Below, piece by piece: positions 1 to 64,000 of a stretch of 64,000 nucleotides of DNA. How positions within the stretch are numbered: position 1 is the first letter of the stretch; every line of letters begins with the position of its first letter. Location: contig JBPOHC010000366.1 in the NCBI GenBank assembly GCA_052035985.1, positions 1 to 64,000 on the forward strand, in the 5' to 3' direction. Position numbers and translations under genes: made by a program. Below the pieces are notes generated by a model that saw only the letters and a list, made by a program, of their open reading frames with translations, searched no databases and was not told the origin of the DNA. The stretch comes from Myxococcota bacterium (GTDB lineage Bacteria; Myxococcota_A; Polyangia; Polyangiales; Ga0077539).

Positions 1-357
1 CGAACTCCCGACCGTCGCGCAGGGGCTCGCGGACGCGGACCTTGGGCTTCGTGCTCATCCCTCAGGTCTACCACCACTCGACCGCGTCAACCCCCGAATG
101 GCGGTCAGACTCCAGTTGCGGGGCAAGGGCTCCGGTGATTGAAGCGCGAACGCGTGGCGGAGGCCGAGGGTGCCTGCACGTCGCGACGGTGGTGCACAGG
201 CGAGCTGCACGCCGTCGGTCATCGCCCTACGATTGCGATCGACGGAGCCCTTGCCCCGCAACTGGCGGGGAAAGGGCGCGCGGAAGCGGGGTATGGGGTC
301 ACGCCGCGCGCCGTCGCAAAAGAGATGACGCAGTAGCGGTAGGCCGAGGCGAGAGAA

Positions 358-453
358 GCCGCCGGGTCGCGACCTCCCGCAGAACACACGCCGCCGGGTC
401 GCGACCTCACGACGGACATGCGCCGCCGGGTCGCGACCTCACGACGGACACGC
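358..453. repeat. 3 x 32-bp perfect-period tandem direct repeat, each unit containing palindrome GTCGCGAC (unit gccgccgggtcgcgacctc + 13 nt)
   Basis: Units start at 358, 390, 422; first 19 nt identical in all three, trailing 13 nt variable. Lies immediately 3' of minus-strand gene ending at 471. Spacers of 13 nt are too short for CRISPR. Confidence 0.8.
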
Positions 454-470
454 CGTGACGGATCGCGAGC

Positions 471-1184
471 TCAGGGCGTCGCGGGCTTCTTCTTCGCGCG
501 GCGGCGGGCGTTGATCGCTTCGTTGTGCGCGTCGAGCTGGCGCTCGTACGCGTCGAGCACGCCGACCCGCAACGGGTCGCTCTCGGGCAGCGAGCCGGTG
601 AGCGCGAGGGCGAGCGTGGTGAAGGTCTCGTGCCACGCGTCGGAGAGGCGTTCGACATCGACGCCGCCAGGACCCTTCACGGCCACGCCGTAGGGCGCGA
701 GCAGCGCCTCGATGAAGTCGACCGTGTCGCCGAGGTCGAGCGTCTTGACCGCGGGCGCCGCCTCTTTGCTGCGTAGCGCGGCGACAAGGTCGCGCATCCC
801 GCGATACTGCGTGTCCATCGCGCCGCGCGTGAAGTCGATACGCTTGGGAAAGGCCATTCGCCGCAGCGAGCGTGCGGCTTCGAAGCGCCCGGAGGCTCCC
901 TTGTTCAGCGCGACGAGCGGGTCGGTGAAGGTCTGCTCGATGGACTTCAGCGTCCCGTAGAACCCACCGATCGCGCGGTCGGTCGCCGTGTCGACGACGA
1001 GCTTCGGGGCGACGGCCACGCCCGCGAGGGCCTCGTTGGCCGCGACGAACTCACCGATTCGCGAGGCGATGGGCTCCGCGCGTTTGCGCTTCGCGAGGGT
1101 GTCCTCGCGGAGCAGCTCCGCCACGCGTGTTCCCACGTTGCGCTGGCGTTCGACGGTGAGGCGGGCGATTGAAAACAGTGCCAT
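471..1184 (-). CDS. hypothetical protein (237 aa), divergent partner of the NACHT-ATPase gene
   Basis: Only the 3' third of track ORF 471..2843(-) has protein-like composition. ATG at 1184..1182 (MALFSIARLTVERQ...) is preceded by GGAGGT RBS. No recognisable motifs. Confidence 0.55.
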   Translation of the reverse strand: MALFSIARLTVERQRNVGTRVAELLREDTLAKRKRAEPIASRIGEFVAANEALAGVAVAPKLVVDTATDRAIGGFYGTLKSIEQTFTDPLVALNKGASGRFEAARSLRRMAFPKRIDFTRGAMDTQYRGMRDLVAALRSKEAAPAVKTLDLGDTVDFIEALLAPYGVAVKGPGGVDVERLSDAWHETFTTLALALTGSLPESDPLRVGVLDAYERQLDAHNEAINARRRAKKKPATP

Positions 1185-1274
1185 GGGGTACCTCCGTGCG
1201 GAGTCGCGTCGCGGGGGCGGTGGTCGCCCGGTGATTCGGTCGCGCACGCGTGCGACACGCTCCAGATAGCTAAT

Positions 1275-4200
1275 GTGTTGAGGAGGGATCTTTTTCGGAG
1301 GGCGCGTCGATTTTCTTCGCGAGGCGCTCACCGAGGTCCTCCCCGCGTCGGGAGTGTTGCCCCTGTGTGGGCGTTCATGTTCAATCCGCCGACCGTGACC
1401 ACGAGCGAGCCGACGCCCCACGACCTCGTGAGCGACGCCGTGCGTGCCGCGAAGCTCGGGCCTCACGTCGCCGACGCGCTCGTGATGTGGTTGGTGCGCG
1501 GTCTCGAAGACGATCGCCACGCGAAGCTCGATGGGGCGCCGGTAGACCCCTCGACGCGCGCTCGCCTCGCCCGCGTGTTCACCGACGTCGGTCTCGAGAA
1601 CGACGGCACCCCCGAGGAGCGCGAGGAGCGCCCCGGTGTGCTGGCCCGCCTTCTCTCGAACGAGCTCGTGCCGCGTAGGTGGTCGCATGACCGTCGTGGC
1701 GCCGCGCGTCGGGCAGAGGTGGAACTCCCGCGCTTCGTGCTCGTCGGAGGCCCTGGACAGGGCAAGTCGACGCTCGCGCAGCAGCTCACGCAGCAGCACC
1801 GCGCCGCCTGGCTGTCGCCGCGGAAGGAGGGCCTCGATGACATCGCGCGCGTGACGCTCGACGACATCGCAGCCCGCGCTGCCGAAGACTCCCTCGCGAT
1901 GGGTGACGTCGTACGCCTGCCCTTCCTGGTGCCGCTCGGGACGCTCTCGCGATGGCGCGTGACGCGCTCGATCGCGGAGCCTCTCCTGCTGAACTTTCTC
2001 GTCGAGCAGGTGAACGACGCAGGCGGCTCCGTGAGCGCGGAGGAGCTGACAGCGTTGCTCCGCGCGACGCCGTGGCTGCTGGTGCTCGACGGCCTCGACG
2101 AGGTCCCTGCGTCGGCGGGGCGTCGCGAGACGCTCGGGCTTGCAGAGCGCTTCATGCGCGAGCTCGCGGGCTCGAAGGGGATGCTCGTAGGCACCACGCG
2201 TCCGCAGGGCTACCAGGGCGATTTCGGCGAGGTCGACGAGCTGCACCTCGCGGCGTTCTCGACGAAGCGCGCCCTCGCGTACGCGAAGCGGCTGCTCGAA
2301 GACTGGTTCCCTTCGGCGGTGTCGGAGCAGCGTCGGCTGTTGGAGCGGCTCACGACCGCCTCGGCCGACGCGAACACCGCGCAGCTCCTCGGGACGCCGC
2401 TGCACGTGAGCATCCTCACCGCGCTGCTGCACCGGACGCCGGTGGTTCCGCGCGAGCGCTGGCAGATGTTTCACGACTTCTTCGCGTCGATCTATCAGCG
2501 CGAGGTCGACCGGCCGCACCCCTACGCCGAGCTCCTGAAGCGGTGGCGTCGCTACATCGAGCCGATGCACCACGTCGCAGGGCTGCATCTTCAGGCCCTC
2601 GGCGAGCGGGCTGAGGGGGCGGTGGCGCTCCTCACGAAGCCCGAGCTGGTGCGCATCGTCGACGCGCAGTTGCAGATCGGAAAGTTCACCGAAGAGCGCC
2701 GCCGCGAGCTCGTTCACGACATCGTCGAGGCCGCGTCCGATCGGCTCGTGCTGCTCGCGCAGGTCCGCGACGGTCGCTACGGCTTCACGTTGCGCTCCAT
2801 CCAGGAATTCATGGCCGCCGAGGCGCTCACGGGAGGCGCGCACGAGGCGGTCGTGCGGCGCGCGAGGCGCCTGGTGCCGCTACCCTACTGGCGCAACGTC
2901 GTGCTGCTCATGGTGAGCAAGGTGTTCTCGCCGGGGCAGTCAGCGCTCGCGCCGCTCACCGAGGCGCTCACGATCGGTCTCTGCGATCGGCTCACCGAGC
3001 GCGACGAGGCCACGGTGTACGTCCCAGGCGACGACGCGGCGTTTGCGAGCGATCTGCTCGGCGAAGGGTCGGTGACGGTCGATCCCGGCGTGACGCGCGC
3101 GGTGCTGGAGCGCGCGCTCACGATCATCGATCAGCCAGATGCGGAGCGTGCGAAGCAACTCGTCACCGCGCTGTCTCAGGTGGTCGGCGACGAGGATTGC
3201 GCGAGGGAGCTCGACGCGATCGCGCGTCCGCTACGCGCCGCGCGTTTGGGGAACAGCGACGACCTCGGGGCATGGAGGTTCGCGATCGGGCTCGCGGACG
3301 CAGGGATCGCGTGGGCGAACGCGCTCGCGACGAAGCGGTGGCCTGTGGATGCGGAGGCGCGAAGGTTCGTTGCGCTGCATTGTAGTGGGAGTCCGTGGGC
3401 GTTGTCGAAGTGGGTCGAAGAGAAGGTGATCGAGGACCTCGACACGTTTGGTCCGAACGAGATGATGAAAATCGAGCCGCTTTTTGGGTGGCCCAAGGCT
3501 CCCCGGCTCTGGGTTTCGTGCGAGCCGCAACTGACCTCGCTTCGTCGTATCACTGTGTCTCCGGAAGACGCTCCGATTGCTTTCCAACTGCGCCCTCTTG
3601 ATTCGGCGGGAGTGCCAGCGGTTGTTCTGGCAGAGCTGGCGCGTCTCACGCGTTGGCAACCGTGGTCGTGGATCGCTCGGTTCTCTTCTGCGCCGAGCCC
3701 AGAAGTGCTCTCGGAGGCGCTCGCGTACTTTGCGAACGAGGCGTCGCCCGAGCAGGTCGAACGCGCGAGAGCCGTAGCGCCGTGGCCGATCGCCGCCTGC
3801 CTCGCATGGGCCGAGTCGCCAGAGGAGCTACGGACGCTCTCCGAGGCTGCTGCCAGAGGCGAACTTGGGGACCTCGGGGTGTGGCGCGCTGCCGAGTCGC
3901 GGTGGGCGGCCCACCCGACGACGCTTCGCGAGTCCGCTCCGGATGGAGGCGCGTTGCCGTTCTCCGTCTCGATTCGCGATCACGGTTTTGTTCCGTGCGG
4001 AGAGGCGAGGATTGCGTGGGACCAGAGCGCGATCGAGGACCCGGACGTCGTCGCAGACCAGACCACGAGAGTTGTGCTCGAAGTGCTCCAGACCTCGCGA
4101 CGGCGAGCGGTCGCGCGTTGGGCGGCGCTCGTGCTCGACGTTCTCGTTGAGGACGCCTGGCCGGTCCGGTCAGTCGTACCGCTCTCACTCATGGAGCGGC

Positions 4201-6140
4201 TCTTAGATGCCTCTCACGCGGATATCGGGATGCTCACCCGCATCGTGGCTCTTGCCGAGAGAGACGCGCTGGTCGAGCTCCTCGAGGCGAGGCGCGATCG
4301 GGTTGCGGTCAGCGATTGGACCCAACCAGACCCCATCAGCTCCTTGCTCGAGGCTCATCCTGCTGCGCCTGTGTTGTTGCTCTTAGCGCTGCGAATGGTG
4401 AGCTGGGATGGGCACCTGCGAGTTCGCATCCCCGCTGCGACCTTCGTGATGGCGGAGAGCCTCGCTCCCGAAGATCGAGCCGCAGTCGCTGCGTTCGAAT
4501 TCGCGCGCGGCGGTGCCCTCGACATCGCGCGGCTGGCCTCGCTCCTCGTCGTCAGCGATCTCGCCGTTGAAGCGGCGTTGGCGATCGCTTTCGACGACTC
4601 CGCCCGCGGTGCTTCTCTCGCGATCGAGCTCCTCGCGCGGCTCCCCGACTCTAAGAGCGATCTCCGCGCTCGTTGCACCCGCCTGCTCCTCCAAGCCCGA
4701 AAGCTCCAGTGCAGCGAACTCCTCGTGCCCTCCGAGTGGAAGGAACTCTCGCTTCCGCGCCCTTCACCGCCGGAGCCGTCGAGCGCGTCGCCCGTCGCGC
4801 CGGTTCACATCGAGAGCCTGCGCATCGAGAACGTGCGCGCGTTCGACGCCTTCGAACTCCCCGTCGCCTCGTCGGGCGACAACGGCGCGTGGGTCGTGCT
4901 CCTCGGCGAGAACGGGACGGGCAAGAGCACCGCGCTCCGTGCCATCACCCTCGCCCTTGCCGAGCCCGACTACGCGACCACCATGTTCACCGAGTCGGCC
5001 TCGCGCGCCACGTGGCGACGCGACCCCGAGAAGCCCGCGCGCGCCACGGTGAGCCTCCACGGCCAGTCGTACACGGTCACGCTCGGCACGGGCGACACGG
5101 GCCGGGAGACGCTCGTCGCGTCGAGCGATCCGCCCAACGGCTCCGCGCGTGAGCGGCCCTTCCTCGTGGCCTACGGATGTCGGCGCGGCGCGGCGGACGG
5201 AGGCCGCGATCAGAAGGTCGACGTCGAGCCCCTCGACGGAATCGGTACGCTCTTCGACGCGCCGGGGCGCGCGCTCGTCATCGCCGAGGCGTGGCTCAAG
5301 GACCTCGCGCTCGCGCAGCTCCAGAACGAGCCCGGCAGCGCGCACCTCTACGACGTCGTGCGCGAGGTGCTCGTCGGCGACGGGACCACGGAGGGAATCC
5401 TCCCCGGCGTGCGTGCGATGAGAATCTCGGGCGGCACGGTGTGGTTCGAGGGGCCCGACGTGGGGACCTCGCCGCTCGCAGCGCTCAGCGACGGGTACAT
5501 CACCACCGCGGGCTGGGTCATCGACCTGATGGCGCGCTGGATCCACCACCGACGCACCCGCAAGGAGCTCGTGTCGCGCGACTTCACGAGCGAGATGCGC
5601 GGCGTGGTGCTGCTCGACGAGATCGACCTGCACCTGCATCCGCGCTGGCAGCGGGAGCTCATCCCCGCCGTGCGGAGGGTCTTTCCGAAGCTGACCTTCG
5701 TGGTGACGACGCACAACCCGCTGACCGTGATCGGCGCGCGCGAGGGCGAGGTGTTCGTGCTGCGTCGGCGCAAGGGCGCGTCGGGCGTCGAGGCGCGTCG
5801 GCTACACCTGCCCGTTGGAATGCGCGCGGATCAGGTGCTCACGGGGGAGTGGTTCGGCCTCGCGACGACGCTCGACCCCGAGACCTTCGACCTCTGGGAG
5901 AGGCACTACCGCGCGCTCCGCAGCGGCAAGAAGGCGGGCGACCCCGAGCTGCGAGACCTGGAGCGCGAGCTCGCGCGCCGTCTGGGGACCTACGCGAGCA
6001 CGTCGCTCGATCGCATCGCCCTCGACGTCGCGGCCGAGGTGATGGGAGACCGCCCGAAGGACCTCTCGGCATCGGAGCGCGAGGCCGCGCGCGCGAGCAT
6101 CCTGGAGTGGGTGAAGCACCGCGCGGAGGACGCGTCGTAA
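1275..6140 (+). CDS. giant STAND/NACHT-like NTPase fused to C-terminal PtuA/AAA_21-type ABC ATPase (Septu PtuA-like), 1621 aa (alternative ATG start at 1377)
   Basis: N-terminal Walker A VLVGGPGQGKSTLAQQL and Walker B LLVLDGLDEV (NACHT signature). Long helical A/L-rich middle. C-terminus IESLRIENVRAFDAFELP ... VVLLGENGTGKSTALRAI (Walker A) ... VVLLDEIDLHLHPRWQ (Walker B) ... FVVTTHNPL (H-loop), typical of AAA_15/21 OLD/PtuA ATPases. Track start at 1275 is GTG; an AT-richer stretch sits just upstream. Confidence 0.8.
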   Translation: MLRRDLFRRARRFSSRGAHRGPPRVGSVAPVWAFMFNPPTVTTSEPTPHDLVSDAVRAAKLGPHVADALVMWLVRGLEDDRHAKLDGAPVDPSTRARLARVFTDVGLENDGTPEEREERPGVLARLLSNELVPRRWSHDRRGAARRAEVELPRFVLVGGPGQGKSTLAQQLTQQHRAAWLSPRKEGLDDIARVTLDDIAARAAEDSLAMGDVVRLPFLVPLGTLSRWRVTRSIAEPLLLNFLVEQVNDAGGSVSAEELTALLRATPWLLVLDGLDEVPASAGRRETLGLAERFMRELAGSKGMLVGTTRPQGYQGDFGEVDELHLAAFSTKRALAYAKRLLEDWFPSAVSEQRRLLERLTTASADANTAQLLGTPLHVSILTALLHRTPVVPRERWQMFHDFFASIYQREVDRPHPYAELLKRWRRYIEPMHHVAGLHLQALGERAEGAVALLTKPELVRIVDAQLQIGKFTEERRRELVHDIVEAASDRLVLLAQVRDGRYGFTLRSIQEFMAAEALTGGAHEAVVRRARRLVPLPYWRNVVLLMVSKVFSPGQSALAPLTEALTIGLCDRLTERDEATVYVPGDDAAFASDLLGEGSVTVDPGVTRAVLERALTIIDQPDAERAKQLVTALSQVVGDEDCARELDAIARPLRAARLGNSDDLGAWRFAIGLADAGIAWANALATKRWPVDAEARRFVALHCSGSPWALSKWVEEKVIEDLDTFGPNEMMKIEPLFGWPKAPRLWVSCEPQLTSLRRITVSPEDAPIAFQLRPLDSAGVPAVVLAELARLTRWQPWSWIARFSSAPSPEVLSEALAYFANEASPEQVERARAVAPWPIAACLAWAESPEELRTLSEAAARGELGDLGVWRAAESRWAAHPTTLRESAPDGGALPFSVSIRDHGFVPCGEARIAWDQSAIEDPDVVADQTTRVVLEVLQTSRRRAVARWAALVLDVLVEDAWPVRSVVPLSLMERLLDASHADIGMLTRIVALAERDALVELLEARRDRVAVSDWTQPDPISSLLEAHPAAPVLLLLALRMVSWDGHLRVRIPAATFVMAESLAPEDRAAVAAFEFARGGALDIARLASLLVVSDLAVEAALAIAFDDSARGASLAIELLARLPDSKSDLRARCTRLLLQARKLQCSELLVPSEWKELSLPRPSPPEPSSASPVAPVHIESLRIENVRAFDAFELPVASSGDNGAWVVLLGENGTGKSTALRAITLALAEPDYATTMFTESASRATWRRDPEKPARATVSLHGQSYTVTLGTGDTGRETLVASSDPPNGSARERPFLVAYGCRRGAADGGRDQKVDVEPLDGIGTLFDAPGRALVIAEAWLKDLALAQLQNEPGSAHLYDVVREVLVGDGTTEGILPGVRAMRISGGTVWFEGPDVGTSPLAALSDGYITTAGWVIDLMARWIHHRRTRKELVSRDFTSEMRGVVLLDEIDLHLHPRWQRELIPAVRRVFPKLTFVVTTHNPLTVIGAREGEVFVLRRRKGASGVEARRLHLPVGMRADQVLTGEWFGLATTLDPETFDLWERHYRALRSGKKAGDPELRDLERELARRLGTYASTSLDRIALDVAAEVMGDRPKDLSASEREAARASILEWVKHRAEDAS

Positions 6141-6168
6141 CGACGCGCGCGTTGGGGGAGCGACGGGG

Positions 6169-6984
6169 ATGTTGCGCTTCATTCGCCCGAAGGAGCCCGA
6201 CGACTTCGCGACGCGCGTCGCCGGTCCTCGCGCGAAGATCGACGGGATCGTCGCGGGCGGAAAGCTCCCGTCGAGCAAGCAGTTCGACGCGACGTGGCGC
6301 GAGTTCAAGAAGCCCCTGAGCGACACGCAGGAGGGCAAATGCGGCTACTGCGAGTCGTTCATCCGGGCGACGCAGTACGGCGACGTCGAGCACTATCGCC
6401 CGAAGGCTGAGCTCACCCGCGTGGCCGTTGGTGTGCCGATCCCGTGGACCTCCGAGGCTCCGCCGCCCACCGATTCCGTGAGCGAGTGTGGCTACTGGTG
6501 GCTCGCGTACGAGTGGACGAACTACCTCTTCGCGTGCGGGATCTGCAACGAGCGCTGGAAGGGCGAGCTCTTTCCCGTGGCGGTGCCGCAGCCGTCGAAG
6601 CTCAACCGCGGCTGCGAGAAGGCGGGCGAGGATCCGCTGCTGCTCAATCCGTACGGCGCGGAGCCGCCCGAGGAGCACCTCCGCTTCGACTCGGAGGGGC
6701 GCGTCTTCGCCCGCGCGAACTCGGTCCGCGGTGAGGCGACGATCACCACGTGCGGGCTTCACCGCATCGACCTCGTGACGGCGCGAGGGCCGATTGCGCA
6801 ACGCGTCCACGCGCTGATCGGCGAGATCAACAAAGCGAGGACCTCGGATCGAAAGGCTCCGCACATCGCCGATCTGCAAGCGCTCGGGAGCCGCAGGAGT
6901 CCTCACGCGGGGATGGTGCGCTCGCTCGTCGCGGAGAGCGTCTCGCCTGACGTCGTCGCGGCGCTCTGGCCCGACCATCGCTGA
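6169..6984 (+). CDS. HNH endonuclease, TIGR02646/PtuB-like (Septu effector-type), 271 aa
   Basis: Motifs GKCGYCES...HYRPK...WTNYLFACGICNERWKGE match the AAA-ATPase-associated HNH family. ATG at 6169 has GGGGGAG RBS and lies 28 bp after the upstream stop, so the two are likely co-transcribed. Confidence 0.8.
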   Translation: MLRFIRPKEPDDFATRVAGPRAKIDGIVAGGKLPSSKQFDATWREFKKPLSDTQEGKCGYCESFIRATQYGDVEHYRPKAELTRVAVGVPIPWTSEAPPPTDSVSECGYWWLAYEWTNYLFACGICNERWKGELFPVAVPQPSKLNRGCEKAGEDPLLLNPYGAEPPEEHLRFDSEGRVFARANSVRGEATITTCGLHRIDLVTARGPIAQRVHALIGEINKARTSDRKAPHIADLQALGSRRSPHAGMVRSLVAESVSPDVVAALWPDHR

Positions 6985-7066
6985 CGCGCGGAGTTCAAGT
7001 CCGCGTCGCGGTCAGTCGGTGCGCTCTGCGTATTTCTGGTGGGTGAATCGGTAGGCTGAGGAGCGA

Positions 7067-7087
7067 AGCGACGCTGAATGCGTCGCT
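7067..7087. terminator. hairpin (agcgacgc-tgaat-gcgtcgct) between convergent genes
   Basis: 8-bp perfect stem with 5-nt loop, overlapping the stop of the minus-strand HEAT gene and 80 bp past the HNH stop. No U-tract. Confidence 0.4.
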
Positions 7088-8106
7088 CAGCGGCGGCCGC
7101 GGCGACGGCCTGCGGGCGCGGAGACGAACTGCTCCTGAAGGCGCTGCACGGCGCCGCGGGCCGCGACCTCGATCGCCGCGCGAGAGAGCCTCGCCGTGGG
7201 ATCGGTGCCGCCGGGGAACACCTGCTCCGTCGCCGACGCCGTGGTGCTCACCGTGCCGATGATGTTGTGCGCGGGCTCCTGAAGGATCGCGAGCGAGAGC
7301 TCGGCCCGCACATGAACGCCGCTCGCGTCCTGCGTGCGCTGGAGCGATGCGAGCGAGCCTTCGAGCGCGCACCAGCGCAGCGCCCGCGTGCGCAGACGGG
7401 CCTGCGCCGCAGAGGGGAGCGTGCCCGAGTGGAGCGCGAGCTCCGGCGAGGTCTCGACCGCGCGACGGAGCGACTGACGCATGGTTTCGGTGTCGGCCGC
7501 GTTGCTCGACGCGCGGTTCTGCACCGCGTTGACGGAGACCACCAGGCGCACGCGGCGCCAGTCGACAGGCGCGATGGCGGGCGTCGGAGAGACTGCCGCC
7601 GCGGGCGCGGGCTGCGCGTACCCGGTGGGAATCACCGAGCCGAAGGCGCCCGTGCCGTAGGAGCCCGTGCCGTACGCGTTCGCGGGACGTGCCACGGCGG
7701 GCTGCGCGGGCAGCGACGAGAGCGCGCGCACGCTGGCCTGCGCGGCCGAGCGGACGCTGCGGTCGCGGTCGTCGAGCACGTTGTTGAGCGCCGAGATGGC
7801 CGCGCGGTCGCCGAATCCGCCGAGCGAGATGGCCGCCGCGCGGCGAACGGTCGGAGCCCTGTCACGGAGCGCGCTCTCGAGAGCTTCGCGGCCTCCGTCG
7901 GGGTGTGTGCGCGCGATCTCCTGCACGGCGCGGACGCGCGCCCGAGGGGTCGCCGACGCCCGAAGCGCGCCGATGGGAGAGGTCATGCTCTGCGACCAGG
8001 CCGAGGGGCACTGGAGCACGAGCGCGAGCGCTGCGAAGAGCGTGAAGAGCGAGACGCGGACCGTACGGAGGGTGTGTCGTTTCATGGCCTTGTGTTCGGT
8101 CATCAC
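7087..8106 (-). CDS. secreted HEAT/PBS-lyase-repeat protein
   Basis: Signal peptide (LFTLFAALALVLQCPSAWSQ) followed by repeated ...R.AA..LG..GD..A...L...L.D.D..VR..A motifs typical of HEAT_2 repeats. The opposite-strand ORF 7078..8280 is R-rich junk. Confidence 0.7.
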   Translation of the reverse strand: MMTEHKAMKRHTLRTVRVSLFTLFAALALVLQCPSAWSQSMTSPIGALRASATPRARVRAVQEIARTHPDGGREALESALRDRAPTVRRAAAISLGGFGDRAAISALNNVLDDRDRSVRSAAQASVRALSSLPAQPAVARPANAYGTGSYGTGAFGSVIPTGYAQPAPAAAVSPTPAIAPVDWRRVRLVVSVNAVQNRASSNAADTETMRQSLRRAVETSPELALHSGTLPSAAQARLRTRALRWCALEGSLASLQRTQDASGVHVRAELSLAILQEPAHNIIGTVSTTASATEQVFPGGTDPTARLSRAAIEVAARGAVQRLQEQFVSAPAGRRRGRR

Positions 8107-8167
8107 GGCGGACAGCGACCGTACCTTGAGCCTCGACGCGACGGCAATGACCCCTATGGGTTCACAG

Positions 8168-9283
8168 TCACGTGGCCGGGGCGCCGCAGTTCGGGCAGAC
8201 GCCCAGTTCGGCGGCGTAGACCGACTTGCAGTGGGCGCAGGCGCGACGTCCCACGCGGGCGTCGGGGGCGATGGGCTTGAGCGTCGGGAACTTCACGGCC
8301 ATCTCGGCCGAGGACATCACGTCGTTGGGGTCCGAAGGGATCCACACGACCTCCATGGCCTGGAGGGCGCCGGGGCCCGCGAGGAGCACCTGGAGGTCGG
8401 CCCGGAGCGCGTCGCGGGTGGTCACCGGGACGAAGCCCGTGAAGTTGCCCCTGCGCGCGATGAGGAGGGTGACCACGACGAAGCCGCCGCCCTCTTCGGC
8501 GCGTCCGCGCGAGGCCGGGGCGTTGATCTTTCGCACGCCGCCCGCGTCGGCGCGCACGGTCTCGACGATGTAGCGCCCGCGCTCCTGATCGACGGCGGCC
8601 TGGAACTGCTGCTGCGTCACCTGCATCGAGAGCCCCTGGCTCACCGCGTGGTGCGTCATGTACGCGCTGTCGAGGAAGCGCGAGAGCGACGTGGCCATCG
8701 TGCGCGCGGCGTTCTCGAGGGCGTCGGGTGAGTTCTGCATCTGCACCGACCCCGCGATGCGATCGAGCTCGCCCTGCACCTGCGCGCGCACCGACGAGTC
8801 GAACGCGATGGCGAGCGCGCCGAGCGAGAAGGTCTCGGGCGTGAAGTCTCCGCCGGGCATTCCACCGAAGCCGTTCTGCGTGGGCACGTAGCTCACGCCG
8901 CTGCTCCCCTTCTTCTTGCTGAGCGCCATCCCGATGAGGATCACCACGATGAAGAAGAACACCACGCAGCACAGGGCGCCGGCCCCTCCGCCGCCGTTCG
9001 ACGACCCGCCCCCGTACGACCCGTAAGAGCCGCCGCCGTAGGACCCGCCGCTGCTCCCGCCGCCCCACGAAGAGCGGCTGCTGCTGCCCCAGCTCGTGCC
9101 CGACGAGCGGCTCCCGCCGCCCCAGCTCGAACCCGACGAGCGGCTCGACGAGGAGGAAGAAGATCGCCCCGAACCCCAGCTCGAACCGCCGAAGCTGCCG
9201 CCCGTGTGCTGCGCCAGCGAGGCCACCGGGACGAACACGGCGAGCACGACGACGAGGAACAGCCAGACCCTGAATCTCAGCAT
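8168..9283 (-). CDS. membrane protein with signal peptide, extreme Gly/Ser-rich low-complexity region, one TM helix and a C-terminal CxxC...CxxC zinc ribbon (DUF1517-like?)
   Basis: N-terminal hydrophobic signal. ([18 protein letters not shown])n tract, then hydrophobic CCVVFFFIVVILIGMAL. Globular domain ends with CAHCKSVYAAELGVCPNCG. Confidence 0.55.
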   Translation of the reverse strand: MLRFRVWLFLVVVLAVFVPVASLAQHTGGSFGGSSWGSGRSSSSSSSRSSGSSWGGGSRSSGTSWGSSSRSSWGGGSSGGSYGGGSYGSYGGGSSNGGGGAGALCCVVFFFIVVILIGMALSKKKGSSGVSYVPTQNGFGGMPGGDFTPETFSLGALAIAFDSSVRAQVQGELDRIAGSVQMQNSPDALENAARTMATSLSRFLDSAYMTHHAVSQGLSMQVTQQQFQAAVDQERGRYIVETVRADAGGVRKINAPASRGRAEEGGGFVVVTLLIARRGNFTGFVPVTTRDALRADLQVLLAGPGALQAMEVVWIPSDPNDVMSSAEMAVKFPTLKPIAPDARVGRRACAHCKSVYAAELGVCPNCGAPAT

Positions 9284-9323
9284 GGCGCGTACGTTACGCC
9301 GCGCGTTTGCGCCGCACCAGAGC

Positions 9324-10418
9324 TCACTGCGCGCAGGTCACCTGCGTGACGACGACGCGCGAGGCACCGTGCGCGGCGGGCTCGCGGCGCACCACCACCA
9401 CGGCGCCCTCGGCGCGCGTCGAGAGGCGCGCGGGCACCGGGGAGCCCGTGCGGACCGCCGTGGGCGCGGCGAGGCTCCCGTCGGGCGAGGTGCGCGCGAC
9501 GATGAGCCGCCCGTTCGTGAGGTCGTCGATGAGCACGAAGGCGCTCACGCCGTCGACCGTCGCGTCGATGAGCCCGAAGCGCCCTCGCGTCGTCGCGTCC
9601 GACGCGGCCCCGAGCGCCGCGCCGCCAGGGGGAACACGCACCAGCACCGGCGTCCCCGTGCCGTGGACCTGCACGCCGTGGAGGGCGCCCGCGAGGTCGA
9701 CGGGCCCGAGCGTGGCGGCGGGCCAGCGCAGCCGGGAGTTCACCTGCAACGTCGGCGAGAGACCCATGAGCGACGCGTCGGCGTTCGCGTCGACGCCCTC
9801 GACCGTGAGCGCGAGCGCGCCGAGCGAGGGCAGCCACGCGAGCCGCGGAGAACGTCCTTCGCCGAGGTCCGCCGCGCGGTCGTGGGAGACGCCGCGGAGG
9901 TCGAGCGCAGCACCACGGAGCGTGCGCCCCGCGGCCGCGGACCACACCACCGCGAAGCCCGACTCGGTGCTCGCGACGGCGAGCGAATCCACCGCGGCGT
10001 CTTCGCGCGCCACCCTGCGAGGGACGTTCTGCGCCTCGGCGCGTCCGTTGATTCGCGCGAGCATCACGTCGTGCCCGTCTTCGACGTAGGCGATGGCGGC
10101 GCCCGTGGGCGTGGCGGTCATCGCGAAGGTGGCCGACGGGCGTCCCACCTCGCGCGCGGCCCCGAGCGGTCGCCACTGGGCGTCGAAGGCGCGCACGCGC
10201 AGCGAGCCCGAGCGCTCACGCCACGCGACCACGGCGCCGCCCGCGGTGAACACCACCCACGGGGCCGTGGAAGGGTCGACGGCGTCGCTCTCGGCGAGCG
10301 CGAGGGTGTTGCTCGCGAGCGCGCATCCTGGCCGCTGCGTCCGGCGCGGCTGAGCCTGCGCGGTGAACGCCGTGACGAGGGCGCACAGCCCGAGGGAGAT
10401 TGGAGCGACGCGGCGCAT
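9324..10418 (-). CDS. secreted hypothetical protein (364 aa)
   Basis: Signal peptide MRRVAPISLGLCALVTAFTAQAQP with protein-like composition. The overlapping plus-strand ORFs are R/A-rich artefacts. Confidence 0.55.
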   Translation of the reverse strand: MRRVAPISLGLCALVTAFTAQAQPRRTQRPGCALASNTLALAESDAVDPSTAPWVVFTAGGAVVAWRERSGSLRVRAFDAQWRPLGAAREVGRPSATFAMTATPTGAAIAYVEDGHDVMLARINGRAEAQNVPRRVAREDAAVDSLAVASTESGFAVVWSAAAGRTLRGAALDLRGVSHDRAADLGEGRSPRLAWLPSLGALALTVEGVDANADASLMGLSPTLQVNSRLRWPAATLGPVDLAGALHGVQVHGTGTPVLVRVPPGGAALGAASDATTRGRFGLIDATVDGVSAFVLIDDLTNGRLIVARTSPDGSLAAPTAVRTGSPVPARLSTRAEGAVVVVRREPAAHGASRVVVTQVTCAQ

Positions 10419-10497
10419 CGAGCGGGCGGGAGGTTACTACTTCTGCTGCGCGCCGTGGTTGCGCGCGCGCTGTGATTGCTGTTACACGCCTCGCGCC

Positions 10498-11598
10498 ATG
10501 GCTCTCAAGGTAGGTATCGTAGGGCTGCCCAACGTGGGCAAGAGCACGCTCTTCAACGCCGTGTCGACGACGGCGCGCGCGGAGGCGGCGAACTTCCCCT
10601 TCTGCACCATCGATCCCAACGTGGGGACCGCGTCGGTGCCCGACGAGCGCTTCGACGCGCTCGTGCGGCTCTACAAGCCCGAGAAGGAGGTGCGCGCCAC
10701 CGTCGATTTCGTCGACATCGCGGGCCTCGTCCGCGGGGCGAGCAAGGGCGAGGGCCGCGGCAACGCGTTCCTCTCGCACATCCGCGAGGTCGACGCGGTG
10801 GCCCACGTGGTGCGCTGCTTCGACGACGAGAACATCATCCACGTCGACAACAAGGTCGACCCCGCGAGCGACGTCGAGACCATCGAGACCGAGCTCATTC
10901 TCAAAGACCTCGACGCAGTGGAGAAGCGCCTCGACCGCGCGCGCAAGCAGGCCAAGGGCGGCAAGCCCGAGGACAAGCTCGCCGTCGACGTGCTCGAGGT
11001 CGTCGCGAAGGGGCTCAACGAGGGCAAGACCGCCCACGCCATCACGCTCTCCGACGAGGGACGCGCGGTGATGCGAGACAGCTTTCTCCTCACCGACAAG
11101 CCCATGTTCTTCGTCGCCAACGTGGCCGAGAAGGACATTCACGGCGAGGGGAACGACCACGTCAAAAAGCTCGAAGCGATCGCGAAGAAGCGCGGCCTCC
11201 AGGTGACGCGCATCTCGGCTTCGATCGAGGCCGAGATCGCCTCGCTCCCGAAGGAGGACCGCGCGGACTTTCTCGCGAGCGTGGGGCTCACCGAGCCCGG
11301 TCTCCATCAGGTCGTGCGGACGGGGTACTCCGTGCTCGACCTCATCACGTTCTTCACCGCGGGCAAGCCCGAGGTCCACGCGTGGCCCATCCGTCGCGGC
11401 ACCACCGCGCCGGGCGCCGCGGGCAAGATCCACACGGACTTCGAGCGCGGCTTCATCAAGGCCGAGATGATCTTCTGGAAGGACCTCGTCGACCTCGGGA
11501 GCGAGGCCGCGTGCAGGGCCGCGGGCAAGCTCGGCATCGAGGGGCGCGACTACGTGGTCCGCGACGGCGACGTCGCCCACTTCAGATTCAACGTCTGA
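10498..11598 (+). CDS. ychF: ribosome-binding ATPase YchF (Obg-family GTPase)
   Basis: MALKVGIVGLPNVGKSTLFNA...FVDIAGLV...TGY domain...C-terminal FRFNV. The 366-aa length fits YchF. Start chosen at the conserved MALKVG inside the longer track ORF. Confidence 0.95.
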   Translation: MALKVGIVGLPNVGKSTLFNAVSTTARAEAANFPFCTIDPNVGTASVPDERFDALVRLYKPEKEVRATVDFVDIAGLVRGASKGEGRGNAFLSHIREVDAVAHVVRCFDDENIIHVDNKVDPASDVETIETELILKDLDAVEKRLDRARKQAKGGKPEDKLAVDVLEVVAKGLNEGKTAHAITLSDEGRAVMRDSFLLTDKPMFFVANVAEKDIHGEGNDHVKKLEAIAKKRGLQVTRISASIEAEIASLPKEDRADFLASVGLTEPGLHQVVRTGYSVLDLITFFTAGKPEVHAWPIRRGTTAPGAAGKIHTDFERGFIKAEMIFWKDLVDLGSEAACRAAGKLGIEGRDYVVRDGDVAHFRFNV

Positions 11599-11615
11599 AA
11601 TCTCCGTCATGGAGC

Positions 11616-11948
11616 ATGGAATCCCCAGCGACGGGGATGACATATCCCGGCACGCTCTGTAGAGTCCCCATCACTGTGAGTGGAATCTGGAACAACAGGT
11701 TTGAGGTCGTCCTCCGCCCCCTGCGTGATCCCCACGGTGCGCAGCACTCCGTGGTGATCGAGACGCGAACCGCCGCCAAGGCCACGCGAGAGGTGACGGC
11801 GCGCTTCCCCGACATGAAGGTCGTGTCGGTGACGCGCATCACCCCCACCGTCGCGTCGATCAAGGCCGCGCAGCGCGCCGAGGCCGCGGAGCAGTCTGAG
11901 ACCTCCGAGACCCCCGCCATCGTGACCCCGATCCGCCGCGTGGGCTGA
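11616..11948 (+). CDS. small hypothetical protein (~110 aa)
   Basis: Protein-like tail of track ORF 10476..11948 lying after ychF. ATG at 11616 (alternative at 11637). No known motifs and a weak RBS. Confidence 0.35.
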   Translation: MESPATGMTYPGTLCRVPITVSGIWNNRFEVVLRPLRDPHGAQHSVVIETRTAAKATREVTARFPDMKVVSVTRITPTVASIKAAQRAEAAEQSETSETPAIVTPIRRVG

Positions 11949-11954
11949 GCGCCG

Positions 11955-12251
11955 TCAGCGCTCGACCCACACCTCGATCAGCGCGCCATCCTCGGCGCGT
12001 CCGCACAGAAGAAAGCTGAACGCGCCCGGCACCCCGGGCACCTCGATCAACACGCGCACCGTGTCGAAGGCCTCGGCCGCGACGCTGTATCGCGCGACAT
12101 TGTCGCTCTGCGAGAACATCTCGAGCACCGCGTCTCTGCCCTGGTGCACCGACCCGTCGGCCTGACGAAAATGGACCCGCTCGTGGAGCACCGCCGCGAC
12201 CTCGTCGCCCTCTCGCTCCACCAGCACACGCAGCAACGCCGCGACGCTCAT
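11955..12251 (-). CDS. small SnoaL/NTF2-like protein (98 aa)
   Basis: ATG at 12251 overlaps the upstream gene stop (ATGA coupling). Sequence MSVAALLRVLVEREGDEVAAVLHERVHF...ALIEVWVER resembles NTF2-fold small proteins. Confidence 0.5.
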   Translation of the reverse strand: MSVAALLRVLVEREGDEVAAVLHERVHFRQADGSVHQGRDAVLEMFSQSDNVARYSVAAEAFDTVRVLIEVPGVPGAFSFLLCGRAEDGALIEVWVER

Positions 12252-12979
12252 CGCACACGCTCCATCGGTTCGAGCGACCAGAAGCCCGTCCCTTCGGACT
12301 CTGCGCCGACGCCGTACGTCCCGAACATCCCCGTGATCGACGGTCTGAGAAGCCCCGCGCCCTGCGCGACCGTTCCCCGCGTCGAGACCTCGCGCCAGTG
12401 GATCGCCAGCGCGCCGCGATCGACCGTGTCTCCCTCGAACGCGCCCTCGCGCTCCTGGTAGCGATAGGCCGCGCGCCAGCGTCCGTCGGGCGTGTGAGAG
12501 AGCACCGTCTCGACGCCCATCCCGGCGGGAAGACCCGTCCAGCGAGAGAGCCACACGCCGGGCCGCAGCGTCGCGTCGGGCATCCCCGCGGGGACGAGCT
12601 CCACCGCGCCATCGGGGAGCGAACCTCGCAGCGCGCCCGTGGCGTCGACGCGCAGTCGCACGTGTCGCACGCGCATCGTCGCGCCCGCGACCACGGACTC
12701 CTCGCGCCACACGATCTCGTAGCCGTCGGCCGTGTGAGCGCCCGCGAGCTCGCCGTGCCACGGAGGAAGCTCCCACGTCCCGCGGAGGCGCTCCGTCGAT
12801 CCGTGCAGCCACACCTGCACCCGCACGCCATCGGGAACGTCTCCCCAGCGACCCCAGTAGAGCCCCGTCGGCGCGGCGCTCCGATGGACCTCCGGTCGCG
12901 CCGCGGGCGCGTTGCACCCGAGGGCGAGCGACACGACGACCATCGAGAGGGGGCGCTTCACGGCGCGCGGAGGATGCAC
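12248..12979 (-). CDS. lipoprotein, hypothetical (W/R-rich beta-type)
   Basis: Signal plus lipobox (MVVVSLALGC). Translationally coupled to the downstream small gene. Start is GTG 12979 or ATG 12943. Confidence 0.55.
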   Translation of the reverse strand: MHPPRAVKRPLSMVVVSLALGCNAPAARPEVHRSAAPTGLYWGRWGDVPDGVRVQVWLHGSTERLRGTWELPPWHGELAGAHTADGYEIVWREESVVAGATMRVRHVRLRVDATGALRGSLPDGAVELVPAGMPDATLRPGVWLSRWTGLPAGMGVETVLSHTPDGRWRAAYRYQEREGAFEGDTVDRGALAIHWREVSTRGTVAQGAGLLRPSITGMFGTYGVGAESEGTGFWSLEPMERVR

Positions 12980-13082
12980 GAAAGCGCTTCAGCATCCAAC
13001 GATCGATCGTCGCAACGACGCCCGCGCGGCGATACCCTCCGCGCTCGTGGACGCCTCGTCCCTCGACGCGCGCATCAGCGAG

Positions 13083-14291
13083 ATGGCGCGCACCGCCGCG
13101 AGCACCCCCGGCGCGGCCTTCATGCTCCTCGACGCGCGCGATGGAGGACCTCGACGCGCCGTGCTCGCGGAGCGTCCCCGCGCGCTCGTTCACCGCGCCC
13201 ACGATGACCTCGACGGCGCGCTCGAAGCCTTCGGCGACGCCCTCGACGCGATGAGAGCGTCAGCTTCAGTGGGCTCCGACGACACGCTCCCCGTGGCCTT
13301 CGGGTGCATCACGTACGACGCCGCCGCGCGCGCGCTCGAACCTCACCACACCACCGACGCGAGGCCCCACGGAGATCGCTGCCCGAGCGCGTGGCTCGCC
13401 CGCTACGAGCGCGTGACCTCCGTCGAGCTGCCCGCGTGGCCGCTGCGCTCCGAGGTGCGGGCGGCGGGGCTCCTCGGTCCCTTCGAGAGCGCGACCGATC
13501 ACGACGCGCACGTCGCGGGGGTTGAAGCGATTCGGGCCGCGATCCGCGACGGAGACGTCTACCTCGTGAACCTCGCGAGGACGCTCCACGCGCGCGGTGA
13601 GCCCGAGCCCGAGGCCCTGTGGTCGCGGGTGCTCGCGTCGTCGGCCCGCTACGGCGCGGTGCTCCACGTCGGCGACGCGCTCGTCGCGGGCATGAGCATG
13701 GAGCTCGCCCTCGCGTGGGACCGCGCGACCGGCATCGCGACGAGCCGACCGATCAAGGGGACGCGCCCTCGCCGCGAGGACCCCGACGACGATCGACGCG
13801 AGGCCGAGGCGCTCGCGGCGGACCCCAAGGAGCGCGCCGAGAACGCGATGGCGATCGACGTCCATCGCAACGACCTCGGGCGCGTCGCGGAGATCGGGGG
13901 CGTGACCGTGCCCGCGCGCTTCGAGTCCGAGCCGCACAGGCATGTGCATCACCTGGTGTCGACGGTGCGGGCGCGCGTCCCAGGGGAGACTCCTGCGCGC
14001 GACGTGCTCCGCGCGGTGCTCCCCGTGGGGTCGGTGACGGGCGCGCCGAAGCTCGCCGCGATGGAGCACATCGAACGCCTCGAGCGCTCCCGCAGGGGCC
14101 TCTACACGGGCGTCTACGGGGCCGTCTACGAAGACGGGTCGGTGCAGCTCGCCGTGGCGATCCGCACGCTCGTGCGCGACGCCGCGGGCTGTCACTACGG
14201 CGTCGGCGGCGGGATCGTCTGGGACAGCGACCCCGAGCGCGAGTGGCAGGAGCTCGCGTGGAAGCAGCGCGCCCTCGGCGAGCGTCGCTGA
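13083..14291 (+). CDS. pabB: chorismate-binding enzyme, aminodeoxychorismate/anthranilate synthase component I family (PabB-like)
   Basis: SRPIKGTRPR, AENAMAIDVHRNDLGRV, VGSVTGAPKLAAMEHIERLE..RRGLYTGVYGAV..AIRT are hallmark chorismate-utilising motifs. About 400 aa from ATG 13083. Confidence 0.8.
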   Translation: MARTAASTPGAAFMLLDARDGGPRRAVLAERPRALVHRAHDDLDGALEAFGDALDAMRASASVGSDDTLPVAFGCITYDAAARALEPHHTTDARPHGDRCPSAWLARYERVTSVELPAWPLRSEVRAAGLLGPFESATDHDAHVAGVEAIRAAIRDGDVYLVNLARTLHARGEPEPEALWSRVLASSARYGAVLHVGDALVAGMSMELALAWDRATGIATSRPIKGTRPRREDPDDDRREAEALAADPKERAENAMAIDVHRNDLGRVAEIGGVTVPARFESEPHRHVHHLVSTVRARVPGETPARDVLRAVLPVGSVTGAPKLAAMEHIERLERSRRGLYTGVYGAVYEDGSVQLAVAIRTLVRDAAGCHYGVGGGIVWDSDPEREWQELAWKQRALGERR

Positions 14292-14410
14292 ATTGCCTCC
14301 GCGTCGCGTCGGTGAAAACCCCTTCAGCGAAAGACGAAAGCAATCGTCGCGATGGGGGTGCTGTGACCATCCCAACGCGAAGTTGTGATGTTAACGTCGC
14401 CGTCGACAGG

Positions 14411-14485
14411 TCGCAGCGCGCACCCGCTCGCGGCGGTCGGACGGACCACAACACTGAGCGTCGCAGCGCGCACCCGCTCGCGGCG
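14411..14485. repeat. 2 x 25-bp direct repeat (tcgcagcgcgcacccgctcgcggcg), period 50, upstream of Cys-rich lipoprotein gene
   Basis: Identical copies at 14411-14435 and 14461-14485 within the 240-bp intergenic region. Confidence 0.7.
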
Positions 14486-14531
14486 CACCCCGCCAGTGCC
14501 ACACGGCACGAGGCGATCGAGGGCCTGATCG

Positions 14532-16352
14532 ATGCGAAGACTCTCACGGGCATTCATCGGCGTCGGATGTGTCGCGCTGCTCGCAGCGTGCAGCGCGGGA
14601 GACGCGGGAAACGCGACGCTCAAGGGCACCGACGATGGCGGCAGCCAGCCCGACAGCGTGGTGTCTCGCACCGACGCTCGCATCGACACGCCCCGCGTCG
14701 ACGCCACCGTGCTCCCCGACGGGCGGGTGATCTACCCCGACGTCGCGACGAGCACGCCCGACGGGACGGTGACCGCGCCCGACGGAACGGTGACCGCGCC
14801 CGACGCGACGGTGGAGCTGCCCGACGGATCGACGGTGCTCCCCGACGGCGCGGTGATGCTCCCCGACGGCGCGGTGATCCCGTACCCCGACGCGGGCGCC
14901 GCGCCCGACGCGAGCGCGACGTGTGGCGACCGCGAGGTGTGCGACGACGGCGTCGACAACAACTGCAACGGCCGCGTCGACGAGGGCTGCGCGTGCATCC
15001 CCGGCATGACGCAGCGCTGCTTCGACGGCCCGCTGTCGCAGGCCGGCCGCGGCGTGTGCGTCTACGGCATGCAGCGCTGCGAGGGCACCGGAGAGTTCGG
15101 CTCGTGGAGCTCGTGCGTGGGCAGCGGCAGCCCGCAGCCCGTGGTGTGCGGGCGCATGATGGACTTCCGCTGCAACGGCAACATCGACGAGGGCTGCGAC
15201 TGCACGCCCGGCATGACGCGCTCGTGCTACTCGGGGCCGATGGGCACGTCGGGCGTCGGCGCGTGCCGCGCGGGCTCGCAGACCTGCACCATGACCGCGA
15301 CGGGCTCCGCGTGGGGGACGTGCACGGGCGAGGTGCTCCCCGGCACGCGCGACCTCTGTGACGGCGTCGACCGCGACTGCAACGGCTCCGCGAACGACGG
15401 CTGCGCCTGCGCGCTCAACGCCGCGCGGAGCTGCTACTCAGGGCCCGCGGGCACGTCGGGCGTGGGCGCCTGTCGCGCGGGCACGCAGCGCTGCGTGGCG
15501 GGCCCCGGCGGCGTCGGAACGACCTGGGGGACGTGCACGGGCGAGACCCTCCCCTCTCCCGATCAGTGCGACGGCGTCGACCGCAACTGCGACGGCAACG
15601 CGAACACCGGCTGCACCTGCGCCGCGGGCACCACGAGGCCCTGTTACACAGGCCCCGCGGGCACGTCGGGCGTGGGCATCTGCCGGCCCGGCACGCAGAC
15701 ATGCACGCGCGTGTCGACCACGAGCACCACGTGGGGGACCACGTGCACCGGACAGATCCTCCCCGGGGCCTCCGAGGTCTGCGGGAACATGCGCGACGAC
15801 AACTGCAACGGCATGGTCGATGAGGGCTGCACCACGACCCCGATGTGCCCCACGGGCTTCGACCTCACGACCGACGTCAACAACTGCGGCCGCTGCGGGA
15901 ACCGCTGCGCCGCGGGCGAAGCCTGCGTGGCGAGCGTCTGCGTCGGCAACGGTCAGCTCCGCATCACCATGACCTGGGACCGCATGGGCGACATGGACCT
16001 CCACGTCGTCCCCCCGTGCGGCACGGAGATCTACTACGGTCGGCTCGCGGCCTGCGGCGGCGACCTCGACGTCGACAGCTGCCCCGCGCAGTCTCCGAGC
16101 GCGTCGTACCCGTCGGGCGCCGATCCGTGCACGGGCCCCGAGAACATCTTCTGGGCGGCCGCTCCCGCGAACGGCACCTACGTCGTGTGCGCCAACCCGT
16201 GGGCGCTCAGCACCACGGTGAACTACCGCGTCACCGTCACCCGCGGCACCACCGTGATCCGCACCTGGACGGGCTCGCGCAGCGGCTCCGCGGGCTACCG
16301 CGCGTGCTCGCCCACGGCGCCGTCGTACATCGGCAGCTTCACCATCCCCTGA
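14532..16352 (+). CDS. lipoprotein with >=8 tandem Cys-rich MopE-like putative metal-binding repeats (CxDGxDxDCNGxxDxGC...CxxGxQxC)
   Basis: Lipobox LLAAC. Repeated CDDGVDNNCNGRVDEGCAC / CDGVDRDCNGSANDGCAC / CDGVDRNCDGNANTGCTC etc., each followed by GxxGxGxCxxGxQxC. Distinct C-terminal beta-rich domain. Confidence 0.8.
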   Translation: MRRLSRAFIGVGCVALLAACSAGDAGNATLKGTDDGGSQPDSVVSRTDARIDTPRVDATVLPDGRVIYPDVATSTPDGTVTAPDGTVTAPDATVELPDGSTVLPDGAVMLPDGAVIPYPDAGAAPDASATCGDREVCDDGVDNNCNGRVDEGCACIPGMTQRCFDGPLSQAGRGVCVYGMQRCEGTGEFGSWSSCVGSGSPQPVVCGRMMDFRCNGNIDEGCDCTPGMTRSCYSGPMGTSGVGACRAGSQTCTMTATGSAWGTCTGEVLPGTRDLCDGVDRDCNGSANDGCACALNAARSCYSGPAGTSGVGACRAGTQRCVAGPGGVGTTWGTCTGETLPSPDQCDGVDRNCDGNANTGCTCAAGTTRPCYTGPAGTSGVGICRPGTQTCTRVSTTSTTWGTTCTGQILPGASEVCGNMRDDNCNGMVDEGCTTTPMCPTGFDLTTDVNNCGRCGNRCAAGEACVASVCVGNGQLRITMTWDRMGDMDLHVVPPCGTEIYYGRLAACGGDLDVDSCPAQSPSASYPSGADPCTGPENIFWAAAPANGTYVVCANPWALSTTVNYRVTVTRGTTVIRTWTGSRSGSAGYRACSPTAPSYIGSFTIP

Positions 16353-16355
16353 ACA

Positions 16356-16679
16356 TCACTGCACGACGAGCGTCGTGGCCCGGGTGATGCGCGCGCTGCG
16401 CATCACCCCCATGAGCTCGTGCTGACAGTTCTCCGTGCGCAGGTCCCAGAAGCCGCGCGGCACCCGCACGCTGCGGGTGGTGCCCGGCTCGATCGTCGCG
16501 CTGCCGAGGAGGTCGTCGCCCCAGCGGTCTTCGCCGGGCGTCGAGAGGAAGAGATAACAGACCGTCTCGCTCGCGCGGTTGGTGAGCCCGAGGGGAACCG
16601 CGGTGCCGTCGTCGACGACCCGCTGCGGCGCCGAGCAGGCCGCGAGCGCGAGCGCGAGCACCAATCGAAGGGGAGTCAT
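16356..16679 (-). CDS. small lipoprotein (107 aa), divergent from sigma-54 activator
   Basis: MTPLRLVLALALAACSAP lipobox followed by a protein-like tail. Rest of track ORF 16356..17948 is antisense to the activator gene. Confidence 0.45.
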   Translation of the reverse strand: MTPLRLVLALALAACSAPQRVVDDGTAVPLGLTNRASETVCYLFLSTPGEDRWGDDLLGSATIEPGTTRSVRVPRGFWDLRTENCQHELMGVMRSARITRATTLVVQ

Positions 16680-16790
16680 GGCGGTGCGGAGAGTACGCTC
16701 GCACCGCGCGGGTCGCGCAACCTTTGGACCGACGCACGAGGATGGGCGTATGCTCCGCGCGTTCCAGCGCATCCCTGCGGCGAGGTGAGA

Positions 16791-18614
<1,824 letters not shown>

Positions 18615-18683
18615 CGCTCACGTCGCGAGCGCGCGCGTGACGTGAACAAACCGGCGGCTGTGAGGACGCCGTGGTCGACACGA

Positions 18684-18717
18684 CACGGCCCCGAAGACGC
18701 GATGTCTCCGGGGCCGT
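18684..18717. terminator. bidirectional hairpin (acggccccg-N14-cggggccgt) between convergent activator and clpB
   Basis: 9-bp GC stem with 14-nt loop in the 127-bp convergent intergenic region. Confidence 0.45.
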
Positions 18718-18741
18718 TGTCGTTCGCGAGGTTGAGTCCGC

Positions 18742-21330
<2,589 letters not shown>

Positions 21331-21681
21331 GGGGTCTTCCTCGCTCCCTGATAGGGTACTCGGTGTGGCCGGTGGGCAGACGTCGGCGACGATGTCCGTC
21401 GCGACGCGCACCCTCCGTCGTAGACGCGTTGTTGTTGGGGACGTCCGCACCGTAAGCACCGCCCATACCGCCGTCAACGCGTCGTCGAACATGGCGCGGC
21501 TGGACAGCGCCCCTCACCGCTCGTAACTTCACGAACCCGCCGCACGCACCTGCACTGCGCTCGCAGTCGAGAACTCCCAACACCCGCCACGCACAGGTCC
21601 TCTCTCGCGCGAAACGCCCTTCGCGAAGGTCACTCCGCGCGCGCATCCAACCAACCCCCAGCACACAGACACAGCACCGCC

Positions 21682-30922: not shown

Positions 30923-33178
30923 TCAGCGCGCCGCGCGCGACGCTCTCTTCTTCACGCCCGCAACGTTCGCCGCGGCGCCGCGGTCGGGGTCATCCCCTCC
31001 TTCGATCGCGTGCGCCGCGGCGCGTACCGCCTCGCTCACGATCGACGCGGCGACGTCTCCGAGCGCGAGCCACGCGCCGTCTCCGTGGGCGTGCCTGAAG
31101 CGCAGCGCGCGCACGGGGCTCTCGCGCGCGGTCTCGGACCACAGCGCGATGCCGTCGACTTCGAACGCGGCCTCGATGCTTCCGTAACGCCGTAGAAACA
31201 AGCGGCACACGCCGTTCTCGAGCGGCGCGGGCGACCACCCCGCGCGGATCCACGGAGGCGGCCTCGCGCGCGTCCGATCCGACGGCGCCTTGAGCGACTT
31301 GCCTTCGAGCGCCCTCCACGACGTCTCGCGCGCCTCCTCCTTCGTCACGCGGAACACCGCGCGCGAGAGCTGCGAAAAGGGCTGCTTCACGATCCCCGCT
31401 GCGCTGAGGGTCGTGGCCCATCGTTCGCGCGCGTCGGCGTCGAGCGCGACCGGATGCGCGAGCGAGAGCGACGCGTCGGGGCGCACGCGCACGGGCTCGC
31501 CGCGCTCTCCGGTGAGCTCACCCTTCGTGGGCTTCGCGAAGACCGCGCGGTGACCGGGAGAGGACACGCGCCAGACGAATCGCTCCGCGAGCGCGCGCAG
31601 CACCGGGTGCCCCATCACCTGCTCGCGCCACACTGCGAGGGGCCACGCGCGGCCCGTACACAGCGCCTCTTCGAAGCGCGCGGTCTCGGCAGCGAGCGTC
31701 GCGGGGAGCTCGCTCCGCAGGGCCTTCCAACGCAGGAGCGCCTCGTGCGCGCGCATCGGGTCGTCGCCGCGCGTCGGCTTCGGCGGCGCAGTGAGCACGC
31801 GCCAGTCGCGGTCGATGAGCGTCGCCTCGAGGAGCTGCCCGGCGCCCGCTTCGAGCCACACGCGGAAGCGCCGCCGCCCGTAGTCGAGCCAGCCCTTTCC
31901 CTCTGCGTTGAGCCCCCAGCGCGGGACCACCGCGTCGGAGAGCGCCTCGCGCGTCACGCCCCTCGCGCCCGCCTCGGCTTCGAGCGCGGACGACGCGAGC
32001 GATCCGAGCGCGTCGTACCCGTGCGCACGCGCGATCTCGTCGAGGGCCCGCACCGCCGCGTCGCCGCCCACGTAGGCGAGCAGCCGCGCGGCCTGATCCG
32101 CGAGCGCGCGTCGCCCTCCGCGGTGCCAGTGCGCGATCTCTCGCTGCACCACGGGGACCACCAGGTCTCCGCCGAGGGCCACCGCGAGCGCGAGGCACCA
32201 GTGGTGCTTCACGTCCGCGCGGCGCGCGATCCACGCCTCGAGCATCGCCACCGACCACTGCGACAGCGACGCGCGGTCGAGCATCGCGGCAGACTCCAGC
32301 GCGCGCTCGTCGAGGTCCGCGCCCGCGCGGAGGTGCTGACAGAAGAGCACGTACTCGCCCACGACCCACGGCGCGACGGAGCCGTCTTCCCAATGGAGCT
32401 CAGGGCGCTGCGTGAACCACGGCGCGACGGGCTTCGCGAGCGCGTCGACGGTCGCGCGAGAGCGCTGAACGAGGGCCGCGGGGCCTCCCTCGGGCGCAGC
32501 CTCGGGGCCCTTCTCGGGGAGCGCGTTCACGCCCGGCGTCTCGAGGATGAGCCTCCGCACGCGCGCCGATCGCTCGCTCGCGAGCCGCTTCTGCAACGTG
32601 TCGCGCGCGGCGTCACACGGGATGTTCGCGATGGCCTCGGCCGCGACGAGCCTCGCGTCGGCCGAGGGGTCTTCGAGCATCGGCGCGATGGCCGTGACCT
32701 CGGGCTCGTCGAAGCGCAGCGCGGCCTCGAGCGCGATGGCCTGCACGTCGCGGTCGGGATCACGCAGCGCGCGCAGCGCCCAACGCCCGCGGCCCTCCCA
32801 GGGCTCCGCGAGGAGGCGCGAGAGCGCGGGGTGGGCGACGTGCGCGGTGCCCGTCGCGGCGAGCGCTTCCATCAAGCGCCGCGCGTGCGACGGAGCGACC
32901 CCTTCGAGCGCGTCGAAGATCCACGTCCCTGAGGCGCTGCGGGCCACCTCTTCGAAGCGCTGCATCCACCGCTCGGGGTCGCGCGGAACGAGCGCCACGA
33001 GCGCCACGGCCTGAAGCGGAACGGCCCACGCCTCGACCTCGCCGACGGGCTCCTCTGCGACGGCGGCGGCGACGTCGAGGTTGTCCTCGGGCGCCTCGGT
33101 GAGCAGCGACCAGAGGGCCACGTAGCGGTCCGCGGCGGGCGCGCCGGGGTCGACCGCGACGTCGCGCGCGTCGCTCAC
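30923..33178 (-). CDS. DUF4132 domain protein (MolR/YehQ-like), start uncertain (GTG 33178 or ATG ~32965)
   Basis: Large helical protein with characteristic C-terminal WRVL...FRHAHGDGAWL region. N-terminal 220 aa of track ORF 30923..33835 are antisense to mlaE and rejected. Confidence 0.6.
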   Translation of the reverse strand: MSDARDVAVDPGAPAADRYVALWSLLTEAPEDNLDVAAAVAEEPVGEVEAWAVPLQAVALVALVPRDPERWMQRFEEVARSASGTWIFDALEGVAPSHARRLMEALAATGTAHVAHPALSRLLAEPWEGRGRWALRALRDPDRDVQAIALEAALRFDEPEVTAIAPMLEDPSADARLVAAEAIANIPCDAARDTLQKRLASERSARVRRLILETPGVNALPEKGPEAAPEGGPAALVQRSRATVDALAKPVAPWFTQRPELHWEDGSVAPWVVGEYVLFCQHLRAGADLDERALESAAMLDRASLSQWSVAMLEAWIARRADVKHHWCLALAVALGGDLVVPVVQREIAHWHRGGRRALADQAARLLAYVGGDAAVRALDEIARAHGYDALGSLASSALEAEAGARGVTREALSDAVVPRWGLNAEGKGWLDYGRRRFRVWLEAGAGQLLEATLIDRDWRVLTAPPKPTRGDDPMRAHEALLRWKALRSELPATLAAETARFEEALCTGRAWPLAVWREQVMGHPVLRALAERFVWRVSSPGHRAVFAKPTKGELTGERGEPVRVRPDASLSLAHPVALDADARERWATTLSAAGIVKQPFSQLSRAVFRVTKEEARETSWRALEGKSLKAPSDRTRARPPPWIRAGWSPAPLENGVCRLFLRRYGSIEAAFEVDGIALWSETARESPVRALRFRHAHGDGAWLALGDVAASIVSEAVRAAAHAIEGGDDPDRGAAANVAGVKKRASRAAR

Positions 33179-34023
33179 AGCGACAGAAAGAGCTTCGTGA
33201 GCATGAAGTCGGCGATGAGGATCGAGATGGCCGAGACCACCACGGTGCGCGTCGTGGCGCGGCCCACGCCCTCGGTGCCGCCGCGCGTGTGCATGCCGTA
33301 GTAGCAGCCGATCATGGCGATGCTGACCCCGAAGAACGGGGCCTTGCCGAGCCCCGACATGAAGTCCTGCATGTTGATCGACTCGAGCGCCGTGCGGAGA
33401 AAGAAGCCCATCGGCGTGTCGAACTGGAGGTTCGCCACCACCATCGCGCCGCCGAAGCCCACCACGTCGGCGAAGAGCGCGAGCACGGGGATGAGGATCA
33501 CGCACGCGATGAGCCGCGGCGTGACCAGCTTCTTCACGGGGTCGGCGCCGAGCGCGCGGATCGCGTCGATCTGCTCGGTGACGGCCATGGAGCCGATCTC
33601 GGCGGCCATGCCCGACCCGATGCGGCTGCCCACGACGAGGGCCGTGAGCGACGGCGCGAGCTCGCGGGTGATCGAGAGGCCGATGACGCGCCCCACGTAG
33701 TCGGTGGCGCCGAAGCGCTCGAGGCCGAAGGCGAACTGGACGGTCATCACCATGCCGACGAAGACCGCGGTGATGAGCGCGATGGAGACCGACCGCACGC
33801 CCATCTGCTCGAGCTGGTAGACCACCTCGCGCCATTCGAAGGGCCGCGCGAACGAGGCGATCGTGGCGTCGCGAAAGAGGATCGCCATGCCGCCGAGCTC
33901 GTCGAGGAAGATCGTCGCGGACTCGATCTGCGCGGCGTACCAGGGCTTGTGCGGTTGCGGAGGCGGCGGCACGACCGAGGGCGATCGCGGGGGGGGAGCC
34001 TCCTGCTGCGGCGCGGTGGTCAT
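33175..34023 (-). CDS. mlaE: MlaE/YrbE-family ABC transporter permease
   Basis: Multiple TM segments. Conserved GRVIGLSITRELAPSLTALVVGSRIGSGMAAEIGSMAVTEQIDAIRALGADP motif. ATG at 34023 overlaps the upstream gene stop. Confidence 0.8.
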   Translation of the reverse strand: MTTAPQQEAPPPRSPSVVPPPPQPHKPWYAAQIESATIFLDELGGMAILFRDATIASFARPFEWREVVYQLEQMGVRSVSIALITAVFVGMVMTVQFAFGLERFGATDYVGRVIGLSITRELAPSLTALVVGSRIGSGMAAEIGSMAVTEQIDAIRALGADPVKKLVTPRLIACVILIPVLALFADVVGFGGAMVVANLQFDTPMGFFLRTALESINMQDFMSGLGKAPFFGVSIAMIGCYYGMHTRGGTEGVGRATTRTVVVSAISILIADFMLTKLFLSL

Positions 34024-34538
34024 GGCGAGGCGAGCGGCGAGCGGCCCGTGTGAAAGCCCCGCGCGAAGGCGTCGAAGGAGGCGCGCGCGGCGTCGTAGCG
34101 GTCGGGAGCCACGGCGAGGCCGAGGTCGTAGACGCAGCCGTCCTTCTTCATCACGTAGAGCTCGATGGTGCGAGGGACGCCGTCGAGGCGCGCGCGCACC
34201 ACGGCGTGACGGGCCTCGCGGCCGTCGAAGGGGACGGTCTCTTCGAGCACGAACTCGCGCTCGGTGAAGCCCAGGAGGAGGTGACCCACGAGCGCCGCGA
34301 GGGGCGTGTCCTGCGAGCGCTCGCAGGTGTGGTCGACGTGGATGGTCCCGCGCGTCTCGCTGTCGAGCCAGGCGACGTCGTTGCCCTCGATGGTGATGGG
34401 CCGCCACGAGGGCGCCGTCGGGCCGAACGAGTAGCTGAGGTTCGAGGCGCTCACGGTGCTGTCGCGCACGGTCACCTCGCTCGCGCTCGAACACGCGACG
34501 AGAAGCAACGGTGCGACGATTCGCCAGCGGGACTGCAC
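34020..34538 (-). CDS. lipoprotein, hypothetical (172 aa), translationally coupled to mlaE
   Basis: GTG 34538 gives a signal plus lipobox (RIVAPLLLVACSS). The stop overlaps the mlaE ATG (ATGA). Confidence 0.45.
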   Translation of the reverse strand: MQSRWRIVAPLLLVACSSASEVTVRDSTVSASNLSYSFGPTAPSWRPITIEGNDVAWLDSETRGTIHVDHTCERSQDTPLAALVGHLLLGFTEREFVLEETVPFDGREARHAVVRARLDGVPRTIELYVMKKDGCVYDLGLAVAPDRYDAARASFDAFARGFHTGRSPLASP

Positions 34539-34573
34539 GGGCGCGGACTCTACACAGGTCGGCGAGAAATGCA

Positions 34574-35323
34574 CTACCGCGCGCGCTCCTCGATGGCGAC
34601 GCGGGTCATGCGCGTGGGCGTCGCGGGGGGCGCGGTCATCGTGGCGTTGCGCGCGATGCGACCGAGCACCTCGATGCCTTCTGTCACACGACCGAAGACC
34701 GTGTACTGCCCGTCGAGCGACGTCGTGGCCGCGAGGGTGATGAAGAACTGCGAGCCGTTGGTGTTGCGCGCCGTCGAGCGCGCCATGCCGAGCACGCCGG
34801 GGCCGTTGAAGCCGAGGCCGTCGACGGACTCCGTGTCGAACATGTACCCGGGGCCTCCGCGACCCCACGTGGCGCGGTTCTCGGTGGCCGTGTTGGGGTC
34901 GCCGCCCTGCGCGACGAACCCGTCGAGCACGCGGTGAAACGCGAGCCCGTCGAAGAAGCGGTGCCGCGCCAGGAAGACGAACGAGTTCACCGTCACGGGC
35001 GTTCGGTCCTCGTAGAGGTCGAGCACGATGCGCCCCACGTCGGTCTCGATCACCGCGCGGTAGTCGCGCCCCGCGACGAGCACCATCTCGGCCTCGGTGA
35101 AGGCCCGCTCGGGCACGTCGGAGAGGTACGGCGTCGCGGTGAAGGCGGCGCTCGCAGCGTCGGTGACGGTCGCGGCGTCGGTGACGGTCGCGACGTCGGT
35201 GACGGTCGCGGCGTCGGTGACGGTCGCGGCGTCGGTCACGGACGCGTCGCCCGGCGTGGGGGCGACGGCGGTCGAAGAGCACGCGCCCAGGAGCGCGAAG
35301 AGAAGGACGCTGTGGCGGGTCAT
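34574..35323 (-). CDS. cyclophilin-type peptidyl-prolyl cis-trans isomerase lipoprotein with (ATVTDA)n linker
   Basis: Lipobox LLGACSS. FHRVLDGFVAQGGDP...GSQFFITL...LDGQYTVFGRV. 18-bp tandem repeat x5 at 35161-35250. Confidence 0.85.
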   Translation of the reverse strand: MTRHSVLLFALLGACSSTAVAPTPGDASVTDAATVTDAATVTDVATVTDAATVTDAASAAFTATPYLSDVPERAFTEAEMVLVAGRDYRAVIETDVGRIVLDLYEDRTPVTVNSFVFLARHRFFDGLAFHRVLDGFVAQGGDPNTATENRATWGRGGPGYMFDTESVDGLGFNGPGVLGMARSTARNTNGSQFFITLAATTSLDGQYTVFGRVTEGIEVLGRIARNATMTAPPATPTRMTRVAIEERAR

Positions 35324-35522
35324 GGCGCGGCAGTGGAGCCGCGGGCCTCGCGCGATGTCAAGCCGCGACGCGCAACCGCCGTTGAGTTGGGTGTTGGGCC
35401 AGCGTGCGCCACGCGCGTTGGCAGCCCCGCAGCGGTGAACGCCTCGCCGCACACGGAGCGACGTTGATTTCGAGCGCGACGCGTCGGGTACGCGGCTTGC
35501 GAAGCCGCGCGTCGGTGGAGCG

Positions 35523-36224
35523 ATGACCATGAGAGCCTCCCTTCTCGTCGGGATTCTGGCCTGCCTCGCGACGAGCGCGGCGACGGCGCAGCCACGGCCT
35601 CGGGGGCGCGCGACGGCCTCCGTACGCATCGCCTCCACCGCGCCGATGGCGCCGCCTTCGAGCGCCATCCCGAGGACCGTGCGCGATCGCTTCAGGGCAA
35701 CGGTGCTCATCGGCGCGACGGTGGGCGTTGGCTCTCCGCGCGGCCTCGCGGGAGGCTTCATCGAGCTGCGCCCGTGGCGCGCGCTCGGGGTGTCGGTCGG
35801 CGGCGGCGCGGGCGGCGGCTTCGGTCCGAGCCTCGACGTGACGGCCCTGCTCGCCCCCATCGGCGGACGGCTCTGGGCCCTCGGCGTCGAGGGCTCGTAC
35901 TCGCATCAGTTCAGCTACGGGGCGGGGCTCTCGATGCCCGACGGACGCGCGATGCCCACGGGCTCCGACTGGCTCTCGGCGGGCGTGACCTTCGAGCTCA
36001 GGCCCTCGCGGTCCCTGATGATCCGCGTGGGCGTCGGGCGCGCGTGGCTGATGAACACCGACGACTTCGGGGTGCTCTCGCGCAACGAGCTGGCCTACGC
36101 CGAGGCGCTCTACAGCGTGGTGCCGGGTGTCAACCCCCTCGACGCGGCGCGCGCCTCCCTCGACGGAGAGACCCTCTCGATGTGGTACGCGCACTTCGAC
36201 ATCGCGCCCGCGTGGCGCTGGTAG
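35523..36224 (+). CDS. secreted hypothetical protein (possible small beta-barrel)
   Basis: Signal peptide MTMRASLLVGILACLATSAATAQ with alternating hydrophobic pattern. The competing minus ORF 35358..36320 is R-rich. Confidence 0.5.
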   Translation: MTMRASLLVGILACLATSAATAQPRPRGRATASVRIASTAPMAPPSSAIPRTVRDRFRATVLIGATVGVGSPRGLAGGFIELRPWRALGVSVGGGAGGGFGPSLDVTALLAPIGGRLWALGVEGSYSHQFSYGAGLSMPDGRAMPTGSDWLSAGVTFELRPSRSLMIRVGVGRAWLMNTDDFGVLSRNELAYAEALYSVVPGVNPLDAARASLDGETLSMWYAHFDIAPAWRW

Positions 36225-36304
36225 CGCCTCTCTCCCACCGAATCGCCCGCGAAAGAGCGCAGCCCGAAGGCATTGGTTGACGCCGCGGAAGCGCCACCGA
36301 TACG

Positions 36305-38254
36305 ATGTTCCACGGAACAATGGCGACCACCTCCACGGGGCAGCTTGCCGAGCAGCTCCTGGCTGAGAACCTCATCTCCGCGGACCAGTGCGAGGCCGTG
36401 CTGCACCGGGTGAGGACGGAGGGCGTACGCATCGAGGACGCGCTCGTCGACTCCGGCGCGATCGCCGAGTACGACCTCTTGAAGTACCTCGCGAAGACGT
36501 ACCGGACGCGCTTCGTCGTGACTTCGAAGCTCGCGCGCGTCGACCTCGACCGGGCCCTCCTCGAGCTCCTCCCGCGCAAGGTCGCCGAGGAGCACATGGT
36601 GTTCCCCGTGCTCTTCGACCCGGCGACGTCGTCGCTCTCGGTGGTGTCTCCCAACGCGGGCAACCCCGAGGTCGCGCAGGCCGTCCAGGCCGCCACCAAC
36701 GCGCGCGACGTGAGGGTCTTCGTCGGACGCCCCGCGGCCGTGCGCGCGGCCATCCAGAAGCACTACGGCGGCGACATCTACGCCTTCGCGCACGCCGACA
36801 CGACGGGCCGCGAGCAGTACATGTCGCTGCTCGAGCTCTACGACAAGCAGAACATCCGCTTCGACCAGCCCACGGCCCCGGCCCCCCCCGAGCGCCCCCG
36901 CGAGCGCGTCCTCAGCGAGAAGGACCTCGTCTCCGGCCGCTCGATGGCGCCGCAGGGCAGCTCCTCGGTCGCGCTGCTCGAAGCCACCAACGTGCTGATC
37001 TCGCTGCTCGAGAACAGCCGCGGTGACCTCCGCGGCCACTCGGCCCTCGTCTCCCGCTGGATGCGCAAGCTCGGCGAGCGCATCCGCGTGGCCGAGTCCG
37101 AGGTGCTCAGCCTCGCGATGGCGGGCCTCCTCCACGACGTCGGCAAGACGTCGACCTATCACCTCACGGCCCTCAACGTCGCGCAGTTCGAGAGCCACCG
37201 TCAGGTCGCGTCGAAGTCCTACGCGACGCCGCTGCGGCTCTTCGAAGCCGTGACCCTCGAAGCGTCGACCACGGCCGCGCTCAAGCACATGTACGAGCGC
37301 TTCGACGGCGGCGGATTCCCCGAAGCCCTCTCGGGCAAGGAGATCCCCCTCGGGGCGCGGCTCCTCGCGCTCGTCGACACCTACGCGGACCTCACGCAGA
37401 ACGCCCGCAACCCCTACCGACGGATCCTCTCGCCCGCCGAAGCCTGCGACGTCCTCGACCGGCAGAAGGGAGCCGTCTTCGACCCCAACCTCGTCGACCT
37501 CCTTCGCCACGCGGTGACGGGCGATGACCTCCGCGCGCGGCTCCTCGCAGACCGCCCCGGCGTGCTCGTCGTCGACCCCGACCCCGAAGAGAGCGCCGTG
37601 CTCGAGCTGCGGCTGCTCGAAGAGGGCTTCGACGTCCGCGTGGCGCGCACCGCCGACGAGGCCCTCACCGCGATGAGCCGCGGCACGCACGAGGTCTGTA
37701 TCTCCGAGACCGAGATCGCGGGCGTGTCGGGCTTCGACGTGCTCGTCCGTGTGCGCGGCGCGGCGGCCACGGCCAACGTCGCGTGGGTCTTCCTCACGCG
37801 CGACTCGCGCAAGGACTCCATCGCGCGCGGCTTCGAACTCGGCGCGAGCGACTACGTGCTCAAGCCCGCGCCCGCGGCGGTGCTCGTCGCGAAGGTCCGT
37901 CAGCTCATCGCGCAGCGCGCCGCGAGGGCCCCGCGCGGCGTCTCGGGATCGCTCGCCGAGCTGGCGCTCACCGACGTGGTGCAGGTGCTCTCGCAGGGCC
38001 GCAAGACCGGCCAGCTCCGCGTGCGCACCCACAACGAGCAGGGCGAGGTGCACTTTCTCGAAGGGCAGATCGTGAACGCGCTCTGGCCGGGCCTGCGCGG
38101 CGAGGAGGCGTTCTACGCGCTCCTGGGCTTCACGAACGGCGATTTCGTGTTCGACCCGACCTTCAAGCCCACGGCGCGCGTGATCACTGGCGGCGTCGAG
38201 GCCCTCATGCTCGAAGGCGTGCGCCGCATGGACGAGCGCCAGGGCGCCCGCTGA
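36305..38254 (+). CDS. multidomain signalling protein: MshEN (T2SSE_N, c-di-GMP-binding)-HD-GYP-receiver (REC)-DUF4388
   Basis: N-terminal LAEQLLAENLIS..Q...L region (GspE-N/MshEN). HD motif LLHDVGK plus ERFDGGGFPE (HD-GYP class). REC-like VLVVDPDPEE...D...KP. C-terminal DUF4388-like GSLAELALTDVVQVLSQGRKTGQLRV. Confidence 0.75.
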   Translation: MFHGTMATTSTGQLAEQLLAENLISADQCEAVLHRVRTEGVRIEDALVDSGAIAEYDLLKYLAKTYRTRFVVTSKLARVDLDRALLELLPRKVAEEHMVFPVLFDPATSSLSVVSPNAGNPEVAQAVQAATNARDVRVFVGRPAAVRAAIQKHYGGDIYAFAHADTTGREQYMSLLELYDKQNIRFDQPTAPAPPERPRERVLSEKDLVSGRSMAPQGSSSVALLEATNVLISLLENSRGDLRGHSALVSRWMRKLGERIRVAESEVLSLAMAGLLHDVGKTSTYHLTALNVAQFESHRQVASKSYATPLRLFEAVTLEASTTAALKHMYERFDGGGFPEALSGKEIPLGARLLALVDTYADLTQNARNPYRRILSPAEACDVLDRQKGAVFDPNLVDLLRHAVTGDDLRARLLADRPGVLVVDPDPEESAVLELRLLEEGFDVRVARTADEALTAMSRGTHEVCISETEIAGVSGFDVLVRVRGAAATANVAWVFLTRDSRKDSIARGFELGASDYVLKPAPAAVLVAKVRQLIAQRAARAPRGVSGSLAELALTDVVQVLSQGRKTGQLRVRTHNEQGEVHFLEGQIVNALWPGLRGEEAFYALLGFTNGDFVFDPTFKPTARVITGGVEALMLEGVRRMDERQGAR

Positions 38255-38376
38255 CCGCTCCTCGCGTGGGTGTCCTCCACGCGCGTTGACCGTCGGCCTT
38301 TCTGGGCGATAAGACTCCGCGGCCTTGAACGTCGGCGCTGCGGCCCCGCAACGCACGGCGAGGTCACACACTCCCC

Positions 38377-39630
38377 ATGACAGGTGCATTGCATCCCATG
38401 AGCAACTCGCGAACGTTCCGGTGCTGGTCCTGCGGCGGAGGCGACCTCGCGCCCGTGCTCGACCTCGGTCGCACGCCGCTGGCGAACTCGCTGGTGCGCC
38501 CCGAAGACGCGGCCCTCGCCGACGCGGCGTTCCCGCTGGAGCTGGCCTTCTGCCGCGGCTGCGCGCTCGTGCAGATCACCGAGTCGGTGCCGCCCTCGCA
38601 GCTCTTCAGCGAGTACCTGTATTTCTCGTCGTTCAGCGACACGATGCTCCGCCACGCGCGCACCCTCGTCGAGCGCCTCACGCGCGACCGCAAGCTCGGC
38701 CCGTCGAGCCTCGTCGTCGAGGTCGCCAGCAACGACGGATACCTCCTCCAGTACTACCGCGACGCGGGCGTTCAGGTGCTCGGCGTCGAGCCCGCGCAGA
38801 ACATCGCGAAGGTGGCCGTCGAGAAGGGCATCCCCACGGTGGCCGATTTCTTCGGCGACGCGCTCGCACAGGGGCTCCGCGCCGAGGGGCGCCGCGCCGA
38901 CGTGATGCACGCCAACAACGTGCTCGCCCACGTGCCCGACCTCAACGGCTTCGTGCGCGGGTTCAAGACCCTCCTCGCGGACGACGGCGTCGCGATCTTC
39001 GAAGCCCCCTACGTGCGCGACATGATCGAGGGCGTCGAGTTCGACACGATCTACCACGAGCACCTCTGCTACTTCTCGCTCACGGCCCTCGACGGGCTCT
39101 TCCGTCGCAACGGGCTCGCGGTGGTGCGCGTCGAGCGCGTGCCCATCCACGGCGGTTCGCTGCGCGTGTTCGTCTCGCACGAAGGAACGCCCGCCGATGA
39201 GACCGTCGCCGCGACGCTCGCCGACGAGCGCCGCGAGGGCCTCGACGCGCTGCCCTACTACGAGCAGTTCAGCCGACGCGTGAGGGACCTCCAGCGCGTG
39301 CTCGTGGCGCTCTTGAAGGACCTCAAGAAGGGCGGCGCGCGCATCGCCGCGTACGGCGCTTCGGCCAAGGGCTCGACGCTGCTCAACGCCTTCGGCATCG
39401 GCGCGGAGCTCATCGATTTCGTCGTCGATCGGTCGACCTACAAGCAGGGCAGGCTCACGCCGGGGACGCACCTCCCGATCCGCGCGCCCGAGGCGCTCCT
39501 CTCCGAGCAGCCCGACTACGCGCTGCTCCTCACGTGGAACTTCGAAGCCGAGATCCTCGCGCAGCAGGCCGAGTACCGCGCGCGCGGCGGACGCTTCATC
39601 GTCCCCGTCCCCTCGGTGCGAGTGCTCTGA
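38377..39630 (+). CDS. SAM-dependent C-methyltransferase of the deoxysugar (TylC3/NovU-like) family with N-terminal Zn-ribbon
   Basis: CWSCGGG...CRGCALVQ zinc ribbon. Methyltransferase fold VVEVASNDGYLL...VLGVEP. C-terminal C-methyltransferase domain. TGATG overlap with the next gene. Confidence 0.7.
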   Translation: MTGALHPMSNSRTFRCWSCGGGDLAPVLDLGRTPLANSLVRPEDAALADAAFPLELAFCRGCALVQITESVPPSQLFSEYLYFSSFSDTMLRHARTLVERLTRDRKLGPSSLVVEVASNDGYLLQYYRDAGVQVLGVEPAQNIAKVAVEKGIPTVADFFGDALAQGLRAEGRRADVMHANNVLAHVPDLNGFVRGFKTLLADDGVAIFEAPYVRDMIEGVEFDTIYHEHLCYFSLTALDGLFRRNGLAVVRVERVPIHGGSLRVFVSHEGTPADETVAATLADERREGLDALPYYEQFSRRVRDLQRVLVALLKDLKKGGARIAAYGASAKGSTLLNAFGIGAELIDFVVDRSTYKQGRLTPGTHLPIRAPEALLSEQPDYALLLTWNFEAEILAQQAEYRARGGRFIVPVPSVRVL

Positions 39631-40160
39631 TGCGCATCACCGAGACGCGCCTCGCGGGCGTCTACGTCATCGACGTCGAGCCCGTCGAAGACGAGCGCGG
39701 CTTCTTCGCCCGTACCTGGTGCGCCGACGAGCTCCGCGCGAAGGGCCTCTGCGACACGCTCTCGCAGGCGAGCTACTCGCAGAACAAGCGCCGCGGCACG
39801 CTCCGCGGGATGCACTACCAGCGAGACCCTCACGGCGAGCACAAGCTCGTGAGCTGCATCCGCGGGCGCATCCTCGACGTGGCGCTCGACCTCAGAGCCT
39901 CGTCGCCCACGTACTGCCAGTGGGTCGCCGAGGAGCTCACCGACCACAACTACCGCTCGCTCTACATCCCGCCGGGCTGCGCGCACGGGATGGTGACCCT
40001 CGAAGACGACACCGTCGTGGCCTACAAGATCACCCCCGCCTACGTGGCCTCCCACGCCGCGGGCGTGCGGTGGAACGACCCCGCGTTCAACATCGCGTGG
40101 CCCGTCACCGACCCCATCCTCTCGCCGCGCGACAGGGCGCTCCCCGACTTCGTGCGATGA
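39630..40160 (+). CDS. rfbC: dTDP-4-dehydrorhamnose 3,5-epimerase family (RmlC-like cupin)
   Basis: RGFFARTW...GTLRGMHYQ...KLVSCIRGRILDVALDLR...YIPPGCAHGMVTLEDDTVVAYK. Confidence 0.8.
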   Translation: MRITETRLAGVYVIDVEPVEDERGFFARTWCADELRAKGLCDTLSQASYSQNKRRGTLRGMHYQRDPHGEHKLVSCIRGRILDVALDLRASSPTYCQWVAEELTDHNYRSLYIPPGCAHGMVTLEDDTVVAYKITPAYVASHAAGVRWNDPAFNIAWPVTDPILSPRDRALPDFVR

Positions 40161-41062
40161 GGGTGCTGCTCACAGGCGCGACGGGCTTCGTGGGCTCGGC
40201 CCTCGCGCGACGGCTCGTCCACGAGGGCCACGAGCTCCACTGCGTCGTGCGACCGGGCGACGACACGACGCGCATCGCCGACGTGCTCCCTCGCTGCGGT
40301 GTGCTCACGTACGACCTCGGCGACGCCGCGCTCCTCGACGCGGTCGCCGCGCTGCGCCCCGAGGGGAGCGTCCACGCGGCGTGGTACGCGGAGCCCGGCA
40401 AGTACCTCGCGTCGCGAGAGAACCTGCGCCTCGTCGACCTCACGCACCGCCTCGCGGTCGCCCTCGCCGACGCGGGCTGCAAGCGCCTCGTGGGCGTCGG
40501 GACGTGCTTCGAATACGACACCGACACTGGTTACCTCTCAGAGACCTCTCCCACGGCGCCGAGGCACCTCTACAGCGCGTGCAAGCTGGGCCTGTCGCAC
40601 TCGCTCGCGCAGCTCGGCGCGCTCACGGGGATGCAGGTCGCGTGGGCGCGGCTCTTCTACCTCTACGGCCCGTGGGAAGACCGCCGTCGGCTCGTCTCGT
40701 CGGTCATCACCTCGACGCTCGAAGGCCGCCCCGCGCGCTGCACCGAGGGGACGCAGGTGAGAGACTTTCTCCACACCGACGACGTCGCCTCGGCGCTCGC
40801 CGCGGTGCTCGCGAGCGACCTGACAGGAAACGTCAACGTGGGCTCGGGCGCGCCCGTCACGGTGCGCGACGTGGTGACCACGATCGGAACGCTCGCGGGA
40901 CGTCCCGAGCTCATCGAGCTCGGCGCGCTGCCGATGAATCCCGCGGATCCGTCCTTCGTGTGCGCCAACAACCGACGGCTCTTGAGCACCGGATGGCGCC
41001 CCGCGCACACGCTCTCGTCGGGCCTCGCCGACACCCTCGCGTGGTGGCGCGCTCGCCTGTAG
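40157..41062 (+). CDS. NAD-dependent epimerase/dehydratase (extended SDR), probable sugar-nucleotide reductase
   Basis: MRVLLTGATGFVGSALARRL Rossmann motif. ATGA overlap with rmlC-like gene. Confidence 0.75.
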   Translation: MRVLLTGATGFVGSALARRLVHEGHELHCVVRPGDDTTRIADVLPRCGVLTYDLGDAALLDAVAALRPEGSVHAAWYAEPGKYLASRENLRLVDLTHRLAVALADAGCKRLVGVGTCFEYDTDTGYLSETSPTAPRHLYSACKLGLSHSLAQLGALTGMQVAWARLFYLYGPWEDRRRLVSSVITSTLEGRPARCTEGTQVRDFLHTDDVASALAAVLASDLTGNVNVGSGAPVTVRDVVTTIGTLAGRPELIELGALPMNPADPSFVCANNRRLLSTGWRPAHTLSSGLADTLAWWRARL

Positions 41063-43294
41063 TCACCGCGCCGGCTGGAGCGCGTGCTCGTGTAGAGGAA
41101 CGGTCTCCCTCGCGCAGTTGGCGAAGTTGCGCTTGCAGCGCGCGCGAAGGCCCGGCAGCGCGTCGGGGAGGCGGAAGCGATCCCACGCGGCGCGCGCGAC
41201 GGCGGCTTGATCGTGTGCCCCGAGGGCGTCGAGCTCGAGCGCCTCGAGGTTGAGGAGCTGCGCGCGCTCGGGATCGATGGCGAGCCCCGCGGTGATGACC
41301 GTGAGCGCCTCACGATGACGTCCCGCGATGCCGAGGCTGTTGGCGTACATCTCCGCGAGTCGCACGTTGCCCGGCGCCGCGCGGTAGGCCGCGCCGAGGG
41401 GCGCGACGGTCTCGGCCCAGCGCCACACGTCGGAGCCCGCCACACCACGGAGATACGGGATCGACGGCGCGCCCGGTGCTCTGCGCTCGGCCTCGTCGAG
41501 CCAGCGGTAGGCGTCGTCGGTGCGGCCCTCGCGGATCGAGAGACGAGCGCGCTCGACGTAGGGCTCCGCGCGATCGGGCGCGAGCGCAATGGCCTCTTCG
41601 AGGCTGTGAAGGCCCTGGTCGACGCGCTCCTGGAGGTTCCACTCGACGAGCGCGCGGCCGTGGTCGTACCAGCGTCGCCACGGCGCAGAGAGCGCAGCGG
41701 AGAGCGCGGGCGTTCGCTGCAACGACGTCGCGACGCCCGGCGTCGCAGTCACCGAAGAGACGACCGTGACGGGCCAGCGATCGGGGCAGGCGTGTCCCTG
41801 ATCGGCCACGGCGGTGCGACACACCGAGCCCACGAAGGGGTTGCCGAGACGTCGGTGCAGCAGCCGCGCGGTGACCGTGTACGGCCCCGCGAAGGACGCG
41901 CCCGAGGGCACGCGCCACGTGTAACGCACCACGCGCGAAGCCCGAGGAGGGATCGTCGTGTCGTACGCGACGGCCCTATAGCGATGGGGATCGCGCAGAA
42001 GGGCGGGCGCTCCCTGATCGTCGACGGGGCGCAGCTCGAGGCGGTGCGCGTCGTCGCGGAGTGGACCGGGATCAGTCGCAGTGACGGCGCCGCTCTGGGC
42101 CACGACGACGCCTCGCGCGTTCCGCACGACGAGCTCGACCCACGTGTCTGCGACGTCGGCGGTGCCCGAAGGAAAGCGGTGTCCGACGCGCTCGTTGACC
42201 ATCACCACATCGAGCGCGAGAGACTCTCCCGGCGTGAGCGCGCGCGCTTCGACGGGCTCTCCGTCGGTCACGCGGCTGCCCTGCACCGTGGGCGCGCGGA
42301 ACAGGTCGAGTCGCACCGCGCCCTCGAGCGCGCGCTGCTCGGCCGAGAGCATCTCCGCGGAGCCGACCCATGCGGCGAGGGCCGTGTGTCCTCCCGCGAA
42401 GCGGTGCGAGCGCACGGTGCCGTTGCGGGCCGAGCGATCGCCGAGGGGCGCGGCCTCGCGGGGCATGTGGCAGTCCTGACAGACGCGCCGCTCGACGTCG
42501 GGGTCGTGGCGCTCGACCTCGTTGCCCGCGTAGGCGCTCTGCTCCCAGGGGTCGAACTCGTTCTGACCGCGGAGCCACCCCGCGCCGTTGATGTTCTCGG
42601 TGATGCCGACCTTGTGGCAGCTCGCGCAGAACTCCGCGGTGCGCAGCAGCGGACGTGTGAGCCTCGCGCGGTGTCGGGCGACGGCGTCGCGGTCTTCGCG
42701 CTCTCGCGGCGGGTACGTCACGGCGTCGGGCGAGACGACGTAGTTGCCGTTGCCCGTGCGGTCATGAATGCGCTCGATGGAGTGACAGAGCAGGCATCCG
42801 ACGCCCACCGCGGCGCGCTCGTGGGAGCGATCGACGGTGGCCTGATCGAGGTCGCCCGCGAAGAGGAGCGCGGGGTCGTGACAGGCGCCGCACCAGCGTC
42901 CGGCGGCGGTGCCTCGGGCCTCGCGCGCGGCTCGAAACGCAGGGAAATAGAAGGGGTTGTCGAGCGACGAGAAGCGGTGCGCGGATTGAGACCACTGGGC
43001 GAAGATGTCGGCGTGGCAGACCGAGCAGCGGTCGATGGCAGAGAGCGCGTCGCCGGGGAGCGTCCCGTGGTCTCGCACCGAGGCCGCAGAGGGCGCGTAG
43101 TCCGTCGCGGGCGGTGAAGGGACCACGGCGTCGAGCGAGACCTCCGCGGGCGCCGCGTCTCTCACGTCGGCGGCGACGCTCGCGTCGAGGCGCGAGGGGA
43201 CGCTGGGGTGCTCGGAGCCGCCACACGCGACGGTGAGGGCTGTGAGGGCGAGCGCTGCGGTCAACGCGCGCAGTCGGACGTTCAACGCGATCAT
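41063..43294 (-). CDS. multiheme cytochrome c family protein (5 CxxCH) with C-terminal TPR repeats; alternative start 43339
   Basis: Signal peptide MIALNVRLRALTAALALTALTVACGG. CSVCH, CGACH, CLLCH, CASCH, CQDCH motifs. TPR-like C-terminus. Upstream part of track ORF 41063..44776 is antisense to dctA. Confidence 0.75.
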   Translation of the reverse strand: MIALNVRLRALTAALALTALTVACGGSEHPSVPSRLDASVAADVRDAAPAEVSLDAVVPSPPATDYAPSAASVRDHGTLPGDALSAIDRCSVCHADIFAQWSQSAHRFSSLDNPFYFPAFRAAREARGTAAGRWCGACHDPALLFAGDLDQATVDRSHERAAVGVGCLLCHSIERIHDRTGNGNYVVSPDAVTYPPREREDRDAVARHRARLTRPLLRTAEFCASCHKVGITENINGAGWLRGQNEFDPWEQSAYAGNEVERHDPDVERRVCQDCHMPREAAPLGDRSARNGTVRSHRFAGGHTALAAWVGSAEMLSAEQRALEGAVRLDLFRAPTVQGSRVTDGEPVEARALTPGESLALDVVMVNERVGHRFPSGTADVADTWVELVVRNARGVVVAQSGAVTATDPGPLRDDAHRLELRPVDDQGAPALLRDPHRYRAVAYDTTIPPRASRVVRYTWRVPSGASFAGPYTVTARLLHRRLGNPFVGSVCRTAVADQGHACPDRWPVTVVSSVTATPGVATSLQRTPALSAALSAPWRRWYDHGRALVEWNLQERVDQGLHSLEEAIALAPDRAEPYVERARLSIREGRTDDAYRWLDEAERRAPGAPSIPYLRGVAGSDVWRWAETVAPLGAAYRAAPGNVRLAEMYANSLGIAGRHREALTVITAGLAIDPERAQLLNLEALELDALGAHDQAAVARAAWDRFRLPDALPGLRARCKRNFANCARETVPLHEHALQPAR

Positions 43295-43374
43295 GGTGTG
43301 CGGTGATCTCCCGGTGCGTGTCTCTCGCGGGCGGATCATAGACGCGTCGAGGGCGCGAGGTGTTGGGCGAGTTC

Positions 43375-44673
43375 TCACACGGGCGAGTCGGTGGTCGGAG
43401 CCTTCGCCTCGTCGAGACCTTCGAGCGTGCGCATGGCCTTCTCGCGGTCGAACTCCCCCTCCCAGCGAGAGACCACCACCGCGGCGACGCCGTTGCCGAT
43501 GAGGTTCGTGATCGCGCGGGCCTCTGACATGAAGCGGTCGACGCCGAGGAGCAGCGTGATGCCCGCCACGGGGATGCGCCCCGTCGAGGCCAGCGTGGCC
43601 GCGAGGGTGATGAAGCCTCCGCCCGTCACGGCCGCGGCGCCCTTCGAGGTCACCAGCAGCACGCCGAGGATCGAGAGTTCTTCGCCGAGCGAGAGATGCA
43701 CGTCGGTGGCCTGCGCGACGAACATCGCGGCCATCGTGAGGTAGATCGACGTGCCGTCGAGGTTGAACGAGTAGCCCGTCGGAATGACCATCCCCACGAC
43801 GGAGCGCGGGCACCCGAGGGCCTCCATGCGAGAGATCATGCGGGGCAGCGCCGACTCGCTCGAGCTCGTGCCGAGCACCACGAGGATCTCCTCGGAGATG
43901 TACCGGAGAAAGGCCGTGATGCGCAGCCCCGAGGCCGCGCGCAGAATGCCCCCGAGCACGATGAAGATGAAGAGCGCGCTGGTGATGTAGAACGCCGCCA
44001 TGAGCCGCCCGAGGCTCACGAGCGTGTGCACGCCGTACTTGCCCACGGTGAAGCCCATCGCGCCGAAGGCTCCGATGGGAGCCGCGCGCATCACGATCCC
44101 CACGACGCCGAAGAGGGCCTGGCCGAGCCGGTCGATCCAGTGCACGAGCTCGCGCCCGCGGTCTCCCATCGCAGAGAGCGCGAAGCCGAAGAGCACCGAG
44201 AACACGAGCACCTGGAGGATCTCTCCCTTCGCGAAGGCCTCGGCCACGTTCGAGGGGATCATGTTGAGGATGAACTCGCTGGTCTTGAGCTGGTGCGCCG
44301 CGCCCGTGAAGCCCTCGATGGCGTGCGCGTCGAGCGTGCGCGGGTCCGCGTGGATGCCCGCGCCCGGGCGCAGCACCTTCACCACGACGAGCCCGATGAA
44401 GAGCGCGAAGGTGGTCACCACTTCGAAGTAGAGCAGGGCCTTGGCCCCCACGCGGCCGACCTTCTTCATGTCGCCCATGCCCGCGATGCCCACGACCACC
44501 GTCGAGAACACGATGGGCGCGATCACCATGCGAATGAGCCTGATGAAGCCCTCGCCGAGCGGCTTGAGCGACTCGCCCCAGTGCGGCTTCACGTGCCCGA
44601 GCACGGCCCCGAGCACGATCGCGACGAGCACCTGGAGGTAGAGGCTCTGGTACCACCTGCGAGGGGCGTTCAT
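43375..44673 (-). CDS. dctA: C4-dicarboxylate transporter DctA (Na+/H+ dicarboxylate symporter family)
   Basis: [27 protein letters not shown] start typical of DctA. 432 aa polytopic membrane protein. Confidence 0.85.
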
Positions 44674-44817
44674 GGCGTCGACGATCGACGAGCCGAGGCG
44701 CCCGCCGCAAGCGCGCAGATCGACGGAAACATCGCGGCGAAGAATCGCGTTTGTATTCTCCGATGGCTGAGAACAAAGGCCCGGCAGCGAAAAAGAAGAA
44801 TCACGAAAGAAATTATC

Positions 44818-44855
44818 AAAACATTCTTGACAGAGTGGCGTCAGTACCCCTAGAG
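44818..44855 (+). promoter_or_regulatory. sigma-70-like promoter (TTGACA-N17-TAGAGT) in AT-rich segment
   Basis: cattcTTGACAgagtggcgtcagtacccCTAGAGTgc inside a locally AT-rich stretch (44740-44850) of an otherwise ~70% GC window. No obvious downstream CDS. Confidence 0.35.
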
Positions 44856-45628
44856 TGCACATCACCAACGGCGCTCACGAAGAGCGAGCGGTTGCTCTCG
44901 GGTGTTTTCACCCCGGGGCCCCCCTTCTCGACGAGAGCGCGGCGGTGGTAAGGGTTGAGGCGCACACAGCGTGCGACGACCCGAAGTCCGTCACATGACG
45001 GGCTCACAAAAAGACACGCAGCGACACCCCCAGACACGACCATGACGAACTTCCTGACCGATCTCAGCAACACCGCGAAGCGCGACCGCGCCGCGCGACC
45101 CTTCGGGGCCGCCGTCGACGTCGCCGCCACGCAGGTGTGCGGTCGCCAGGATCGTCGCCCCGAAGGTACGGGGAATCATCGTCGCGTCGCGGGACAGAAG
45201 CCGCGGCAGTTCAGCGGAGCAGGACCATGAGGTGAAGAGCCTCCATCGGTCCAACGGTCTCGAAAGAAGGCCGGCTCCGCCCCCGAAGGCAGAGTCGGCC
45301 TTCTCGTTTTCTGGGTCCTGAGAGACGGACCACCGAGAGGCACCCCGAGCGGCGAAGCGAGCGCTCGGGCGACGATGCGAGAAGCGGGGCGAAGGCGATC
45401 GACAGGGCGCTCACGAAGCGACGCGATCAACTCCTCCGACGGTCGACGGGGACGCGAAGCACAGACCCGCGGGCAAGGGCCCGACGGTGCCCGGGAGAGG
45501 TGTATCTTCAAATCTAATAGATTGAAAATGAACGTCGAAACAAATGGCTGAAACAAACGAAGTAGATCGACGTTCAAACAGATAGATACGACGCGGCAGG
45601 GGAAACAAACCGCGAAGTAACGCAGCAC

Positions 45629-45702
45629 GGATCCGGAACCTCGAGAGGCAGAGGCGGCGGCTCTTACCCGTCGACGTGAGGGTTCAAGTCCCTTCGGATC
45701 TA
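45629..45702 (+). tRNA. tRNA-like, anticodon CTT (Lys) by manual fold
   Basis: Acceptor ggatccg/cggatct. Anticodon stem ggcgg/ccgtc, loop ctCTTac. T-arm gaggg-ttcaagt-ccctt. CCA encoded at 45703-05. D-region irregular. Confidence 0.4.
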
Positions 45703-45760
45703 CCAACCGCACCGCGCAGCGCGCGCTGCGGGCAACGCCTGGCACGAGGGTGTTGCGAAT

Positions 45761-45831
45761 TGCCCGATGGTCCAATGGCAAGATGGCCGGCTCTGAACTG
45801 GTTGATCCTGGTTCGAATCCAGGTCGGGCAA
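45761..45831 (+). tRNA. tRNA-Gln(CTG)-like
   Basis: Perfect acceptor tgcccga/tcgggca. U8. Anticodon loop ctCTGaa. T-arm cctgg-ttcgaat-ccagg. Weak D-stem. Confidence 0.5.
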
Positions 45832-45969
45832 CCGTCTGGCGGAGGGGGACACGTCCCCGCCACTCCGCGGATCTCTGACAACACGGGGTTGATGAGCGTC
45901 AGGCGCGACACCATGCGCGCCGCGACGCGAACGAAGGCGCCCTCCGCCACGATGAGGGAGGGCGCGCAC

Positions 45970-46042
45970 TGCGGGGTAGCTCAAAGGTAGAGCGGTCGGC
46001 TGTTAACCGGCGTCCGTGTGGGTTCGATTCCCTCCCTCGCAG
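45970..46042 (+). tRNA. tRNA-Asn(GTT)
   Basis: D-arm gctc-aaaggta-gagc. Anticodon stem gtcgg/ccggc, loop ctGTTaa. T-loop ttcgatt. 3' CCA encoded. Confidence 0.6.
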
Positions 46043-46053
46043 CCATCGTGAAC

Positions 46054-46124
46054 GGGGCCATCGTCCAAGGGGAAGATGTCTGCATGGCATGCAGGAGATG
46101 AGGGTTCGACTCCCTCTGGTTCCA
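46054..46124 (+). tRNA. tRNA-Ala(GGC)-like
   Basis: Acceptor ggggcca/tggttcc (2 G-U). Anticodon stem tctgc/gcagg, loop atGGCat. Perfect T-arm gaggg-ttcgact-ccctc. D-arm degenerate. Confidence 0.45.
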
Positions 46125-46140
46125 CTGTTTGATTCGCTTC

Positions 46141-46213
46141 GCCCATCGAGGCTGTCGGAAGAAACCGTCGGGCTACGAACTCGAAGTGCGTGGTTCAACT
46201 CCACGGATGGGCG
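46141..46213 (+). tRNA. tRNA-Arg(ACG)
   Basis: Perfect acceptor gcccatc/gatgggc. Anticodon stem tcggg/ctcga, loop ctACGaa. T-arm cgtgg-ttcaact-ccacg. CCA encoded. Confidence 0.6.
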
Positions 46214-46220
46214 CCAGTAT

Positions 46221-46293
46221 CAGCGTGTAGCTCAGTCAGAAGAGCGCCTGCTTCGGGAGCAGGAGGCCGCGGGGGCAGGTCCCGCCTCGCTGA
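46221..46293 (+). tRNA. tRNA-Pro(CGG)-like with non-canonical T-loop
   Basis: Canonical D-arm tagctcagtcagaagagc. Anticodon stem cctgc/gcagg, loop ttCGGga (G37). T-stem gcggg/cccgc but T-loop ggcaggt lacks TTC. Confidence 0.45.
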
Positions 46294-46324
46294 CCGCGTC
46301 GCAAGACGCTTCGCCTCGCATCAC

Positions 46325-46397
46325 GGCCCTGTCGTCTAGAGGTTCAAGATCGCTGGCCCTCAACCAGCAGAGGCGGGTTCGAGTCCCGTCAGGGTCG
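46325..46397 (+). tRNA. tRNA-Glu(CTC)-like
   Basis: Acceptor ggccctg/cagggtc. Anticodon stem gctgg/ccagc, loop ccCTCaa (C at 33). T-arm gcggg-ttcgagt-cccgt. Confidence 0.5.
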
Positions 46398-46410
46398 CCG
46401 TTTCAGCATC

Positions 46411-46483
46411 GCGGACGTAGTGTTCAACAGCAGCACATCGCGGCCCCATCGCGAGAGCTCGGGTGCAAATCCCGACGTCCGCA
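46411..46483 (+). tRNA. tRNA-Gly(CCC)-like
   Basis: Perfect acceptor gcggacg/cgtccgc. Anticodon stem tcgcg/cgcga, loop gcCCCat. T-arm tcggg-tgcaaat-cccga. Confidence 0.5.
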
Positions 46484-46534
46484 CCGGAGCGCGCACGCGG
46501 CGCCGTCCAAGCCGAGCGTTGCGCATTCCATCAA

Positions 46535-46606
46535 GGTCCCGTCGTTCAACGGATAGGACAGCCGATTGTCGATCGGCCAACGCGGGTTCGATTCCCGTCG
46601 GGACCG
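46535..46606 (+). tRNA. tRNA-Asp(GTC)
   Basis: Acceptor ggtcccg/cgggacc. D-arm gttc-aacggata-ggac. Anticodon stem gccga/tcggc, loop ttGTCga. T-arm gcggg-ttcgatt-cccgt. Confidence 0.7.
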
Positions 46607-46622
46607 CCTTCTGTCTCTCTCT

Positions 46623-46695
46623 GCCCATCGAGGCTGTCGGAAGAAACCATCGGGTGGCGAACCCGAAATGCGTGGTTCAACTCCACGGATGGGCG
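46623..46695 (+). tRNA. tRNA-like Arg paralogue with aberrant anticodon loop (possible pseudo-tRNA)
   Basis: Near-identical to 46141..46213 in acceptor, D- and T-arms, but anticodon loop is tgGCGaa (G at position 33). Confidence 0.35.
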
Positions 46696-46713
46696 CTCTC
46701 TGCCTCTCGCCTC

Positions 46714-46786
46714 GACCCTGTCATCTAACGGCTCAGGATGCCTGGTTCTCAGCCAGATCATACGGGTTCGAATCCCGTCAGGGTCG
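46714..46786 (+). tRNA. tRNA-Glu(CTC)
   Basis: Perfect acceptor gaccctg/cagggtc. Anticodon loop ttCTCag with U33. T-arm acggg-ttcgaat-cccgt. Confidence 0.6.
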
Positions 46787-46802
46787 CCGCCTCACCGCCT
46801 CT

Positions 46803-46875
46803 GCGGACGTAGTGTTCAACAGCAGCACCTCACAGTGCCATCGTGAGAGATCGGGTGCAAATCCCGACGCCCGCA
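46803..46875 (+). tRNA. tRNA-Gly(GCC)
   Basis: Paralogue of 46411..46483. Anticodon stem tcaca/cgtga (4 bp), loop gtGCCat (U33, A37). T-arm tcggg-tgcaaat-cccga. Confidence 0.6.
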
Positions 46876-46893
46876 CCGCTTCTGCGCCTCTCT

Positions 46894-46966
46894 GGTCCTG
46901 TCGTTCAGTGGTCTAGGACGGCCGATTGTCGATCGGTCAACGCGGGTTCGATTCCCGTCGGGACCG
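46894..46966 (+). tRNA. tRNA-Asp(GTC), second copy
   Basis: Paralogue of 46535..46606. Anticodon stem gccga/tcggt, loop ttGTCga. Identical 3' flank cgccttctgtc. Confidence 0.65.
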
Positions 46967-46986
46967 CCTTCTGTCACTGCCTTCTT

Positions 46987-47055
46987 CGTGGTCCGATCAG
47001 CATCGAGCCCTGTCTTACAAACAAGGCGAACCGGGGGCGGCACCCGGGGCCACGA
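46987..47055 (+). tRNA. tRNA-like, anticodon TAC (Val), reduced D-arm, non-canonical T-loop
   Basis: Acceptor cgtggtc/ggccacg. Anticodon loop ctTACaa. T-stem ccggg/cccgg with loop ggcggca. CCA encoded at 47056-58. Only 69 nt. Confidence 0.3.
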
Positions 47056-47059
47056 CCAT

Positions 47060-47132
47060 CAGTGTGTAGCTCAGCCAGGAGAGCGCCGGTTCGGGGGACC
47101 GGAGGCCGCGGGGGCGGAACCCGCCACACTGA
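47060..47132 (+). tRNA. tRNA-Pro(GGG)-like with non-canonical T-loop
   Basis: Perfect acceptor cagtgtg/cacactg. D-arm gctc-agccagga-gagc. Anticodon stem ccggt/accgg, loop tcGGGgg. T-loop ggcggaa. CCA encoded. Confidence 0.45.
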
Positions 47133-47145
47133 CCACTCTCCTCAT

Positions 47146-47216
47146 GGGGCGGTAGTTCAACGGTAGAACGCCTGACTGTGGCCCAGGCAATATGGGTTCG
47201 ATTCCCGTCCGTCCCT
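47146..47216 (+). tRNA. tRNA-His(GTG)-like
   Basis: Acceptor ggggcgg/ccgtccc. Perfect D-arm gttc-aacggta-gaac. Anticodon loop ctGTGgc. T-arm atggg-ttcgatt-cccgt. Confidence 0.5.
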
Positions 47217-47246
47217 CTGTTTTCAAAGCACTTCACAGCCTCTCAT

Positions 47247-47319
47247 GGCCCTGTCGTCTAATGGTAGAAGATCGCGGATTTTCACCCCGCGGACACGGGT
47301 TCGATTCCCGTCAGGGCTG
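47247..47319 (+). tRNA. tRNA-Glu(TTC)
   Basis: Acceptor ggccctg/cagggct. Anticodon loop ttTTCac (canonical Glu loop). T-arm acggg-ttcgatt-cccgt. CCA encoded at 47320-22. Confidence 0.65.
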
Positions 47320-47332
47320 CCATGAATCGCTT

Positions 47333-47403
47333 GCGGGTATGGTGTAGCAGCAGCACCGGTGGCCTCCGCCCACCATGCGCGGGTGCGAATCCCGCTGCCC
47401 GCT
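47333..47403 (+). tRNA. tRNA-Gly(TCC)-like
   Basis: Acceptor gcgggta/tgcccgc. Perfect anticodon stem ggtgg/ccacc, loop ccTCCgc. T-arm gcggg-tgcgaat-cccgc. Confidence 0.5.
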
Positions 47404-47517
47404 CCGTCTGATCGTCGACCCCGTCATCACGCCGCCCCCAATTCGTAGATAGCGACGTACCCGTCTCGTACACGGGCCAGTGCCGTGCAAGTCGGCATGG
47501 GGGCTCTACGTCACCGC

Positions 47518-48666
47518 TCAGCCCATCGCGCGCAGACGCCGCGCGGCCTCTTCGAGCACGTCGTCGTCCTTCGCGAAGCAGAAGCGCAGCAGCGTCTCGC
47601 CCACGGGGTCACGGTAGAAGCTCGCACCCGACACGCTCGCGATCTTCGCCCGATCAAGCAGGACGAAGGCCGCCTCGCGCGCCGTCTTGCGTTCGAAGCG
47701 CCGCGCGTCGGCCAGCACGTAGTACGCGCCCGCGGGCACATACGGGGTCAGGCCCGCGTCGGCGAGCGCGCTGCACAGGACGTCGCGCTTCTTCTGGTAG
47801 CTCGCGCCGAGCCCGCGAAAGTACGCGTCGGGCATCGCGAGCCCCTCGGCGCACGCGTGCTGGAGCGGCGTCGGCGCGCACACATACAAGAGGTCGTGCG
47901 CCACCGCGATGCGCCGCGCGGCCTCGGGGGGAGCGATCGCGTAGCCCACGCGCCAGCCCGTCACCGAGAAGGTCTTCGAGCAGCCCGAGAGCGTGATCGC
48001 GCGGTCGCGCATCCCAGGGCGCGTGGCCAGCGGGACGTGCTTCGCGCCCTCGTACACGATGTGCTCGTAGATCTCGTCGGTGATCACCACGAGGTCTCGC
48101 GCGTGGGCGAGCGCGCCGAGGGCGTCGAGCTCCGCGGGCGTCCACACCTTGCCGTGCGGATTGCCCGGGGTGCACACCACGATCGCGCGCGTGCGCTCGG
48201 TGACGGCGCTCGCGAGCGCGTCGAAGTCGACCTCCCACGTCGGCGGACGAAGCGGGACGAGCACCGGGCGCATCCCGAGACCCACCACCGTGTTGTAGTG
48301 ATAGCCGTAGTAGGGCTCGAAGAGGATCACCTCGTCGCCCGGGTCGAGGAGCGCCAGGCACGCCGCGGCGAAGCCTCCCGTCGCGCCGAGCGTGACCACC
48401 ACCTCGGAGCCCGGGTCGACCGCGAGCCCATAGTCTCGATCGACGCGCTTCGCGATGGCCTCCCTCAACGCGGGGACGCCCTCGGGCGGCGCGTACACGG
48501 CCTTGCCTGCGTCGATGGCCGCGTGCGCCGCGAGGGCCACGGGCGCGGGCGTCGGGAGATCGCAGACGCCTTGACCGAGGTTGATTCCGCCGACCGCGTC
48601 GCAGGCGCGCGTCATGGCGCGGATGTCGGAGACGGCTGCGTTGGCGAGGCGTGATCCGATGCGCAT
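47518..48666 (-). CDS. pyridoxal-phosphate-dependent aminotransferase, class I/II (AspC/YbdL-like)
   Basis: 382 aa. ...GINLGQGVCDLP...ITDEIYEHIVYEG...SKTFSVTGWRVGY (Lys-containing PLP motif SxSK). Overlapping ORFs on both strands are GC artefacts. Confidence 0.85.
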   Translation of the reverse strand: MRIGSRLANAAVSDIRAMTRACDAVGGINLGQGVCDLPTPAPVALAAHAAIDAGKAVYAPPEGVPALREAIAKRVDRDYGLAVDPGSEVVVTLGATGGFAAACLALLDPGDEVILFEPYYGYHYNTVVGLGMRPVLVPLRPPTWEVDFDALASAVTERTRAIVVCTPGNPHGKVWTPAELDALGALAHARDLVVITDEIYEHIVYEGAKHVPLATRPGMRDRAITLSGCSKTFSVTGWRVGYAIAPPEAARRIAVAHDLLYVCAPTPLQHACAEGLAMPDAYFRGLGASYQKKRDVLCSALADAGLTPYVPAGAYYVLADARRFERKTAREAAFVLLDRAKIASVSGASFYRDPVGETLLRFCFAKDDDVLEEAARRLRAMG

Positions 48667-48757
48667 AGGCGGCGGAGTCTATCGAAACCTTCGCCGCGAA
48701 GGCCACGCGCGATTCGTCGAGGCATCTCTTCGCAGGGGCCGCGAGAGTGCTGATACG

Positions 48758-50066
48758 ATGCCCACCGTGAGCCAACGAAGCACCTCCCTCGCGGTCGTCA
48801 CGGGCCGCGGTCTGCCGCTGCTCCTCACGCTCGTCGCGTGCGCGCCGAAGAACCTCAGCATCGGTCCCGTCGACCACGACGTCGCCGTCGTCGACGCGTC
48901 TACGAAGGACACGGGCGCGCCGCCCACGGACGTCACGCGCCCCGACTCGACGGTCGCGAGCGACGTGCCCGAGGCCGACATCTACGTCGACGTTCCGGTG
49001 GTGATCGACCCCGATCAGCCCCTCGCCGACGTGGCGTCTGACAGGGCCAACGACGCGCCGCGACCGCTCGATGCGACGGGCGTCGACGCGGGGCCGCTGC
49101 CCAACCTCATCCCCGTGATTTCGAACCCGCAGATTCAGGAGCGCACCTTACCTCGCGACCTCGTGCGAGGTGATGGAGGGCTGCACGATGGCGGGCGATC
49201 GGAGGCTGCTCCGCTTCGACCTCTCGACCCCCAACATCGGCGCGGCGGACCTCTACCTCGGGGCGCCCACGATGGCGGGGCGTCCGCCGATGATGTTCGA
49301 GTACGGCACCTGCCACATGCACTGGCACCTGCGCGGCTATGCGGACTATCGGCTCATGACCCTCGACGGTCGCGAGGTGGGCCGCGGTCACAAGCAGTCG
49401 TTCTGCCTGCTCGACTCGGGGCGCTACATGACCATGGGCGCCGACATCCCCGCGGCCATGCGATACAACTGCGGCAACCAGGGGATTCACGCGGGCTGGA
49501 TGGACGTCTACGGCCGCAGCCTCGACTGCCAGTACGTCGACATCACGGGCGTGCCTCCGGGGCGCTACCGCATCCGCGCGCAGATCAACGTCGAGCGCGT
49601 CGTGGCCGAGAGCGACTACGCCGACAACGAGAGCTTCTACATGATCGACGTCCCGCCGCCGCCCGACTCGGATGCGGGCGCGGGCGACGCGGGCGTGTCG
49701 TTCGACCCGACGCTCGCGTGCTCGGGCGCCACCGAAGGCACCGGACGCAACTGCGGCTGGCAGGTCGAGGGACCCACGCGCACCTGCACCCCCGGCGTGC
49801 GCGTCGAGGTCGGGTGCAACCAGGGCTGCATGCCTCCGCTCGGGCTCTGCGCGGGCGATCCCATGATCCGCATCTGCCCCGGCGGAAGCCCCTGCCAGGA
49901 CCTCACCGCGCTCACCGCGAACGACGACTCGTGCCCCGGCGACGGAGGCCCCACGAGGCTCTGCTCGCTCGCGGCCTTCACGTGCCCGGCGAGCGGGCGA
50001 TACACCATCCTCACCGGCGCCTACCGCGCCGGCATGGCCTACGAGTGTCACCTCGAAACACGCTGA
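48758..50066 (+). pseudogene. lysyl-oxidase (LOX)-like copper amine oxidase lipoprotein, copy 1, interrupted by an apparent +1 frameshift near 49148
   Basis: Frame-2 N-terminus (ATG 48758, lipobox LLLTLVAC, acidic linker ...NPQIQERT) continues in frame 0 as YLATSCEVMEGCTM..., matching copy 2 (PLIQERVFLATSCDVLEGCTM) once the single extra base t49148 is removed. LOX signature CHMHWHLRGYADYRL and conserved Cys pattern downstream. Confidence 0.55.
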
Positions 50067-51160
50067 TCGCAGCCCTCTCCGTCGCAGCCTGCACGTCGAC
50101 GGACCCTCCCCGCGGAGACGCCTCGGCCGACGCCCGCGACGCCGCGAGCGACCTCGTCGACGCCCGCGACGTCACCTCCGATGTGTCATTGCCTGACCTT
50201 CGCGCCGAGCTGCGCTTTCCGCTCATTCAGGAGCGGGTCTTTCTGGCGACGTCGTGCGACGTGCTCGAGGGGTGCACGATGCCGGGGCGACGGCGGCTGC
50301 TGCGCTTCGACCTCACGACGCCCAACCTCGGCGACGGCGACCTCGTGCTCGGTCCGCCCGTGGTCGAGGGGCGCGCGCAGCCGGGCTTCGAGTGGGGCGA
50401 GTGTCACGGACACTTTCACTTCTCGGGCTACGCGGACTATCGCCTCGTCGCGCTCGACGGGCGCGAGGTCGCGCGCGGACACAAGCAGGCCTTCTGCCTC
50501 GAAGACACCGACCGGGCGCGCGTCGGCGGGCCGCTCCTCTCCGACGCAGAGCGCTTCAACTGCGACCGTCAGGGCATCCACGCGGGGTGGCAGGACGTCT
50601 ACGGCCGCGGCCTCGACTGCCAGTACGTCGACATCACCGACGTGCCCGCGGGGAGGTATCGCATCCGCGCGACGGTGAACCCCGAGGGGCGCATCGCCGA
50701 GTCGGACTACAGCAACAACGTCGGCGAGTTCGAGGTCGAGGTCTCCGCGTGGAACCCCGACGCCGGCGTGTCCGACGCGGGCGTCGACGCGGGCGTCGTG
50801 AACCCGACGCTCCCCTGCACCACGAGCGAGCAGGGGGCGCACCGCGACTGCGGCTGGGACGCGGAGCCTTCTGCGCGGCGCTGCACCCCGGGCGCGAGCG
50901 TGACCCTCGGGTGCGACGCGCGCTGCGGCCCCACGCTCGGGTTCTGCGCGGGCGACACGATGCTCCGCGTGTGTGAGGGCGAGGCTCCGTGCGACGACCT
51001 CCGCGCGCTCGCGACGAACGACGACGCGTGCGAGGCCGACGGCGCGCGCGACCCGTGCTCTCGCGTCACCTTCACGTGTCCCGCGTCGGGGTCGTATCGC
51101 GTGCTCGCCGGGGCGTACCGCGCGGGGGCGGCGTACACCTGCCGCGCCGAAGCGCGCTGA
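50045..51160 (+). CDS. lysyl-oxidase (LOX)-like lipoprotein, copy 2 (371 aa)
   Basis: GTG 50045 gives MSPRNTLIAALSVAAC lipobox signal. CHGHFHFSGYADYRL, GHKQAFCLED, GIHAGWQDVYG..LDCQYVDIT, Cys-rich C-terminus, ~60% identical to copy 1. Lies within track ORF 48581..51160. Confidence 0.7.
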   Translation: MSPRNTLIAALSVAACTSTDPPRGDASADARDAASDLVDARDVTSDVSLPDLRAELRFPLIQERVFLATSCDVLEGCTMPGRRRLLRFDLTTPNLGDGDLVLGPPVVEGRAQPGFEWGECHGHFHFSGYADYRLVALDGREVARGHKQAFCLEDTDRARVGGPLLSDAERFNCDRQGIHAGWQDVYGRGLDCQYVDITDVPAGRYRIRATVNPEGRIAESDYSNNVGEFEVEVSAWNPDAGVSDAGVDAGVVNPTLPCTTSEQGAHRDCGWDAEPSARRCTPGASVTLGCDARCGPTLGFCAGDTMLRVCEGEAPCDDLRALATNDDACEADGARDPCSRVTFTCPASGSYRVLAGAYRAGAAYTCRAEAR

Positions 51161-51196
51161 GCGCCGACGGAGCATCTCAGTACCGTGACGAGGACC

Positions 51197-52351
51197 ATGC
51201 GCGCTTTGCAGATCGTGATGTTTCTTGCGGTGATGTGCCTGATGACCTGGGGCCTCCACCACTACATCTGGGCGAGGTTCGTGAGAGACCCCGAGTGGCC
51301 CGCGCTCTGGACGCGGGTGGGCACCTGGGCCCTCGTCGCCGCGGGCGTGATGGTGCCCCTCGGGATGCTCCTCAACCGCGCGCTCCCTCGCGCCGTGATG
51401 GCGCCCATCGCGTGGGCCGTGTTCTCGTGGATGGGCCTGGCGTTCTTTCTCTTCCTCGGCCTCGCGACGACCGACGGCGCGCGGGCGCTCATGGCCGCCG
51501 TGTCGGGCGCGCAGGACCCCGAGCGTCGGCGCTTCATGGCGCGGCTCATGGCGAGCGCCGTGGGCGTCGCGGGCCTCGCCGCGGGCCTCTTCGCGATGCG
51601 AACCGCCCTCGCCCCGTGGACGATTCGCACCGTGCGCGTGCGCGTGTCGGGGCTCCCCGAGGCGCTCAAGGGCATGCGCATCGTGCAGCTCACCGACGTG
51701 CACGTGGGGCCCACGATCGGTCGAGATTTCATCAGCGGGATGGTGCGCGCGGTGAACCGTCTCAACCCCGACGTGATCGCCATCACGGGCGACCTGGTTG
51801 ATGGGCCCGTGTCGGAGCTCGGGGTTCACGTCGCGCCGCTCGCCGACCTCCGCGCGAAGCACGGGACCTTCTTCGTCACGGGCAACCACGAGTACTACTC
51901 GGGCGTCGCGGAGTGGGTCGCGGAGCTCGGTCGCCTCGGCGTGCGCGTGCTCGACAACGAGCGCGTCGCCGTGGGTGAGGGCGAGCACGTCATCGACCTC
52001 GCGGGCGTCAACGACTGGAGCGCGCGACGCTTCGACGTGTTCAAGCCCGACCTCGCGAAGGCCCTTCACGGAAGGGATGTGGCGCGTCCCGTGGTGCTCC
52101 TCGCGCACCAGCCCAAGATCATCAAGCAGGCCGCCGAGGCGCGCGTCGACCTCGTGCTCTCGGGGCACACGCACGGCGGACAGATCTGGCCCTGGACGAA
52201 GCTCGTCGCCCTCGATCAGCCCTACCTCGCGGGCCTCCACCGCGAAGAGCACACGCAGATCTACGTGAGCGAGGGGACGGGCTACTGGGGCCCTCCCATG
52301 CGCATCGGCACCGCGCCCGAGATCACCGAGATCATCCTCGATCGCGCTTGA
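51197..52351 (+). CDS. membrane-anchored calcineurin-like metallophosphoesterase (YkuE-like)
   Basis: Four N-terminal TM helices. ...LTDVHVG...ITGDLVD...GNHEYY...GHTHGGQ metal-binding motifs. Confidence 0.8.
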   Translation: MRALQIVMFLAVMCLMTWGLHHYIWARFVRDPEWPALWTRVGTWALVAAGVMVPLGMLLNRALPRAVMAPIAWAVFSWMGLAFFLFLGLATTDGARALMAAVSGAQDPERRRFMARLMASAVGVAGLAAGLFAMRTALAPWTIRTVRVRVSGLPEALKGMRIVQLTDVHVGPTIGRDFISGMVRAVNRLNPDVIAITGDLVDGPVSELGVHVAPLADLRAKHGTFFVTGNHEYYSGVAEWVAELGRLGVRVLDNERVAVGEGEHVIDLAGVNDWSARRFDVFKPDLAKALHGRDVARPVVLLAHQPKIIKQAAEARVDLVLSGHTHGGQIWPWTKLVALDQPYLAGLHREEHTQIYVSEGTGYWGPPMRIGTAPEITEIILDRA

Positions 52352-52443
52352 TGCGGGCGCTCGTGACACGCCCCCGTGGAGCGTGTTACGAAAAATCAAA
52401 ACGTGTCACCGATCCGTTGTGATGCTTGCGGCGTAGCGTGGCG

Positions 52444-54612
52444 ATGAGTTCGCGCGACGCCGAAAGGGTAACGCTCCGCGCCGCGACGCTCGCGTTCGCC
52501 GCGCTCGGGGTGTGCCTCGCGCGCGTGGCCTCGGCGCAGCAGACGCCCGAAGCGCAGGCGCCGCAGCCGCCGCAGACAGCACCGGCGACGCAAGCGCCGC
52601 AGGCCGAGCAGGTCAACGAGGGTGCCGAGGGCGGCGAGGGCGGCGAGGCGACCGTGCGCGGAGAGGGGCCTCGTCGCGCGGCGTCGGACTACACCTTCGA
52701 CGTGAGCAGCCTGCGACCCGTGCCTCGGAGCACGGCGGCCGATCTCCTCTCGCTCGCGCCGGGGTTCTTTCTCTCGCAGCACGGCGGCGACGGAAAGGCC
52801 CACCAGCTCTTTCTCCGCGGCTTCGACGCCGACCACGGGCAAGACGTCGAGTTCTCCGTGGGCGGCGCGCCCGTCAACGAGGTCTCGAACGTCCACGGGC
52901 AGGGCTACGCCGATCTCAACTTCATGATCCCCGAGGTCGTCGATCGCGTGCGCGTGCTCGAAGGCCCCTACGACCCGCGTCAGGGAGACTTCGCCGTCGC
53001 GGGCTCGGCGCGCTTCGACCTCGGCGTCGCGGACCGCGGCGCGCTCCTCAGGGCCTCGTACGGGATGTTCAACGCGCAGCGCCTCGTCGGCGTGTTCGCG
53101 CCGCGCGGCGAGCGCCGCGAGACCTTTCTCGCGGGCGAGCTCGCGCGCTCCGACGGCTACGGGCAGAACCGCGCGTCGTCGCGCGCCGCCGTGATCGCCC
53201 AGTACGCCAGGGAGCTCGCCGGGAGCGCCACCGTGCGCGTGCTCGCGACCTCGTACGCGGGCCGGTGGGACAGCGCGGGCGTCGTGCGCGAGTCGGACTA
53301 CCTCCGCGGGCGACAGGGCTACTTCGACACCAACGACACGCACCAGGGAGGCTTCAGCGCGCGGCACGGCGTGGTCGTCGAGGTGGTCGTCCCGCGCGGC
53401 GCCGACCGCACCGCGGTCTCGCTCTTCGGCGCGCTCCGCGAGCTGCGCGTGCGAGAGGACTACACGGGCTACCTCCTCGACCCGCGCGGCGATCGCTACG
53501 AGCAGACCTACGACGCCGTCACCCTCGGCCTCGCGGCTTCGCACCGTCACACGTTCCGTCTCGGCGGCCTCGCGCACGCGTGGGAGGTGGGCGTCTCCGC
53601 GCGCCACGACGTCACCACCCAGGCGATGCACCGACAGCGCGCCGCCGACGACGTGAACTACGCCGCCATGACCGACGCCGACGTCGACGCGACGGACGTG
53701 GGCCTCTACGGCGATTTCGAACTGCGCCTCATGCGCTCGCTCTCGCTCCGCGGAGGTCTTCGCGCCGACGGGCTCGGCTACCAGATCGACGATCGGATGC
53801 CGCGCGCCAACACACGCACGAGCACTCCGGAGCCGCGCGGGCGGCGCGACGCGCAGGGCTTTCAGCTCGGTCCGCGCGCCACCGTCGAGTGGGAGCCCCT
53901 CCGCGGACTCTCGCTGATCGCCGCGTACGGAAAGGGCTTCCGCTCGCCGCAGGCGCTCTCGCTCGGCGAGGGAGAGAGCGCCCCCTTCGCGACGGTGCAC
54001 TCGGGCGAGGTGGGCGTGCGGTACCGCGGCGCGCGGGTCAACGCGACGGTCACGGGCTTCGGCACGCACGTCGACCGCGACCTGGTGTTCGAACCCACGC
54101 AGGGACAGAACCTCGTGAGCGACGCCACCGCGGCCACCACGCGCCTCGGCGTCGCGGCCTCGGTGCGGGTGATCCCCCTGCGCGGTCTCGAAGTGGTCGC
54201 GAGCGGAACGTGGGCCCGCGCCACCTACGACTCGACGGGCAACCTCGTGCCGTATGTTCCTCCGCTCGTGGGGCGCCTCGACGCGACCTTTCAGCGCGCG
54301 GTCGGCCGCGTGTTGTCGCAGGAGGTCACCGTCTCGTCGGGCCTCGGCGTGACCGCGCTCGGCCCGCGCGCGCTGCCCTTGAGCGAGTTCTCAGACCCGG
54401 TGCTGCTCATCGACCTCGGGCTGAGCGGCCGCGTGGGGCCCGTGGAGCTCGGCGTCTCGATGCGCAACCTCACCGACGCGCGCTGGGAAGACGGCGTCTT
54501 CAACTACGCCTCGAACTTCGATCCCTCGGTCGCGGGCAGCCGCGTCCCCGCGCGTCACTTCTCCGCGGGCAGACCCTTCACCGCCCTCGCCTCGCTCACC
54601 CTGCACCTGTGA
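52444..54612 (+). CDS. TonB-dependent receptor-like outer-membrane beta-barrel protein
   Basis: Signal peptide. Plug-domain motifs (FLRGFDADHGQDVEFSVGGAPVNE). Long beta-barrel region with periodic aromatic/Gly pattern. Start ATG 52444 inside the longer track ORF. Confidence 0.7.
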   Translation: MSSRDAERVTLRAATLAFAALGVCLARVASAQQTPEAQAPQPPQTAPATQAPQAEQVNEGAEGGEGGEATVRGEGPRRAASDYTFDVSSLRPVPRSTAADLLSLAPGFFLSQHGGDGKAHQLFLRGFDADHGQDVEFSVGGAPVNEVSNVHGQGYADLNFMIPEVVDRVRVLEGPYDPRQGDFAVAGSARFDLGVADRGALLRASYGMFNAQRLVGVFAPRGERRETFLAGELARSDGYGQNRASSRAAVIAQYARELAGSATVRVLATSYAGRWDSAGVVRESDYLRGRQGYFDTNDTHQGGFSARHGVVVEVVVPRGADRTAVSLFGALRELRVREDYTGYLLDPRGDRYEQTYDAVTLGLAASHRHTFRLGGLAHAWEVGVSARHDVTTQAMHRQRAADDVNYAAMTDADVDATDVGLYGDFELRLMRSLSLRGGLRADGLGYQIDDRMPRANTRTSTPEPRGRRDAQGFQLGPRATVEWEPLRGLSLIAAYGKGFRSPQALSLGEGESAPFATVHSGEVGVRYRGARVNATVTGFGTHVDRDLVFEPTQGQNLVSDATAATTRLGVAASVRVIPLRGLEVVASGTWARATYDSTGNLVPYVPPLVGRLDATFQRAVGRVLSQEVTVSSGLGVTALGPRALPLSEFSDPVLLIDLGLSGRVGPVELGVSMRNLTDARWEDGVFNYASNFDPSVAGSRVPARHFSAGRPFTALASLTLHL

Positions 54613-55391
54613 TGGCTCCCATGAAGCGTCGCGCTCGCATCGAAGTCACCGCCCTCTGCGGCCTCGCCGCGGCCCTCGTCGCCACCGCCCGCTGCGGCGA
54701 CGCGGGCGACACCACGGGGCGCGTGCGGGTGACGTTTCCTGTCACCGTGCGCGGCATCAACCCGACGTCGGACAACGCGAGGGGGTGGCGCGTCGTGGTC
54801 GAGGAGGCCCTCGTCGCGGCGGGGCCCCTGCGCTGGTACGAGGGGCCGCCGATCTTCGCGCGGAGGCTCTTTCAATTCGGCGTCGCCTTCGCGCACCCGG
54901 GCCACTACGTGCCCGGCGAGGCCCTCGCGGACATCCCCTCGCAGCGCGTGGTCGATCTCACCGCGGCGAGTCCGACGCTGCTCGAAGGCGCGACGGGCGT
55001 GTCGGGCGACGCGCTCTCGGCGACCTTCGAACTGCGCCCTCCAGGGAGCGCGCTCGGCCCTTCGGCCACGGGGCTCCACGGCCTCGCGCTCTGGACCCGC
55101 GGGACGGCCACGCGCGCGGGCGTCACCGTGCGCTTCGAGGGCGGCGTCGCGGTCGACTACGCCGTGCGAGGGATCCCCGCGCGCGCGACCTTCGCGTCGG
55201 GAGGGAGCGCCGATGTCGCCGTCGACCTCGCGCAGTGGTTCGACCGCGCGGACTTCGGGACGCTCACCGCGGGCGCCGACGGGACGGCGCGGATCAACGC
55301 CGGGAGCGAGGTCGCCAACGGGCTCTACCGCGGCGCCACGAGCGGCGCGGCGTACCTCTTCTCGTGGCGCGCGAGCGCGCCCGATCGGTGA
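54612..55391 (+). CDS. hypothetical exported protein (259 aa), coupled to the TonB-receptor gene (TGATG overlap)
   Basis: Signal-like MAPMKRRARIEVTALCGLAAALVATARC. Protein-like tail of track ORF 52512..55391, whose N-terminal part is an artefact. Confidence 0.5.
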   Translation: MAPMKRRARIEVTALCGLAAALVATARCGDAGDTTGRVRVTFPVTVRGINPTSDNARGWRVVVEEALVAAGPLRWYEGPPIFARRLFQFGVAFAHPGHYVPGEALADIPSQRVVDLTAASPTLLEGATGVSGDALSATFELRPPGSALGPSATGLHGLALWTRGTATRAGVTVRFEGGVAVDYAVRGIPARATFASGGSADVAVDLAQWFDRADFGTLTAGADGTARINAGSEVANGLYRGATSGAAYLFSWRASAPDR

Positions 55392-55401
55392 GCGGAAAGC
55401 T

Positions 55402-55857
55402 CTAGAAAAACTGGTGCGCGAGGCGGATCGCGAAGGTGATGAGCCCCGCGGCCAGGGTCACCGAGAGCGTCGCCGTGGCGCTCGGATGCGCCAGCACGCG
55501 CGTCACGGGAAAGGCCCGCCTCGTCGCCCACGGCGCGGCCAGCGCGACCGCGAGCGTGAGGAGAAAGAGCAGCGGCCCCATGAGGTGCGCCCCGAACGCG
55601 CGGAGGACGTGCCCGTGCGCCATGTTGGCGAAGCTCGTCGTGAGCCCGCAGCCCGGACACGGGACCCGCGTCATCGCTTCGAAGGTGCACGGCGGGAGCC
55701 CGAGCTGCTGGTGCGATCCGAAGCCGCGGGGGTCGGGGCGCAGCCACGCGGAGACGATGAGAACGGCCCAGCTCCCGAGGCCCGCGATGATCCAGAAGAT
55801 GCGCGTCGGCCACGGGGAGTCTTCGGGGTGAGCGGGGTAGGCCGACTCCGTGGTCAT
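55402..55857 (-). CDS. DUF2752-family small membrane protein
   Basis: Motif VPCPGCGLTTSF between TM helices, characteristic of DUF2752. Confidence 0.65.
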   Translation of the reverse strand: MTTESAYPAHPEDSPWPTRIFWIIAGLGSWAVLIVSAWLRPDPRGFGSHQQLGLPPCTFEAMTRVPCPGCGLTTSFANMAHGHVLRAFGAHLMGPLLFLLTLAVALAAPWATRRAFPVTRVLAHPSATATLSVTLAAGLITFAIRLAHQFF

Positions 55858-55910
55858 CGGATGGCGGTTGTACCACCGCGACGGCGCCGAGGGACGTTAT
55901 CCTCCGGCGC

Positions 55911-56795
55911 GTGCGCGCCCTCCCACTCGTGCTCTCGATCCTGGTGACCTCGCTCCCGACGGCGGCCTCCGCGCAGGACGCCGGCGCCGTCGACGCGCCG
56001 ACCGTGAACCCCATGGGCGTGGTGATGGCCGCGCGCGGCGCCGCGACGCCGATCTTCAGCCACACGCGGAGGCATCGGCGCGCGCAGACCTTCGAAGAGA
56101 CCCTTCGGATGCCCGTGGTGCGAGGCCGCTGCTACGAGGCGCTCGGCTACGCGACGGGGGCCGCGCCCGTGTTCGCGCAGGTGGTCGCGGGCCACGCGCG
56201 CGTCGGAGACTCGCTCGCCATGACCAACTCCGTCGGCCGCGTCGTGCGGCAGCGCTTCTGCGCGACGGAGCCCGCGGAGCTCTACGGCATGGAGCTCCAC
56301 GCCGAGGGAGACTCGTGGTGGTACCTCGTCGTGGTGCCCACGGACGCCGTCGCGGACGCGGGTGTGACGGCGCGGGCTGCGACCGCCCCCGTCGACGCGG
56401 GGCGCGTGTCGACGACGCCCGTGAGGCGCTTCCCCGTGGGCGGCGGAGACGACTACGTCGCGCGGCAGATTCAGGGCTTCGCGAGGCAGCGCCCGGGCGT
56501 CGAGGGCGTGACCGAGACCGTGCGCGTGACGCTCCCCACGAACGGCGCGTACGAGGGCGCGGTGGGCATCCCCACGGGGCGCTGCGTTCACGTCGTGGCG
56601 GCGGGCGTCCCGAGCGTGGCCGACCTCGTCGTCGAGCTCGAAGACCCCGCGGGCCACCGCGTCGCGCAAGACGCCACGCGCCGCAACGTCGAGAGCGTGC
56701 GCCACTGCGCCTCGTACGCTGGGACGTTTCGCATGCGCGTGCGGGTGTTCTCGGGCGCCGGGCTCGTGGGCGTGCAGGCGCTCCTCGAGCCGTAG
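55911..56795 (+). CDS. secreted hypothetical protein (294 aa)
   Basis: Signal peptide MRALPLVLSILVTSLPTAASAQ with protein-like composition. The overlapping 600-aa ORFs on both strands are R-rich. Confidence 0.5.
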   Translation: MRALPLVLSILVTSLPTAASAQDAGAVDAPTVNPMGVVMAARGAATPIFSHTRRHRRAQTFEETLRMPVVRGRCYEALGYATGAAPVFAQVVAGHARVGDSLAMTNSVGRVVRQRFCATEPAELYGMELHAEGDSWWYLVVVPTDAVADAGVTARAATAPVDAGRVSTTPVRRFPVGGGDDYVARQIQGFARQRPGVEGVTETVRVTLPTNGAYEGAVGIPTGRCVHVVAAGVPSVADLVVELEDPAGHRVAQDATRRNVESVRHCASYAGTFRMRVRVFSGAGLVGVQALLEP

Positions 56796-56821
56796 CGGGG
56801 AGCCCGACCGACGCGCGGCTC

Positions 56822-57682
56822 TCAGTCCTTGCCGCGCTCGCCGGGCGGCCGCGCAGACGCCTGTCGACCGTGGGTCGCTCGCGTGGGACGTCGCCGCGGG
56901 ACCCTCCGCGCGCGCACGCCCTCGCGGCACTGGTTGTCTCCGTCGGGGCACTCGATGCGGACGTGAAAGTGGTTGTCGTGCGGCGACACCCTGCGCGGTT
57001 GCAGGAGCGTGAGCGCCGCCTCGTTGATCACCGACGAGGCCACGCCGTGCTCCCGCGCGTACGCGAGGAGCCGCGTGCGAAGCGGCGCGGAGATGAAGAT
57101 CCGCTCGACGCCCACCCTGCGCTCGGTGAGCAGCGACTCGAGGAGGGCCCAGTTTCGCGCCGTGTCGAAGACGTAGCGCCCGTCGAGCGAGCGGCCGTTG
57201 GCGTCGAAGGACACGTAGTCGTCGAGCTCGACGGACGCGCCCGGTCCGCGGGAGGTCCAGAGGCGCGCGTAGAAGCCCACGTCGGCGTCGCGGCCGCTCT
57301 GGTGCGAGCGGTGATGCCCGATGGGGCCGCCGTGCTCGGCGGAGAGATCCCCCACGGTGATCCGGACGCCGAAGCGTCGGCGCATCGAGGCTCCGACGCG
57401 TTCGAGCAGCGCGACGAGCTCCTCGGTGCCCCAGTGGAGGACGCGCCCGGGCATGAAGCGCACGCCGTCGCCCTCGGCGAGGTGACGCCCGTGGACGAGC
57501 GTCCCGCTGTTGGCCCAACCCAGCGACGCGCTCGGAGGGAGGCGCGGGCGAGACTGCCTCCGCTGGGCTGCCCTCCCGCGCGCCCGAGGGGCTTCGCCGT
57601 GAGTCTGCGCTTCGACGGAGGCGCCGAGCAGCAACGCCGCGAGCGCCGTGACCCAACCCAACGTCCGTGAAAAGGTCCGCAC
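56822..57682 (-). CDS. mepA: penicillin-insensitive murein endopeptidase MepA (peptidase M74)
   Basis: HHRSHQSGRDADV...HDNHFHVRI Zn-binding motifs. Signal peptide. GTG start. Confidence 0.8.
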   Translation of the reverse strand: MRTFSRTLGWVTALAALLLGASVEAQTHGEAPRARGRAAQRRQSRPRLPPSASLGWANSGTLVHGRHLAEGDGVRFMPGRVLHWGTEELVALLERVGASMRRRFGVRITVGDLSAEHGGPIGHHRSHQSGRDADVGFYARLWTSRGPGASVELDDYVSFDANGRSLDGRYVFDTARNWALLESLLTERRVGVERIFISAPLRTRLLAYAREHGVASSVINEAALTLLQPRRVSPHDNHFHVRIECPDGDNQCREGVRARRVPRRRPTRATHGRQASARPPGERGKD

Positions 57683-57752
57683 GGGGTAGACGCACTAGCA
57701 GAAGGGCTCTGACGCTCTCCAGTCTTCGACAAGGTACAAGACATTTGACAGG

Positions 57753-57769
57753 CTGCGCGAGCGTTCAGT
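57753..57769 (+). promoter_or_regulatory. candidate LexA (SOS) box ctgcgcgagcGTTCAGt upstream of lexA
   Basis: 14/17 match to the delta-proteobacterial CTRHAMRYBYGTTCAGS consensus (recalled from memory). A TTGACA hexamer sits 3 bp upstream (57745-50). Confidence 0.3.
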
Positions 57770-57825
57770 AGCGTACCGATCTCCACGCGCCGGAGAGGCG
57801 TGTAGAAGGGAAACCCGCGAGGCGT

Positions 57826-58533
57826 ATGCAACCACTCACCGAGCGTCAGGAAGCGATCCTCGAGTTCATCCGCCATTCGATCCGCGAGCGGGGCTATCCC
57901 CCCACGCTGCGCGAGATCGGAGCGCAGATGAACATCCGATCCACCAACGGCGTGAGCGATCACCTCCGCGCGCTGGAGCGCAAGGGCTACCTCCGCCGCG
58001 AGGACATGAAGTCTCGCGCGCTGCGCCCCACGACGCCCGACGCGCGCGTGCGTGTGGTCGACGGCGACGGCGAGGAGCCCGCGTACGACATCCACCTCGA
58101 CAACGAGCCCGCGAACAACGTGATGAACATCCCCCTCGTCGGCCGCGTGGCCGCGGGGCCGCTCACCTTCGCTGCGCAGAACGTCGAGCAGCAGATCATG
58201 ATGGACCCGTCGCTCCTCCGCGGTGCGTCGGGGGGCGAGACCTTCGCGCTGCGCGTCCGCGGCGACGCGATGATCGAGGCCGGCATCCACGAGGGAGACA
58301 TTCTCTTCGTGCGCCGTCAGGAGGCCGCGAACCGCGCCGAGATCGTCGTGGCGCTCGTGGGCGACGAGGCCACGGTGAAGCGCTACTTCCCCGAGCGCGA
58401 TCACATCCGTCTTCAGCCTGAGAACAAGCGCCTCGCGCCGATCTACGTGCGTCGCACGGAGCTCAACGGCTTCCGCATCCTGGGCGTGGTGGTGGGCCTC
58501 TTTCGCTCGGTGACCTCGCTCAAGGCGACCTGA
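57826..58533 (+). CDS. lexA: LexA-family repressor (S24 peptidase fold) with Ala replacing the catalytic Ser (GDAM instead of G-x-S-M)
   Basis: N-terminal winged HTH LTERQEAILEFI...GYPPTLREIG. Cleavage-site AAG present. VRGDAMIEAGI where E. coli has VSGMSMKDIGI. Lys dyad partner VKRY present. Confidence 0.85.
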   Translation: MQPLTERQEAILEFIRHSIRERGYPPTLREIGAQMNIRSTNGVSDHLRALERKGYLRREDMKSRALRPTTPDARVRVVDGDGEEPAYDIHLDNEPANNVMNIPLVGRVAAGPLTFAAQNVEQQIMMDPSLLRGASGGETFALRVRGDAMIEAGIHEGDILFVRRQEAANRAEIVVALVGDEATVKRYFPERDHIRLQPENKRLAPIYVRRTELNGFRILGVVVGLFRSVTSLKAT

Positions 58534-59201
58534 TGTTCGTGCCGCTGCTCGTCGGCTCCGCGCTCGCGGGGGCGGCCACGGTGGGCGGCCTCGTGCAGCA
58601 CTACAAGCGACAGCTCGGCCCCATGACGCTCGCCGACGTGCGGGCGCTCACCACCCTCGAACCCACGCCCATCGCCCTCTGCCGCGAGGGCCTCGTGAAG
58701 ATCGTCGGCACCCTCGGCTGCGACACGCCCGAGCGCAGCCTCTACGGCGACGCGCTCGTGGCCGTCCGCGAGGTGCGCCACTACGCCACCGAGGGCCGAG
58801 GCGCCGCTGCGACGCGCGTGCTCTCCCGCGTCGACCGATCGAGCGCGCCCTTCTGGATCGAAGACGACTCCGGCCGCATCAGCCTCGACCCGCTCGCGGC
58901 GCGCATCGACTACGAGCTCGACGAGACCGAGCTCGAGCCCATGATCGAAGAGCTGCGTCTGCGCCTGGGAGAGCGCGTCGTCGTGCTCGGTGACGCGCGT
59001 CGCGAGGTGACCGTCTCGCATCACCCCATGCGTCGCTCGGCCGTGCAGACCGAGCGGGGGCTGCACTTCATCGCGCCGCCGCTGGTGACCTGGCGAACGG
59101 AGCCCGAGGTGTATCCGAAGCTGCTGCCGCCCGCGGGCTCGGCGGCGCTCTCTGCGAGCACCGTCGCGCTCGCCGTGCTCGGCGCGCTGCTGCGGCTGTA
59201 G
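58533..59201 (+). CDS. hypothetical membrane-associated protein (222 aa), coupled to lexA (TGATG)
   Basis: N- and C-terminal hydrophobic segments. The competing minus ORF 58443..59066 looks like an artefact. Confidence 0.5.
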   Translation: MFVPLLVGSALAGAATVGGLVQHYKRQLGPMTLADVRALTTLEPTPIALCREGLVKIVGTLGCDTPERSLYGDALVAVREVRHYATEGRGAAATRVLSRVDRSSAPFWIEDDSGRISLDPLAARIDYELDETELEPMIEELRLRLGERVVVLGDARREVTVSHHPMRRSAVQTERGLHFIAPPLVTWRTEPEVYPKLLPPAGSAALSASTVALAVLGALLRL

Positions 59202-59249
59202 GGGGGAGAGAAAAGCGCGGGAGGGGATTGAGGCGGGGAGAGAGGCGCT

Positions 59250-61382
59250 TCAGGTGCCCGTGGCCGACACGTCGTCGTGCTCGTGCTCGCCGTCGTGCAT
59301 CTCGCTGTCGTTGTCGTTCTCGACGCCGGGGTGACCGCCGCGACGCGCGTCGCAGAGGTTGATCTTGTAGTGCTTGGCGCGGAGGTAGAGCGTCGAGCGC
59401 GAGATGTCGAGCGCGGTGGCGGCGCGGCGCATGTTGAAGCCCATCTGCACGAGGACGCGCTCGATGTGGGCGCGCTCGACGTCGGCGAGCGTGAGGGCCG
59501 TGGGCTCGAGGGCGCCGAGGAGCATCGCGGGGTTCTGCTGCGCGATCTGCACGGGCGTGGGGCGCTCGACGCGCGGAGGCTCGGCGGGCGCGGGCTTCGC
59601 GGCGGCGGGGCGCGGCGCCGGGGCGGGCGCTGCGATGGCGCGAGGCGCGGTGGCTTCGAGCGACTGACGCGCGCCGATGATGGCGTCGGCGGAGATGCTG
59701 TCGCCGACGCCGAGCCACGCGCGTTCGAGCACGGTGCGCAGCTCGCGGAGGTTGCCGGGCCACGTGTGCGCAGCGAGCAGCGACTCGGTCTCGGCGGGGA
59801 GCGCGGGCGCGTCGCGGCCGTACTCGCGGGCGAGGTCAGAGAGCACCGAGCGCGCGAGGTCGACGAGCTCGGTGGGGCGGTCGCGGAGCGCGGGGAGCGA
59901 GACCACGAGCGCAGAGAGCCGCTGGAGGAGGTCGCTCGAGAAGGACTTGCGGAAGGCCGCGCCGCGGAGGTCGTAGGGGCTCGTGGCGACGATCCGCACG
60001 TCGGGCGTCGCGGGCTTCACCCCGCCGACGCGGAGGAACGCGCGCGTCTCGAGGAGGTTCAGGAGCTTCGACTGCGAGCTCGGGTCGAGGGAGCCGATGT
60101 TGCGGAGCACCAGCGTGCCGCCCGCGGCCTGCTCGATGAGGCCGCGGCGCGCGCGGTCGGTCTGCGGCGCCGAGCCGGCTTCGAAGCCGAACATCACGCC
60201 GTCGAAGTCGCGCGGGGTGAGCGTCGTGCAGTCGCACTCGATGAAGGGCCCGCGGGCGCGGTCGCTCGACGCGTGGATCTCTCGCGCGACGAAGGCCTTT
60301 CCGGTGCCGCGCTCGCCGGTGATGAGCAGCGTGCAGCGCGACGTGGAGGCGAGCTCGACGACGGCCGCCGTGGCGCCGCGCTGAGAGCTCGAGCGCCGCG
60401 CGGCGTCTCCGCGCGACGAGGTCTTCGCAGAGACCCAGGCGCCGCCGACGAAGAGCGACGAGAGCGTCTCGATGAAGTGCGCGTCGGGGCGGTGACCGTG
60501 CGCGCTGTAGAACACCACCACGCCGTCGGGGTGGCCGTCGCGGCCCACGGGCACGCCCACGGCTTCAATGAGTCCCTCGGAGCGGTCGTTGAGCACGGTG
60601 CGCGCGACGGCGGCGTCTTCGCGGTCGAGCCCGTCGCTCCACTGCGGAGCGTGCGAGGCCCAGACGCGCGACGCGAGGCCCTGCGCGTTGGTGAGGGCGC
60701 CCCACCCGCGGCTGCCGTCGGGGCGCTGCGAGTACACGGCTTCGCAACGGAGGCTCTGCGAGGCGCGGTTCCACGACCAGCGGGCGGCGAGGCTCCAGCC
60801 CATGAGGGTGCAGACCTCGTTGATCACGTCGCGGAGCATCTCGGGGCGGCCGTCGTCGCGGCTCATCGCGCGGGCCACGACGCGGGCCACGGCGCGCCTG
60901 CGATCGGCCTGACGCACGTCGGTGATCTCGACCATCTGGAGCAGGGCTCCCTGCATCCCGGTGAGGGCGCAGGGCGTGAGCGAGACGGTGAACCAGCCTT
61001 CGCCGCCGCGGGGGTGGCTCGCGGCTTCGAACTCGTGGTGCGACTTCGACCCGTGGAGCACGGCGCGGAGGGACTCTCTCGCGGACTCGACGGCGGCGTG
61101 ATCGAAGCCCATCCCGCGACCGCAGGCGTGGGCGAAGCTGATTCCGACGGGCTCGCCGTGGTGCTCGGTGCGCTCGGCGAGGGCGCGCTTCCACGCGGCG
61201 TTGACCCAGCGCACGGTGCCCTTCGCGTCGATGACCGCGGCGGGAGACGGGAGCGCTTCGAGGGATGACCAGCGGGTCCGATCGGCCGTGGGGAGCGGGG
61301 TCTCGGGCTCCTGGGCACGCTCACCAGCGAAGCCCTCATACTCAGCCGCGGTCGCCGAACCCTCGTTGAAGATCATGGACAT
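59250..61382 (-). CDS. PAS/GAF-containing NtrC-family (bEBP-like) regulator with degenerate GAFTGA motif and Fis-type HTH
   Basis: AAA+ core LLITGERGTGKAFVAREIH...GGTLVLRNIGSLD. The sigma-54 contact motif is replaced by FGFEAGSAP. C-terminal MRRAATALDISRSTLYLRAKHYKI. ATG 61382 preceded by GGAGGG. Confidence 0.75.
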   Translation of the reverse strand: MSMIFNEGSATAAEYEGFAGERAQEPETPLPTADRTRWSSLEALPSPAAVIDAKGTVRWVNAAWKRALAERTEHHGEPVGISFAHACGRGMGFDHAAVESARESLRAVLHGSKSHHEFEAASHPRGGEGWFTVSLTPCALTGMQGALLQMVEITDVRQADRRRAVARVVARAMSRDDGRPEMLRDVINEVCTLMGWSLAARWSWNRASQSLRCEAVYSQRPDGSRGWGALTNAQGLASRVWASHAPQWSDGLDREDAAVARTVLNDRSEGLIEAVGVPVGRDGHPDGVVVFYSAHGHRPDAHFIETLSSLFVGGAWVSAKTSSRGDAARRSSSQRGATAAVVELASTSRCTLLITGERGTGKAFVAREIHASSDRARGPFIECDCTTLTPRDFDGVMFGFEAGSAPQTDRARRGLIEQAAGGTLVLRNIGSLDPSSQSKLLNLLETRAFLRVGGVKPATPDVRIVATSPYDLRGAAFRKSFSSDLLQRLSALVVSLPALRDRPTELVDLARSVLSDLAREYGRDAPALPAETESLLAAHTWPGNLRELRTVLERAWLGVGDSISADAIIGARQSLEATAPRAIAAPAPAPRPAAAKPAPAEPPRVERPTPVQIAQQNPAMLLGALEPTALTLADVERAHIERVLVQMGFNMRRAATALDISRSTLYLRAKHYKINLCDARRGGHPGVENDNDSEMHDGEHEHDDVSATGT

Positions 61383-61608
61383 GACACATCCCTCCGCGCG
61401 CATCCGCACACGCGGATCGCAACCTTGAAAACGCCCCGTTGAGGCTCTTCCGGCGGATCGACGAAACCGTTCCGTCCATCCGTGCGGAGGCTATGAGCGA
61501 GAGTCGTGCCGTCCTGAATTCCTACAGGTCGCCCGATGTCCGGACCGGGACATGTCCGTAGAAACGCCTCGTTCGTAGGGGTTTTCCCGTTGTGTCCGAG
61601 TCAGCAAC

Positions 61609-61668
61609 TTGACGCCTGTCATGGAATTGACGAGCCGCTTTTTGACGCCTCGTTGCTTCAGTGACGCC
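61609..61668. promoter_or_regulatory. four phased TTGACGCC-like direct repeats (spacing 18/16/18 bp) upstream of the bEBP-like gene
   Basis: ttgacgcc 61609, ttgacgag 61627, ttgacgcc 61643, gtgacgcc 61661. Located ~230-290 bp upstream of the regulator start. Confidence 0.5.
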
Positions 61669-62062
61669 CGAGACCGATTCGCAACACCACCGAAGCCCTG
61701 GGACCGACCGGACCTCGCTGTGACCAGTCGAGCAGCGCGTCGGCGAGACAGGCCGAGAGTCCCCGCGAGACGAGCGGCGGTGAGAGCGAGACCGTGTTGG
61801 CGGTTCCAGCGCGCGTGAGTCGGATGGTGGCCACGATGACGCGCAGCCTCAGGAGCGGCGCGGGATCGCGGGCGTAGGCGTTCGAGAGGCAGCGCTCGAT
61901 GGCCGCGCGGTGTGACGCGACAGACTCGAGCGCGCCTCGCACGGGGGCCCGCTCGACGCGAAGGAGCGAGACCTCTACCGGGGGCGTCGGGGCGTGAGGT
62001 TGCGCCATCGCCTCGCTCGCGAGCGTGAGGAACGCCGCGGTGGCTGCGCGCCGGGGGCTCAT
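61658..62062 (-). CDS. small secreted hypothetical protein (134 aa)
   Basis: Signal peptide MSPRRAATAAFLTLASEAMAQP. Divergent from selB. Confidence 0.4.
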   Translation of the reverse strand: MSPRRAATAAFLTLASEAMAQPHAPTPPVEVSLLRVERAPVRGALESVASHRAAIERCLSNAYARDPAPLLRLRVIVATIRLTRAGTANTVSLSPPLVSRGLSACLADALLDWSQRGPVGPRASVVLRIGLGRH

Positions 62063-62117
62063 CGCGCGCGAAGATACCCGACACCGGGAGCGCGGGGCGG
62101 CGGTATCGTCGCGCCCG

Positions 62118-64000
62118 ATGACAGCGACGCGGAGCGACCTCGTGATCGGCGTCGCCGGTCACATCGACCACGGCAAGACCGCGCTCGTACGCGCCCTCAC
62201 GGGCGTCGACACCGATCGCCTCCCCGAGGAGAAGGCCCGCGGGATCACCATCGAGCTCGGCTTCGCGCCCCTCGCGCTCCCCAACGGACGTCGCGCGGCC
62301 GTGATCGACATGCCCGGTCACGAGCGCTTCGTTCGAACCATGATCTCGGGCGCAGGCGGCGTCGACGTGATGCTCCTCGTGATCGCCGCGAACGAAGGGG
62401 TGATGCCGCAGACGCGTGAGCACCTCGCCATCGCGGGGCTCGTGGGCGTTCGCGCGGGCGTGTGCGCGCTCACCAAGTGCGACCTCGCCTCGCCCGACAT
62501 CGTGGAGCTCGCCTCGGATGAAGTCCGCGAGGTGCTCGTGGGGAGCGCGCTCGAAGGCGCGTCGGTGATTCCCGTGAGCGCCCTCGCAGGGACGGGGATC
62601 GAAGCCCTTCGAAAGGCTCTCGGTGCGGTGTCGCTCCCGCCGAGGGATTCGAGCGGACCGGCGCTCCTCCCCATCGATCGCGTGTTCGTACGCAAGGGCT
62701 TCGGCGTGGTGGTCACGGGCACGCTGCTCTCGGGCGTGGTGCGTCTCGATGATGCGCTTTTGCTCGGCCCCATCGGCCCCGATCACCGCGCGGTGCCCGT
62801 GCGTGTGCGCGGGCTTCAGGTGCACGGAGAGGCCGCCACGGAGGTCCACGCAGGGACGCGCCTCGCGGTGAACCTCGCGGGCGTCGAAGTGGCGGACGTT
62901 CCGCGCGGCGCGTGGCTGATGCATCCGACCGACGTGGCGCTCTCGCGGGTCTTCGACGCGACGGTCACCTCGCTCCCGCAGACGAAGCGCGACATGCTCC
63001 GCCGCGCGAAGCTCGAGGTCGACGTGGGCGCCACGCACGCCCTCGCCACGCTCTCGTTTCTCAACGGTGAGGGACTCGCGCCGGGCAAGACCGCGCTCGC
63101 GCGCGTGACCACCGATCGTCCGCTCGCGCTGCGTCCGGGGGAGCGTCTCGTGCTCCGCGGACCTCCTTCGCTCGCTGGTGTTGGAAGCACCGTGGGTGGG
63201 CTCACGGTGGTGCGTCCCGTGGCGGAGCGCGTTCGTCGAAGGGCCGTCGCGCTCGATCGCGCGCAGCGGAGCGCGGCGGGCTCTCTCGCAGATCGCGCGA
63301 GGGTCGAGCTCGACGCCGTGGGCCTCCGCGGACTCTCGCGCGCGGAGCTCGTGGCGCGCGCGGGCTACAGGGTTTCGAAGTCATCGACGGGTGACGGTGT
63401 GGTCTCCGTCGCGAACGATCGCTACGTGTCTCGCACTGCGCTCGACGCGGTCTCTCGCGAGGTGCTCCAGACGCTCAGTGACTTTCACGGGAAGAACCCC
63501 GCGGAGCGAGGCATCGATCGTCGCGCGCTCTCGTCGCTCGGCGATGACGCCGCGGTCGACCTCGTCGTCGCGGAGCTCGTCTCACAGAGCAAGATCACGC
63601 GTACCGGCGAGGTGATCGCGCGGGCGGGGTGGAAGCCGCGAGGGCTCGATGATGTTCCCTTCGTGGCGCAGGTGCGGGCCATGCTCGCGCGCGCGGGTCT
63701 CGCGACGCCGCGTATCGCGGAGATGTCCGAGGCGTGCGGCGCGACCGTGAAGGAGATCGAGCACGCCCTCAAGCGACTCACCGAGCTCGGTCACGTGGTG
63801 AAGGTCTCGACCGAGCTCTACACCGACGCCGCCGCCATGAAGGACCTCGAAGCGCGACTCGTCGCGTGGCTCGAAGCGAAGGGCTCCATCGACGCGCAGG
63901 GCTACAAAGACCTCACGGGGCTCACGCGCAAGTACGTGATCCCCTACGCCGAGCACTTCGACGCGAAGAAGGTCACGCTGCGCCTCGGCGACACGCGCAA
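62118..64000 (+). CDS. selB: selenocysteine-specific translation elongation factor SelB (3' end beyond window)
   Basis: [16 protein letters not shown]...ITIELGFA...DMPGHERF...TKCD G-domain motifs. Domains II-III follow, then winged-helix C-terminal domains. No stop before the window end. Confidence 0.85.

Follow-up and report, generated by a model that had tools for sequence, protein, structure and literature searches.

The usual domain order of STAND proteins places the effector at the N terminus, and higher oligomers have been reported for stand-alone PtuA. Canonical Septu pairs a PtuA of ~450–550 aa with PtuB and has no further domains. In the Septu system of E. coli, both the ATPase and the HNH activities are needed for phage resistance, and infection leads to cleavage of tRNA-Tyr (PMC13096335). 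Retron Ec78 co-opts PtuAB, which makes the pair a portable effector (PMC12819146). In PARIS and similar ABC-ATPase defence systems, the ABC ATPase is usually treated as the sensor (PMC11464382). The genes of bacterial NACHT proteins (bNACHT) are rarely in operons, and those operons are poorly conserved (Kibby et al., bioRxiv 10.1101/2022.07.19.500537).

The module described here lies in a 64,000-nucleotide stretch of DNA that was analysed as a whole and is referred to as the window. Its two genes and their parts are as follows.

1377..6140, + strand, NACHT-helical array-PtuA fusion gene, 1587 aa, a single uninterrupted ORF
1377..1721, + strand, N-terminal helical region (aa 1–115), helical in the AF2 model
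1722..2831, + strand, NACHT NTPase module, NBD-HD1-WHD (aa 116–485)
1746-1772, + strand, NACHT Walker A GGPGQGKST (aa 124–132)
2076-2102, + strand, NACHT Walker B LLVLDGLDE (aa 234–242)
2193-2213, + strand, NACHT TTRPQGY
2832..4751, + strand, alpha-helical array (aa 486–1125), putative sensor or scaffold
4752..4802, + strand, Pro-rich linker LPRPSPPEPSSASPVAP from the array to the ABC ATPase, identified from its sequence
4797..6137, + strand, PtuA-type ABC ATPase domain (aa 1141–1587), assigned from PADLOC, PDB and motifs
4905-4931, + strand, PtuA Walker A GENGTGKST (aa 1177–1185)
5484-5498, + strand, PtuA signature LSDGY (aa 1370–1374)
5616-5642, + strand, PtuA Walker B DEIDLHLHP (aa 1414–1422)
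5706-5720, + strand, PtuA H-loop TTHNP (aa 1444–1448)
6169..6984, + strand, PtuB HNH nuclease gene, 271 aa (PADLOC PtuB, E=2e-48)
6340-6354, + strand, PtuB CGYCE
6385-6405, + strand, PtuB VEHYRPK
6514-6561, + strand, PtuB WTNYLFACGICNERWK

The fusion protein comprises a short helical N terminus, the NACHT NTPase, an alpha-helical array of ~640 aa, the Pro-rich linker and a complete PtuA-type ABC ATPase. The maximal ORF is 1275..6140 (+), with a GTG start at 1275 and 1621 aa, but the start is most likely the ATG at 1377 because the NCBI protein (P0001) has 1587 aa and most homologues start at the aligned position; M1 is nearly invariant in an alignment of 37 family members. Both of the nucleotide-binding modules that an earlier note on this DNA placed in a 1621-aa protein are present, although the length is more likely 1587 aa. 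Positions of Pfam and PADLOC matches are given here on the 1621-aa ORF and those of motifs on the 1587-aa protein, in which all of the quoted motifs were found.

The protein has a NACHT-clade STAND NTPase module with Walker A, Walker B and sensor-1, and its nucleotide-binding motifs are all invariant across the family alignment. The Pfam NACHT profile (PF05729) matches aa 196–342 with E=1.8e-16 (60.9 bits, cut-off 26.7), and the best PDB matches of the NACHT model are NOD2, NLRP3, NLRC4 and NAIP, in agreement with the N-terminal NACHT/STAND NTPase proposed earlier for residues ~150–450. The array that follows is all-helical in the AF2 model except for a hairpin (aa 723–738) and a short strand (aa 879–881). 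It is the most variable region, with mean pairwise identities of 0.28 and 0.21 as compared with 0.41 for NACHT and 0.36 for PtuA; the less conserved part (array II, 0.21) is 38% identical to the closest homologue, against 69% for NACHT and 77% for PtuA. Such variability is sensor-like, and the array is a putative sensor. The array is not indispensable, because short family members (~1015 aa, e.g. P0030) that lack the long form still have NACHT, PtuA and PtuB.

The C-terminal 447 aa are equivalent to a full-length PtuA with Walker A, signature, Walker B and H-loop, and the core residues of these motifs are invariant in the family alignment. PADLOC PtuA models match aa 1173–1613 with E down to 4e-62, and the stand-alone PtuA model is covered at profile positions 8–415 of 444. 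Together with the Pfam AAA_21 match (E=1.5e-13, 51.9 bits, cut-off 27) and the best PDB sequence match of the domain, Septu PtuA 8ee4 (E=2.5e-15), these matches bear out the assignment of the last ~440 aa to a PtuA/AAA_21-type ATPase. A P-rich consensus occupies the linker position across the family alignment.

The stop codon of the fusion gene (TAA, 6138-6140) is separated from the PtuB ATG (6169) by 28 nt, the distance given in the earlier note. PtuB has the CxxC...EH(Y/F)RPK...N...CxxCN..K motifs and a C-terminal helical domain. The only significant PDB matches of its AF2 model (pLDDT 93.9) are PtuB chains, from retron Ec78/Eco7 and E. coli Septu (8eea). Its motifs are conserved among the partners in 20 aligned loci, and C61, H75, N118, C123, C126, N127 and K131 are invariant in 60 homologues. 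The nuclease had been assigned to TIGR02646 as the partner of PtuA; it is of the PtuB kind by PADLOC and PDB matches, but its TIGR02646 score of 25.2 bits is below the curated cut-off of 52.15. Both NTPases and the HNH nuclease have motifs that are conserved family-wide, and all three look catalytically intact.

The order PtuA then PtuB and their tight coupling are shared with Septu (E. coli structures 8ee4/8ee7/8eea), as are the domains themselves. In contrast to the canonical form, PtuA here is part of a 1587-aa fusion, in which ~1140 additional N-terminal residues provide a second NTPase switch (NACHT) and the helical array. The two proteins are distant relatives of those characterised, because their NCBIfam equivalog scores are far below the cut-offs (PtuA, 89.8 versus 500; PtuB, 33.4 versus 150).

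A survey of homologues for the fusion and the adjacent HNH gene found both kept in 19 other fused loci, and two further loci are split. They come from Myxococcota, Desulfobacterota, Alpha- and Betaproteobacteria and Riflebacteria, and linkage is strict: PtuB is directly downstream in every one, with its start −4 to +165 nt from the PtuA stop in the homologous loci measured, and is also adjacent in locus L097. The two split loci (L011 and L012) have the NACHT-array protein, PtuA and PtuB as three consecutive genes, with the break at the linker junction, which speaks for a single functional unit. Among the 19 loci with an uninterrupted fusion ORF are those in the complete genomes of Sorangium cellulosum (CP003969) and a Burkholderiaceae bacterium (CP170561), and such fusions account for ~58 of the best 150 PtuA-domain relatives, each of which represents one 50%-identity cluster. 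By these sequence comparisons, the NACHT-PtuA fusion is a conserved family. Unlike the bNACHT genes of Kibby et al., it has an operon partner, PtuB, at every fusion locus examined. PtuA or PtuB was found within ~6 kb for none of ~65 non-fusion NACHT relatives.

As in bNACHT and Avs proteins, a central NACHT module with invariant motifs is followed by a long, variable helical region. However, the fusion does not have the N-terminal effector of single-gene bNACHT systems: no effector family was matched in its first 115 aa by Pfam, PADLOC or NCBIfam profiles. The candidate effectors are the C-terminal PtuA, itself an ATPase, and the PtuB that it needs from a second gene. The closest NACHT relatives are single-gene proteins of ~1300 aa with a TIR-like N terminus, which form one clade in the NACHT tree; one of them adjoins a P2-like prophage. 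Their scaffold is the same and equally long (about 1015 aa counted from Walker A), but they have no ABC ATPase. The N-terminal helical region and the first ~350 aa of the array are common to both groups, and the TIR-type proteins have ~170 extra N-terminal residues. Since the nearest NACHT relatives thus carry a TIR-like N terminus on the same scaffold, the PtuA fusions seem to differ from them by an exchange of the effector module. Against the NCBIfam equivalog for EruA, a NACHT antiphage protein (NF058535, cut-off 1000), the fusion gave only a 17-bit P-loop match and the TIR-type relatives no match.

In type I-A retrons (Ec78/Eco7, Ec83), the same PtuA-PtuB pair is subordinate to an unrelated sensor module that precedes it. 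That sensor is a reverse transcriptase and its msDNA, whereas here a NACHT STAND protein takes its place and is joined covalently to PtuA. PADLOC retron I-A models also match (ATPase_I-A, 3e-26; HNH_I-A, 2e-10). In the loci with gene calls, RVT_1 was absent from the precomputed Pfam matches of neighbouring genes, and no retron msr/RNA family was found in the window, whose edge cuts off the gene left of nt 58. The PtuA domain scores best against PDLC00292, one of the PADLOC models for PtuB-PtuA fusions in the same PtuA clade (PDLC00292/00288/00291), and it is 43–48% identical to PNP-PtuA and stand-alone forms. In the PtuB-PtuA and PNP_UDP_1-PtuA fusions, the domain added to PtuA is of the effector type (HNH or PNP), whereas the addition here is a STAND module of the sensor or switch type. 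The core of the earlier reading, a Septu-type PtuA/PtuB pair with NACHT and an array on the ATPase, is supported by profiles, predicted structure and comparative genomics. The earlier note did not recognise the architecture as described, and no description of a conserved NACHT-PtuA plus PtuB architecture was found in the searched literature. PADLOC-type tools would probably classify the two genes as Septu already, so that what is undescribed is the architecture and not the pair itself.

The two genes probably make up an anti-phage module: a STAND protein of the NLR-like NACHT type would have taken over the ATPase-nuclease pair of Septu for use as its effector. The proposed sequence of events is as follows. 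(i) The variable helical array after NACHT would bind a phage-derived trigger or perhaps respond to a host perturbation. (ii) Binding would free NACHT for nucleotide exchange and oligomerisation, as in other bacterial NACHT/Avs proteins. (iii) Oligomerisation would gather the ABC heads of PtuA, each held at the C terminus by a flexible Pro-rich linker, and the heads could then pair as ATP-sandwich dimers or assemble into higher oligomers, as stand-alone PtuA is reported to do. (iv) The bound PtuB HNH would thereby be licensed to cut nucleic acid, either by DNA nicking or by cleavage of tRNA as in E. coli Septu and retron Eco7, with abortive infection or growth arrest as the outcome. More tentatively, the module may be a third deployment of PtuA-PtuB, after stand-alone Septu and the type I-A retrons, in which the pair is wired covalently to an NLR-type receptor. 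Two NTPase switches would then act in series, with NACHT oligomerisation gating ABC dimerisation, so that firing would depend on a phage ligand together with a nucleotide state that permits it (an AND gate). The effector would also occupy the end of the STAND scaffold opposite to that used by all characterised NLRs.

Activation by induced proximity through a NACHT ring is not geometrically obvious, because the effector follows the presumed sensor in the chain, whereas STAND proteins usually have it at the N terminus. The NACHT-array part might instead hold PtuA-PtuB inactive, as the RT-msDNA does in retron Ec78, until a phage trigger releases or remodels the pair. That PtuAB is controlled in this way in Ec78 (PMC12819146), that PtuA is a separate protein in the split loci and must dock non-covalently on the NACHT-array protein, and that a flexible linker tethers the PtuA domain directly to the array all fit such sequestration. 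We nevertheless think it unlikely, since the invariant nucleotide-binding motifs of NACHT speak for a switch that is active and against a passive clamp.

That the array does the sensing is called into question by PARIS-like systems, in which the ABC ATPase is usually given that role. PtuA could be the primary sensor, as thought for the ABC ATPases of PARIS, Gabija and stand-alone Septu, and NACHT only a downstream amplifier or scaffold or a second independent input; the signal might be the ATP level, DNA ends or a phage protein. Stand-alone PtuAB works without NACHT, and its nicking is reduced by ATP according to work cited in PMC12819146. The short forms lack the long array, and the same PtuA clade has other N-terminal fusions, such as PNP_UDP_1-PtuA (P0143, P0134), by which PtuA also behaves as a hub for effector-like domains. 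In contrast, the long, fast-evolving array, common to the TIR-type NLR-like proteins, resembles a classical STAND sensor, and those relatives have the same scaffold without an ABC ATPase. Primary sensing by PtuA is improbable, and less likely than sequestration.

It is very unlikely that the fusion is no functional unit at all, being an artefact of assembly or of a frameshift or the result of a bNACHT gene and a Septu operon meeting by chance, or that the protein serves something other than defence, for example DNA repair or regulation. The window was drawn from a 68-kb NCBI contig, and the neighbours of the module there are housekeeping genes (e.g. YchF, ClpB and a sigma-54 activator) with no defence island. 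An artefact is largely refuted by the intact ORF in the 19 other loci, which span several phyla and include complete genomes, and by the conserved catalytic motifs. The frequency of such fusions among the PtuA-domain relatives also stands against this alternative, and the module borders defence islands elsewhere: NsnABC is directly upstream in locus L027, and a type I R-M system with PDC-S02 is directly upstream in locus L035.

Two features upstream of the fusion gene had been connected with the module.

471..1184, − strand, 237-aa gene, 13 homologues, 192 nt from the fusion gene start
358-451, 3 x 32-bp repeat, then a degenerate copy as far as about 473; palindrome GGTCGCGACC in each unit

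The 237-aa gene is, by its conservation, a real gene, and as stated earlier it has no recognisable domains (no family match in Pfam, PADLOC or NCBIfam). The repeat is also real (three matches where chance predicts none, and no others in the window), but it is unconnected with the module and lies on the far side of the 237-aa gene. A three-component system with either feature as a regulator or operator is hardly credible despite the divergent orientation, proximity and conservation of the gene: its proposed role as a third component or regulator is not supported, and as a conserved component it is refuted by the absence of a homologue from the fused and split loci searched (all but L097, in which the called genes show none upstream), and its own homologues (63% and 41% identical) are in unrelated neighbourhoods without NACHT, PtuA or PtuB, on contigs that have only this gene in common with the first 16 kb of the window.

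Loci of this family are probably annotated by pipelines simply as Septu or "AAA family ATPase", and the sensor is overlooked. The one scaffold exists in fused and split forms, in a short form that has no array and in a TIR-swapped form, and these constitute a natural comparative series for two questions, namely how NACHT oligomerisation reaches the effector and what activates PtuAB. If the function is as proposed, PtuA-PtuB would be a general plug-in effector used on at least two unrelated sensors, the retron RT-msDNA and a NACHT receptor. Bacterial NLR-like proteins could then use a C-terminal ATPase effector with a partner nuclease, which would widen the rules of domain order for STAND proteins.

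The segment 471..6984, with a G+C content of ~70%, comprises three genes, the largest of which encodes a NACHT-type NTPase and a PtuA-type ABC ATPase in one polypeptide. Its open reading frames are as follows.

1377..6140, plus strand: gene for the NACHT-array-PtuA fusion, 1587 residues from ATG 1377, stop codon at 6138-6140
1275..6140, plus strand: maximal open reading frame of the fusion gene, 1621 residues from the first GTG
6169..6984, plus strand: PtuB gene, a 271-residue open reading frame beginning 28 nt past the fusion stop
471..1184, minus strand: 237-residue open reading frame beginning 192 nt from the large gene

The 1621-residue protein of the earlier note exists as the maximal open reading frame from GTG 1275, but the likely product is the 1587-residue protein from ATG 1377. 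Numbering from 1377 is adopted because the NCBI version of the fusion (P0001; 1587 residues, 100% identical) begins at this ATG and most of 36 other family members use the same start position in the alignment. A Shine-Dalgarno-like motif, GGGGGAG, lies ahead of the PtuB open reading frame, and promoter and terminator scans near the module gave nothing informative. The neighbors of the module in the window are of a housekeeping type (a HEAT-repeat protein, DUF1517, YchF, a sigma-54 activator, and ClpB). Where public records name proteins of the fusion family, the entries read "hypothetical protein" or "AAA family ATPase", apart from a few spurious names, EcfA2 for example.

Both nucleotide-binding modules previously assigned to the large protein were recovered in profile and structure searches. 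The Pfam NACHT model matches with 60.9 bits (cut-off 26.7; E=1.8e-16), and the C terminus matches AAA_21 (E=1.5e-13) and the PADLOC PtuA models (up to E=4e-62, residues 1173-1613 in the 1621-residue numbering), covering positions 8-415 of the 444 in the stand-alone PtuA profile. When the whole fusion was compared by sequence with the PDB, E. coli Septu PtuA ranked first (8ee4, E=2.5e-15) and PtuA chains of retrons Ec78 and Ec83 came next. The N-terminal 1175 residues match no PADLOC model, those for NLRs included, nor the EruA model. The structure of residues 1-1138, predicted with a 68-sequence alignment (pLDDT 87.9, pTM 0.87), has NLRC4, NOD2, NLRP7, and NLRP3 as its top PDB matches in Foldseek (E 5e-7 to 1e-4). 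In this model, residues 116-485 form a predicted NBD-HD1-WHD module, and the chain from there to residue 1125 is nearly all α-helical, with the exceptions of a hairpin at residues 723-738 and a short strand at 879-881. A Pro-rich linker, LPRPSPPEPSSASPVAP, separates the helical array from the ABC domain.

The adjacent HNH gene encodes PtuB, as had been proposed (PADLOC PtuB, E=2e-48); its assignment to TIGR02646 is correct in type, although the 271-residue protein scores under the curated cut-offs of both the NCBIfam PtuB and TIGR02646 models. A sequence search of the PDB with this protein gave no match. Its AF2 model (pLDDT 93.9) has exactly seven significant PDB matches by fold, all of them PtuB chains, of which one belongs to E. 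coli Septu (8eea) and the other six to retron Ec78/Eco7/I-A complexes. The motifs CxYCE, EH(Y/F)RPK, GYWWLA.W.N, and C..CN..K are retained in the PtuB partners of 20 aligned loci, and the key positions do not vary among 60 homologues.

The NACHT-PtuA fusion is real, conserved, and taxonomically widespread. A search of 5.8 billion proteins gave ~45 full-length relatives of 1460-1680 residues, from sources that include Sorangium, Polyangiales, Myxococcales, and metagenomes; all have two Walker A motifs ~1050-1100 residues apart and match both NACHT and AAA_21 in Pfam. With the PtuA domain as the only query, an exhaustive HMMER search yielded 13,991 relatives at E<=1e-3; of the top 150, each standing for a 50%-identity cluster, ~58 are NACHT-PtuA fusions. 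In 37 fusion proteins, the core residues are invariant both in the NACHT motifs (Walker A, Walker B, and TTRPQGY) and in the ABC motifs (Walker A, the LSDGY signature, DEIDLHLHP, and TTHNP). Besides the window, 19 fused and 2 split loci were fetched or located, and the adjacency to an HNH gene described for the window recurs throughout, with PtuB downstream in every one. A single uninterrupted open reading frame spans NACHT and PtuA in the fused loci; in the split loci, from Polyangiales (L012) and Minicystis (L011), a NACHT-array gene of 1147 or 1191 residues is followed by a separate AAA_21/PtuA gene and then by PtuB. In all fused and split loci PtuB starts between -4 and +165 nt relative to the PtuA stop, frequently with a 4-nt overlap. 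PtuA and PtuB are absent within ~6 kb at ~65 loci with related NACHT proteins lacking the ABC domain. Among the hosts are Polyangia/Myxococcota, Desulfocapsa, an alphaproteobacterial MAG, Burkholderiaceae UC74_6 (complete genome), Candidatus Rhodoferax, and Candidatus Riflebacteria.

The closest NACHT relatives have ~1300 residues, of which the N-terminal ~160-180 match the TIR-type PADLOC models Aga_TIR and PDC-S73 (E 1e-7 to 5e-11). PADLOC matches only this N terminus, and three examples gave no match in NCBIfam. In these TIR-type relatives ~1015 residues separate Walker A from the C terminus, which equals the distance between Walker A and the PtuA junction of the fusion. TIR-type relatives and fusions thus share one scaffold, combined with a TIR-like domain at its N terminus in the former and with PtuA at its C terminus, plus a trans-encoded PtuB, in the latter. 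In Pseudomonas viciae (CP123771, 7001-10927 of the fetched locus), such a relative is encoded by a solitary gene directly adjoining a P2-like prophage with portal and terminase genes; such surroundings are a typical defense hotspot. A rough neighbor-joining tree built on the NACHT module places the 74 TIR-type proteins together in a single pure clade, with the more diverse fusion, split, and short forms around it. The short form P0030 (5186-9327 of locus L009, including the next gene) has ~1015 residues; it lacks the long helical array, so that NACHT and PtuA are nearly contiguous, and its partner is a 367-residue PtuB-like protein with an extra C-terminal extension of ~100 residues. The PtuA clade also holds stand-alone proteins of 390-530 residues. 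In two further proteins, P0143 (741 residues) and P0134 (1040 residues), an N-terminal PNP_UDP_1 phosphorylase/nucleosidase is fused to a PtuA with 45-48% identity to the PtuA domain of the window. This further Septu-type architecture, apparently also undescribed, points to PtuA as a hub for various partner domains.

The 237-residue gene had been considered a possible third component or regulator. Its 13 homologues (37-97% identical, ~237-242 residues except for one 142-residue fragment) indicate a genuine, lineage-restricted gene of a small unannotated family, and Pfam, NCBIfam, and PADLOC gave no match. A tblastn search against 92 loci found no homologue in any of the fused and split loci among them, and the homologues elsewhere lie in varied neighborhoods among unrelated genes. 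The homologue search, two homologue neighborhoods, tblastn, and synteny thus describe a real gene that is unlinked to the module, and its role as a third component is therefore rejected. An Uma2 gene directly follows the homologue in two contigs (L095 and L096) and lies ~7 kb from it in another (L093).

Beyond this gene, the intergenic region 58-470 extends from its stop to a possible minus-strand ATG at 56-58, which belongs to an open reading frame leaving the window. It contains two repeats.

358-451: tandem repeat of 3 x 32 bp with the palindrome GGTCGCGACC in each unit
112-139/238-265: 28-nt inverted repeat, 93% complementary, enclosing 98 nt

The tandem repeat reported earlier is thus real, but it lies beyond the 237-residue gene and is not part of the module. 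The RNA fold of the repeat region is more stable than those of shuffled sequences (z=-4.3), and the region could represent operator sites, a terminator, or a MITE-like hairpin. Three points prompted a retron hypothesis: retron I-A is among the PtuAB models, retrons abound in myxobacteria, and 58-470 carries the 28-nt inverted repeat. In Rfam searches at the gathering cut-off and at E<=1, however, this region gave only spurious miRNA-hairpin matches, and the homologous loci with gene calls have no recorded RT family alongside. The retron was rejected, although the gene to the left of nt 58, which leaves the window, is unreadable. Elsewhere in the window, 45629-47506 (plus strand) is a dense 1.9-kb array of 15 genes for tRNAs (Lys, Gln, Asn, Ala, Arg x2, Pro, Glu x3, Asp x2, His, Gly, and Thr). 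Ordinary genes flank it, one for an aminotransferase and one for a TPR/cytochrome c7 protein. The array lacks tRNA-Tyr; ~40 kb from the module, it is probably unrelated to it, although E. coli PtuAB systems target tRNA-Tyr.

Two non-myxobacterial loci have known defense genes adjoining the module: directly upstream are NsnA/NsnB/NsnC in Candidatus Riflebacteria (L027, 2529-5701) and a type I R-M system with PDC-S02 in Candidatus Rhodoferax (L035, 22-4526). Within the fusion family, the two halves of the helical array have mean pairwise identities of 0.28 and 0.21, as compared with 0.41 for NACHT and 0.36 for PtuA; relative to the closest homologue, they are 44% and 38% identical, as compared with 69% and 77%. 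The array is the least conserved part, the pattern that would be expected for a sensor under diversifying pressure. In E. coli Septu the ATPase and HNH motifs are both required, and tRNA-Tyr is cleaved upon infection (PMC13096335). We infer that, most likely, sensing by the NACHT-array part drives PtuAB. A phage cue would be sensed by this part, and NACHT would then undergo nucleotide exchange and oligomerization, drawing together the tethered PtuA heads, which would engage ATP. PtuB, presumably docked through its own helical C-terminal domain on the C-terminal helices of PtuA as in the solved PtuAB complexes, would thereby be licensed to cut DNA or tRNA, halting phage production. Retron Ec78 has co-opted PtuAB as an effector that is sequestered until phage infection (PMC12819146), and a retron-like arrangement in which the array sequesters and then releases PtuAB is a less likely alternative to activation by NACHT-array sensing. 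That PtuA itself is the primary sensor is less likely still.

The earlier interpretation was right in its core and wrong about the third gene. Its view that the architecture is undescribed agrees with the literature searched, a full-text collection with few subscription-journal papers, from which the bNACHT paper, retron/Septu structure papers, conflict-system papers of the Aravind laboratory, and a STAND-wide survey of 2026 were consulted: no account was found there of NACHT fused to PtuA or of an operon linking a NACHT protein with PtuB, and "undescribed" is to be taken as "not found". In this sense, the locus is a new architecture that joins two known kinds of defense, NLR-like STAND proteins and Septu.

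Follow-up and report, generated by a model that had tools for sequence, protein, structure and literature searches.

A dense tRNA gene array and its detection

We examined a 64-kb stretch of Polyangiales DNA (the window) and found 19 tRNA genes arranged head-to-tail on the + strand within 1,878 bp (45629-47506), a density of approximately 10 tRNA genes per kb (Table 1). This bears out the dense array proposed by the first-pass annotation. Its 18 plus-strand candidates are all real, with the anticodons as given, according to ARAGORN, Rfam, folding and orthologues, and a 19th gene, tRNA-Thr(CGT), had been missed just beyond its range. The array covers 12 amino acids (Lys, Gln, Asn, Ala, Arg, Pro, Glu, Gly, Asp, His, Thr and Val), all polar or small. 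Most genes were recovered by each program, contrary to the outcome that the first-pass annotation had named as refuting it (most candidates below threshold): default ARAGORN reported 15 of the 19, all on the + strand, and no tRNA in the other 62 kb of the window, and 13 reached the Rfam RF00005 gathering score of 29 bits (61.2 to 29.9 bits). A relaxed ARAGORN threshold added Gly(CCC), Gly(GCC) and Pro(GGG). Six genes fell under the Rfam threshold in the window, including tRNA-Lys, in which a 3-nt connector (GAA) replaces U8-N9 and whose L012 orthologue scores 36.5 bits. Arg(ACG) copy 1 was likewise unreported by Rfam in the window (orthologues, 36.8-41.9 bits). The Val-like gene was missed by both programs and was recognized as a cloverleaf from minimum free energy folding alone; its orthologues also fold as cloverleaves, carry Val anticodons and show compensatory changes in the acceptor stem.

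Table 1. Features of the tRNA array and its leader in the window
Feature	Position	Strand	Particulars	Basis
Repeat TTCAAA-N3-AATAGAT, upstream copy, candidate regulator site	45507..45522	+	AT-rich leader	
Candidate ECF-sigma-type promoter TGAAAC-N16-CGTT	45549..45574	+	ends 54 nt 5' of tRNA-Lys	
Second repeat copy TTCAAAC-A-GATAGAT	45573..45587	+		leader alignment; sequence
Leader hairpin CGCGG...CCGCG	45592..45614	+	directly 5' of tRNA-Lys	sequence; alignment
tRNA-Lys(CTT)	45629..45705	+	CCA encoded	ARAGORN
tRNA-Gln(CTG)	45761..45833	+		ARAGORN; Rfam 55.7 bits
Invariant core TCTCTGACAA..GGTTGATGAG in Gln-Asn spacer	45872..45896	+		conserved in 8 loci
tRNA-Asn(GTT)	45970..46045	+	CCA encoded	ARAGORN; Rfam 55.1 bits
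tRNA-Ala(GGC)	46054..46125	+		ARAGORN; Rfam 47.7 bits
tRNA-Arg(ACG), copy 1	46141..46216	+	CCA encoded; 3-bp D-stem	ARAGORN
tRNA-Pro(CGG)	46221..46295	+	T-loop GGCAGGT (G54 G55); D-loop A18-G19	ARAGORN; Rfam 51.2 bits
tRNA-Glu(CTC), type 1	46325..46399	+	C33	ARAGORN; Rfam 48.5 bits
tRNA-Gly(CCC)	46411..46485	+	T-loop TGCAAAT (G55); A18; C33	Rfam 40.1 bits; relaxed ARAGORN
tRNA-Asp(GTC), copy 1	46535..46608	+		ARAGORN; Rfam 58.1 bits
tRNA-Arg(GCG), copy 2	46623..46696	+	anticodon loop TGGCGAA (G33)	ARAGORN
tRNA-Glu(CTC), type 2	46714..46788	+		ARAGORN; Rfam 51.2 bits
tRNA-Gly(GCC)	46803..46877	+	T-loop TGCAAAT (G55); A18	Rfam 29.9 bits; relaxed ARAGORN
tRNA-Asp(GTC), copy 2	46894..46968	+		ARAGORN; Rfam 57.9 bits
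Val-like tRNA(TAC)	46987..47058	+	A73-CCA encoded; T-loop GGCGGCA	minimum free energy cloverleaf
tRNA-Pro(GGG)	47060..47135	+	CCA encoded; T-loop GGCGGAA; C33 (or enlarged loop)	relaxed ARAGORN; L002 orthologue Rfam 43.9 bits
tRNA-His(GTG)	47146..47217	+	U-1 and U73, without G-1:C73	ARAGORN; Rfam 61.2 bits
tRNA-Glu(TTC)	47247..47322	+	CCA encoded	ARAGORN; Rfam 54 bits
tRNA-Gly(TCC)	47333..47405	+	T-loop TGCGAAT (G55); A18; C33; U73	ARAGORN; Rfam 48.1 bits
tRNA-Thr(CGT)	47434..47506	+	T-loop TGCAAGT (G55); A18; ends 11 nt from convergent aminotransferase stop codon	ARAGORN; under Rfam threshold

Conservation, leader and copy number

At least seven related Polyangiales contigs carry the array after the same aminotransferase gene, at one site directly following its stop codon (L002, L009/L010, L015, L011, L016/L017 and L012), and its gene order always starts Lys-Gln-Asn-(Ala)-Arg. 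The aminotransferases of L009-L017 show 98-85% identity; L002, the Polyangiales MAG STL-MYX7, was found by DNA pattern and has about 96-98% DNA identity. Five metagenome contigs (L021, L024, L028, L029 and L033) also contain the array, which is absent from the aminotransferase site in two more distant relatives. Comparison of the window with L009 revealed 99.0% identity at tRNA positions (14/1414 differ), 90.3% in the spacers (46/472 differ), 90.6% in the leader and 96.3% in neighbouring coding sequence, so that the tRNAs change about ten times slower than the intervening spacers. The cloverleaf is kept in every family (95-100% of cells paired; 100% for Lys and 99% for Thr, each over six distinct orthologues), with both-sided compensatory pairs in Gly (14, across 15 distinct sequences), Glu (8), Pro (7), Asp (6), Asn (5), Gln and Thr (4 each), Arg and His (3 each), Val and Val-like (2 each) and Lys (1). 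The array tRNAs are under purifying selection.

The presumed ECF sigma assignment of TGAAAC-N16-CGTT follows the AAC/CGT consensus. This motif matched once in the window (0.05 expected) and once in each of 11 array-bearing loci, compared with 0 of 27 other loci, and it lies upstream of tRNA-Lys in every locus with mapped tRNAs. In the leader alignment its blocks are invariant, their spacing is fixed and the letters between them vary. A search of the leader gave no sigma-70-type promoter, and the window contains no ECF sigma gene. The upstream repeat has its sole match in the window here (0 expected) and stays conserved across the seven aligned leaders; the second copy overlaps the -10 region and the predicted transcription start. 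The first-pass annotation had not noted this promoter-like leader. The hairpin before tRNA-Lys keeps its position in L011, L012 and L016 with different stems (GCGCCGC/GCGGCGC).

Intergenic spacers measure 1 to 136 nt, not 5-20 bp as had been stated, and the long ones separate Lys-Gln (55 nt), Gln-Asn (136 nt) and Gly-Asp (49 nt). Around the invariant core of the Gln-Asn spacer (fold z = -2.2), the flanking hairpins vary among the eight loci that share it, and the whole spacer is missing from L015, L016 and L021. The duplicated Arg-Glu-Gly-Asp block reported earlier was recovered, but its flanks are similar rather than identical and its copies have diverged (identity: Arg 90%, Gly 89%, Asp 95%, Glu about 70%). 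By its sequence, Arg-2 is a recent duplicate of Arg-1, with the differences concentrated in the anticodon arm; its anticodon loop reads TCGCGAA in L009. Block copy number varies between close relatives: L002 has 23 genes against 19 in the window, with one extra Glu-Gly-Asp-Val-like block and one Asp copy split by a MITE-like insertion.

Conserved non-canonical cores

On the ribosome, U33 and U55 would be expected to be important, and their loss weighs against the use in translation proposed below. Seven genes lack U55 and the TTC of the T-loop, with TGC in the three Gly and Thr genes and GGC in the two Pro genes and the Val-like gene; the first-pass annotation had recognized the Pro and Val-like cases and missed the TGC of Gly and Thr. 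As it also noted, some anticodon loops carry C or G at position 33 (four C33, one G33), and CCA is encoded in only some genes (6 of 19, the other 13 lacking a full CCA). The type 1 Glu loop, CCCTCAA, is kept in the window, L002, L011, L012 and L016, with U33 in L009. The Val-like tRNA has a miniature D-arm (a short stem and a CAGC tetraloop), and its orthologues in L011, L012 and L016 have the anticodon CAC and an acceptor stem that is different, yet complementary.

All 27 distinct sequences of G55 tRNAs (Gly, Thr and Pro) have A18-G19, all 59 of U55 tRNAs have G18-G19, and the tertiary 18-55 pair thus covaries perfectly, a link that the first-pass annotation had missed; G19-C56 is retained in the array tRNAs. 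Identity elements agree with the anticodons, namely G3:U70 and A73 in Ala, C1-G72 and A73 in Pro, G73 in Asp, Glu and Asn, U1-A72 in Gln, and A73 in Lys and Val. The T-stem of tRNA-Gly has G51-C63 plus C50-G64 or U50-A64 in 15/15 distinct sequences; these pairs mark the 'tight' EF-Tu type known from proteogenic tRNA-Gly, not the weak S. aureus cell-wall type (PMC7826273). The tRNA-His lacks the G-1:C73 determinant (G-1 in 0 of 5 distinct orthologues) and therefore may be poorly charged. Rather than being degenerate copies, the 'non-canonical members' carry oddities that are conserved, covarying and under purifying selection. Within the overall reading set out below, which we hold to be fairly probable, the A18.G55 elbow, C33, the mini-D-arm of the Val-like tRNA and the Lys and Arg cores would be compensated, selected variants rather than signs of decay.

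Codon match, alternative explanations and proposed function

The anticodons fit the most-used codons (AAG, CAG, AAC, CGC, CCC/CCG, GAG, GGC/GGG, GAC, CAC and ACG), and the C34 (and G34) anticodons suit, as had been suggested, the preference for G/C-ending codons measured in the window's own genes. The 12 amino acids account for ~72% of the residues in these genes. Leu, however, makes up 9.4% of residues and has no array gene, so simple codon demand does not account for the coverage of only 12 amino acids. With moderate confidence, we propose that an uncultured Polyangiales clade has in this array a lineage-specific, chromosomal, supernumerary (accessory) tRNA operon, used in translation.

The closest known systems are L-arrays such as the trn operon of Anabaena sp. 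PCC 7120 (Santamaria-Gomez et al. 2021, PMC8421152), which resemble our array in their single orientation, very short spacers, promoter-region direct repeats, probably supernumerary isoacceptors, likely conditional expression and patchy spread (here, presence in one clade and absence at that site in the next relatives). Unlike the Anabaena array, described with 23 functional tRNAs (PMC8421152), the myxobacterial array is chromosomal, has a fixed site within the clade, lies away from any homing endonuclease or mobile gene, covers 12 amino acids only, is partly periodic because of block duplications, and combines an apparently ECF-like promoter with a large share of conserved non-canonical cores. 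It shares with the tRNA array units of Tran et al. 2016 (including Acidithiobacillus and Mycobacterium; PMC4758250) a high density (threshold, 2 per kb), isoacceptor redundancy and evolution via duplication, deletion and rearrangement, although the window is one gene short of their formal minimum of 20, which L002 exceeds. That survey lists Proteobacteria among the phyla with a few arrays, and its full text contains no 'Deltaproteobacteria', 'Myxoc' or 'Sorangium' (PMC4758250). Phage tRNA clusters (Caulobacter phiCbK, T5 and jumbo phages) are likewise compact, but the array differs in having no phage genes, in its host-fitting anticodons and GC, and in persisting across host speciation. The non-proteogenic tRNA-Gly of S. 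aureus and S. epidermidis, reported as restricted to staphylococci, shares TGC for TTC, which precludes pseudouridine-55, and a D-loop without the usual G18 (PMC7826273); in the array, by contrast, the trait spans Thr, Pro and Val, and no Fem-type transferase lies nearby.

Several alternatives were weighed against this reading. It is unlikely, in our assessment, that the array is a nuclease-proof spare set, in which altered anticodon loops (C33/G33) and elbows (A18.G55, G54) would make poor substrates for tRNases from competitors' toxins, phages or the cell's own defence, so that translation of most codons continues or recovers after attack. Phage tRNAs set the precedent by evading anticodon nucleases, retron effectors and PARIS (PMC10264068, PMC11555353, PMC11464382). 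The deviations are conserved and placed where tRNases read or cut (anticodon loop and T-loop), Arg-2 departs from Arg-1 almost solely in the anticodon arm and differs again in L009, and the promoter motif has a stress-type look. The array also includes Lys, Arg, Asn, Asp, His, Gln and Glu tRNAs, classic targets of PrrC, colicins D and E5 and zymocin. In most members, however, the anticodon loop is ordinary, the array adjoins no toxin, immunity or defence gene at any locus, and we know of no such system on a bacterial chromosome. A very unlikely alternative holds that the G55 group (Gly, Thr, Pro and Val-like) avoids the ribosome and donates amino acids to the aminoacyl-tRNA-dependent transferases that help to make cell wall, lipids or peptide natural products. 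The model would be the S. aureus pentaglycine-bridge tRNA-Gly, which has TGC or TGT for TTC, no pseudouridine and poor EF-Tu and ribosome binding (PMC7826273); the TGC and GGC T-loops resemble it, and the Val-like tRNA lacks a normal D-loop. Against such donors stand the tight Gly T-stem pairs, the kept G19-C56, and anticodons that follow codon usage, three of them for Gly, which a pure donor would not need. Moreover, the window yielded no Fem, MprF, cyclodipeptide-synthase, LanB or PEARL-type domain, and the A18/G55 design, with the 20-nt D-arm of array Gly, also occurs in an uncultured jumbo-phage tRNA-Gly(TCC).

Less probable again is a non-functional, drifting relic of a phage- or element-derived cluster with pseudogenes as its odd members. 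The six genes under the Rfam threshold, the broken Asp copy of L002, the differing block numbers of relatives and weak phage similarity (Pro about 75-78% identical to phiCbK tRNA-Pro; a Gly D-arm 20-mer recurring in one jumbo-phage contig) point that way. This account is nevertheless already largely refuted by the compensatory pairs in all families, the 18-55 covariation and the tRNA-versus-spacer rates, and the leader motif is conserved and the array persists across lineages with 15% flanking-protein divergence. We give the lowest probability to currently mobile cargo (prophage, ICE or genomic island). Its far-side gene differs between subclades (an SDF symporter versus a 165-189-aa ORF and GlgB), and array GC is 0.65 versus 0.70-0.73, although lower GC is normal for tRNA genes. 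Known long arrays do spread horizontally (PMC8421152, PMC4758250). Nonetheless, integrase, transposase, phage and conjugation genes are all absent from the window, no att-like repeat was found, and all flanking genes are ordinary chromosomal ones. Plasmids and GenBank phages yielded nothing beyond generic tRNA similarity, with no close match among 50,697 GenBank phage records, and across the clade the gene order and one of the flanks do not change. With a single fixed site and chromosomal neighbours, nothing points to the phage or mobile element first suggested. Selection keeps the array across related species, which argues for a real accessory tRNA operon, not phage debris.

In this accessory operon, the 19 genes would most likely be transcribed as a single precursor from the ECF-sigma-like promoter, which the two TTCAAA..RATAGAT copies flank or overlap. 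Expression would probably be conditional, under stress control through a stress sigma factor, as with Anabaena's cryptic L-array. RNase P, together with 3'-processing enzymes, would cut the precursor into individual tRNAs, and the CCA-adding enzyme would finish their 3' ends, a step needed for the tRNAs of the 13 genes in which CCA is not fully encoded. The array would change through unequal recombination among its Arg/Pro-Glu-Gly-Asp repeats. Once charged, and in addition to canonical copies presumably encoded elsewhere in the genome, these tRNAs would form an extra ribosomal pool for the host's preferred G/C-ending codons.

Content and detection of the tRNA array

We found 19 head-to-tail tRNA genes within 1,878 bp (10 per kb). 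The 18 tRNAs listed by the first-pass annotation are all real, and a nineteenth, Thr(CGT), lies just beyond the end that it gave to the array; the spacers, which it had put at 5-20 bp, range from 1 to 136 nt, with a median of ~15 nt. Scoring by ARAGORN and RF00005, the check proposed alongside that list, bore the array out. Default ARAGORN called 15 of the 19 genes in the 64-kb window, every one on the + strand within 45629-47506, and no tRNA in the remainder of the window outside the array, while a relaxed run added Gly(CCC), Gly(GCC), and Pro(GGG). With RF00005 (gathering threshold, 29 bits), 11 tRNAs passed in a whole-window scan and 13 of the 19 in a local scan (61.2-29.9 bits); Lys, Arg-1, Arg-2, Val-like, Pro(GGG), and Thr fell below threshold, and the orthologues of Lys, Arg, and Pro(GGG) in relatives score above it. 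Every gene forms a cloverleaf with a 7-bp acceptor stem, D, anticodon, and T arms, and a 7-nt anticodon loop, 18 of them as ARAGORN structures and the Val-like gene as its minimum-free-energy fold. This Val-like gene, undetected by ARAGORN and RF00005, carries an A73-CCA end, and its orthologues also fold into minimum-free-energy cloverleaves, with Val anticodons and with acceptor stems that differ yet remain complementary, so the Val-like member proposed from the sequence stands. The claimed duplication of an Arg-(Pro)-Glu-Gly-Asp block is likewise real, with copies that are only 70-95% identical per gene. Arg-2 is a recent duplicate confined to the window's subclade and differs from Arg-1 almost solely in the anticodon arm, where its loop reads TGGCGAA; in L009, a Polyangiales relative with the array, this loop is TCGCGAA.

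Features in the window and in related contigs
Feature	Contig	Positions	Strand	Remark
Vault-like 913-aa protein gene	window	21682-24423	+	adjoins VWA-domain protein gene
Sodium:dicarboxylate symporter gene	window	43375-44868	-	flanks array on leader side
Possible small transcription unit	window	44827-45313	+	just 5' of array leader
Sigma-70-like promoter match, TTGACA-18-TAGAGT	window	44827-44856		only such match in region
62-aa ORF	window	45042-45230		gene-caller prediction also in relatives L009/L010; no Pfam match
Terminator-like hairpin with T-run	window	45285-45313
Repeat TTCAAA-N2-3-RATAGAT	window	45507-45522 and 45573-45587		second copy overlaps -10 region
TGAAAC-N16-CGT(T/A) motif	window	45549-45574
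Leader hairpin	window	45592-45614		compensatory changes
tRNA array	window	45629-47506	+	19 genes
Genes 1-6	window		+	Lys(CTT), Gln(CTG), Asn(GTT), Ala(GGC), Arg(ACG), Pro(CGG)
Genes 7-13	window		+	Glu(CTC), Gly(CCC), Asp(GTC), Arg(GCG), Glu(CTC), Gly(GCC), Asp(GTC)
Genes 14-19	window		+	Val-like(TAC), Pro(GGG), His(GTG), Glu(TTC), Gly(TCC), Thr(CGT)
Gln-Asn spacer (136 nt)	window	45834-45969		invariant core 45872-45896
49-nt spacer after Gly(CCC)	window	46486-46534
Near-identical spacer after Gly(TCC)	L015	~5150-5200
Val-like gene	window	46987-47058	+
tRNA-His	window	47146-47217	+
Class I/II aminotransferase gene	window	47518-48666	-	stop codon 11 nt from tRNA-Thr end
Lysyl-oxidase-domain genes (two)	window	48581-51160 and 49170-50066	+	in tandem beside aminotransferase
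229-bp insertion	L002	5628-5856		splits third tRNA-Asp
Hairpin between tRNA-Arg and Val-like	L011	~10400-10440		~45 nt
Hairpin between tRNA-Arg and Val-like	L012	~13510-13560		~45 nt
Hairpin between tRNA-Arg and Val-like	L016	~11050-11100		~45 nt
ORF between aminotransferase and array	L012	9262-12087		941 aa; no Pfam domain
ORF between aminotransferase and array	L016	9317-9865		182-223 aa (with L017); no Pfam domain
ORF between aminotransferase and array	L017	3773-4444		182-223 aa (with L016); no Pfam domain
Jumbo-phage tRNA-Gly(TCC)	L007	11011-11083	-	IMG/VR UViG_3300037560_000207, 181 kb

At least one spacer is conserved, because the 49-nt sequence after Gly(CCC) (GGAGCGCGCACGCGGCGCCGTCC...GCGCATTCCATC) recurs nearly unchanged in another relative, L015; it may harbour a processing signal or a hairpin. 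The Gln-Asn spacer holds an invariant core, TCTCTGACAA..GG(T)TGATGAG, in eight loci between variable hairpins, and the entire spacer is missing from L015, L016, and the metagenome array L021. The CUGA...UGAUGA layout of this core resembles a C'/D'-type K-loop, and a search of the core for an Rfam match returned none. A ~45-nt hairpin (GGTCCGGCGCCGGGGTGTCCATCCCCGCTCGCGCCGGTCC) is conserved in the relatives L011, L012, and L016 and missing from the window's subclade; in form it suggests a minihelix or tRNA remnant, with what resembles an acceptor stem stacked on a stem-loop of T-arm type.

Chromosomal setting and distribution among relatives

The window (GC ~70%) carries ordinary chromosomal genes, including ClpB, YchF, LexA, SelB, sigma-54 activators, a TonB receptor, a rhamnose-pathway epimerase, Hsp20, and murein hydrolases, and both genes bordering the array lie on the opposite strand to it. 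Third-position GC gives no sign of coding in the ORFs that overlap the array or leader. The array is not prophage cargo: the first-pass annotation had offered a phage or mobile-element setting as an alternative to a specialised chromosomal locus, whereas Pfam scans of the ORFs of the 64-kb window revealed no integrase, transposase, or phage gene, and the array-end sequences, searched as att-like repeats, have no other copy in the window. When the whole array was compared with phages and plasmids by BLAST, only generic tRNA similarity emerged, the best matches being phiCbK tRNA-Pro (~75-78%) and three plasmid matches with 3-7% coverage. Against phages, tRNA-Gly alone had no BLAST match and tRNA-Thr alone one chance match; a 20-mer from the odd Arg gene had no match among viral contigs. 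Elsewhere in the window, one gene encodes a protein with MVP_shoulder, Vault_3 (major-vault-protein shoulder/repeat), and GGDEF-like domains; vault-like proteins are unusual in bacteria.

We searched the Arg 20-mer in 185,579 species genomes and found one real match, the MAG of Polyangiales bacterium STL-MYX7 (L002); four of the five genome pattern matches had no tRNA array and were taken as chance. L002 shares the window's leader and aminotransferase flank, and its orthologous array comprises 23 tRNA genes, including one interrupted copy and, relative to the window, one extra Glu-Gly-Asp-Val-like block. The interrupting 229-bp insertion is bounded by perfect terminal inverted repeats of 13 bp (CTCTACTGTCCCG), has duplicated its CTAG target, and looks like a MITE of an IS5-like family; no copy of this inverted repeat was found in the window. 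An exact-match search with the aminotransferase gave only a 1.6-kb contig from a fragmented assembly, too short to be informative. Relatives were further ranked by protein identity of the aminotransferase, and their contigs then fetched. The array is present at identities of 98% (L009/L010), 89% (L015), 86% (L011 and L016/L017), and 85% (L012), and the site is without it at 79% (L013/L014, with DnaJ genes there instead) and 77% (L019); L018 (83%), whose contig ends, was left out of this presence/absence comparison. Scanning metagenomes for a Lys D-arm pattern yielded five further arrays (L021, L024, L028, L029, and L033), and 13 of the 19 matches had no tRNA array and were taken as chance, with a single unrelated tRNA call in L027. 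Every array copy begins Lys-Gln-Asn-(Ala)-Arg and contains tRNAs only for Lys, Gln, Asn, Ala, Arg, Val, Pro, His, Gly, Asp, Glu, and Thr. The shared site, start order, and repertoire therefore indicate that one uncultured Polyangiales clade carries the array stably on its chromosome; the named relatives by aminotransferase are Polyangium, Minicystis, and Byssovorax. MAGs with the array include GCA_046351555.1, GCA_964267755.1, and the STL-MYX7 assembly, to which contig JAXLYG010000005.1 belongs. Patchy distribution and horizontal acquisition characterise L-arrays (Santamaria-Gomez et al. 2021). Here, the window holds no mobile genes and no donor was found; the presence/absence pattern fits a single gain, and the array may have been either horizontally acquired or formed in situ.

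The aminotransferase-array junction is an insertion site, because an extra ORF intervenes there in some relatives (L012, L016, and L017); a Pfam scan of the 165-189-aa, 223-aa, and 941-aa ORFs beside the array in relatives returned no domain. On the other side, the aminotransferase and the two lysyl-oxidase-domain genes are syntenic in all relatives, whether the array is present or not. A supply of tRNAs for collagen-like proteins connected with these tandem genes was considered and dropped, because L013/L014 retain the genes without the array.

Non-canonical cores under selection

TTC at positions 54-56 and the G18.Psi55 elbow contact are nearly universal in tRNAs. In the window array, 7 of the 19 genes depart from the G18-G19/T54-Psi55-C56 elbow and carry G55 (three Gly, Thr, two Pro, and Val-like), and the remaining 12 elbows are canonical. 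All Gly and Thr genes read TGC instead of TTC at positions 54-56, and therefore have G55 in place of U/Psi55, and the Pro and Val-like genes read GGC or AGC. The first-pass annotation had correctly noted T-loops lacking TTC in the Pro and Val-like genes, as well as C or G at position 33, and had overlooked the Gly and Thr genes. Six of the seven G55 genes in the window pair this base with A18, the Val-like gene being without a normal D-loop, and G19 and C56 are retained. We found A18-G19 in all 27 distinct G55 tRNAs with a normal D-loop and G18-G19 in all 59 distinct U55 tRNAs. Because the tRNA elbow is built on a contact of G18 to U55 and on a G19-C56 pair (PMC7912444), this split represents a clean tertiary covariation in which A18.G55 replaces G18.Psi55 and G19-C56 is kept. 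A literature search returned no description of A18/G55 elbow variants, which, with its incomplete coverage, is weak evidence of novelty. At position 33, U is present in 14 of the 19 genes, C in Glu-1, Gly(CCC), Gly(TCC), and Pro(GGG), and G in Arg-2. C33 is conserved in Glu(CTC) type 1 at five of the six loci having that gene, and occurs further in Gly(CCC), the third Gly type, and Thr of a distant subclade.

A Gly D-arm 20-mer had a single match among viral contigs, in a low-GC contig of an uncultured jumbo phage (L007); by this match, the array may or may not be of phage origin. The phage tRNA-Gly(TCC) has exactly the D-arm (20 nt, GTAGTGTTCAACAGCAGCAC) of the array Gly genes, together with their TGC T-loop and A18/G55, and the Ile and Arg tRNAs beside it are canonical. 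This sequence match suggests that the special tRNA-Gly class may be widespread.

Selection on the array can be measured because it is vertically stable. Between the window and L009, 14 of 1,414 tRNA positions differ (99.0% identity) versus 46 of 472 aligned spacer positions (90.3% identity), with the leader 90.6% and neighbouring coding sequence 96.3% identical. Across seven loci, each amino-acid family retains the cloverleaf, with 95-100% of base-pair cells intact, and both-sided compensatory pairs were detected in every family (Gly, 14; Glu, 8; Pro, 7; Asp, 6; Asn, 5; Gln and Thr, 4 each; Arg and His, 3 each; Val and Val-like, 2 each; Lys, 1), including members missed by Rfam. By these comparisons, the non-canonical features are best read as designs, not damage. 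Identity elements also agree with the anticodons: G3:U70 and A73 in Ala, C1-G72 and A73 in Pro, G73 in Asp, Glu, and Asn, U1-A72 in Gln, and A73 in Lys and Val. The exception is tRNA-His, which together with its orthologues has G-1:C73 in no locus and carries U or A at position 73. Either this tRNA is weakly charged, or in this lineage HisRS recognises it differently or its 5' end matures differently; Thg1-like 3'-5' polymerases are known from myxobacteria.

Expression signals and possible roles

The leader is AT-rich against a 70% GC genome and, across seven loci, consists of invariant blocks between variable sequence. The motif TGAAAC-N16-CGT(T/A) has a single match in the window versus 0.05 expected, occurs once per locus in 11 other array loci and in 0 of 27 other fetched loci, and lies 5' of tRNA-Lys wherever both were mapped, with conserved position and spacing; L009 has AGAAAC where the window has TGAAAC. 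Promoters of ECF sigma factors have AAC in the -35 and CGT in the -10 element, ~16-17 nt apart, and the B. subtilis sigma-W promoter reads TGAAAC-N16-CGTA. We take the window motif to fit this AAC/CGT signature. Scans detected neither a sigma-70 promoter within the leader nor a terminator, whether 3' of the array or on the + strand inside it. With all genes on one strand, short spacers, and no internal terminator-like site on that strand, the layout is co-transcribable, and a stress-type promoter would drive the array as a single polycistronic transcript.

Long tRNA arrays have been described before, and to our knowledge their function is understood essentially in Anabaena alone. The closest kinds to ours are L-arrays (PMC8421152) and tRNA array units (PMC4758250). 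The latter are defined by at least 20 tRNA genes at no fewer than 2 per kb (Tran et al. 2016, PMC4758250); the window array is well above this density and, with 19 genes (15 by default ARAGORN), one short of the count, which L002 reaches with 23. In its uniform orientation and in spacing tight enough for co-transcription it conforms to an L-array (Santamaria-Gomez et al. 2021). The Anabaena L-array stays off unless translation is impaired, under control of direct repeats in its promoter (PMC8421152); the conserved promoter-like motif and direct repeats here echo this. L-arrays have been reported in all Proteobacteria classes; the myxobacterial terms tried had no match in the L-array and tRNA array unit surveys (PMC8421152, PMC4758250), and a literature search for tRNA arrays in myxobacteria found nothing relevant, which is weak evidence of novelty given its incomplete coverage. 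In contrast to described arrays, this one occupies one fixed chromosomal site with no mobile genes, is partly periodic, serves 12 amino acids only, and combines many conserved non-canonical cores with an ECF-like promoter.

The anticodons match the most-used codons of 26 window genes (AAG, CAG, AAC, CGC, CCC/CCG, GAG, GGC/GGG, GAC, CAC, and ACG) and include C34 anticodons, which are of use only under a G-ending codon regime. The 12 array amino acids account for ~72% of residues in the window genes; Leu (9.4% of residues), Ile, Met, Ser, Phe, Tyr, Cys, Trp, and all U-initial codons are not covered, and codon demand does not explain the restricted set. A use outside the ribosome was weighed on the model of staphylococcal cell-wall tRNA-Gly, which has a TGC/TGT T-loop and a weak T-stem (A49-U65, U50-A64, A51-U63) that leads to escape from EF-Tu (PMC7826273). 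All 15 distinct array tRNA-Gly share the TGC T-loop but not the weak T-stem; all 15 have G51-C63 with C50-G64 or U50-A64, a tight 'proteogenic' type, and a Pfam scan of the window ORFs revealed no aminoacyl-tRNA transferase (Fem family) domain as a possible partner. Since the T-stem test fails, we do not place the array Gly in the staphylococcal non-proteogenic lineage, and use of the array tRNAs on the ribosome is favoured because of the tight Gly T-stems, the codon-matched anticodons, and the lack of a transferase domain in the window.

Overall, the array is well supported as a real accessory tRNA operon, whose accessory status itself we infer: it is probably supernumerary to housekeeping copies elsewhere in the genome, because eight amino acids are missing and tRNA-His is atypical. 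Physiologically, the array may add decoding capacity under stress, serve as a spare set proof against nucleases, or have another function. A more specific proposal, which we regard as unlikely, is that the array is a stress-sigma-controlled 'shadow' set re-engineered at protein-read sites and insulated to sustain translation under attack. The altered sites would be the A18.G55 elbow in four amino-acid families, C33, the D-loop-less tRNA-Val, and the tRNA-His without G-1, and the factors evaded, readers of the elbow or anticodon loop, could be tRNA-cleaving toxins of competitors or phages, or the TruB/TrmA modification and quality-control enzymes. Polar and small residues would then still be translated when housekeeping tRNAs are attacked or depleted, and such a set, if real, would be a chromosomal bacterial counterpart of phage anti-defence tRNAs.

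Three features are of most interest: the A18.G55 elbow under selection, the limited choice of amino acids, and the candidate stress promoter, whose conservation means that an inducing condition can be sought. The array offers a natural experiment in tRNA architecture, in which an A18.G55 elbow in Gly, Thr, and Pro is kept by selection; the retention of G19-C56 and EF-Tu-type T-stems beside it predicts that this alternative elbow works in vivo. If the array tRNAs resist tRNases or serve a special translation programme, the idea of anti-defence tRNAs in phages would extend to bacterial chromosomes.

Follow-up and report, generated by a model that had tools for sequence, protein, structure and literature searches.

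In an uncultured, soil-type myxobacterium from the order Polyangiales, two adjacent genes on the + strand of the window (the whole 64,000-nt stretch of DNA analysed) encode proteins of the lysyl oxidase (LOX) family, the first broken by a shift of reading frame and the second intact. The 5′ part of the first gene, copy 1, lies in frame 2 at 48758..49149. By translation, it starts with the ATG at 48758 and ends in ...NPQIQERT, and it has 100% identity to residues 1-130 of the repaired protein. This part encodes a signal peptide, a lipobox L-V-A-C (Cys28 codon at 48839-48841), a linker of ~100 residues rich in Asp, Ala, Pro and Val, and then the first strand of the catalytic domain. The 3′ part lies in frame 0 at 49151..50066 with a TGA stop at 50064-50066, and translation of the three + frames showed that this continuation contains LATSCEVMEGCTM. 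The LOX catalytic domain (PF01186) of copy 1 spans ~49182-49631, or residues 142-291 of the repaired protein. Its putative copper histidines H186, H188 and H190 have codons starting at 49314, 49320 and 49326, and its putative cofactor residues are Lys212 (49392-49394) and Tyr251 (49509-49511). A cysteine-rich C-terminal domain follows at 49704-50063.

Copy 2 (50045..51160, + strand, 371 aa) runs from a GTG start at 50045 to a stop at 51158-51160. It has a lipobox V-A-A-C (Cys16 codon at 50090-50092), a LOX domain (PF01186) at ~50285-50737, and a cysteine-rich C-terminal domain at 50801-51157. Its putative copper histidines H121, H123 and H125 are encoded from 50405, and a phmmer alignment to 5ZE3 placed the cofactor residues at Lys147 (50483-50485) and Tyr186 (50600-50602). 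The exact copy 2 protein (P0001) is also present in other assemblies. The two proteins share ~57% identity over ~310-325 residues. The end of copy 1 overlaps the GTG start of copy 2 by 22 nt (50045..50066, + strand), as the initial annotation had stated.

A divergent class I/II aminotransferase gene (PF00155, E 1.6e-63) is found on the − strand at 47518..48666, and a gene for a membrane-anchored calcineurin-like metallophosphoesterase (PF00149, E 3.5e-14) lies on the + strand at 51185..52351, 24 nt past copy 2. The frameshift also creates a long frame-2 open reading frame, listed with 859 aa from a TTG at 48581 (48581..51160, + strand). Read from the copy 1 ATG at 48758, it meets no stop in the out-of-frame catalytic region of copy 1 and joins the frame of copy 2. 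Translated from the copy 1 ATG, the predicted fusion product has 800 aa, and its out-of-frame stretch contains LPRDLVRGDGGLHDGGR. This 800-aa fusion and a 292-aa truncated gene call (P0132) are artefacts of one base.

Family membership, lipoprotein signals and conservation of the pair

Both proteins matched the Pfam Lysyl_oxidase family PF01186 (cut-off 20.4 bits), with 108.8 bits and E 3.7e-31 for repaired copy 1 and 115.9 bits and E 2.5e-33 for copy 2. Our phmmer comparison with human LOXL2 (5ZE3) gave E 1e-28, and H121/H123/H125, K147 and Y186 of copy 2 aligned on the LOXL2 motifs CHRHYH, GHKASF and DMY. The His-x-His-x-His copper site ('copper talon') reads CHMHWH in copy 1 and CHGHFH in copy 2 at the position of CHRHYH, and the cofactor pairs K212/Y251 and K147/Y186 fall on the lysine of GHKASF and the tyrosine of DMY. 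The copper histidines and the cofactor Lys and Tyr are invariant columns in alignments of 34 and 38 sequences. The AlphaFold2 model of copy 2 had a mean pLDDT of 81.6, with LOXL2 as its top structural match. The LOX motifs claimed for the two adjacent genes, CHMHWH/CHGHFH, GHKQSFCL/GHKQAFCL and LDCQYVDIT in both copies, were all found, and the LOX fold, whose lack had been named as an observation that would speak against the claim, is present in the copy 2 model.

The lipoboxes LVAC (Cys28, copy 1) and VAAC (Cys16, copy 2) fit the pattern [LVI][ASTVI][GAS]-Cys. Pattern inspection found the lipobox cysteine 11-32 residues from the N-terminus in 35 of 38 homologues, and it is an invariant column (C28 in copy 1) in both alignments. 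This agrees with the earlier description of the proteins as lipoproteins, and we infer that both are lipidated. In both proteins the lipoprotein signal and its cysteine come first, followed by a flexible acidic linker, then the LOX domain and last a cysteine-rich C-terminal module.

The C-terminal module has ~115 residues and is cysteine-rich and all-beta. Neither C-terminal domain matched a Pfam or an NCBIfam family, and one homologue (P0136) gave a sub-threshold match to the pre-peptidase C-terminal (PPC) family, whose modules are beta-sandwiches of the collagen-binding type (PF04151; 20.8 bits, cut-off 25.9). A profile search of PDB sequences with this domain returned, at best, a non-significant match to the mannose-6-phosphate receptor domain (E ~0.2-0.3). 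When AlphaFold modelled this domain by itself from a two-sequence alignment, the result was unusable, with a pLDDT of 50.6. The tail is a mobile module that also occurs on other exported proteins, and it would probably target the enzymes to a substrate or a surface.

Once the proteins are exported and lipidated, their three histidines would bind copper as in other members of the family, and the conserved Lys and Tyr would be cross-linked to form the lysine tyrosylquinone (LTQ) cofactor. By the same family analogy, the enzymes would act on primary amines, whether free or in peptidyl-lysine side chains, and convert them to aldehydes with release of H2O2 and ammonia. Cofactor formation, the type of substrate and a copper-dependent amine oxidase activity, which in this family is inhibited by beta-aminopropionitrile (BAPN), are predicted from the family.

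The tandem pair is kept in six other loci from Polyangiales metagenome-assembled genomes (MAGs), in keeping with the tandem paralogy first proposed. The pair, its 22-nt overlap and its flanking genes recur in the related loci L004/L006, L005 and L007-L010, and the gene calls of L002, L004, L085, L086 and L088 have the identical 22-nt overlap. Copy-1-type and copy-2-type proteins fall in separate clades. The sequences show an old, maintained duplication, with two tandem paralogues that encode LOX family enzymes bearing the signals for export and lipid anchoring. Translation of the two LOX genes is probably coupled. No terminator-like site was found between copy 2 and the metallophosphoesterase gene, and copy 1, copy 2 and this gene are probably co-transcribed. 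The aminotransferase gene forms the left edge of a conserved synteny block and adjoins the pair in L004-L010; the metallophosphoesterase gene adjoins it in L002 and L004-L010. These two adjacencies are limited to the clade with the tandem pair, and a deep functional linkage to the neighbours was rejected as a strong inference for this reason.

Position of the frame break and the site in relatives

Our hidden Markov model of codon-position GC, run over all 64 kb, placed the frame switch exactly at 49149/49150 and found no other unexplained frame switch in the window. The frame 2 to frame 0 break described in the initial annotation was therefore recovered both by translation and by an independent model. 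The L002 contig (99% identical) and the L005 MAG (95%) both read CACCTT-CCTCGCG at this place, which encodes ERT-F-LATSC. The window's ACC TTA CCT C stands against ACC TTC CTC in these closest relatives, which makes A49150 the most parsimonious extra base; its removal would restore Phe. In L086-L089, a more distant lineage, the shifted codon is TAC (Tyr), so deletion of a T would also yield a naturally occurring sequence. The alignments thus place the indel no finer than 49148-49150. It had been proposed at first that t49148 must be skipped; this single-base repair is possible and its Tyr allele exists in L086-L089, but removal of A49150 is simpler in view of L002 and L005. The site is not a homopolymer run, and the shift produces a TTA codon, which is rare in this genome of 70.7% G+C.

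Alignment to orthologues, which had been suggested as a check, showed that the frameshift is private to the window's assembly. All eleven related loci, which come from other assemblies and are 99% to ~80% identical, read straight through the site in one frame; the loci aligned at the insertion site (49148..49150, + strand; TTAC in the window, TTC or TAC in relatives) were L002, L005, L085, L086-L089 and L006-L010. Every orthologue examined, from 99% down to ~57% identity, has a single frame with TTC or TAC at this position. Two scans of JGI metagenome contigs, one for either allele and the other for the frameshift allele alone, recovered neither allele and are uninformative.

Compared with L002 and with L005, the 3′ part of copy 1 has neither stops nor further indels. 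Copy 1 differs from L002 by eight synonymous and two non-synonymous changes, both of the latter in the linker; six differences lie downstream of the shift, and all are silent at the amino-acid level. Against L005, 33 of the 50 differing codons of copy 1 are synonymous and 17 non-synonymous, the latter mostly in the linker, while 30 of the 62 differing codons of copy 2 are non-synonymous. By these counts, copy 1 is the better conserved of the two paralogues, and across the clade purifying selection acts on it more strongly than on copy 2.

L085, another public assembly of the same species, carries a 5-nt insertion in copy 1, and its aminotransferase gene is broken and its TonB-dependent receptor gene shredded. 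Because unrelated L085 genes are also broken, the break in its copy 1 is probably an error. Copy 1 is thus disrupted in two of ~12 assemblies of the species complex (the window and L085), at different positions, and copy 2 in none. A full-length, unbroken copy 1 occurs in L002, L004-L010 and L086-L089, and also among metagenome proteins in many instances.

Origin of the extra base

A rare TTA codon might stall the ribosome at ACC-TTA-C and cause a programmed +1 slip, which would give full-length copy 1 protein. The rarity of TTA at 70.7% G+C and the outcome of such a shift agree with this explanation, and release factor 2 (prfB), a known case of programmed +1 frameshifting, likewise needs a one-base shift to produce its full-length protein. 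The prfB shift site is conserved across species. Unlike in prfB, the shift in copy 1 is absent from every relative, and the P-site codon ACC would re-pair poorly on CCT. Since the frameshift is private to the window's assembly and no orthologue conserves the shift site, programmed frameshifting was ruled out, and we regard it as very improbable.

The two disrupted copy 1 genes, against no disrupted copy 2, might suggest that copy 1 is an old pseudogene decaying after duplication, with copy 2 as the sole functional gene of the lineage. This was rejected, as the substitutions are mostly synonymous and the orthologues intact. The catalytic residues are also invariant, and the L085 breaks hit unrelated genes too, its copy 1 break being the probable error noted above. 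We therefore find this explanation scarcely credible, the least probable of all. A mis-assembly between the paralogues was also rejected, as the copies are only ~72% identical in DNA and the flanks match L002/L005 base for base.

There remain a real mutation and a technical error. If the mutation is real, one base was inserted into copy 1 of the sampled genome, changing TTC to TTAC at 49148-49150. Translation that begins at the copy 1 ATG would then yield the lipoprotein signal and linker, ~300 out-of-frame residues, and copy 2 in frame, and the loss of copy 1 would be tolerated because copy 2 is intact. The otherwise clean 64 kb, the non-homopolymer site and the intact paralogue next door speak for such a mutation. 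A generally error-rich assembly was tested with the codon-position GC model and with lists of indels and rejected: the copy 1 insertion is the sole uncompensated coding indel of the window against L005 (over 13 kb) and also against L085 when the damaged stretches of L085 are excluded.

The extra base could instead be an error of sequencing, assembly or polishing, in which case both LOX genes would be intact and no biological event would have occurred. Copy 1 shows no further decay, and its downstream differences from L002 are amino-acid-neutral. The stronger purifying selection on copy 1 points the same way, as the loss of the better-conserved paralogue is unexpected, and the site is intact in all relatives. 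The codon at the site varies between TTC and TAC in relatives, and TTAC is the 'union' of these two natural alleles, an artefact that consensus calling on a mixed-strain population can yield. Indel errors are evident in L085, whose frame breaks, one of them in copy 1, resemble assembly errors. Against an error stand the single frame break in a window that is otherwise clean, the non-homopolymer site, and the lack of other L086-type variants around it, so that a chimeric consensus is not otherwise visible. We take the error to be a serious candidate, slightly more doubtful than credible.

On balance, we lean slightly towards a real, very recent, strain-private loss-of-function mutation that is not regulated. 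This upholds the order in which the possibilities were first ranked, with pseudogenisation ahead of a sequencing or assembly indel and programmed frameshifting last, given that the relatives are in frame. The frameshift matters chiefly for annotation, and copy 1 is best labelled 'frameshifted, probably intact in the species'.

Meaning of the locus and known systems

Although lysyl oxidases of prokaryotes came to light in 2015, their function is enigmatic. The present locus adds a predicted lipoprotein LOX in one clade of uncultured Polyangiales, an overlapping tandem LOX pair maintained inside a conserved gene block, and a cysteine-rich tail shared as a mobile module with other exported proteins. 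It is conceivable, though unlikely, that the surface-anchored pair with its cysteine-rich binding modules serves to cross-link proteins or to supply H2O2 and aldehydes, perhaps acting on the Polyangiales extracellular matrix or on prey, and that the window strain is a natural knock-out of the better-conserved partner. If true, this would be a functional analogue of animal LOX matrix cross-linking in a multicellular-type bacterium.

Our genome scan confirmed 300 stretches that encode LOX; most of them belong to Polyangiales, Sorangium, Sandaracinaceae and Kofleriaceae, and a genome often has several. The initial annotation had called bacterial LOX homologues uncommon and patchily distributed, which holds across bacteria but not within Myxococcota.

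Animal LOX (human LOXL2, PDB 5ZE3) shares with the window proteins the His-x-His-x-His site, the Lys in GHK(A/Q)xFCLED and the Tyr in D(M/V)Y. From the 5ZE3 disulfide map and the phmmer alignment, the cysteines of three LOXL2 catalytic-domain disulfide pairs are conserved here, while those of C663-C685 and C732-C746 are missing. The window proteins lack the SRCR domains and the propeptide of animal LOX and have instead a bacterial lipoprotein signal with an acidic linker and the cysteine-rich C-terminal module. Their substrate cannot be collagen or elastin in the animal sense.

Bacterial LOX has been described earlier (PMC4448552, PMC6452851), and the physiological role of prokaryotic LOX homologues is considered enigmatic (PMC6452851). 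The LOX of Haloterrigena turkmenica (HTU-LOX), which has been studied by experiment, is a prokaryotic PF01186 protein with conserved histidines and cofactor Lys and Tyr like the window proteins, but it is archaeal, probably horizontally acquired, without a cysteine-rich tail and not in tandem (PMC6452851). Bacterial LOX with a cysteine-rich tail is already in the literature, and the tandem locus adds to this known group. Sorangium LOX, from the same order Polyangiales, has the same class of architecture, a LOX domain with a cysteine-rich C-terminal domain. The comparison used the Sorangium loci recovered with the same query, in place of WP_012233967.1 itself; they showed ~42-46% identity and have a single gene, in contrast to the conserved overlapping pair found here.

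Layout and family of the LOX pair

Translation of the three forward frames of the window (G+C content 70.7%) placed copy 1 of the two lysyl oxidase (LOX)-type genes between the ATG at 48758 and the TGA at 50064-50066 on the + strand. It is read in frame 2 up to ...NPQIQERT at 49147, then in frame 0 (...LATSCEVMEGCTMAGDRRLLRFDL...). Copy 2 extends from the GTG at 50045 to 51160 (+) and starts 22 nt inside copy 1. The coordinates, motifs and 22-nt overlap given in the initial annotation were all borne out, and the overlap is identical in the gene calls of five related loci from other assemblies (L002, L004, L085, L086 and L088). After the single-base shift is undone, the copy 1 protein shares ~57% identity with copy 2 across roughly 310-325 residues, the two being alignable from the IQER(T/V)(F/Y)LATSC strand through the C-terminus.

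Both proteins matched the Pfam family Lysyl_oxidase (PF01186; E 3.7e-31 for repaired copy 1 and 2.5e-33 for copy 2), and no NCBIfam model was found for either. Human LOXL2 (5ZE3) was found by phmmer with E 1e-28. In this alignment, H121/H123/H125 of copy 2 fall on the copper-binding CHRHYH motif, and K147 and Y186 on the lysine of GHKASF and the tyrosine of DMY; the matching residues of 5ZE3 are H626/H628/H630, K653 and Y689. The copper-histidine, lysine and tyrosine columns and six cysteines of the catalytic domain were invariant in alignments of 34 and 38 sequences. Both N-termini combine a short basic stretch with a hydrophobic one and a lipobox, which is LVAC (Cys28) in copy 1 and VAAC (Cys16) in copy 2. 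A pattern check of 38 homologues found a lipobox-like motif in 35, at 11-32 residues from the start. These results agree with the proposal of LOX-type lipoproteins; by every sequence and fold criterion testable here, both genes belong to the LOX family.

The frame break in copy 1

A seven-state model run over all 64 kb, which was given nothing but the G+C content at each codon position, has + frame 2 giving way to + frame 0 exactly at 49149/49150, independently recovering the break noticed at first reading. When all its other state changes were compared with stop codons, they proved to be gene ends, strand miscalls within one ORF, or two genes in the same frame. Therefore the break in copy 1 is real in the sequence, and the window has no other like it. 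The model also labelled 3339-4516 'non-coding'. In this 1.2-kb part of the very long + ORF 1173-6140, the distribution of G+C among codon positions that is normal for genes is missing; possible reasons are a repeat or low-complexity segment in a large protein, or an open frame that connects two genes.

The site reads CACCTTACCTCGCG in this assembly and CACCTT-CCTCGCG (ERT-F-LATSC) in L002, a Logan assembly of run DRR274955 with 99.0% identity over 48290-52841. TTC is also present in L085 (a MAG, 97.9% identity), L005 (Polyangiales MAG STL-MYX7, about 95%) and the MAG loci L006-L010 (about 75-85%), and TAC (Tyr) in L086-L089, a more distant lineage with about 90% identity locally. Copy 1 of L002 is intact (435 aa), and the indel at 49148-49150 is the single one separating it from the window within this gene. 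The initial annotation had proposed one extra base, T49148. A single extra base it is, but insertion of A49150 is the simplest event relative to the nearest relatives; deletion of T49148 restores the Tyr allele natural in L086-L089. The indel is placeable no more finely than 49148-49150. Beyond the pair, an 18-nt in-frame indel relative to the 99%-identical L002 was found at 52610-52627, within the Ala/Gln/Pro-rich N-terminal region of a TonB-dependent receptor gene (52426-54612), with more length variation relative to L005 at 52463-52500.

A real, very recent mutation private to this strain is, on balance, the probable origin of the shift. The window has no other frame breaks, the inserted A is the sole uncompensated coding indel relative to L005 over 13 kb and relative to L085 once the latter's own damaged stretches are set aside, the insertion site is not a homopolymer, and an intact paralogue adjoins. 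A sequencing or consensus error has somewhat less than an even chance: copy 1 shows no further decay anywhere and is under strong constraint, the TTAC of the window is a 'union' of the natural alleles TTC and TAC, and comparable faults are possible in public MAGs of this lineage, such as L085 (GCA_964268295.1). The L085 contig (CAXXZZ010000013.1, 1.36 Mb), from the same species as the window, carries in copy 1 a 5-nt insertion of its own (CCCAT) matching window position 49055, a +1 C insertion in the aminotransferase gene matching 47633, and a TonB-dependent receptor gene fragmented by dozens of small indels matching 52797-54585. These breaks resemble local errors made in assembling or polishing a long contig. 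Two scans of JGI metagenome contigs found neither the intact nor the frameshift allele.

Programmed frameshifting, already ranked last in the initial annotation, is very improbable and for practical purposes excluded, since alignment to orthologues found all of them in one frame at the site and no relative requires a shift there. The shift itself is an ordinary indel, private to this assembly.

The substitution pattern excludes an old pseudogene. Compared with L002, copy 1 has 8 synonymous and 2 non-synonymous codon differences. The two non-synonymous ones fall within the N-terminal linker; downstream of the shift there are six differences, every one of them synonymous. Compared with L005 the counts are 33 and 17 (just 4 of the 17 outside the linker) for copy 1 and 32 and 30 for copy 2, by which copy 1 is the better-conserved paralogue.

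Frame 2 is open over 48581-51160 (+) and copy 2 also lies in frame 2; therefore ribosomes initiating at the copy 1 ATG would read on into copy 2. If the shift is real, the predicted 800-residue product would comprise the lipoprotein signal and linker, an out-of-frame Arg/Pro/Gly-rich stretch of about 300 residues, and the whole of copy 2, which could still be started at its own GTG. The catalytic part of copy 1 would be obtainable only from internal starts (GTG 49170, ATG 49173 or 49188), and this product should be inactive, having neither the signal peptide nor the Cys136-containing first strand. A gene caller returned frameshifted copy 1 as a truncated 292-aa protein (P0132). As the copy 1 start is in the frame of copy 2 with no intervening stop, automatic annotation of 48581-51160 risks either this truncation or a spurious 800-859-aa 'fusion' ORF.

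Distribution and modular tail

We scanned one genome per species by pattern, which confirmed 300 stretches encoding LOX. Of the best 80, almost all were from Myxococcota (Polyangiales MAGs, many Sorangium genomes, Sandaracinaceae, Kofleriaceae and Haliangiales), and some genomes had several LOX loci. The tandem pair described initially recurs in L004/L006 (one contig), L005 and L007-L010, and exactly these loci share the flanking aminotransferase (47518..48666, -) and metallophosphoesterase (51185..52351, +) genes. In more distant genomes the matched locus has just one LOX gene. Neighbour joining separated copy-1-type from copy-2-type proteins as distinct clades, with longer branches in the copy-2 clade. 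The separate clades, recurring pair, synteny and overlap indicate that the duplication is old and both copies were retained.

Directly upstream of the aminotransferase/LOX block, ARAGORN identified 14 tRNA genes within 1.8 kb (45629-47405, +), 11 of them above the Rfam gathering score. Glu-CTC and Asp-GTC are duplicated, and Arg-ACG occurs with an unusual Arg-GCG. The array is also found in the related MAG loci L005 and L006, with differing copy numbers.

The last 115-120 residues of each protein (49704-50063 in copy 1 and 50801-51157 in copy 2, +) form a domain with 10-12 cysteines and an NDD(S/A)C motif. It had no match in Pfam or NCBIfam and none significant among PDB sequences, and exhaustive phmmer against 1.84 billion cluster representatives found 417 relatives at E <= 1e-3. 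Among 20 relatives sampled for Pfam context, the module followed a LOX domain in six and a peptidase M1 domain in one, and preceded an ADYC domain (PF20032) in eight and a Kelch propeller in one. One (P0136) had a sub-threshold PPC domain (PF04151) as its sole match, and the remaining three had none. We read the domain as a mobile all-beta module for binding, rich in disulfides and possibly PPC-like; it is a possible candidate for a new domain family.

Proposed action and comparison with known LOX

Family membership, catalytic residues, fold, lipobox, conserved pairing and synteny are the demonstrated basis of a functional picture. By analogy with established LOX chemistry, the three histidines would bind copper, the lysine and tyrosine would be self-processed into lysine tyrosylquinone, and oxidation of primary amines would yield aldehydes, H2O2 and ammonia. 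The anatomy of the proteins suggests an exported, N-terminally lipid-anchored enzyme on a flexible stalk of about 100 residues (copy 1) or about 40 (copy 2), with the cysteine-rich module putatively targeting a substrate or surface. Co-transcription with the downstream membrane metallophosphoesterase gene is probable; the gap after copy 2 is 24 nt and has no terminator-like site.

A 2015 report described LOX genes in Bacteria, Proteobacteria among them (PMC4448552), and the frequency of such genes in Actinomycetes and 'some Deltaproteobacteria', together with the cysteine-rich tail of a Sorangium enzyme, was noted in 2019 (PMC6452851). The role of prokaryotic LOX has been called 'enigmatic' (PMC6452851; PMC4448552). 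To this the present locus makes modest additions, namely the lipoprotein anchor, an overlapping tandem pair conserved in an uncultured Polyangiales clade, and the modular nature of the tail.

Follow-up and report, generated by a model that had tools for sequence, protein, structure and literature searches.

LexA, its Ser-Lys dyad and the uncleavable phenotype of the S119A protein are textbook knowledge, and Slilaty and Little are said to have reported in 1987 the classical Ind- phenotype, in which S119A LexA stays uncleaved. The E. coli S119A allele, whose structure has been solved (1JHH), is engineered. A natural LexA homologue without the nucleophilic serine is sll1626 of Synechocystis sp. 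PCC 6803, in which the Ala-Gly site and the serine are both missing as a fixed trait (PMC1524924), and whose regulon is changed and not damage-inducible. Within the Myxococcota, the LexA of M. xanthus has the catalytic serine, is autoregulated and uses an imperfectly palindromic operator that ends in GTTCAG. The lexA gene of M. xanthus can be deleted with retention of viability, about five genes are directly under LexA, most UV-induced genes are LexA-independent, and the LexA box follows the motif CTRHAMRYBYGTTCAGS (PMC9705874).

Here we analyzed a lexA gene in a 64-kb stretch of DNA from the same phylum, referred to as the window at its full length. The coding sequence lies at 57826..58533 on the + strand and encodes 235 amino acids, and its assignment comes from Pfam, NCBIfam and PDB alignments. 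In the Pfam search of the 235-aa ORF, residues 1-65 match the LexA DNA-binding domain (PF01726 LexA_DNA_bind, 95.4 bits) and residues 103-223 match the S24 peptidase domain (PF00717 Peptidase_S24, 99.5 bits). In the NCBIfam search, the full-length protein scores 203.7 bits with the LexA equivalog TIGR00498, for which the cutoff is 110.95. The N-terminal winged helix-turn-helix is present, its residues aligning to 1LEA and 1JHH, and the C-terminal part has the S24 peptidase fold with a score above the equivalog cutoff, so that both halves place the protein in LexA by descent. HMMER alignments to solved LexA structures, including T. maritima 3K2Z, E. coli 1JHH and 7B5G and others, have E values of about 1e-32, and the close homologues are all annotated or recognizable as LexA of Polyangiales and other Myxococcota. 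The host is an uncultured soil-type myxobacterium, and the gene is its normal DNA-damage repressor lexA. A tblastn search finds no second lexA and no other S24 gene within the 64-kb window.

The surroundings of the active site align without gaps to three solved LexA proteins. The window residues R-V-R-G-D-A-M fall on R-V-S-G-M-S-M of E. coli, and the GDAM motif containing Ala148 lies on E. coli GMSM (Ser119) and on T. maritima GESM, with no gaps nearby. Ala148 also pairs Ala-on-Ala with 1JHH, the structure of the E. coli LexA S119A mutant. The codon at the nucleophile position (58267..58269, + strand) is GCG, with G at 58267 where every relative has T, and the serine nucleophile of the self-cleaving LexA/S24 peptidases is thus replaced by Ala148 in the window. 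The other parts of the cleavage apparatus are present. The codons of the Ala110-Gly111 self-cleavage bond (E. coli A84-G85), which belongs to the linker-proximal strand, lie at 58153..58158 (+ strand), and the codon of Lys185 within VKRY, the general base of the Ser-Lys dyad (E. coli K156), lies at 58378..58380 (+ strand); both the bond and the lysine are invariant in all 80 species representatives. The preliminary description had listed the N-terminal HTH, the Ala-Gly cleavage site and the dyad lysine as LexA hallmarks and had read Ala (gcg) at the nucleophile position of GDAM; the Pfam and NCBIfam matches and the alignments agree with the former, and the HMMER alignments to solved LexA together with a MAFFT alignment agree with the latter. 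Its discriminating base, 58269, was off by two, since the G versus T difference is at 58267, the first base of the codon.

We compared the window protein with its homologues in a collection of 5.8 billion proteins and aligned the 120 best matches with MAFFT. All 120 have serine in the nucleophile column. The top match, P0001, is identical to the window protein at 234 of 235 residues, with S148A as the sole difference. Six contigs (L001-L006), each from a different sample or assembly, encode P0001, and their DNA is 97.3-99.4% identical to the window. The T->G change at 58267 is the only non-synonymous difference between the lexA genes of these contigs and that of the window; the other differences, 1-8 per contig, are all synonymous, and lexA of L001 is identical to the window at 707 of 708 nt. 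The GTDB species representative 'Polyangiales bacterium STL-MYX7' (L007), for whose MAG a literature search found nothing, has TCG at codon 148 and differs from the window lexA by 14 synonymous and 2 non-synonymous changes (A117S and S148A). A contig from an eighth sample (L163, SRR23073215) starts six bases before codon 148 and reads TCG. Taken together, TCG (Ser) is present in 8 of 8 independent conspecific contigs with 94-99% DNA identity to the window, and Ser, Lys and Ala-Gly are all kept in the 80 related GTDB species representatives. T also occupies the variable base in all 66 metagenome contigs from JGI that were matched by the flanking 32-mer, in which the site itself was set to N.

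A public NCBI record (P0121, on a single 68,462-bp contig) contains precisely this Ala protein, so that the Ala is to be ascribed to that assembly. Serine stands at position 148 in all four other members of the 90% cluster of P0121. In these metagenomic data singletons at conserved residues recur; P0124, in the same 90% cluster, has a single-contig G106C change at a second conserved LexA position, within PLVGRVAAG. Judged from the sequences compared, Ala148 is a one-base singleton on a canonical lexA, not a trait of the species or the lineage and not a new kind of LexA, and the locus is very probably a canonical lexA that represses itself, from an uncultured species of Polyangiales (Myxococcota), with the Ala as a singleton of one assembly. 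The comparisons made gave no counter-evidence to the LexA assignment or to the singleton status. As a biological type, the 'LexA homologue lacking the catalytic serine' of the preliminary description does not hold up, with TCG in every conspecific contig and Ala in no relative.

Upstream of the gene, a -35-like hexamer TTGACA (57745..57750, + strand), the TTGAC of which is conserved, is followed by the candidate LexA operator or SOS box CTGCGCGAGCGTTCAG (57753..57768, + strand), which has a conserved core. The operator abuts a putative -10-like hexamer TAGCGT (57769..57774, + strand; family consensus TAnnnT). The candidate operator thus sits between the -35 and -10-like elements in a module spanning 57745-57774; its right half-site, GTTCAG, is perfect and its left half-site, CTGCGC, is degenerate, the two being separated by GAGC. 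A generic sigma-70 scan missed TAGCGT because only 3 of 6 TATAAT positions match. The M. xanthus box matches the window site at 14 of 17 positions on the + strand and at 15 of 17 on the - strand, and no other site in the 64-kb window matches it as well. Across the 64 kb, the composite TTGAC-N13-GTTCAGTA is found a single time, with an expectation of 0.00.

We then took 80 related lexA genes (L007-L086) and aligned their upstream regions, anchored on GTTCAG. The motif is found within about 130 nt of the start in 72 of the 80 regions, and these 72 comprise 69 distinct sequences. In these 69 promoters, neither GTTCAG nor the C located five bases before it varies, and the invariant C-N4-G is the core of a GAAC-N4-GTTC-like palindrome. 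TTGAC stands at a fixed 12-13 nt upstream of GTTCAG with 1.4-1.7 bits per position, and the TA and the final T of the -10-like hexamer, directly downstream of GTTCAG, are conserved as well. Phylogenetic footprinting thus supports the candidate SOS box that had been noted earlier upstream of the gene as a conserved motif, with its core kept across the 69 distinct Polyangiales lexA promoters, and LexA would be expected to bind it. Polyangiales lexA promoters share the arrangement TTGAC-N12/13-GTTCAG-TAnnnT; many species have the full GAAC-N4-GTTC palindrome, which is Cheo-box-like, and the clade of the window keeps only the right half-site of the palindrome.

By analogy with the family, a LexA dimer would bind CTGCGC-N4-GTTCAG in its own promoter, where the site is flanked by the -35 and -10 elements. 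Upon DNA damage, RecA filaments (RecA*) would stimulate cleavage of the Ala110-Gly111 bond by Ser148/Lys185 in the Ser allele of the species, and the cleavage would relieve the repression of lexA, of the overlapping downstream gene orf222 and of the other members of the regulon, which is probably small; orf222 would come under LexA repression through the TGATG stop/start overlap. In the assembly of the window, the nucleophile codon TCG is changed to GCG by one T->G transversion, at 58267. As written, the Ala148 protein would be expected to fold, dimerize and bind DNA with no self-cleavage, as a LexA(Ind-) super-repressor, and self-cleavage, whether RecA*-stimulated or at alkaline pH, is predicted to be absent from the Ala allele on the basis of the known S119A phenotype.

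The likeness to E. coli LexA S119A is close. The two share the domain architecture, the Ala-Gly bond, the lysine, the Ala at the nucleophile position and the TCG->GCG codon change, and the window protein is predicted to share operator binding without inactivation by RecA*. They differ in origin, in that the E. coli allele was engineered, whereas the window allele is a putative one in a public environmental Polyangiales assembly. The window also resembles M. xanthus in phylum, in its probable autoregulation and in the ending of the candidate operator, with 14-15 of 17 box positions matched, but differs from it in the catalytic residue, in the degenerate left half-site (CTGCGC) of its clade and in the overlapping downstream orf222, which is specific to the near clade of the window. 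The Synechocystis protein is alike in being a natural LexA homologue without the serine (PMC1524924), whereas its Ala-Gly site is also missing, its state is fixed in the lineage, and the window is one base away from the fully canonical allele of its species.

The preliminary description had offered a non-cleavable repressor or a sequencing error. Non-cleavage of the Ala protein follows, as a prediction, from S119A biochemistry, and the comparative data narrow the choice between the two without deciding it. We rate as an even chance that the metagenome assembly is wrong at 58267, through a consensus or base-call error, and that the organism has TCG (Ser) and a normal inducible LexA. One base differs, at a residue that does not vary among the other sequences examined, and lexA is otherwise under strong purifying selection, with no other amino acid change relative to the six conspecific contigs and a synonymous to non-synonymous ratio of 14:2 relative to L007. 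The G106C change of P0124, also a single-contig variant at a conserved site in the same cluster, argues in the same direction, as does the proportion of transversions, which make up 4 of the 5 substitutions private to the window relative to all available strains. TCG->GCG is found in 0 of 2,239 E. coli genomes that share the K-12 haplotype of the stretch, which also points to noise but is a weak baseline from finished genomes, and the 94-nt stretch at E. coli S119 is too polymorphic for a site-resolved count.

Against an error stands the audit of the assembly. Compared with L001 and L002, 21 substitutions and a 5-bp intergenic deletion are private to the window between 54923 and 64000, and these 9 kb show no private frameshift. 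Synonymous changes number 13 among the 21 substitutions, non-synonymous ones 5 and intergenic ones 3, and the 13:5 ratio of synonymous to non-synonymous changes is the mark that purifying selection leaves on truly diverged sequence, not that of random error. The pattern of private changes and the lack of a frameshift indicate that the window is a genuine, slightly distinct strain with a locally clean assembly. T>G or A>C changes account for 5 of the 21, and 3 of these are non-synonymous. An Illumina-like T->G error signature was considered and dropped, because T>G occurs 68 times and the reverse class 68 times over 602 differences from the conspecific long contig, so that there is no global T->G asymmetry. 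Substitution errors are also rare in consensus sequences built from short reads. The RmlC and Hsp20 regions (about 5.5 kb) contain only one window-private substitution, which is too few to inform, and a guessed YchF product gave no exact match in the private-allele audit. As an order-of-magnitude estimate, a consensus error at a given base is about as probable as a young mutation reaching consensus at a selectively filtered site.

The closest strains add a finer comparison. The strains in SRR34217583 and SRR34217589, whose contigs match the window in other parts at 99.7-100% identity, lack the private alleles of the window at 56720, 57555 and 59195. Strains nearly identical to the window also occur in SRR11674038 and SRR28161541. 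The contigs of the nearest strains either read TCG or end short of codon 148, which speaks against a real mutation. Relative to four sequences over 57684-60474, the private differences of the window are 58267 T>G, 59195 T>G (synonymous), a loss of 5 bp at 59205 and 59213 G>A. The last three lie close together (59195-59213), at the 3' end of orf222 and in the intergenic region that follows, and even the near-identical SRR34217589 strain has none of them. The Logan contigs of SRR34217589 (L164) and SRR34217583 (L166) end at 57736 and resume at 58366, leaving codon 148 uncovered, and this break flanks the 5' two-thirds of lexA in both independent assemblies.

The 1.36-Mb conspecific contig (L001/L153, GCA_964268295.1) has features of its own. 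It carries a private 1-bp insertion at the equivalent of window position 63092, which splits selB into two calls of 417 and 221 aa, and it differs from the window by many small indels, with 74-86 gap openings per 16-20 kb, all of which suggests an error-prone long-read assembly.

Set against the error reading, and at a little under an even chance, the G at 58267 may be a real, recent, strain-level lexA(Ind-) mutation, with lexA, orf222 and the genes with LexA boxes staying repressed after damage. The window strain is a distinct lineage with private, mostly synonymous substitutions of its own, so private real mutations are expected in it, and the locally clean assembly speaks for the base as written. 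Tolerance of such an allele is explicable, since the damage response of myxobacteria is mostly LexA-independent, and the allele might even have been selected. The viability of the M. xanthus lexA deletion and its few direct targets (PMC9705874) are consistent with a modest cost of the Ind- state; with so few LexA-dependent genes in M. xanthus, an Ind- allele may be only mildly harmful in this phylum, and a real Ala148 mutation would most likely be mildly deleterious. A LexA without the serine also exists in nature, in Synechocystis (PMC1524924). However, the Ala allele is present on one contig only and is absent from eight other conspecific samples and from any relative, at a residue that is invariant elsewhere. 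There is also no operator decay and no further substitution hinting at a settled new role, the gene being identical to L001 at 707 of 708 nt. A stronger form of the same reading, in which the G is no artifact and one environmental Polyangiales population has as its majority genotype a strain that is naturally SOS-uninducible (lexA Ind-), perhaps under selection, we regard as unlikely. If it were true, a locked LexA regulon might block a costly damage-induced function, such as orf222, a dnaE2-type mutasome or a LexA-controlled prophage.

The two remaining explanations fare far worse. A non-cleavable LexA-like regulator of the Synechocystis type, evolved at the level of the lineage for an SOS-independent role, has only the Ala itself in its favor and is highly improbable, since the conspecifics and the 80 related species representatives all keep Ser, Lys and Ala-Gly, the cleavage site and lysine of the window protein are intact, the operator and promoter are conserved, and S148A is the sole difference from P0001, the Ser allele of the species. 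With Ala in one contig only, the residue loss is not fixed in a lineage, and this explanation was excluded. A register shift or an alternative nucleophile (another Ser, Thr or Cys) with which the protein would still cleave itself has hardly any chance of being right and no supporting point was found for it, as Ala148 lies on the nucleophile in the gap-free alignments to three solved LexA proteins and in the same column of the MAFFT alignment with 120 homologues, the conspecific protein differs solely by Ser at that position, and the FALRVRGDAMIEAGIHEGD segment, the 19 residues surrounding Ala148, contains no Ser, Thr or Cys, so that a shift of register cannot rescue a nucleophile; the possibility of such a shift, raised earlier, is thus answered by the alignment with related LexA proteins.

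As it stands, the locus has little significance, being textbook LexA biology with an unusual residue that is a one-contig singleton. If the reads were to confirm the G, the strain would rank among the rare documented examples of wild bacteria with a catalytically dead SOS repressor, and a real allele would be a natural experiment on the dispensability of LexA-dependent induction in Myxococcota, where the damage response is mostly LexA-independent. For metagenome-assembled genomes more generally, a substitution of a catalytic residue should be compared with conspecific contigs before it is given a biological reading.

The genes around lexA were also examined. An M74 murein endopeptidase gene lies upstream and divergent (56822-57682, - strand). 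Downstream, the ATG of orf222 (58533..59201, + strand, an ORF call) overlaps the lexA stop codon as TGATG, and orf222 is probably co-transcribed with lexA. Its product has hydrophobic N- and C-terminal segments and gives no Pfam, NCBIfam or PDB sequence match. Conservation of the gene directly after lexA is confined to the near clade, L007-L015, with 56-98% identity, and Polyangiaceae and Sorangium do not show it. The gene may encode a clade-specific, LexA-controlled membrane protein. Next come a PAS/GAF sigma-54 activator gene (59250-61382, - strand) and selB (from 62142, + strand). Elsewhere in the window, 15 tRNA genes lie within 1.9 kb (45629-47506, + strand), among them duplicates for Glu-CTC (two copies) and Asp-GTC (two copies) and two tRNA-Arg genes. 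The matching stretch of L153 (15044-17980) is without called protein genes, and 11 of the 15 tRNA genes of the array are confirmed by Rfam.
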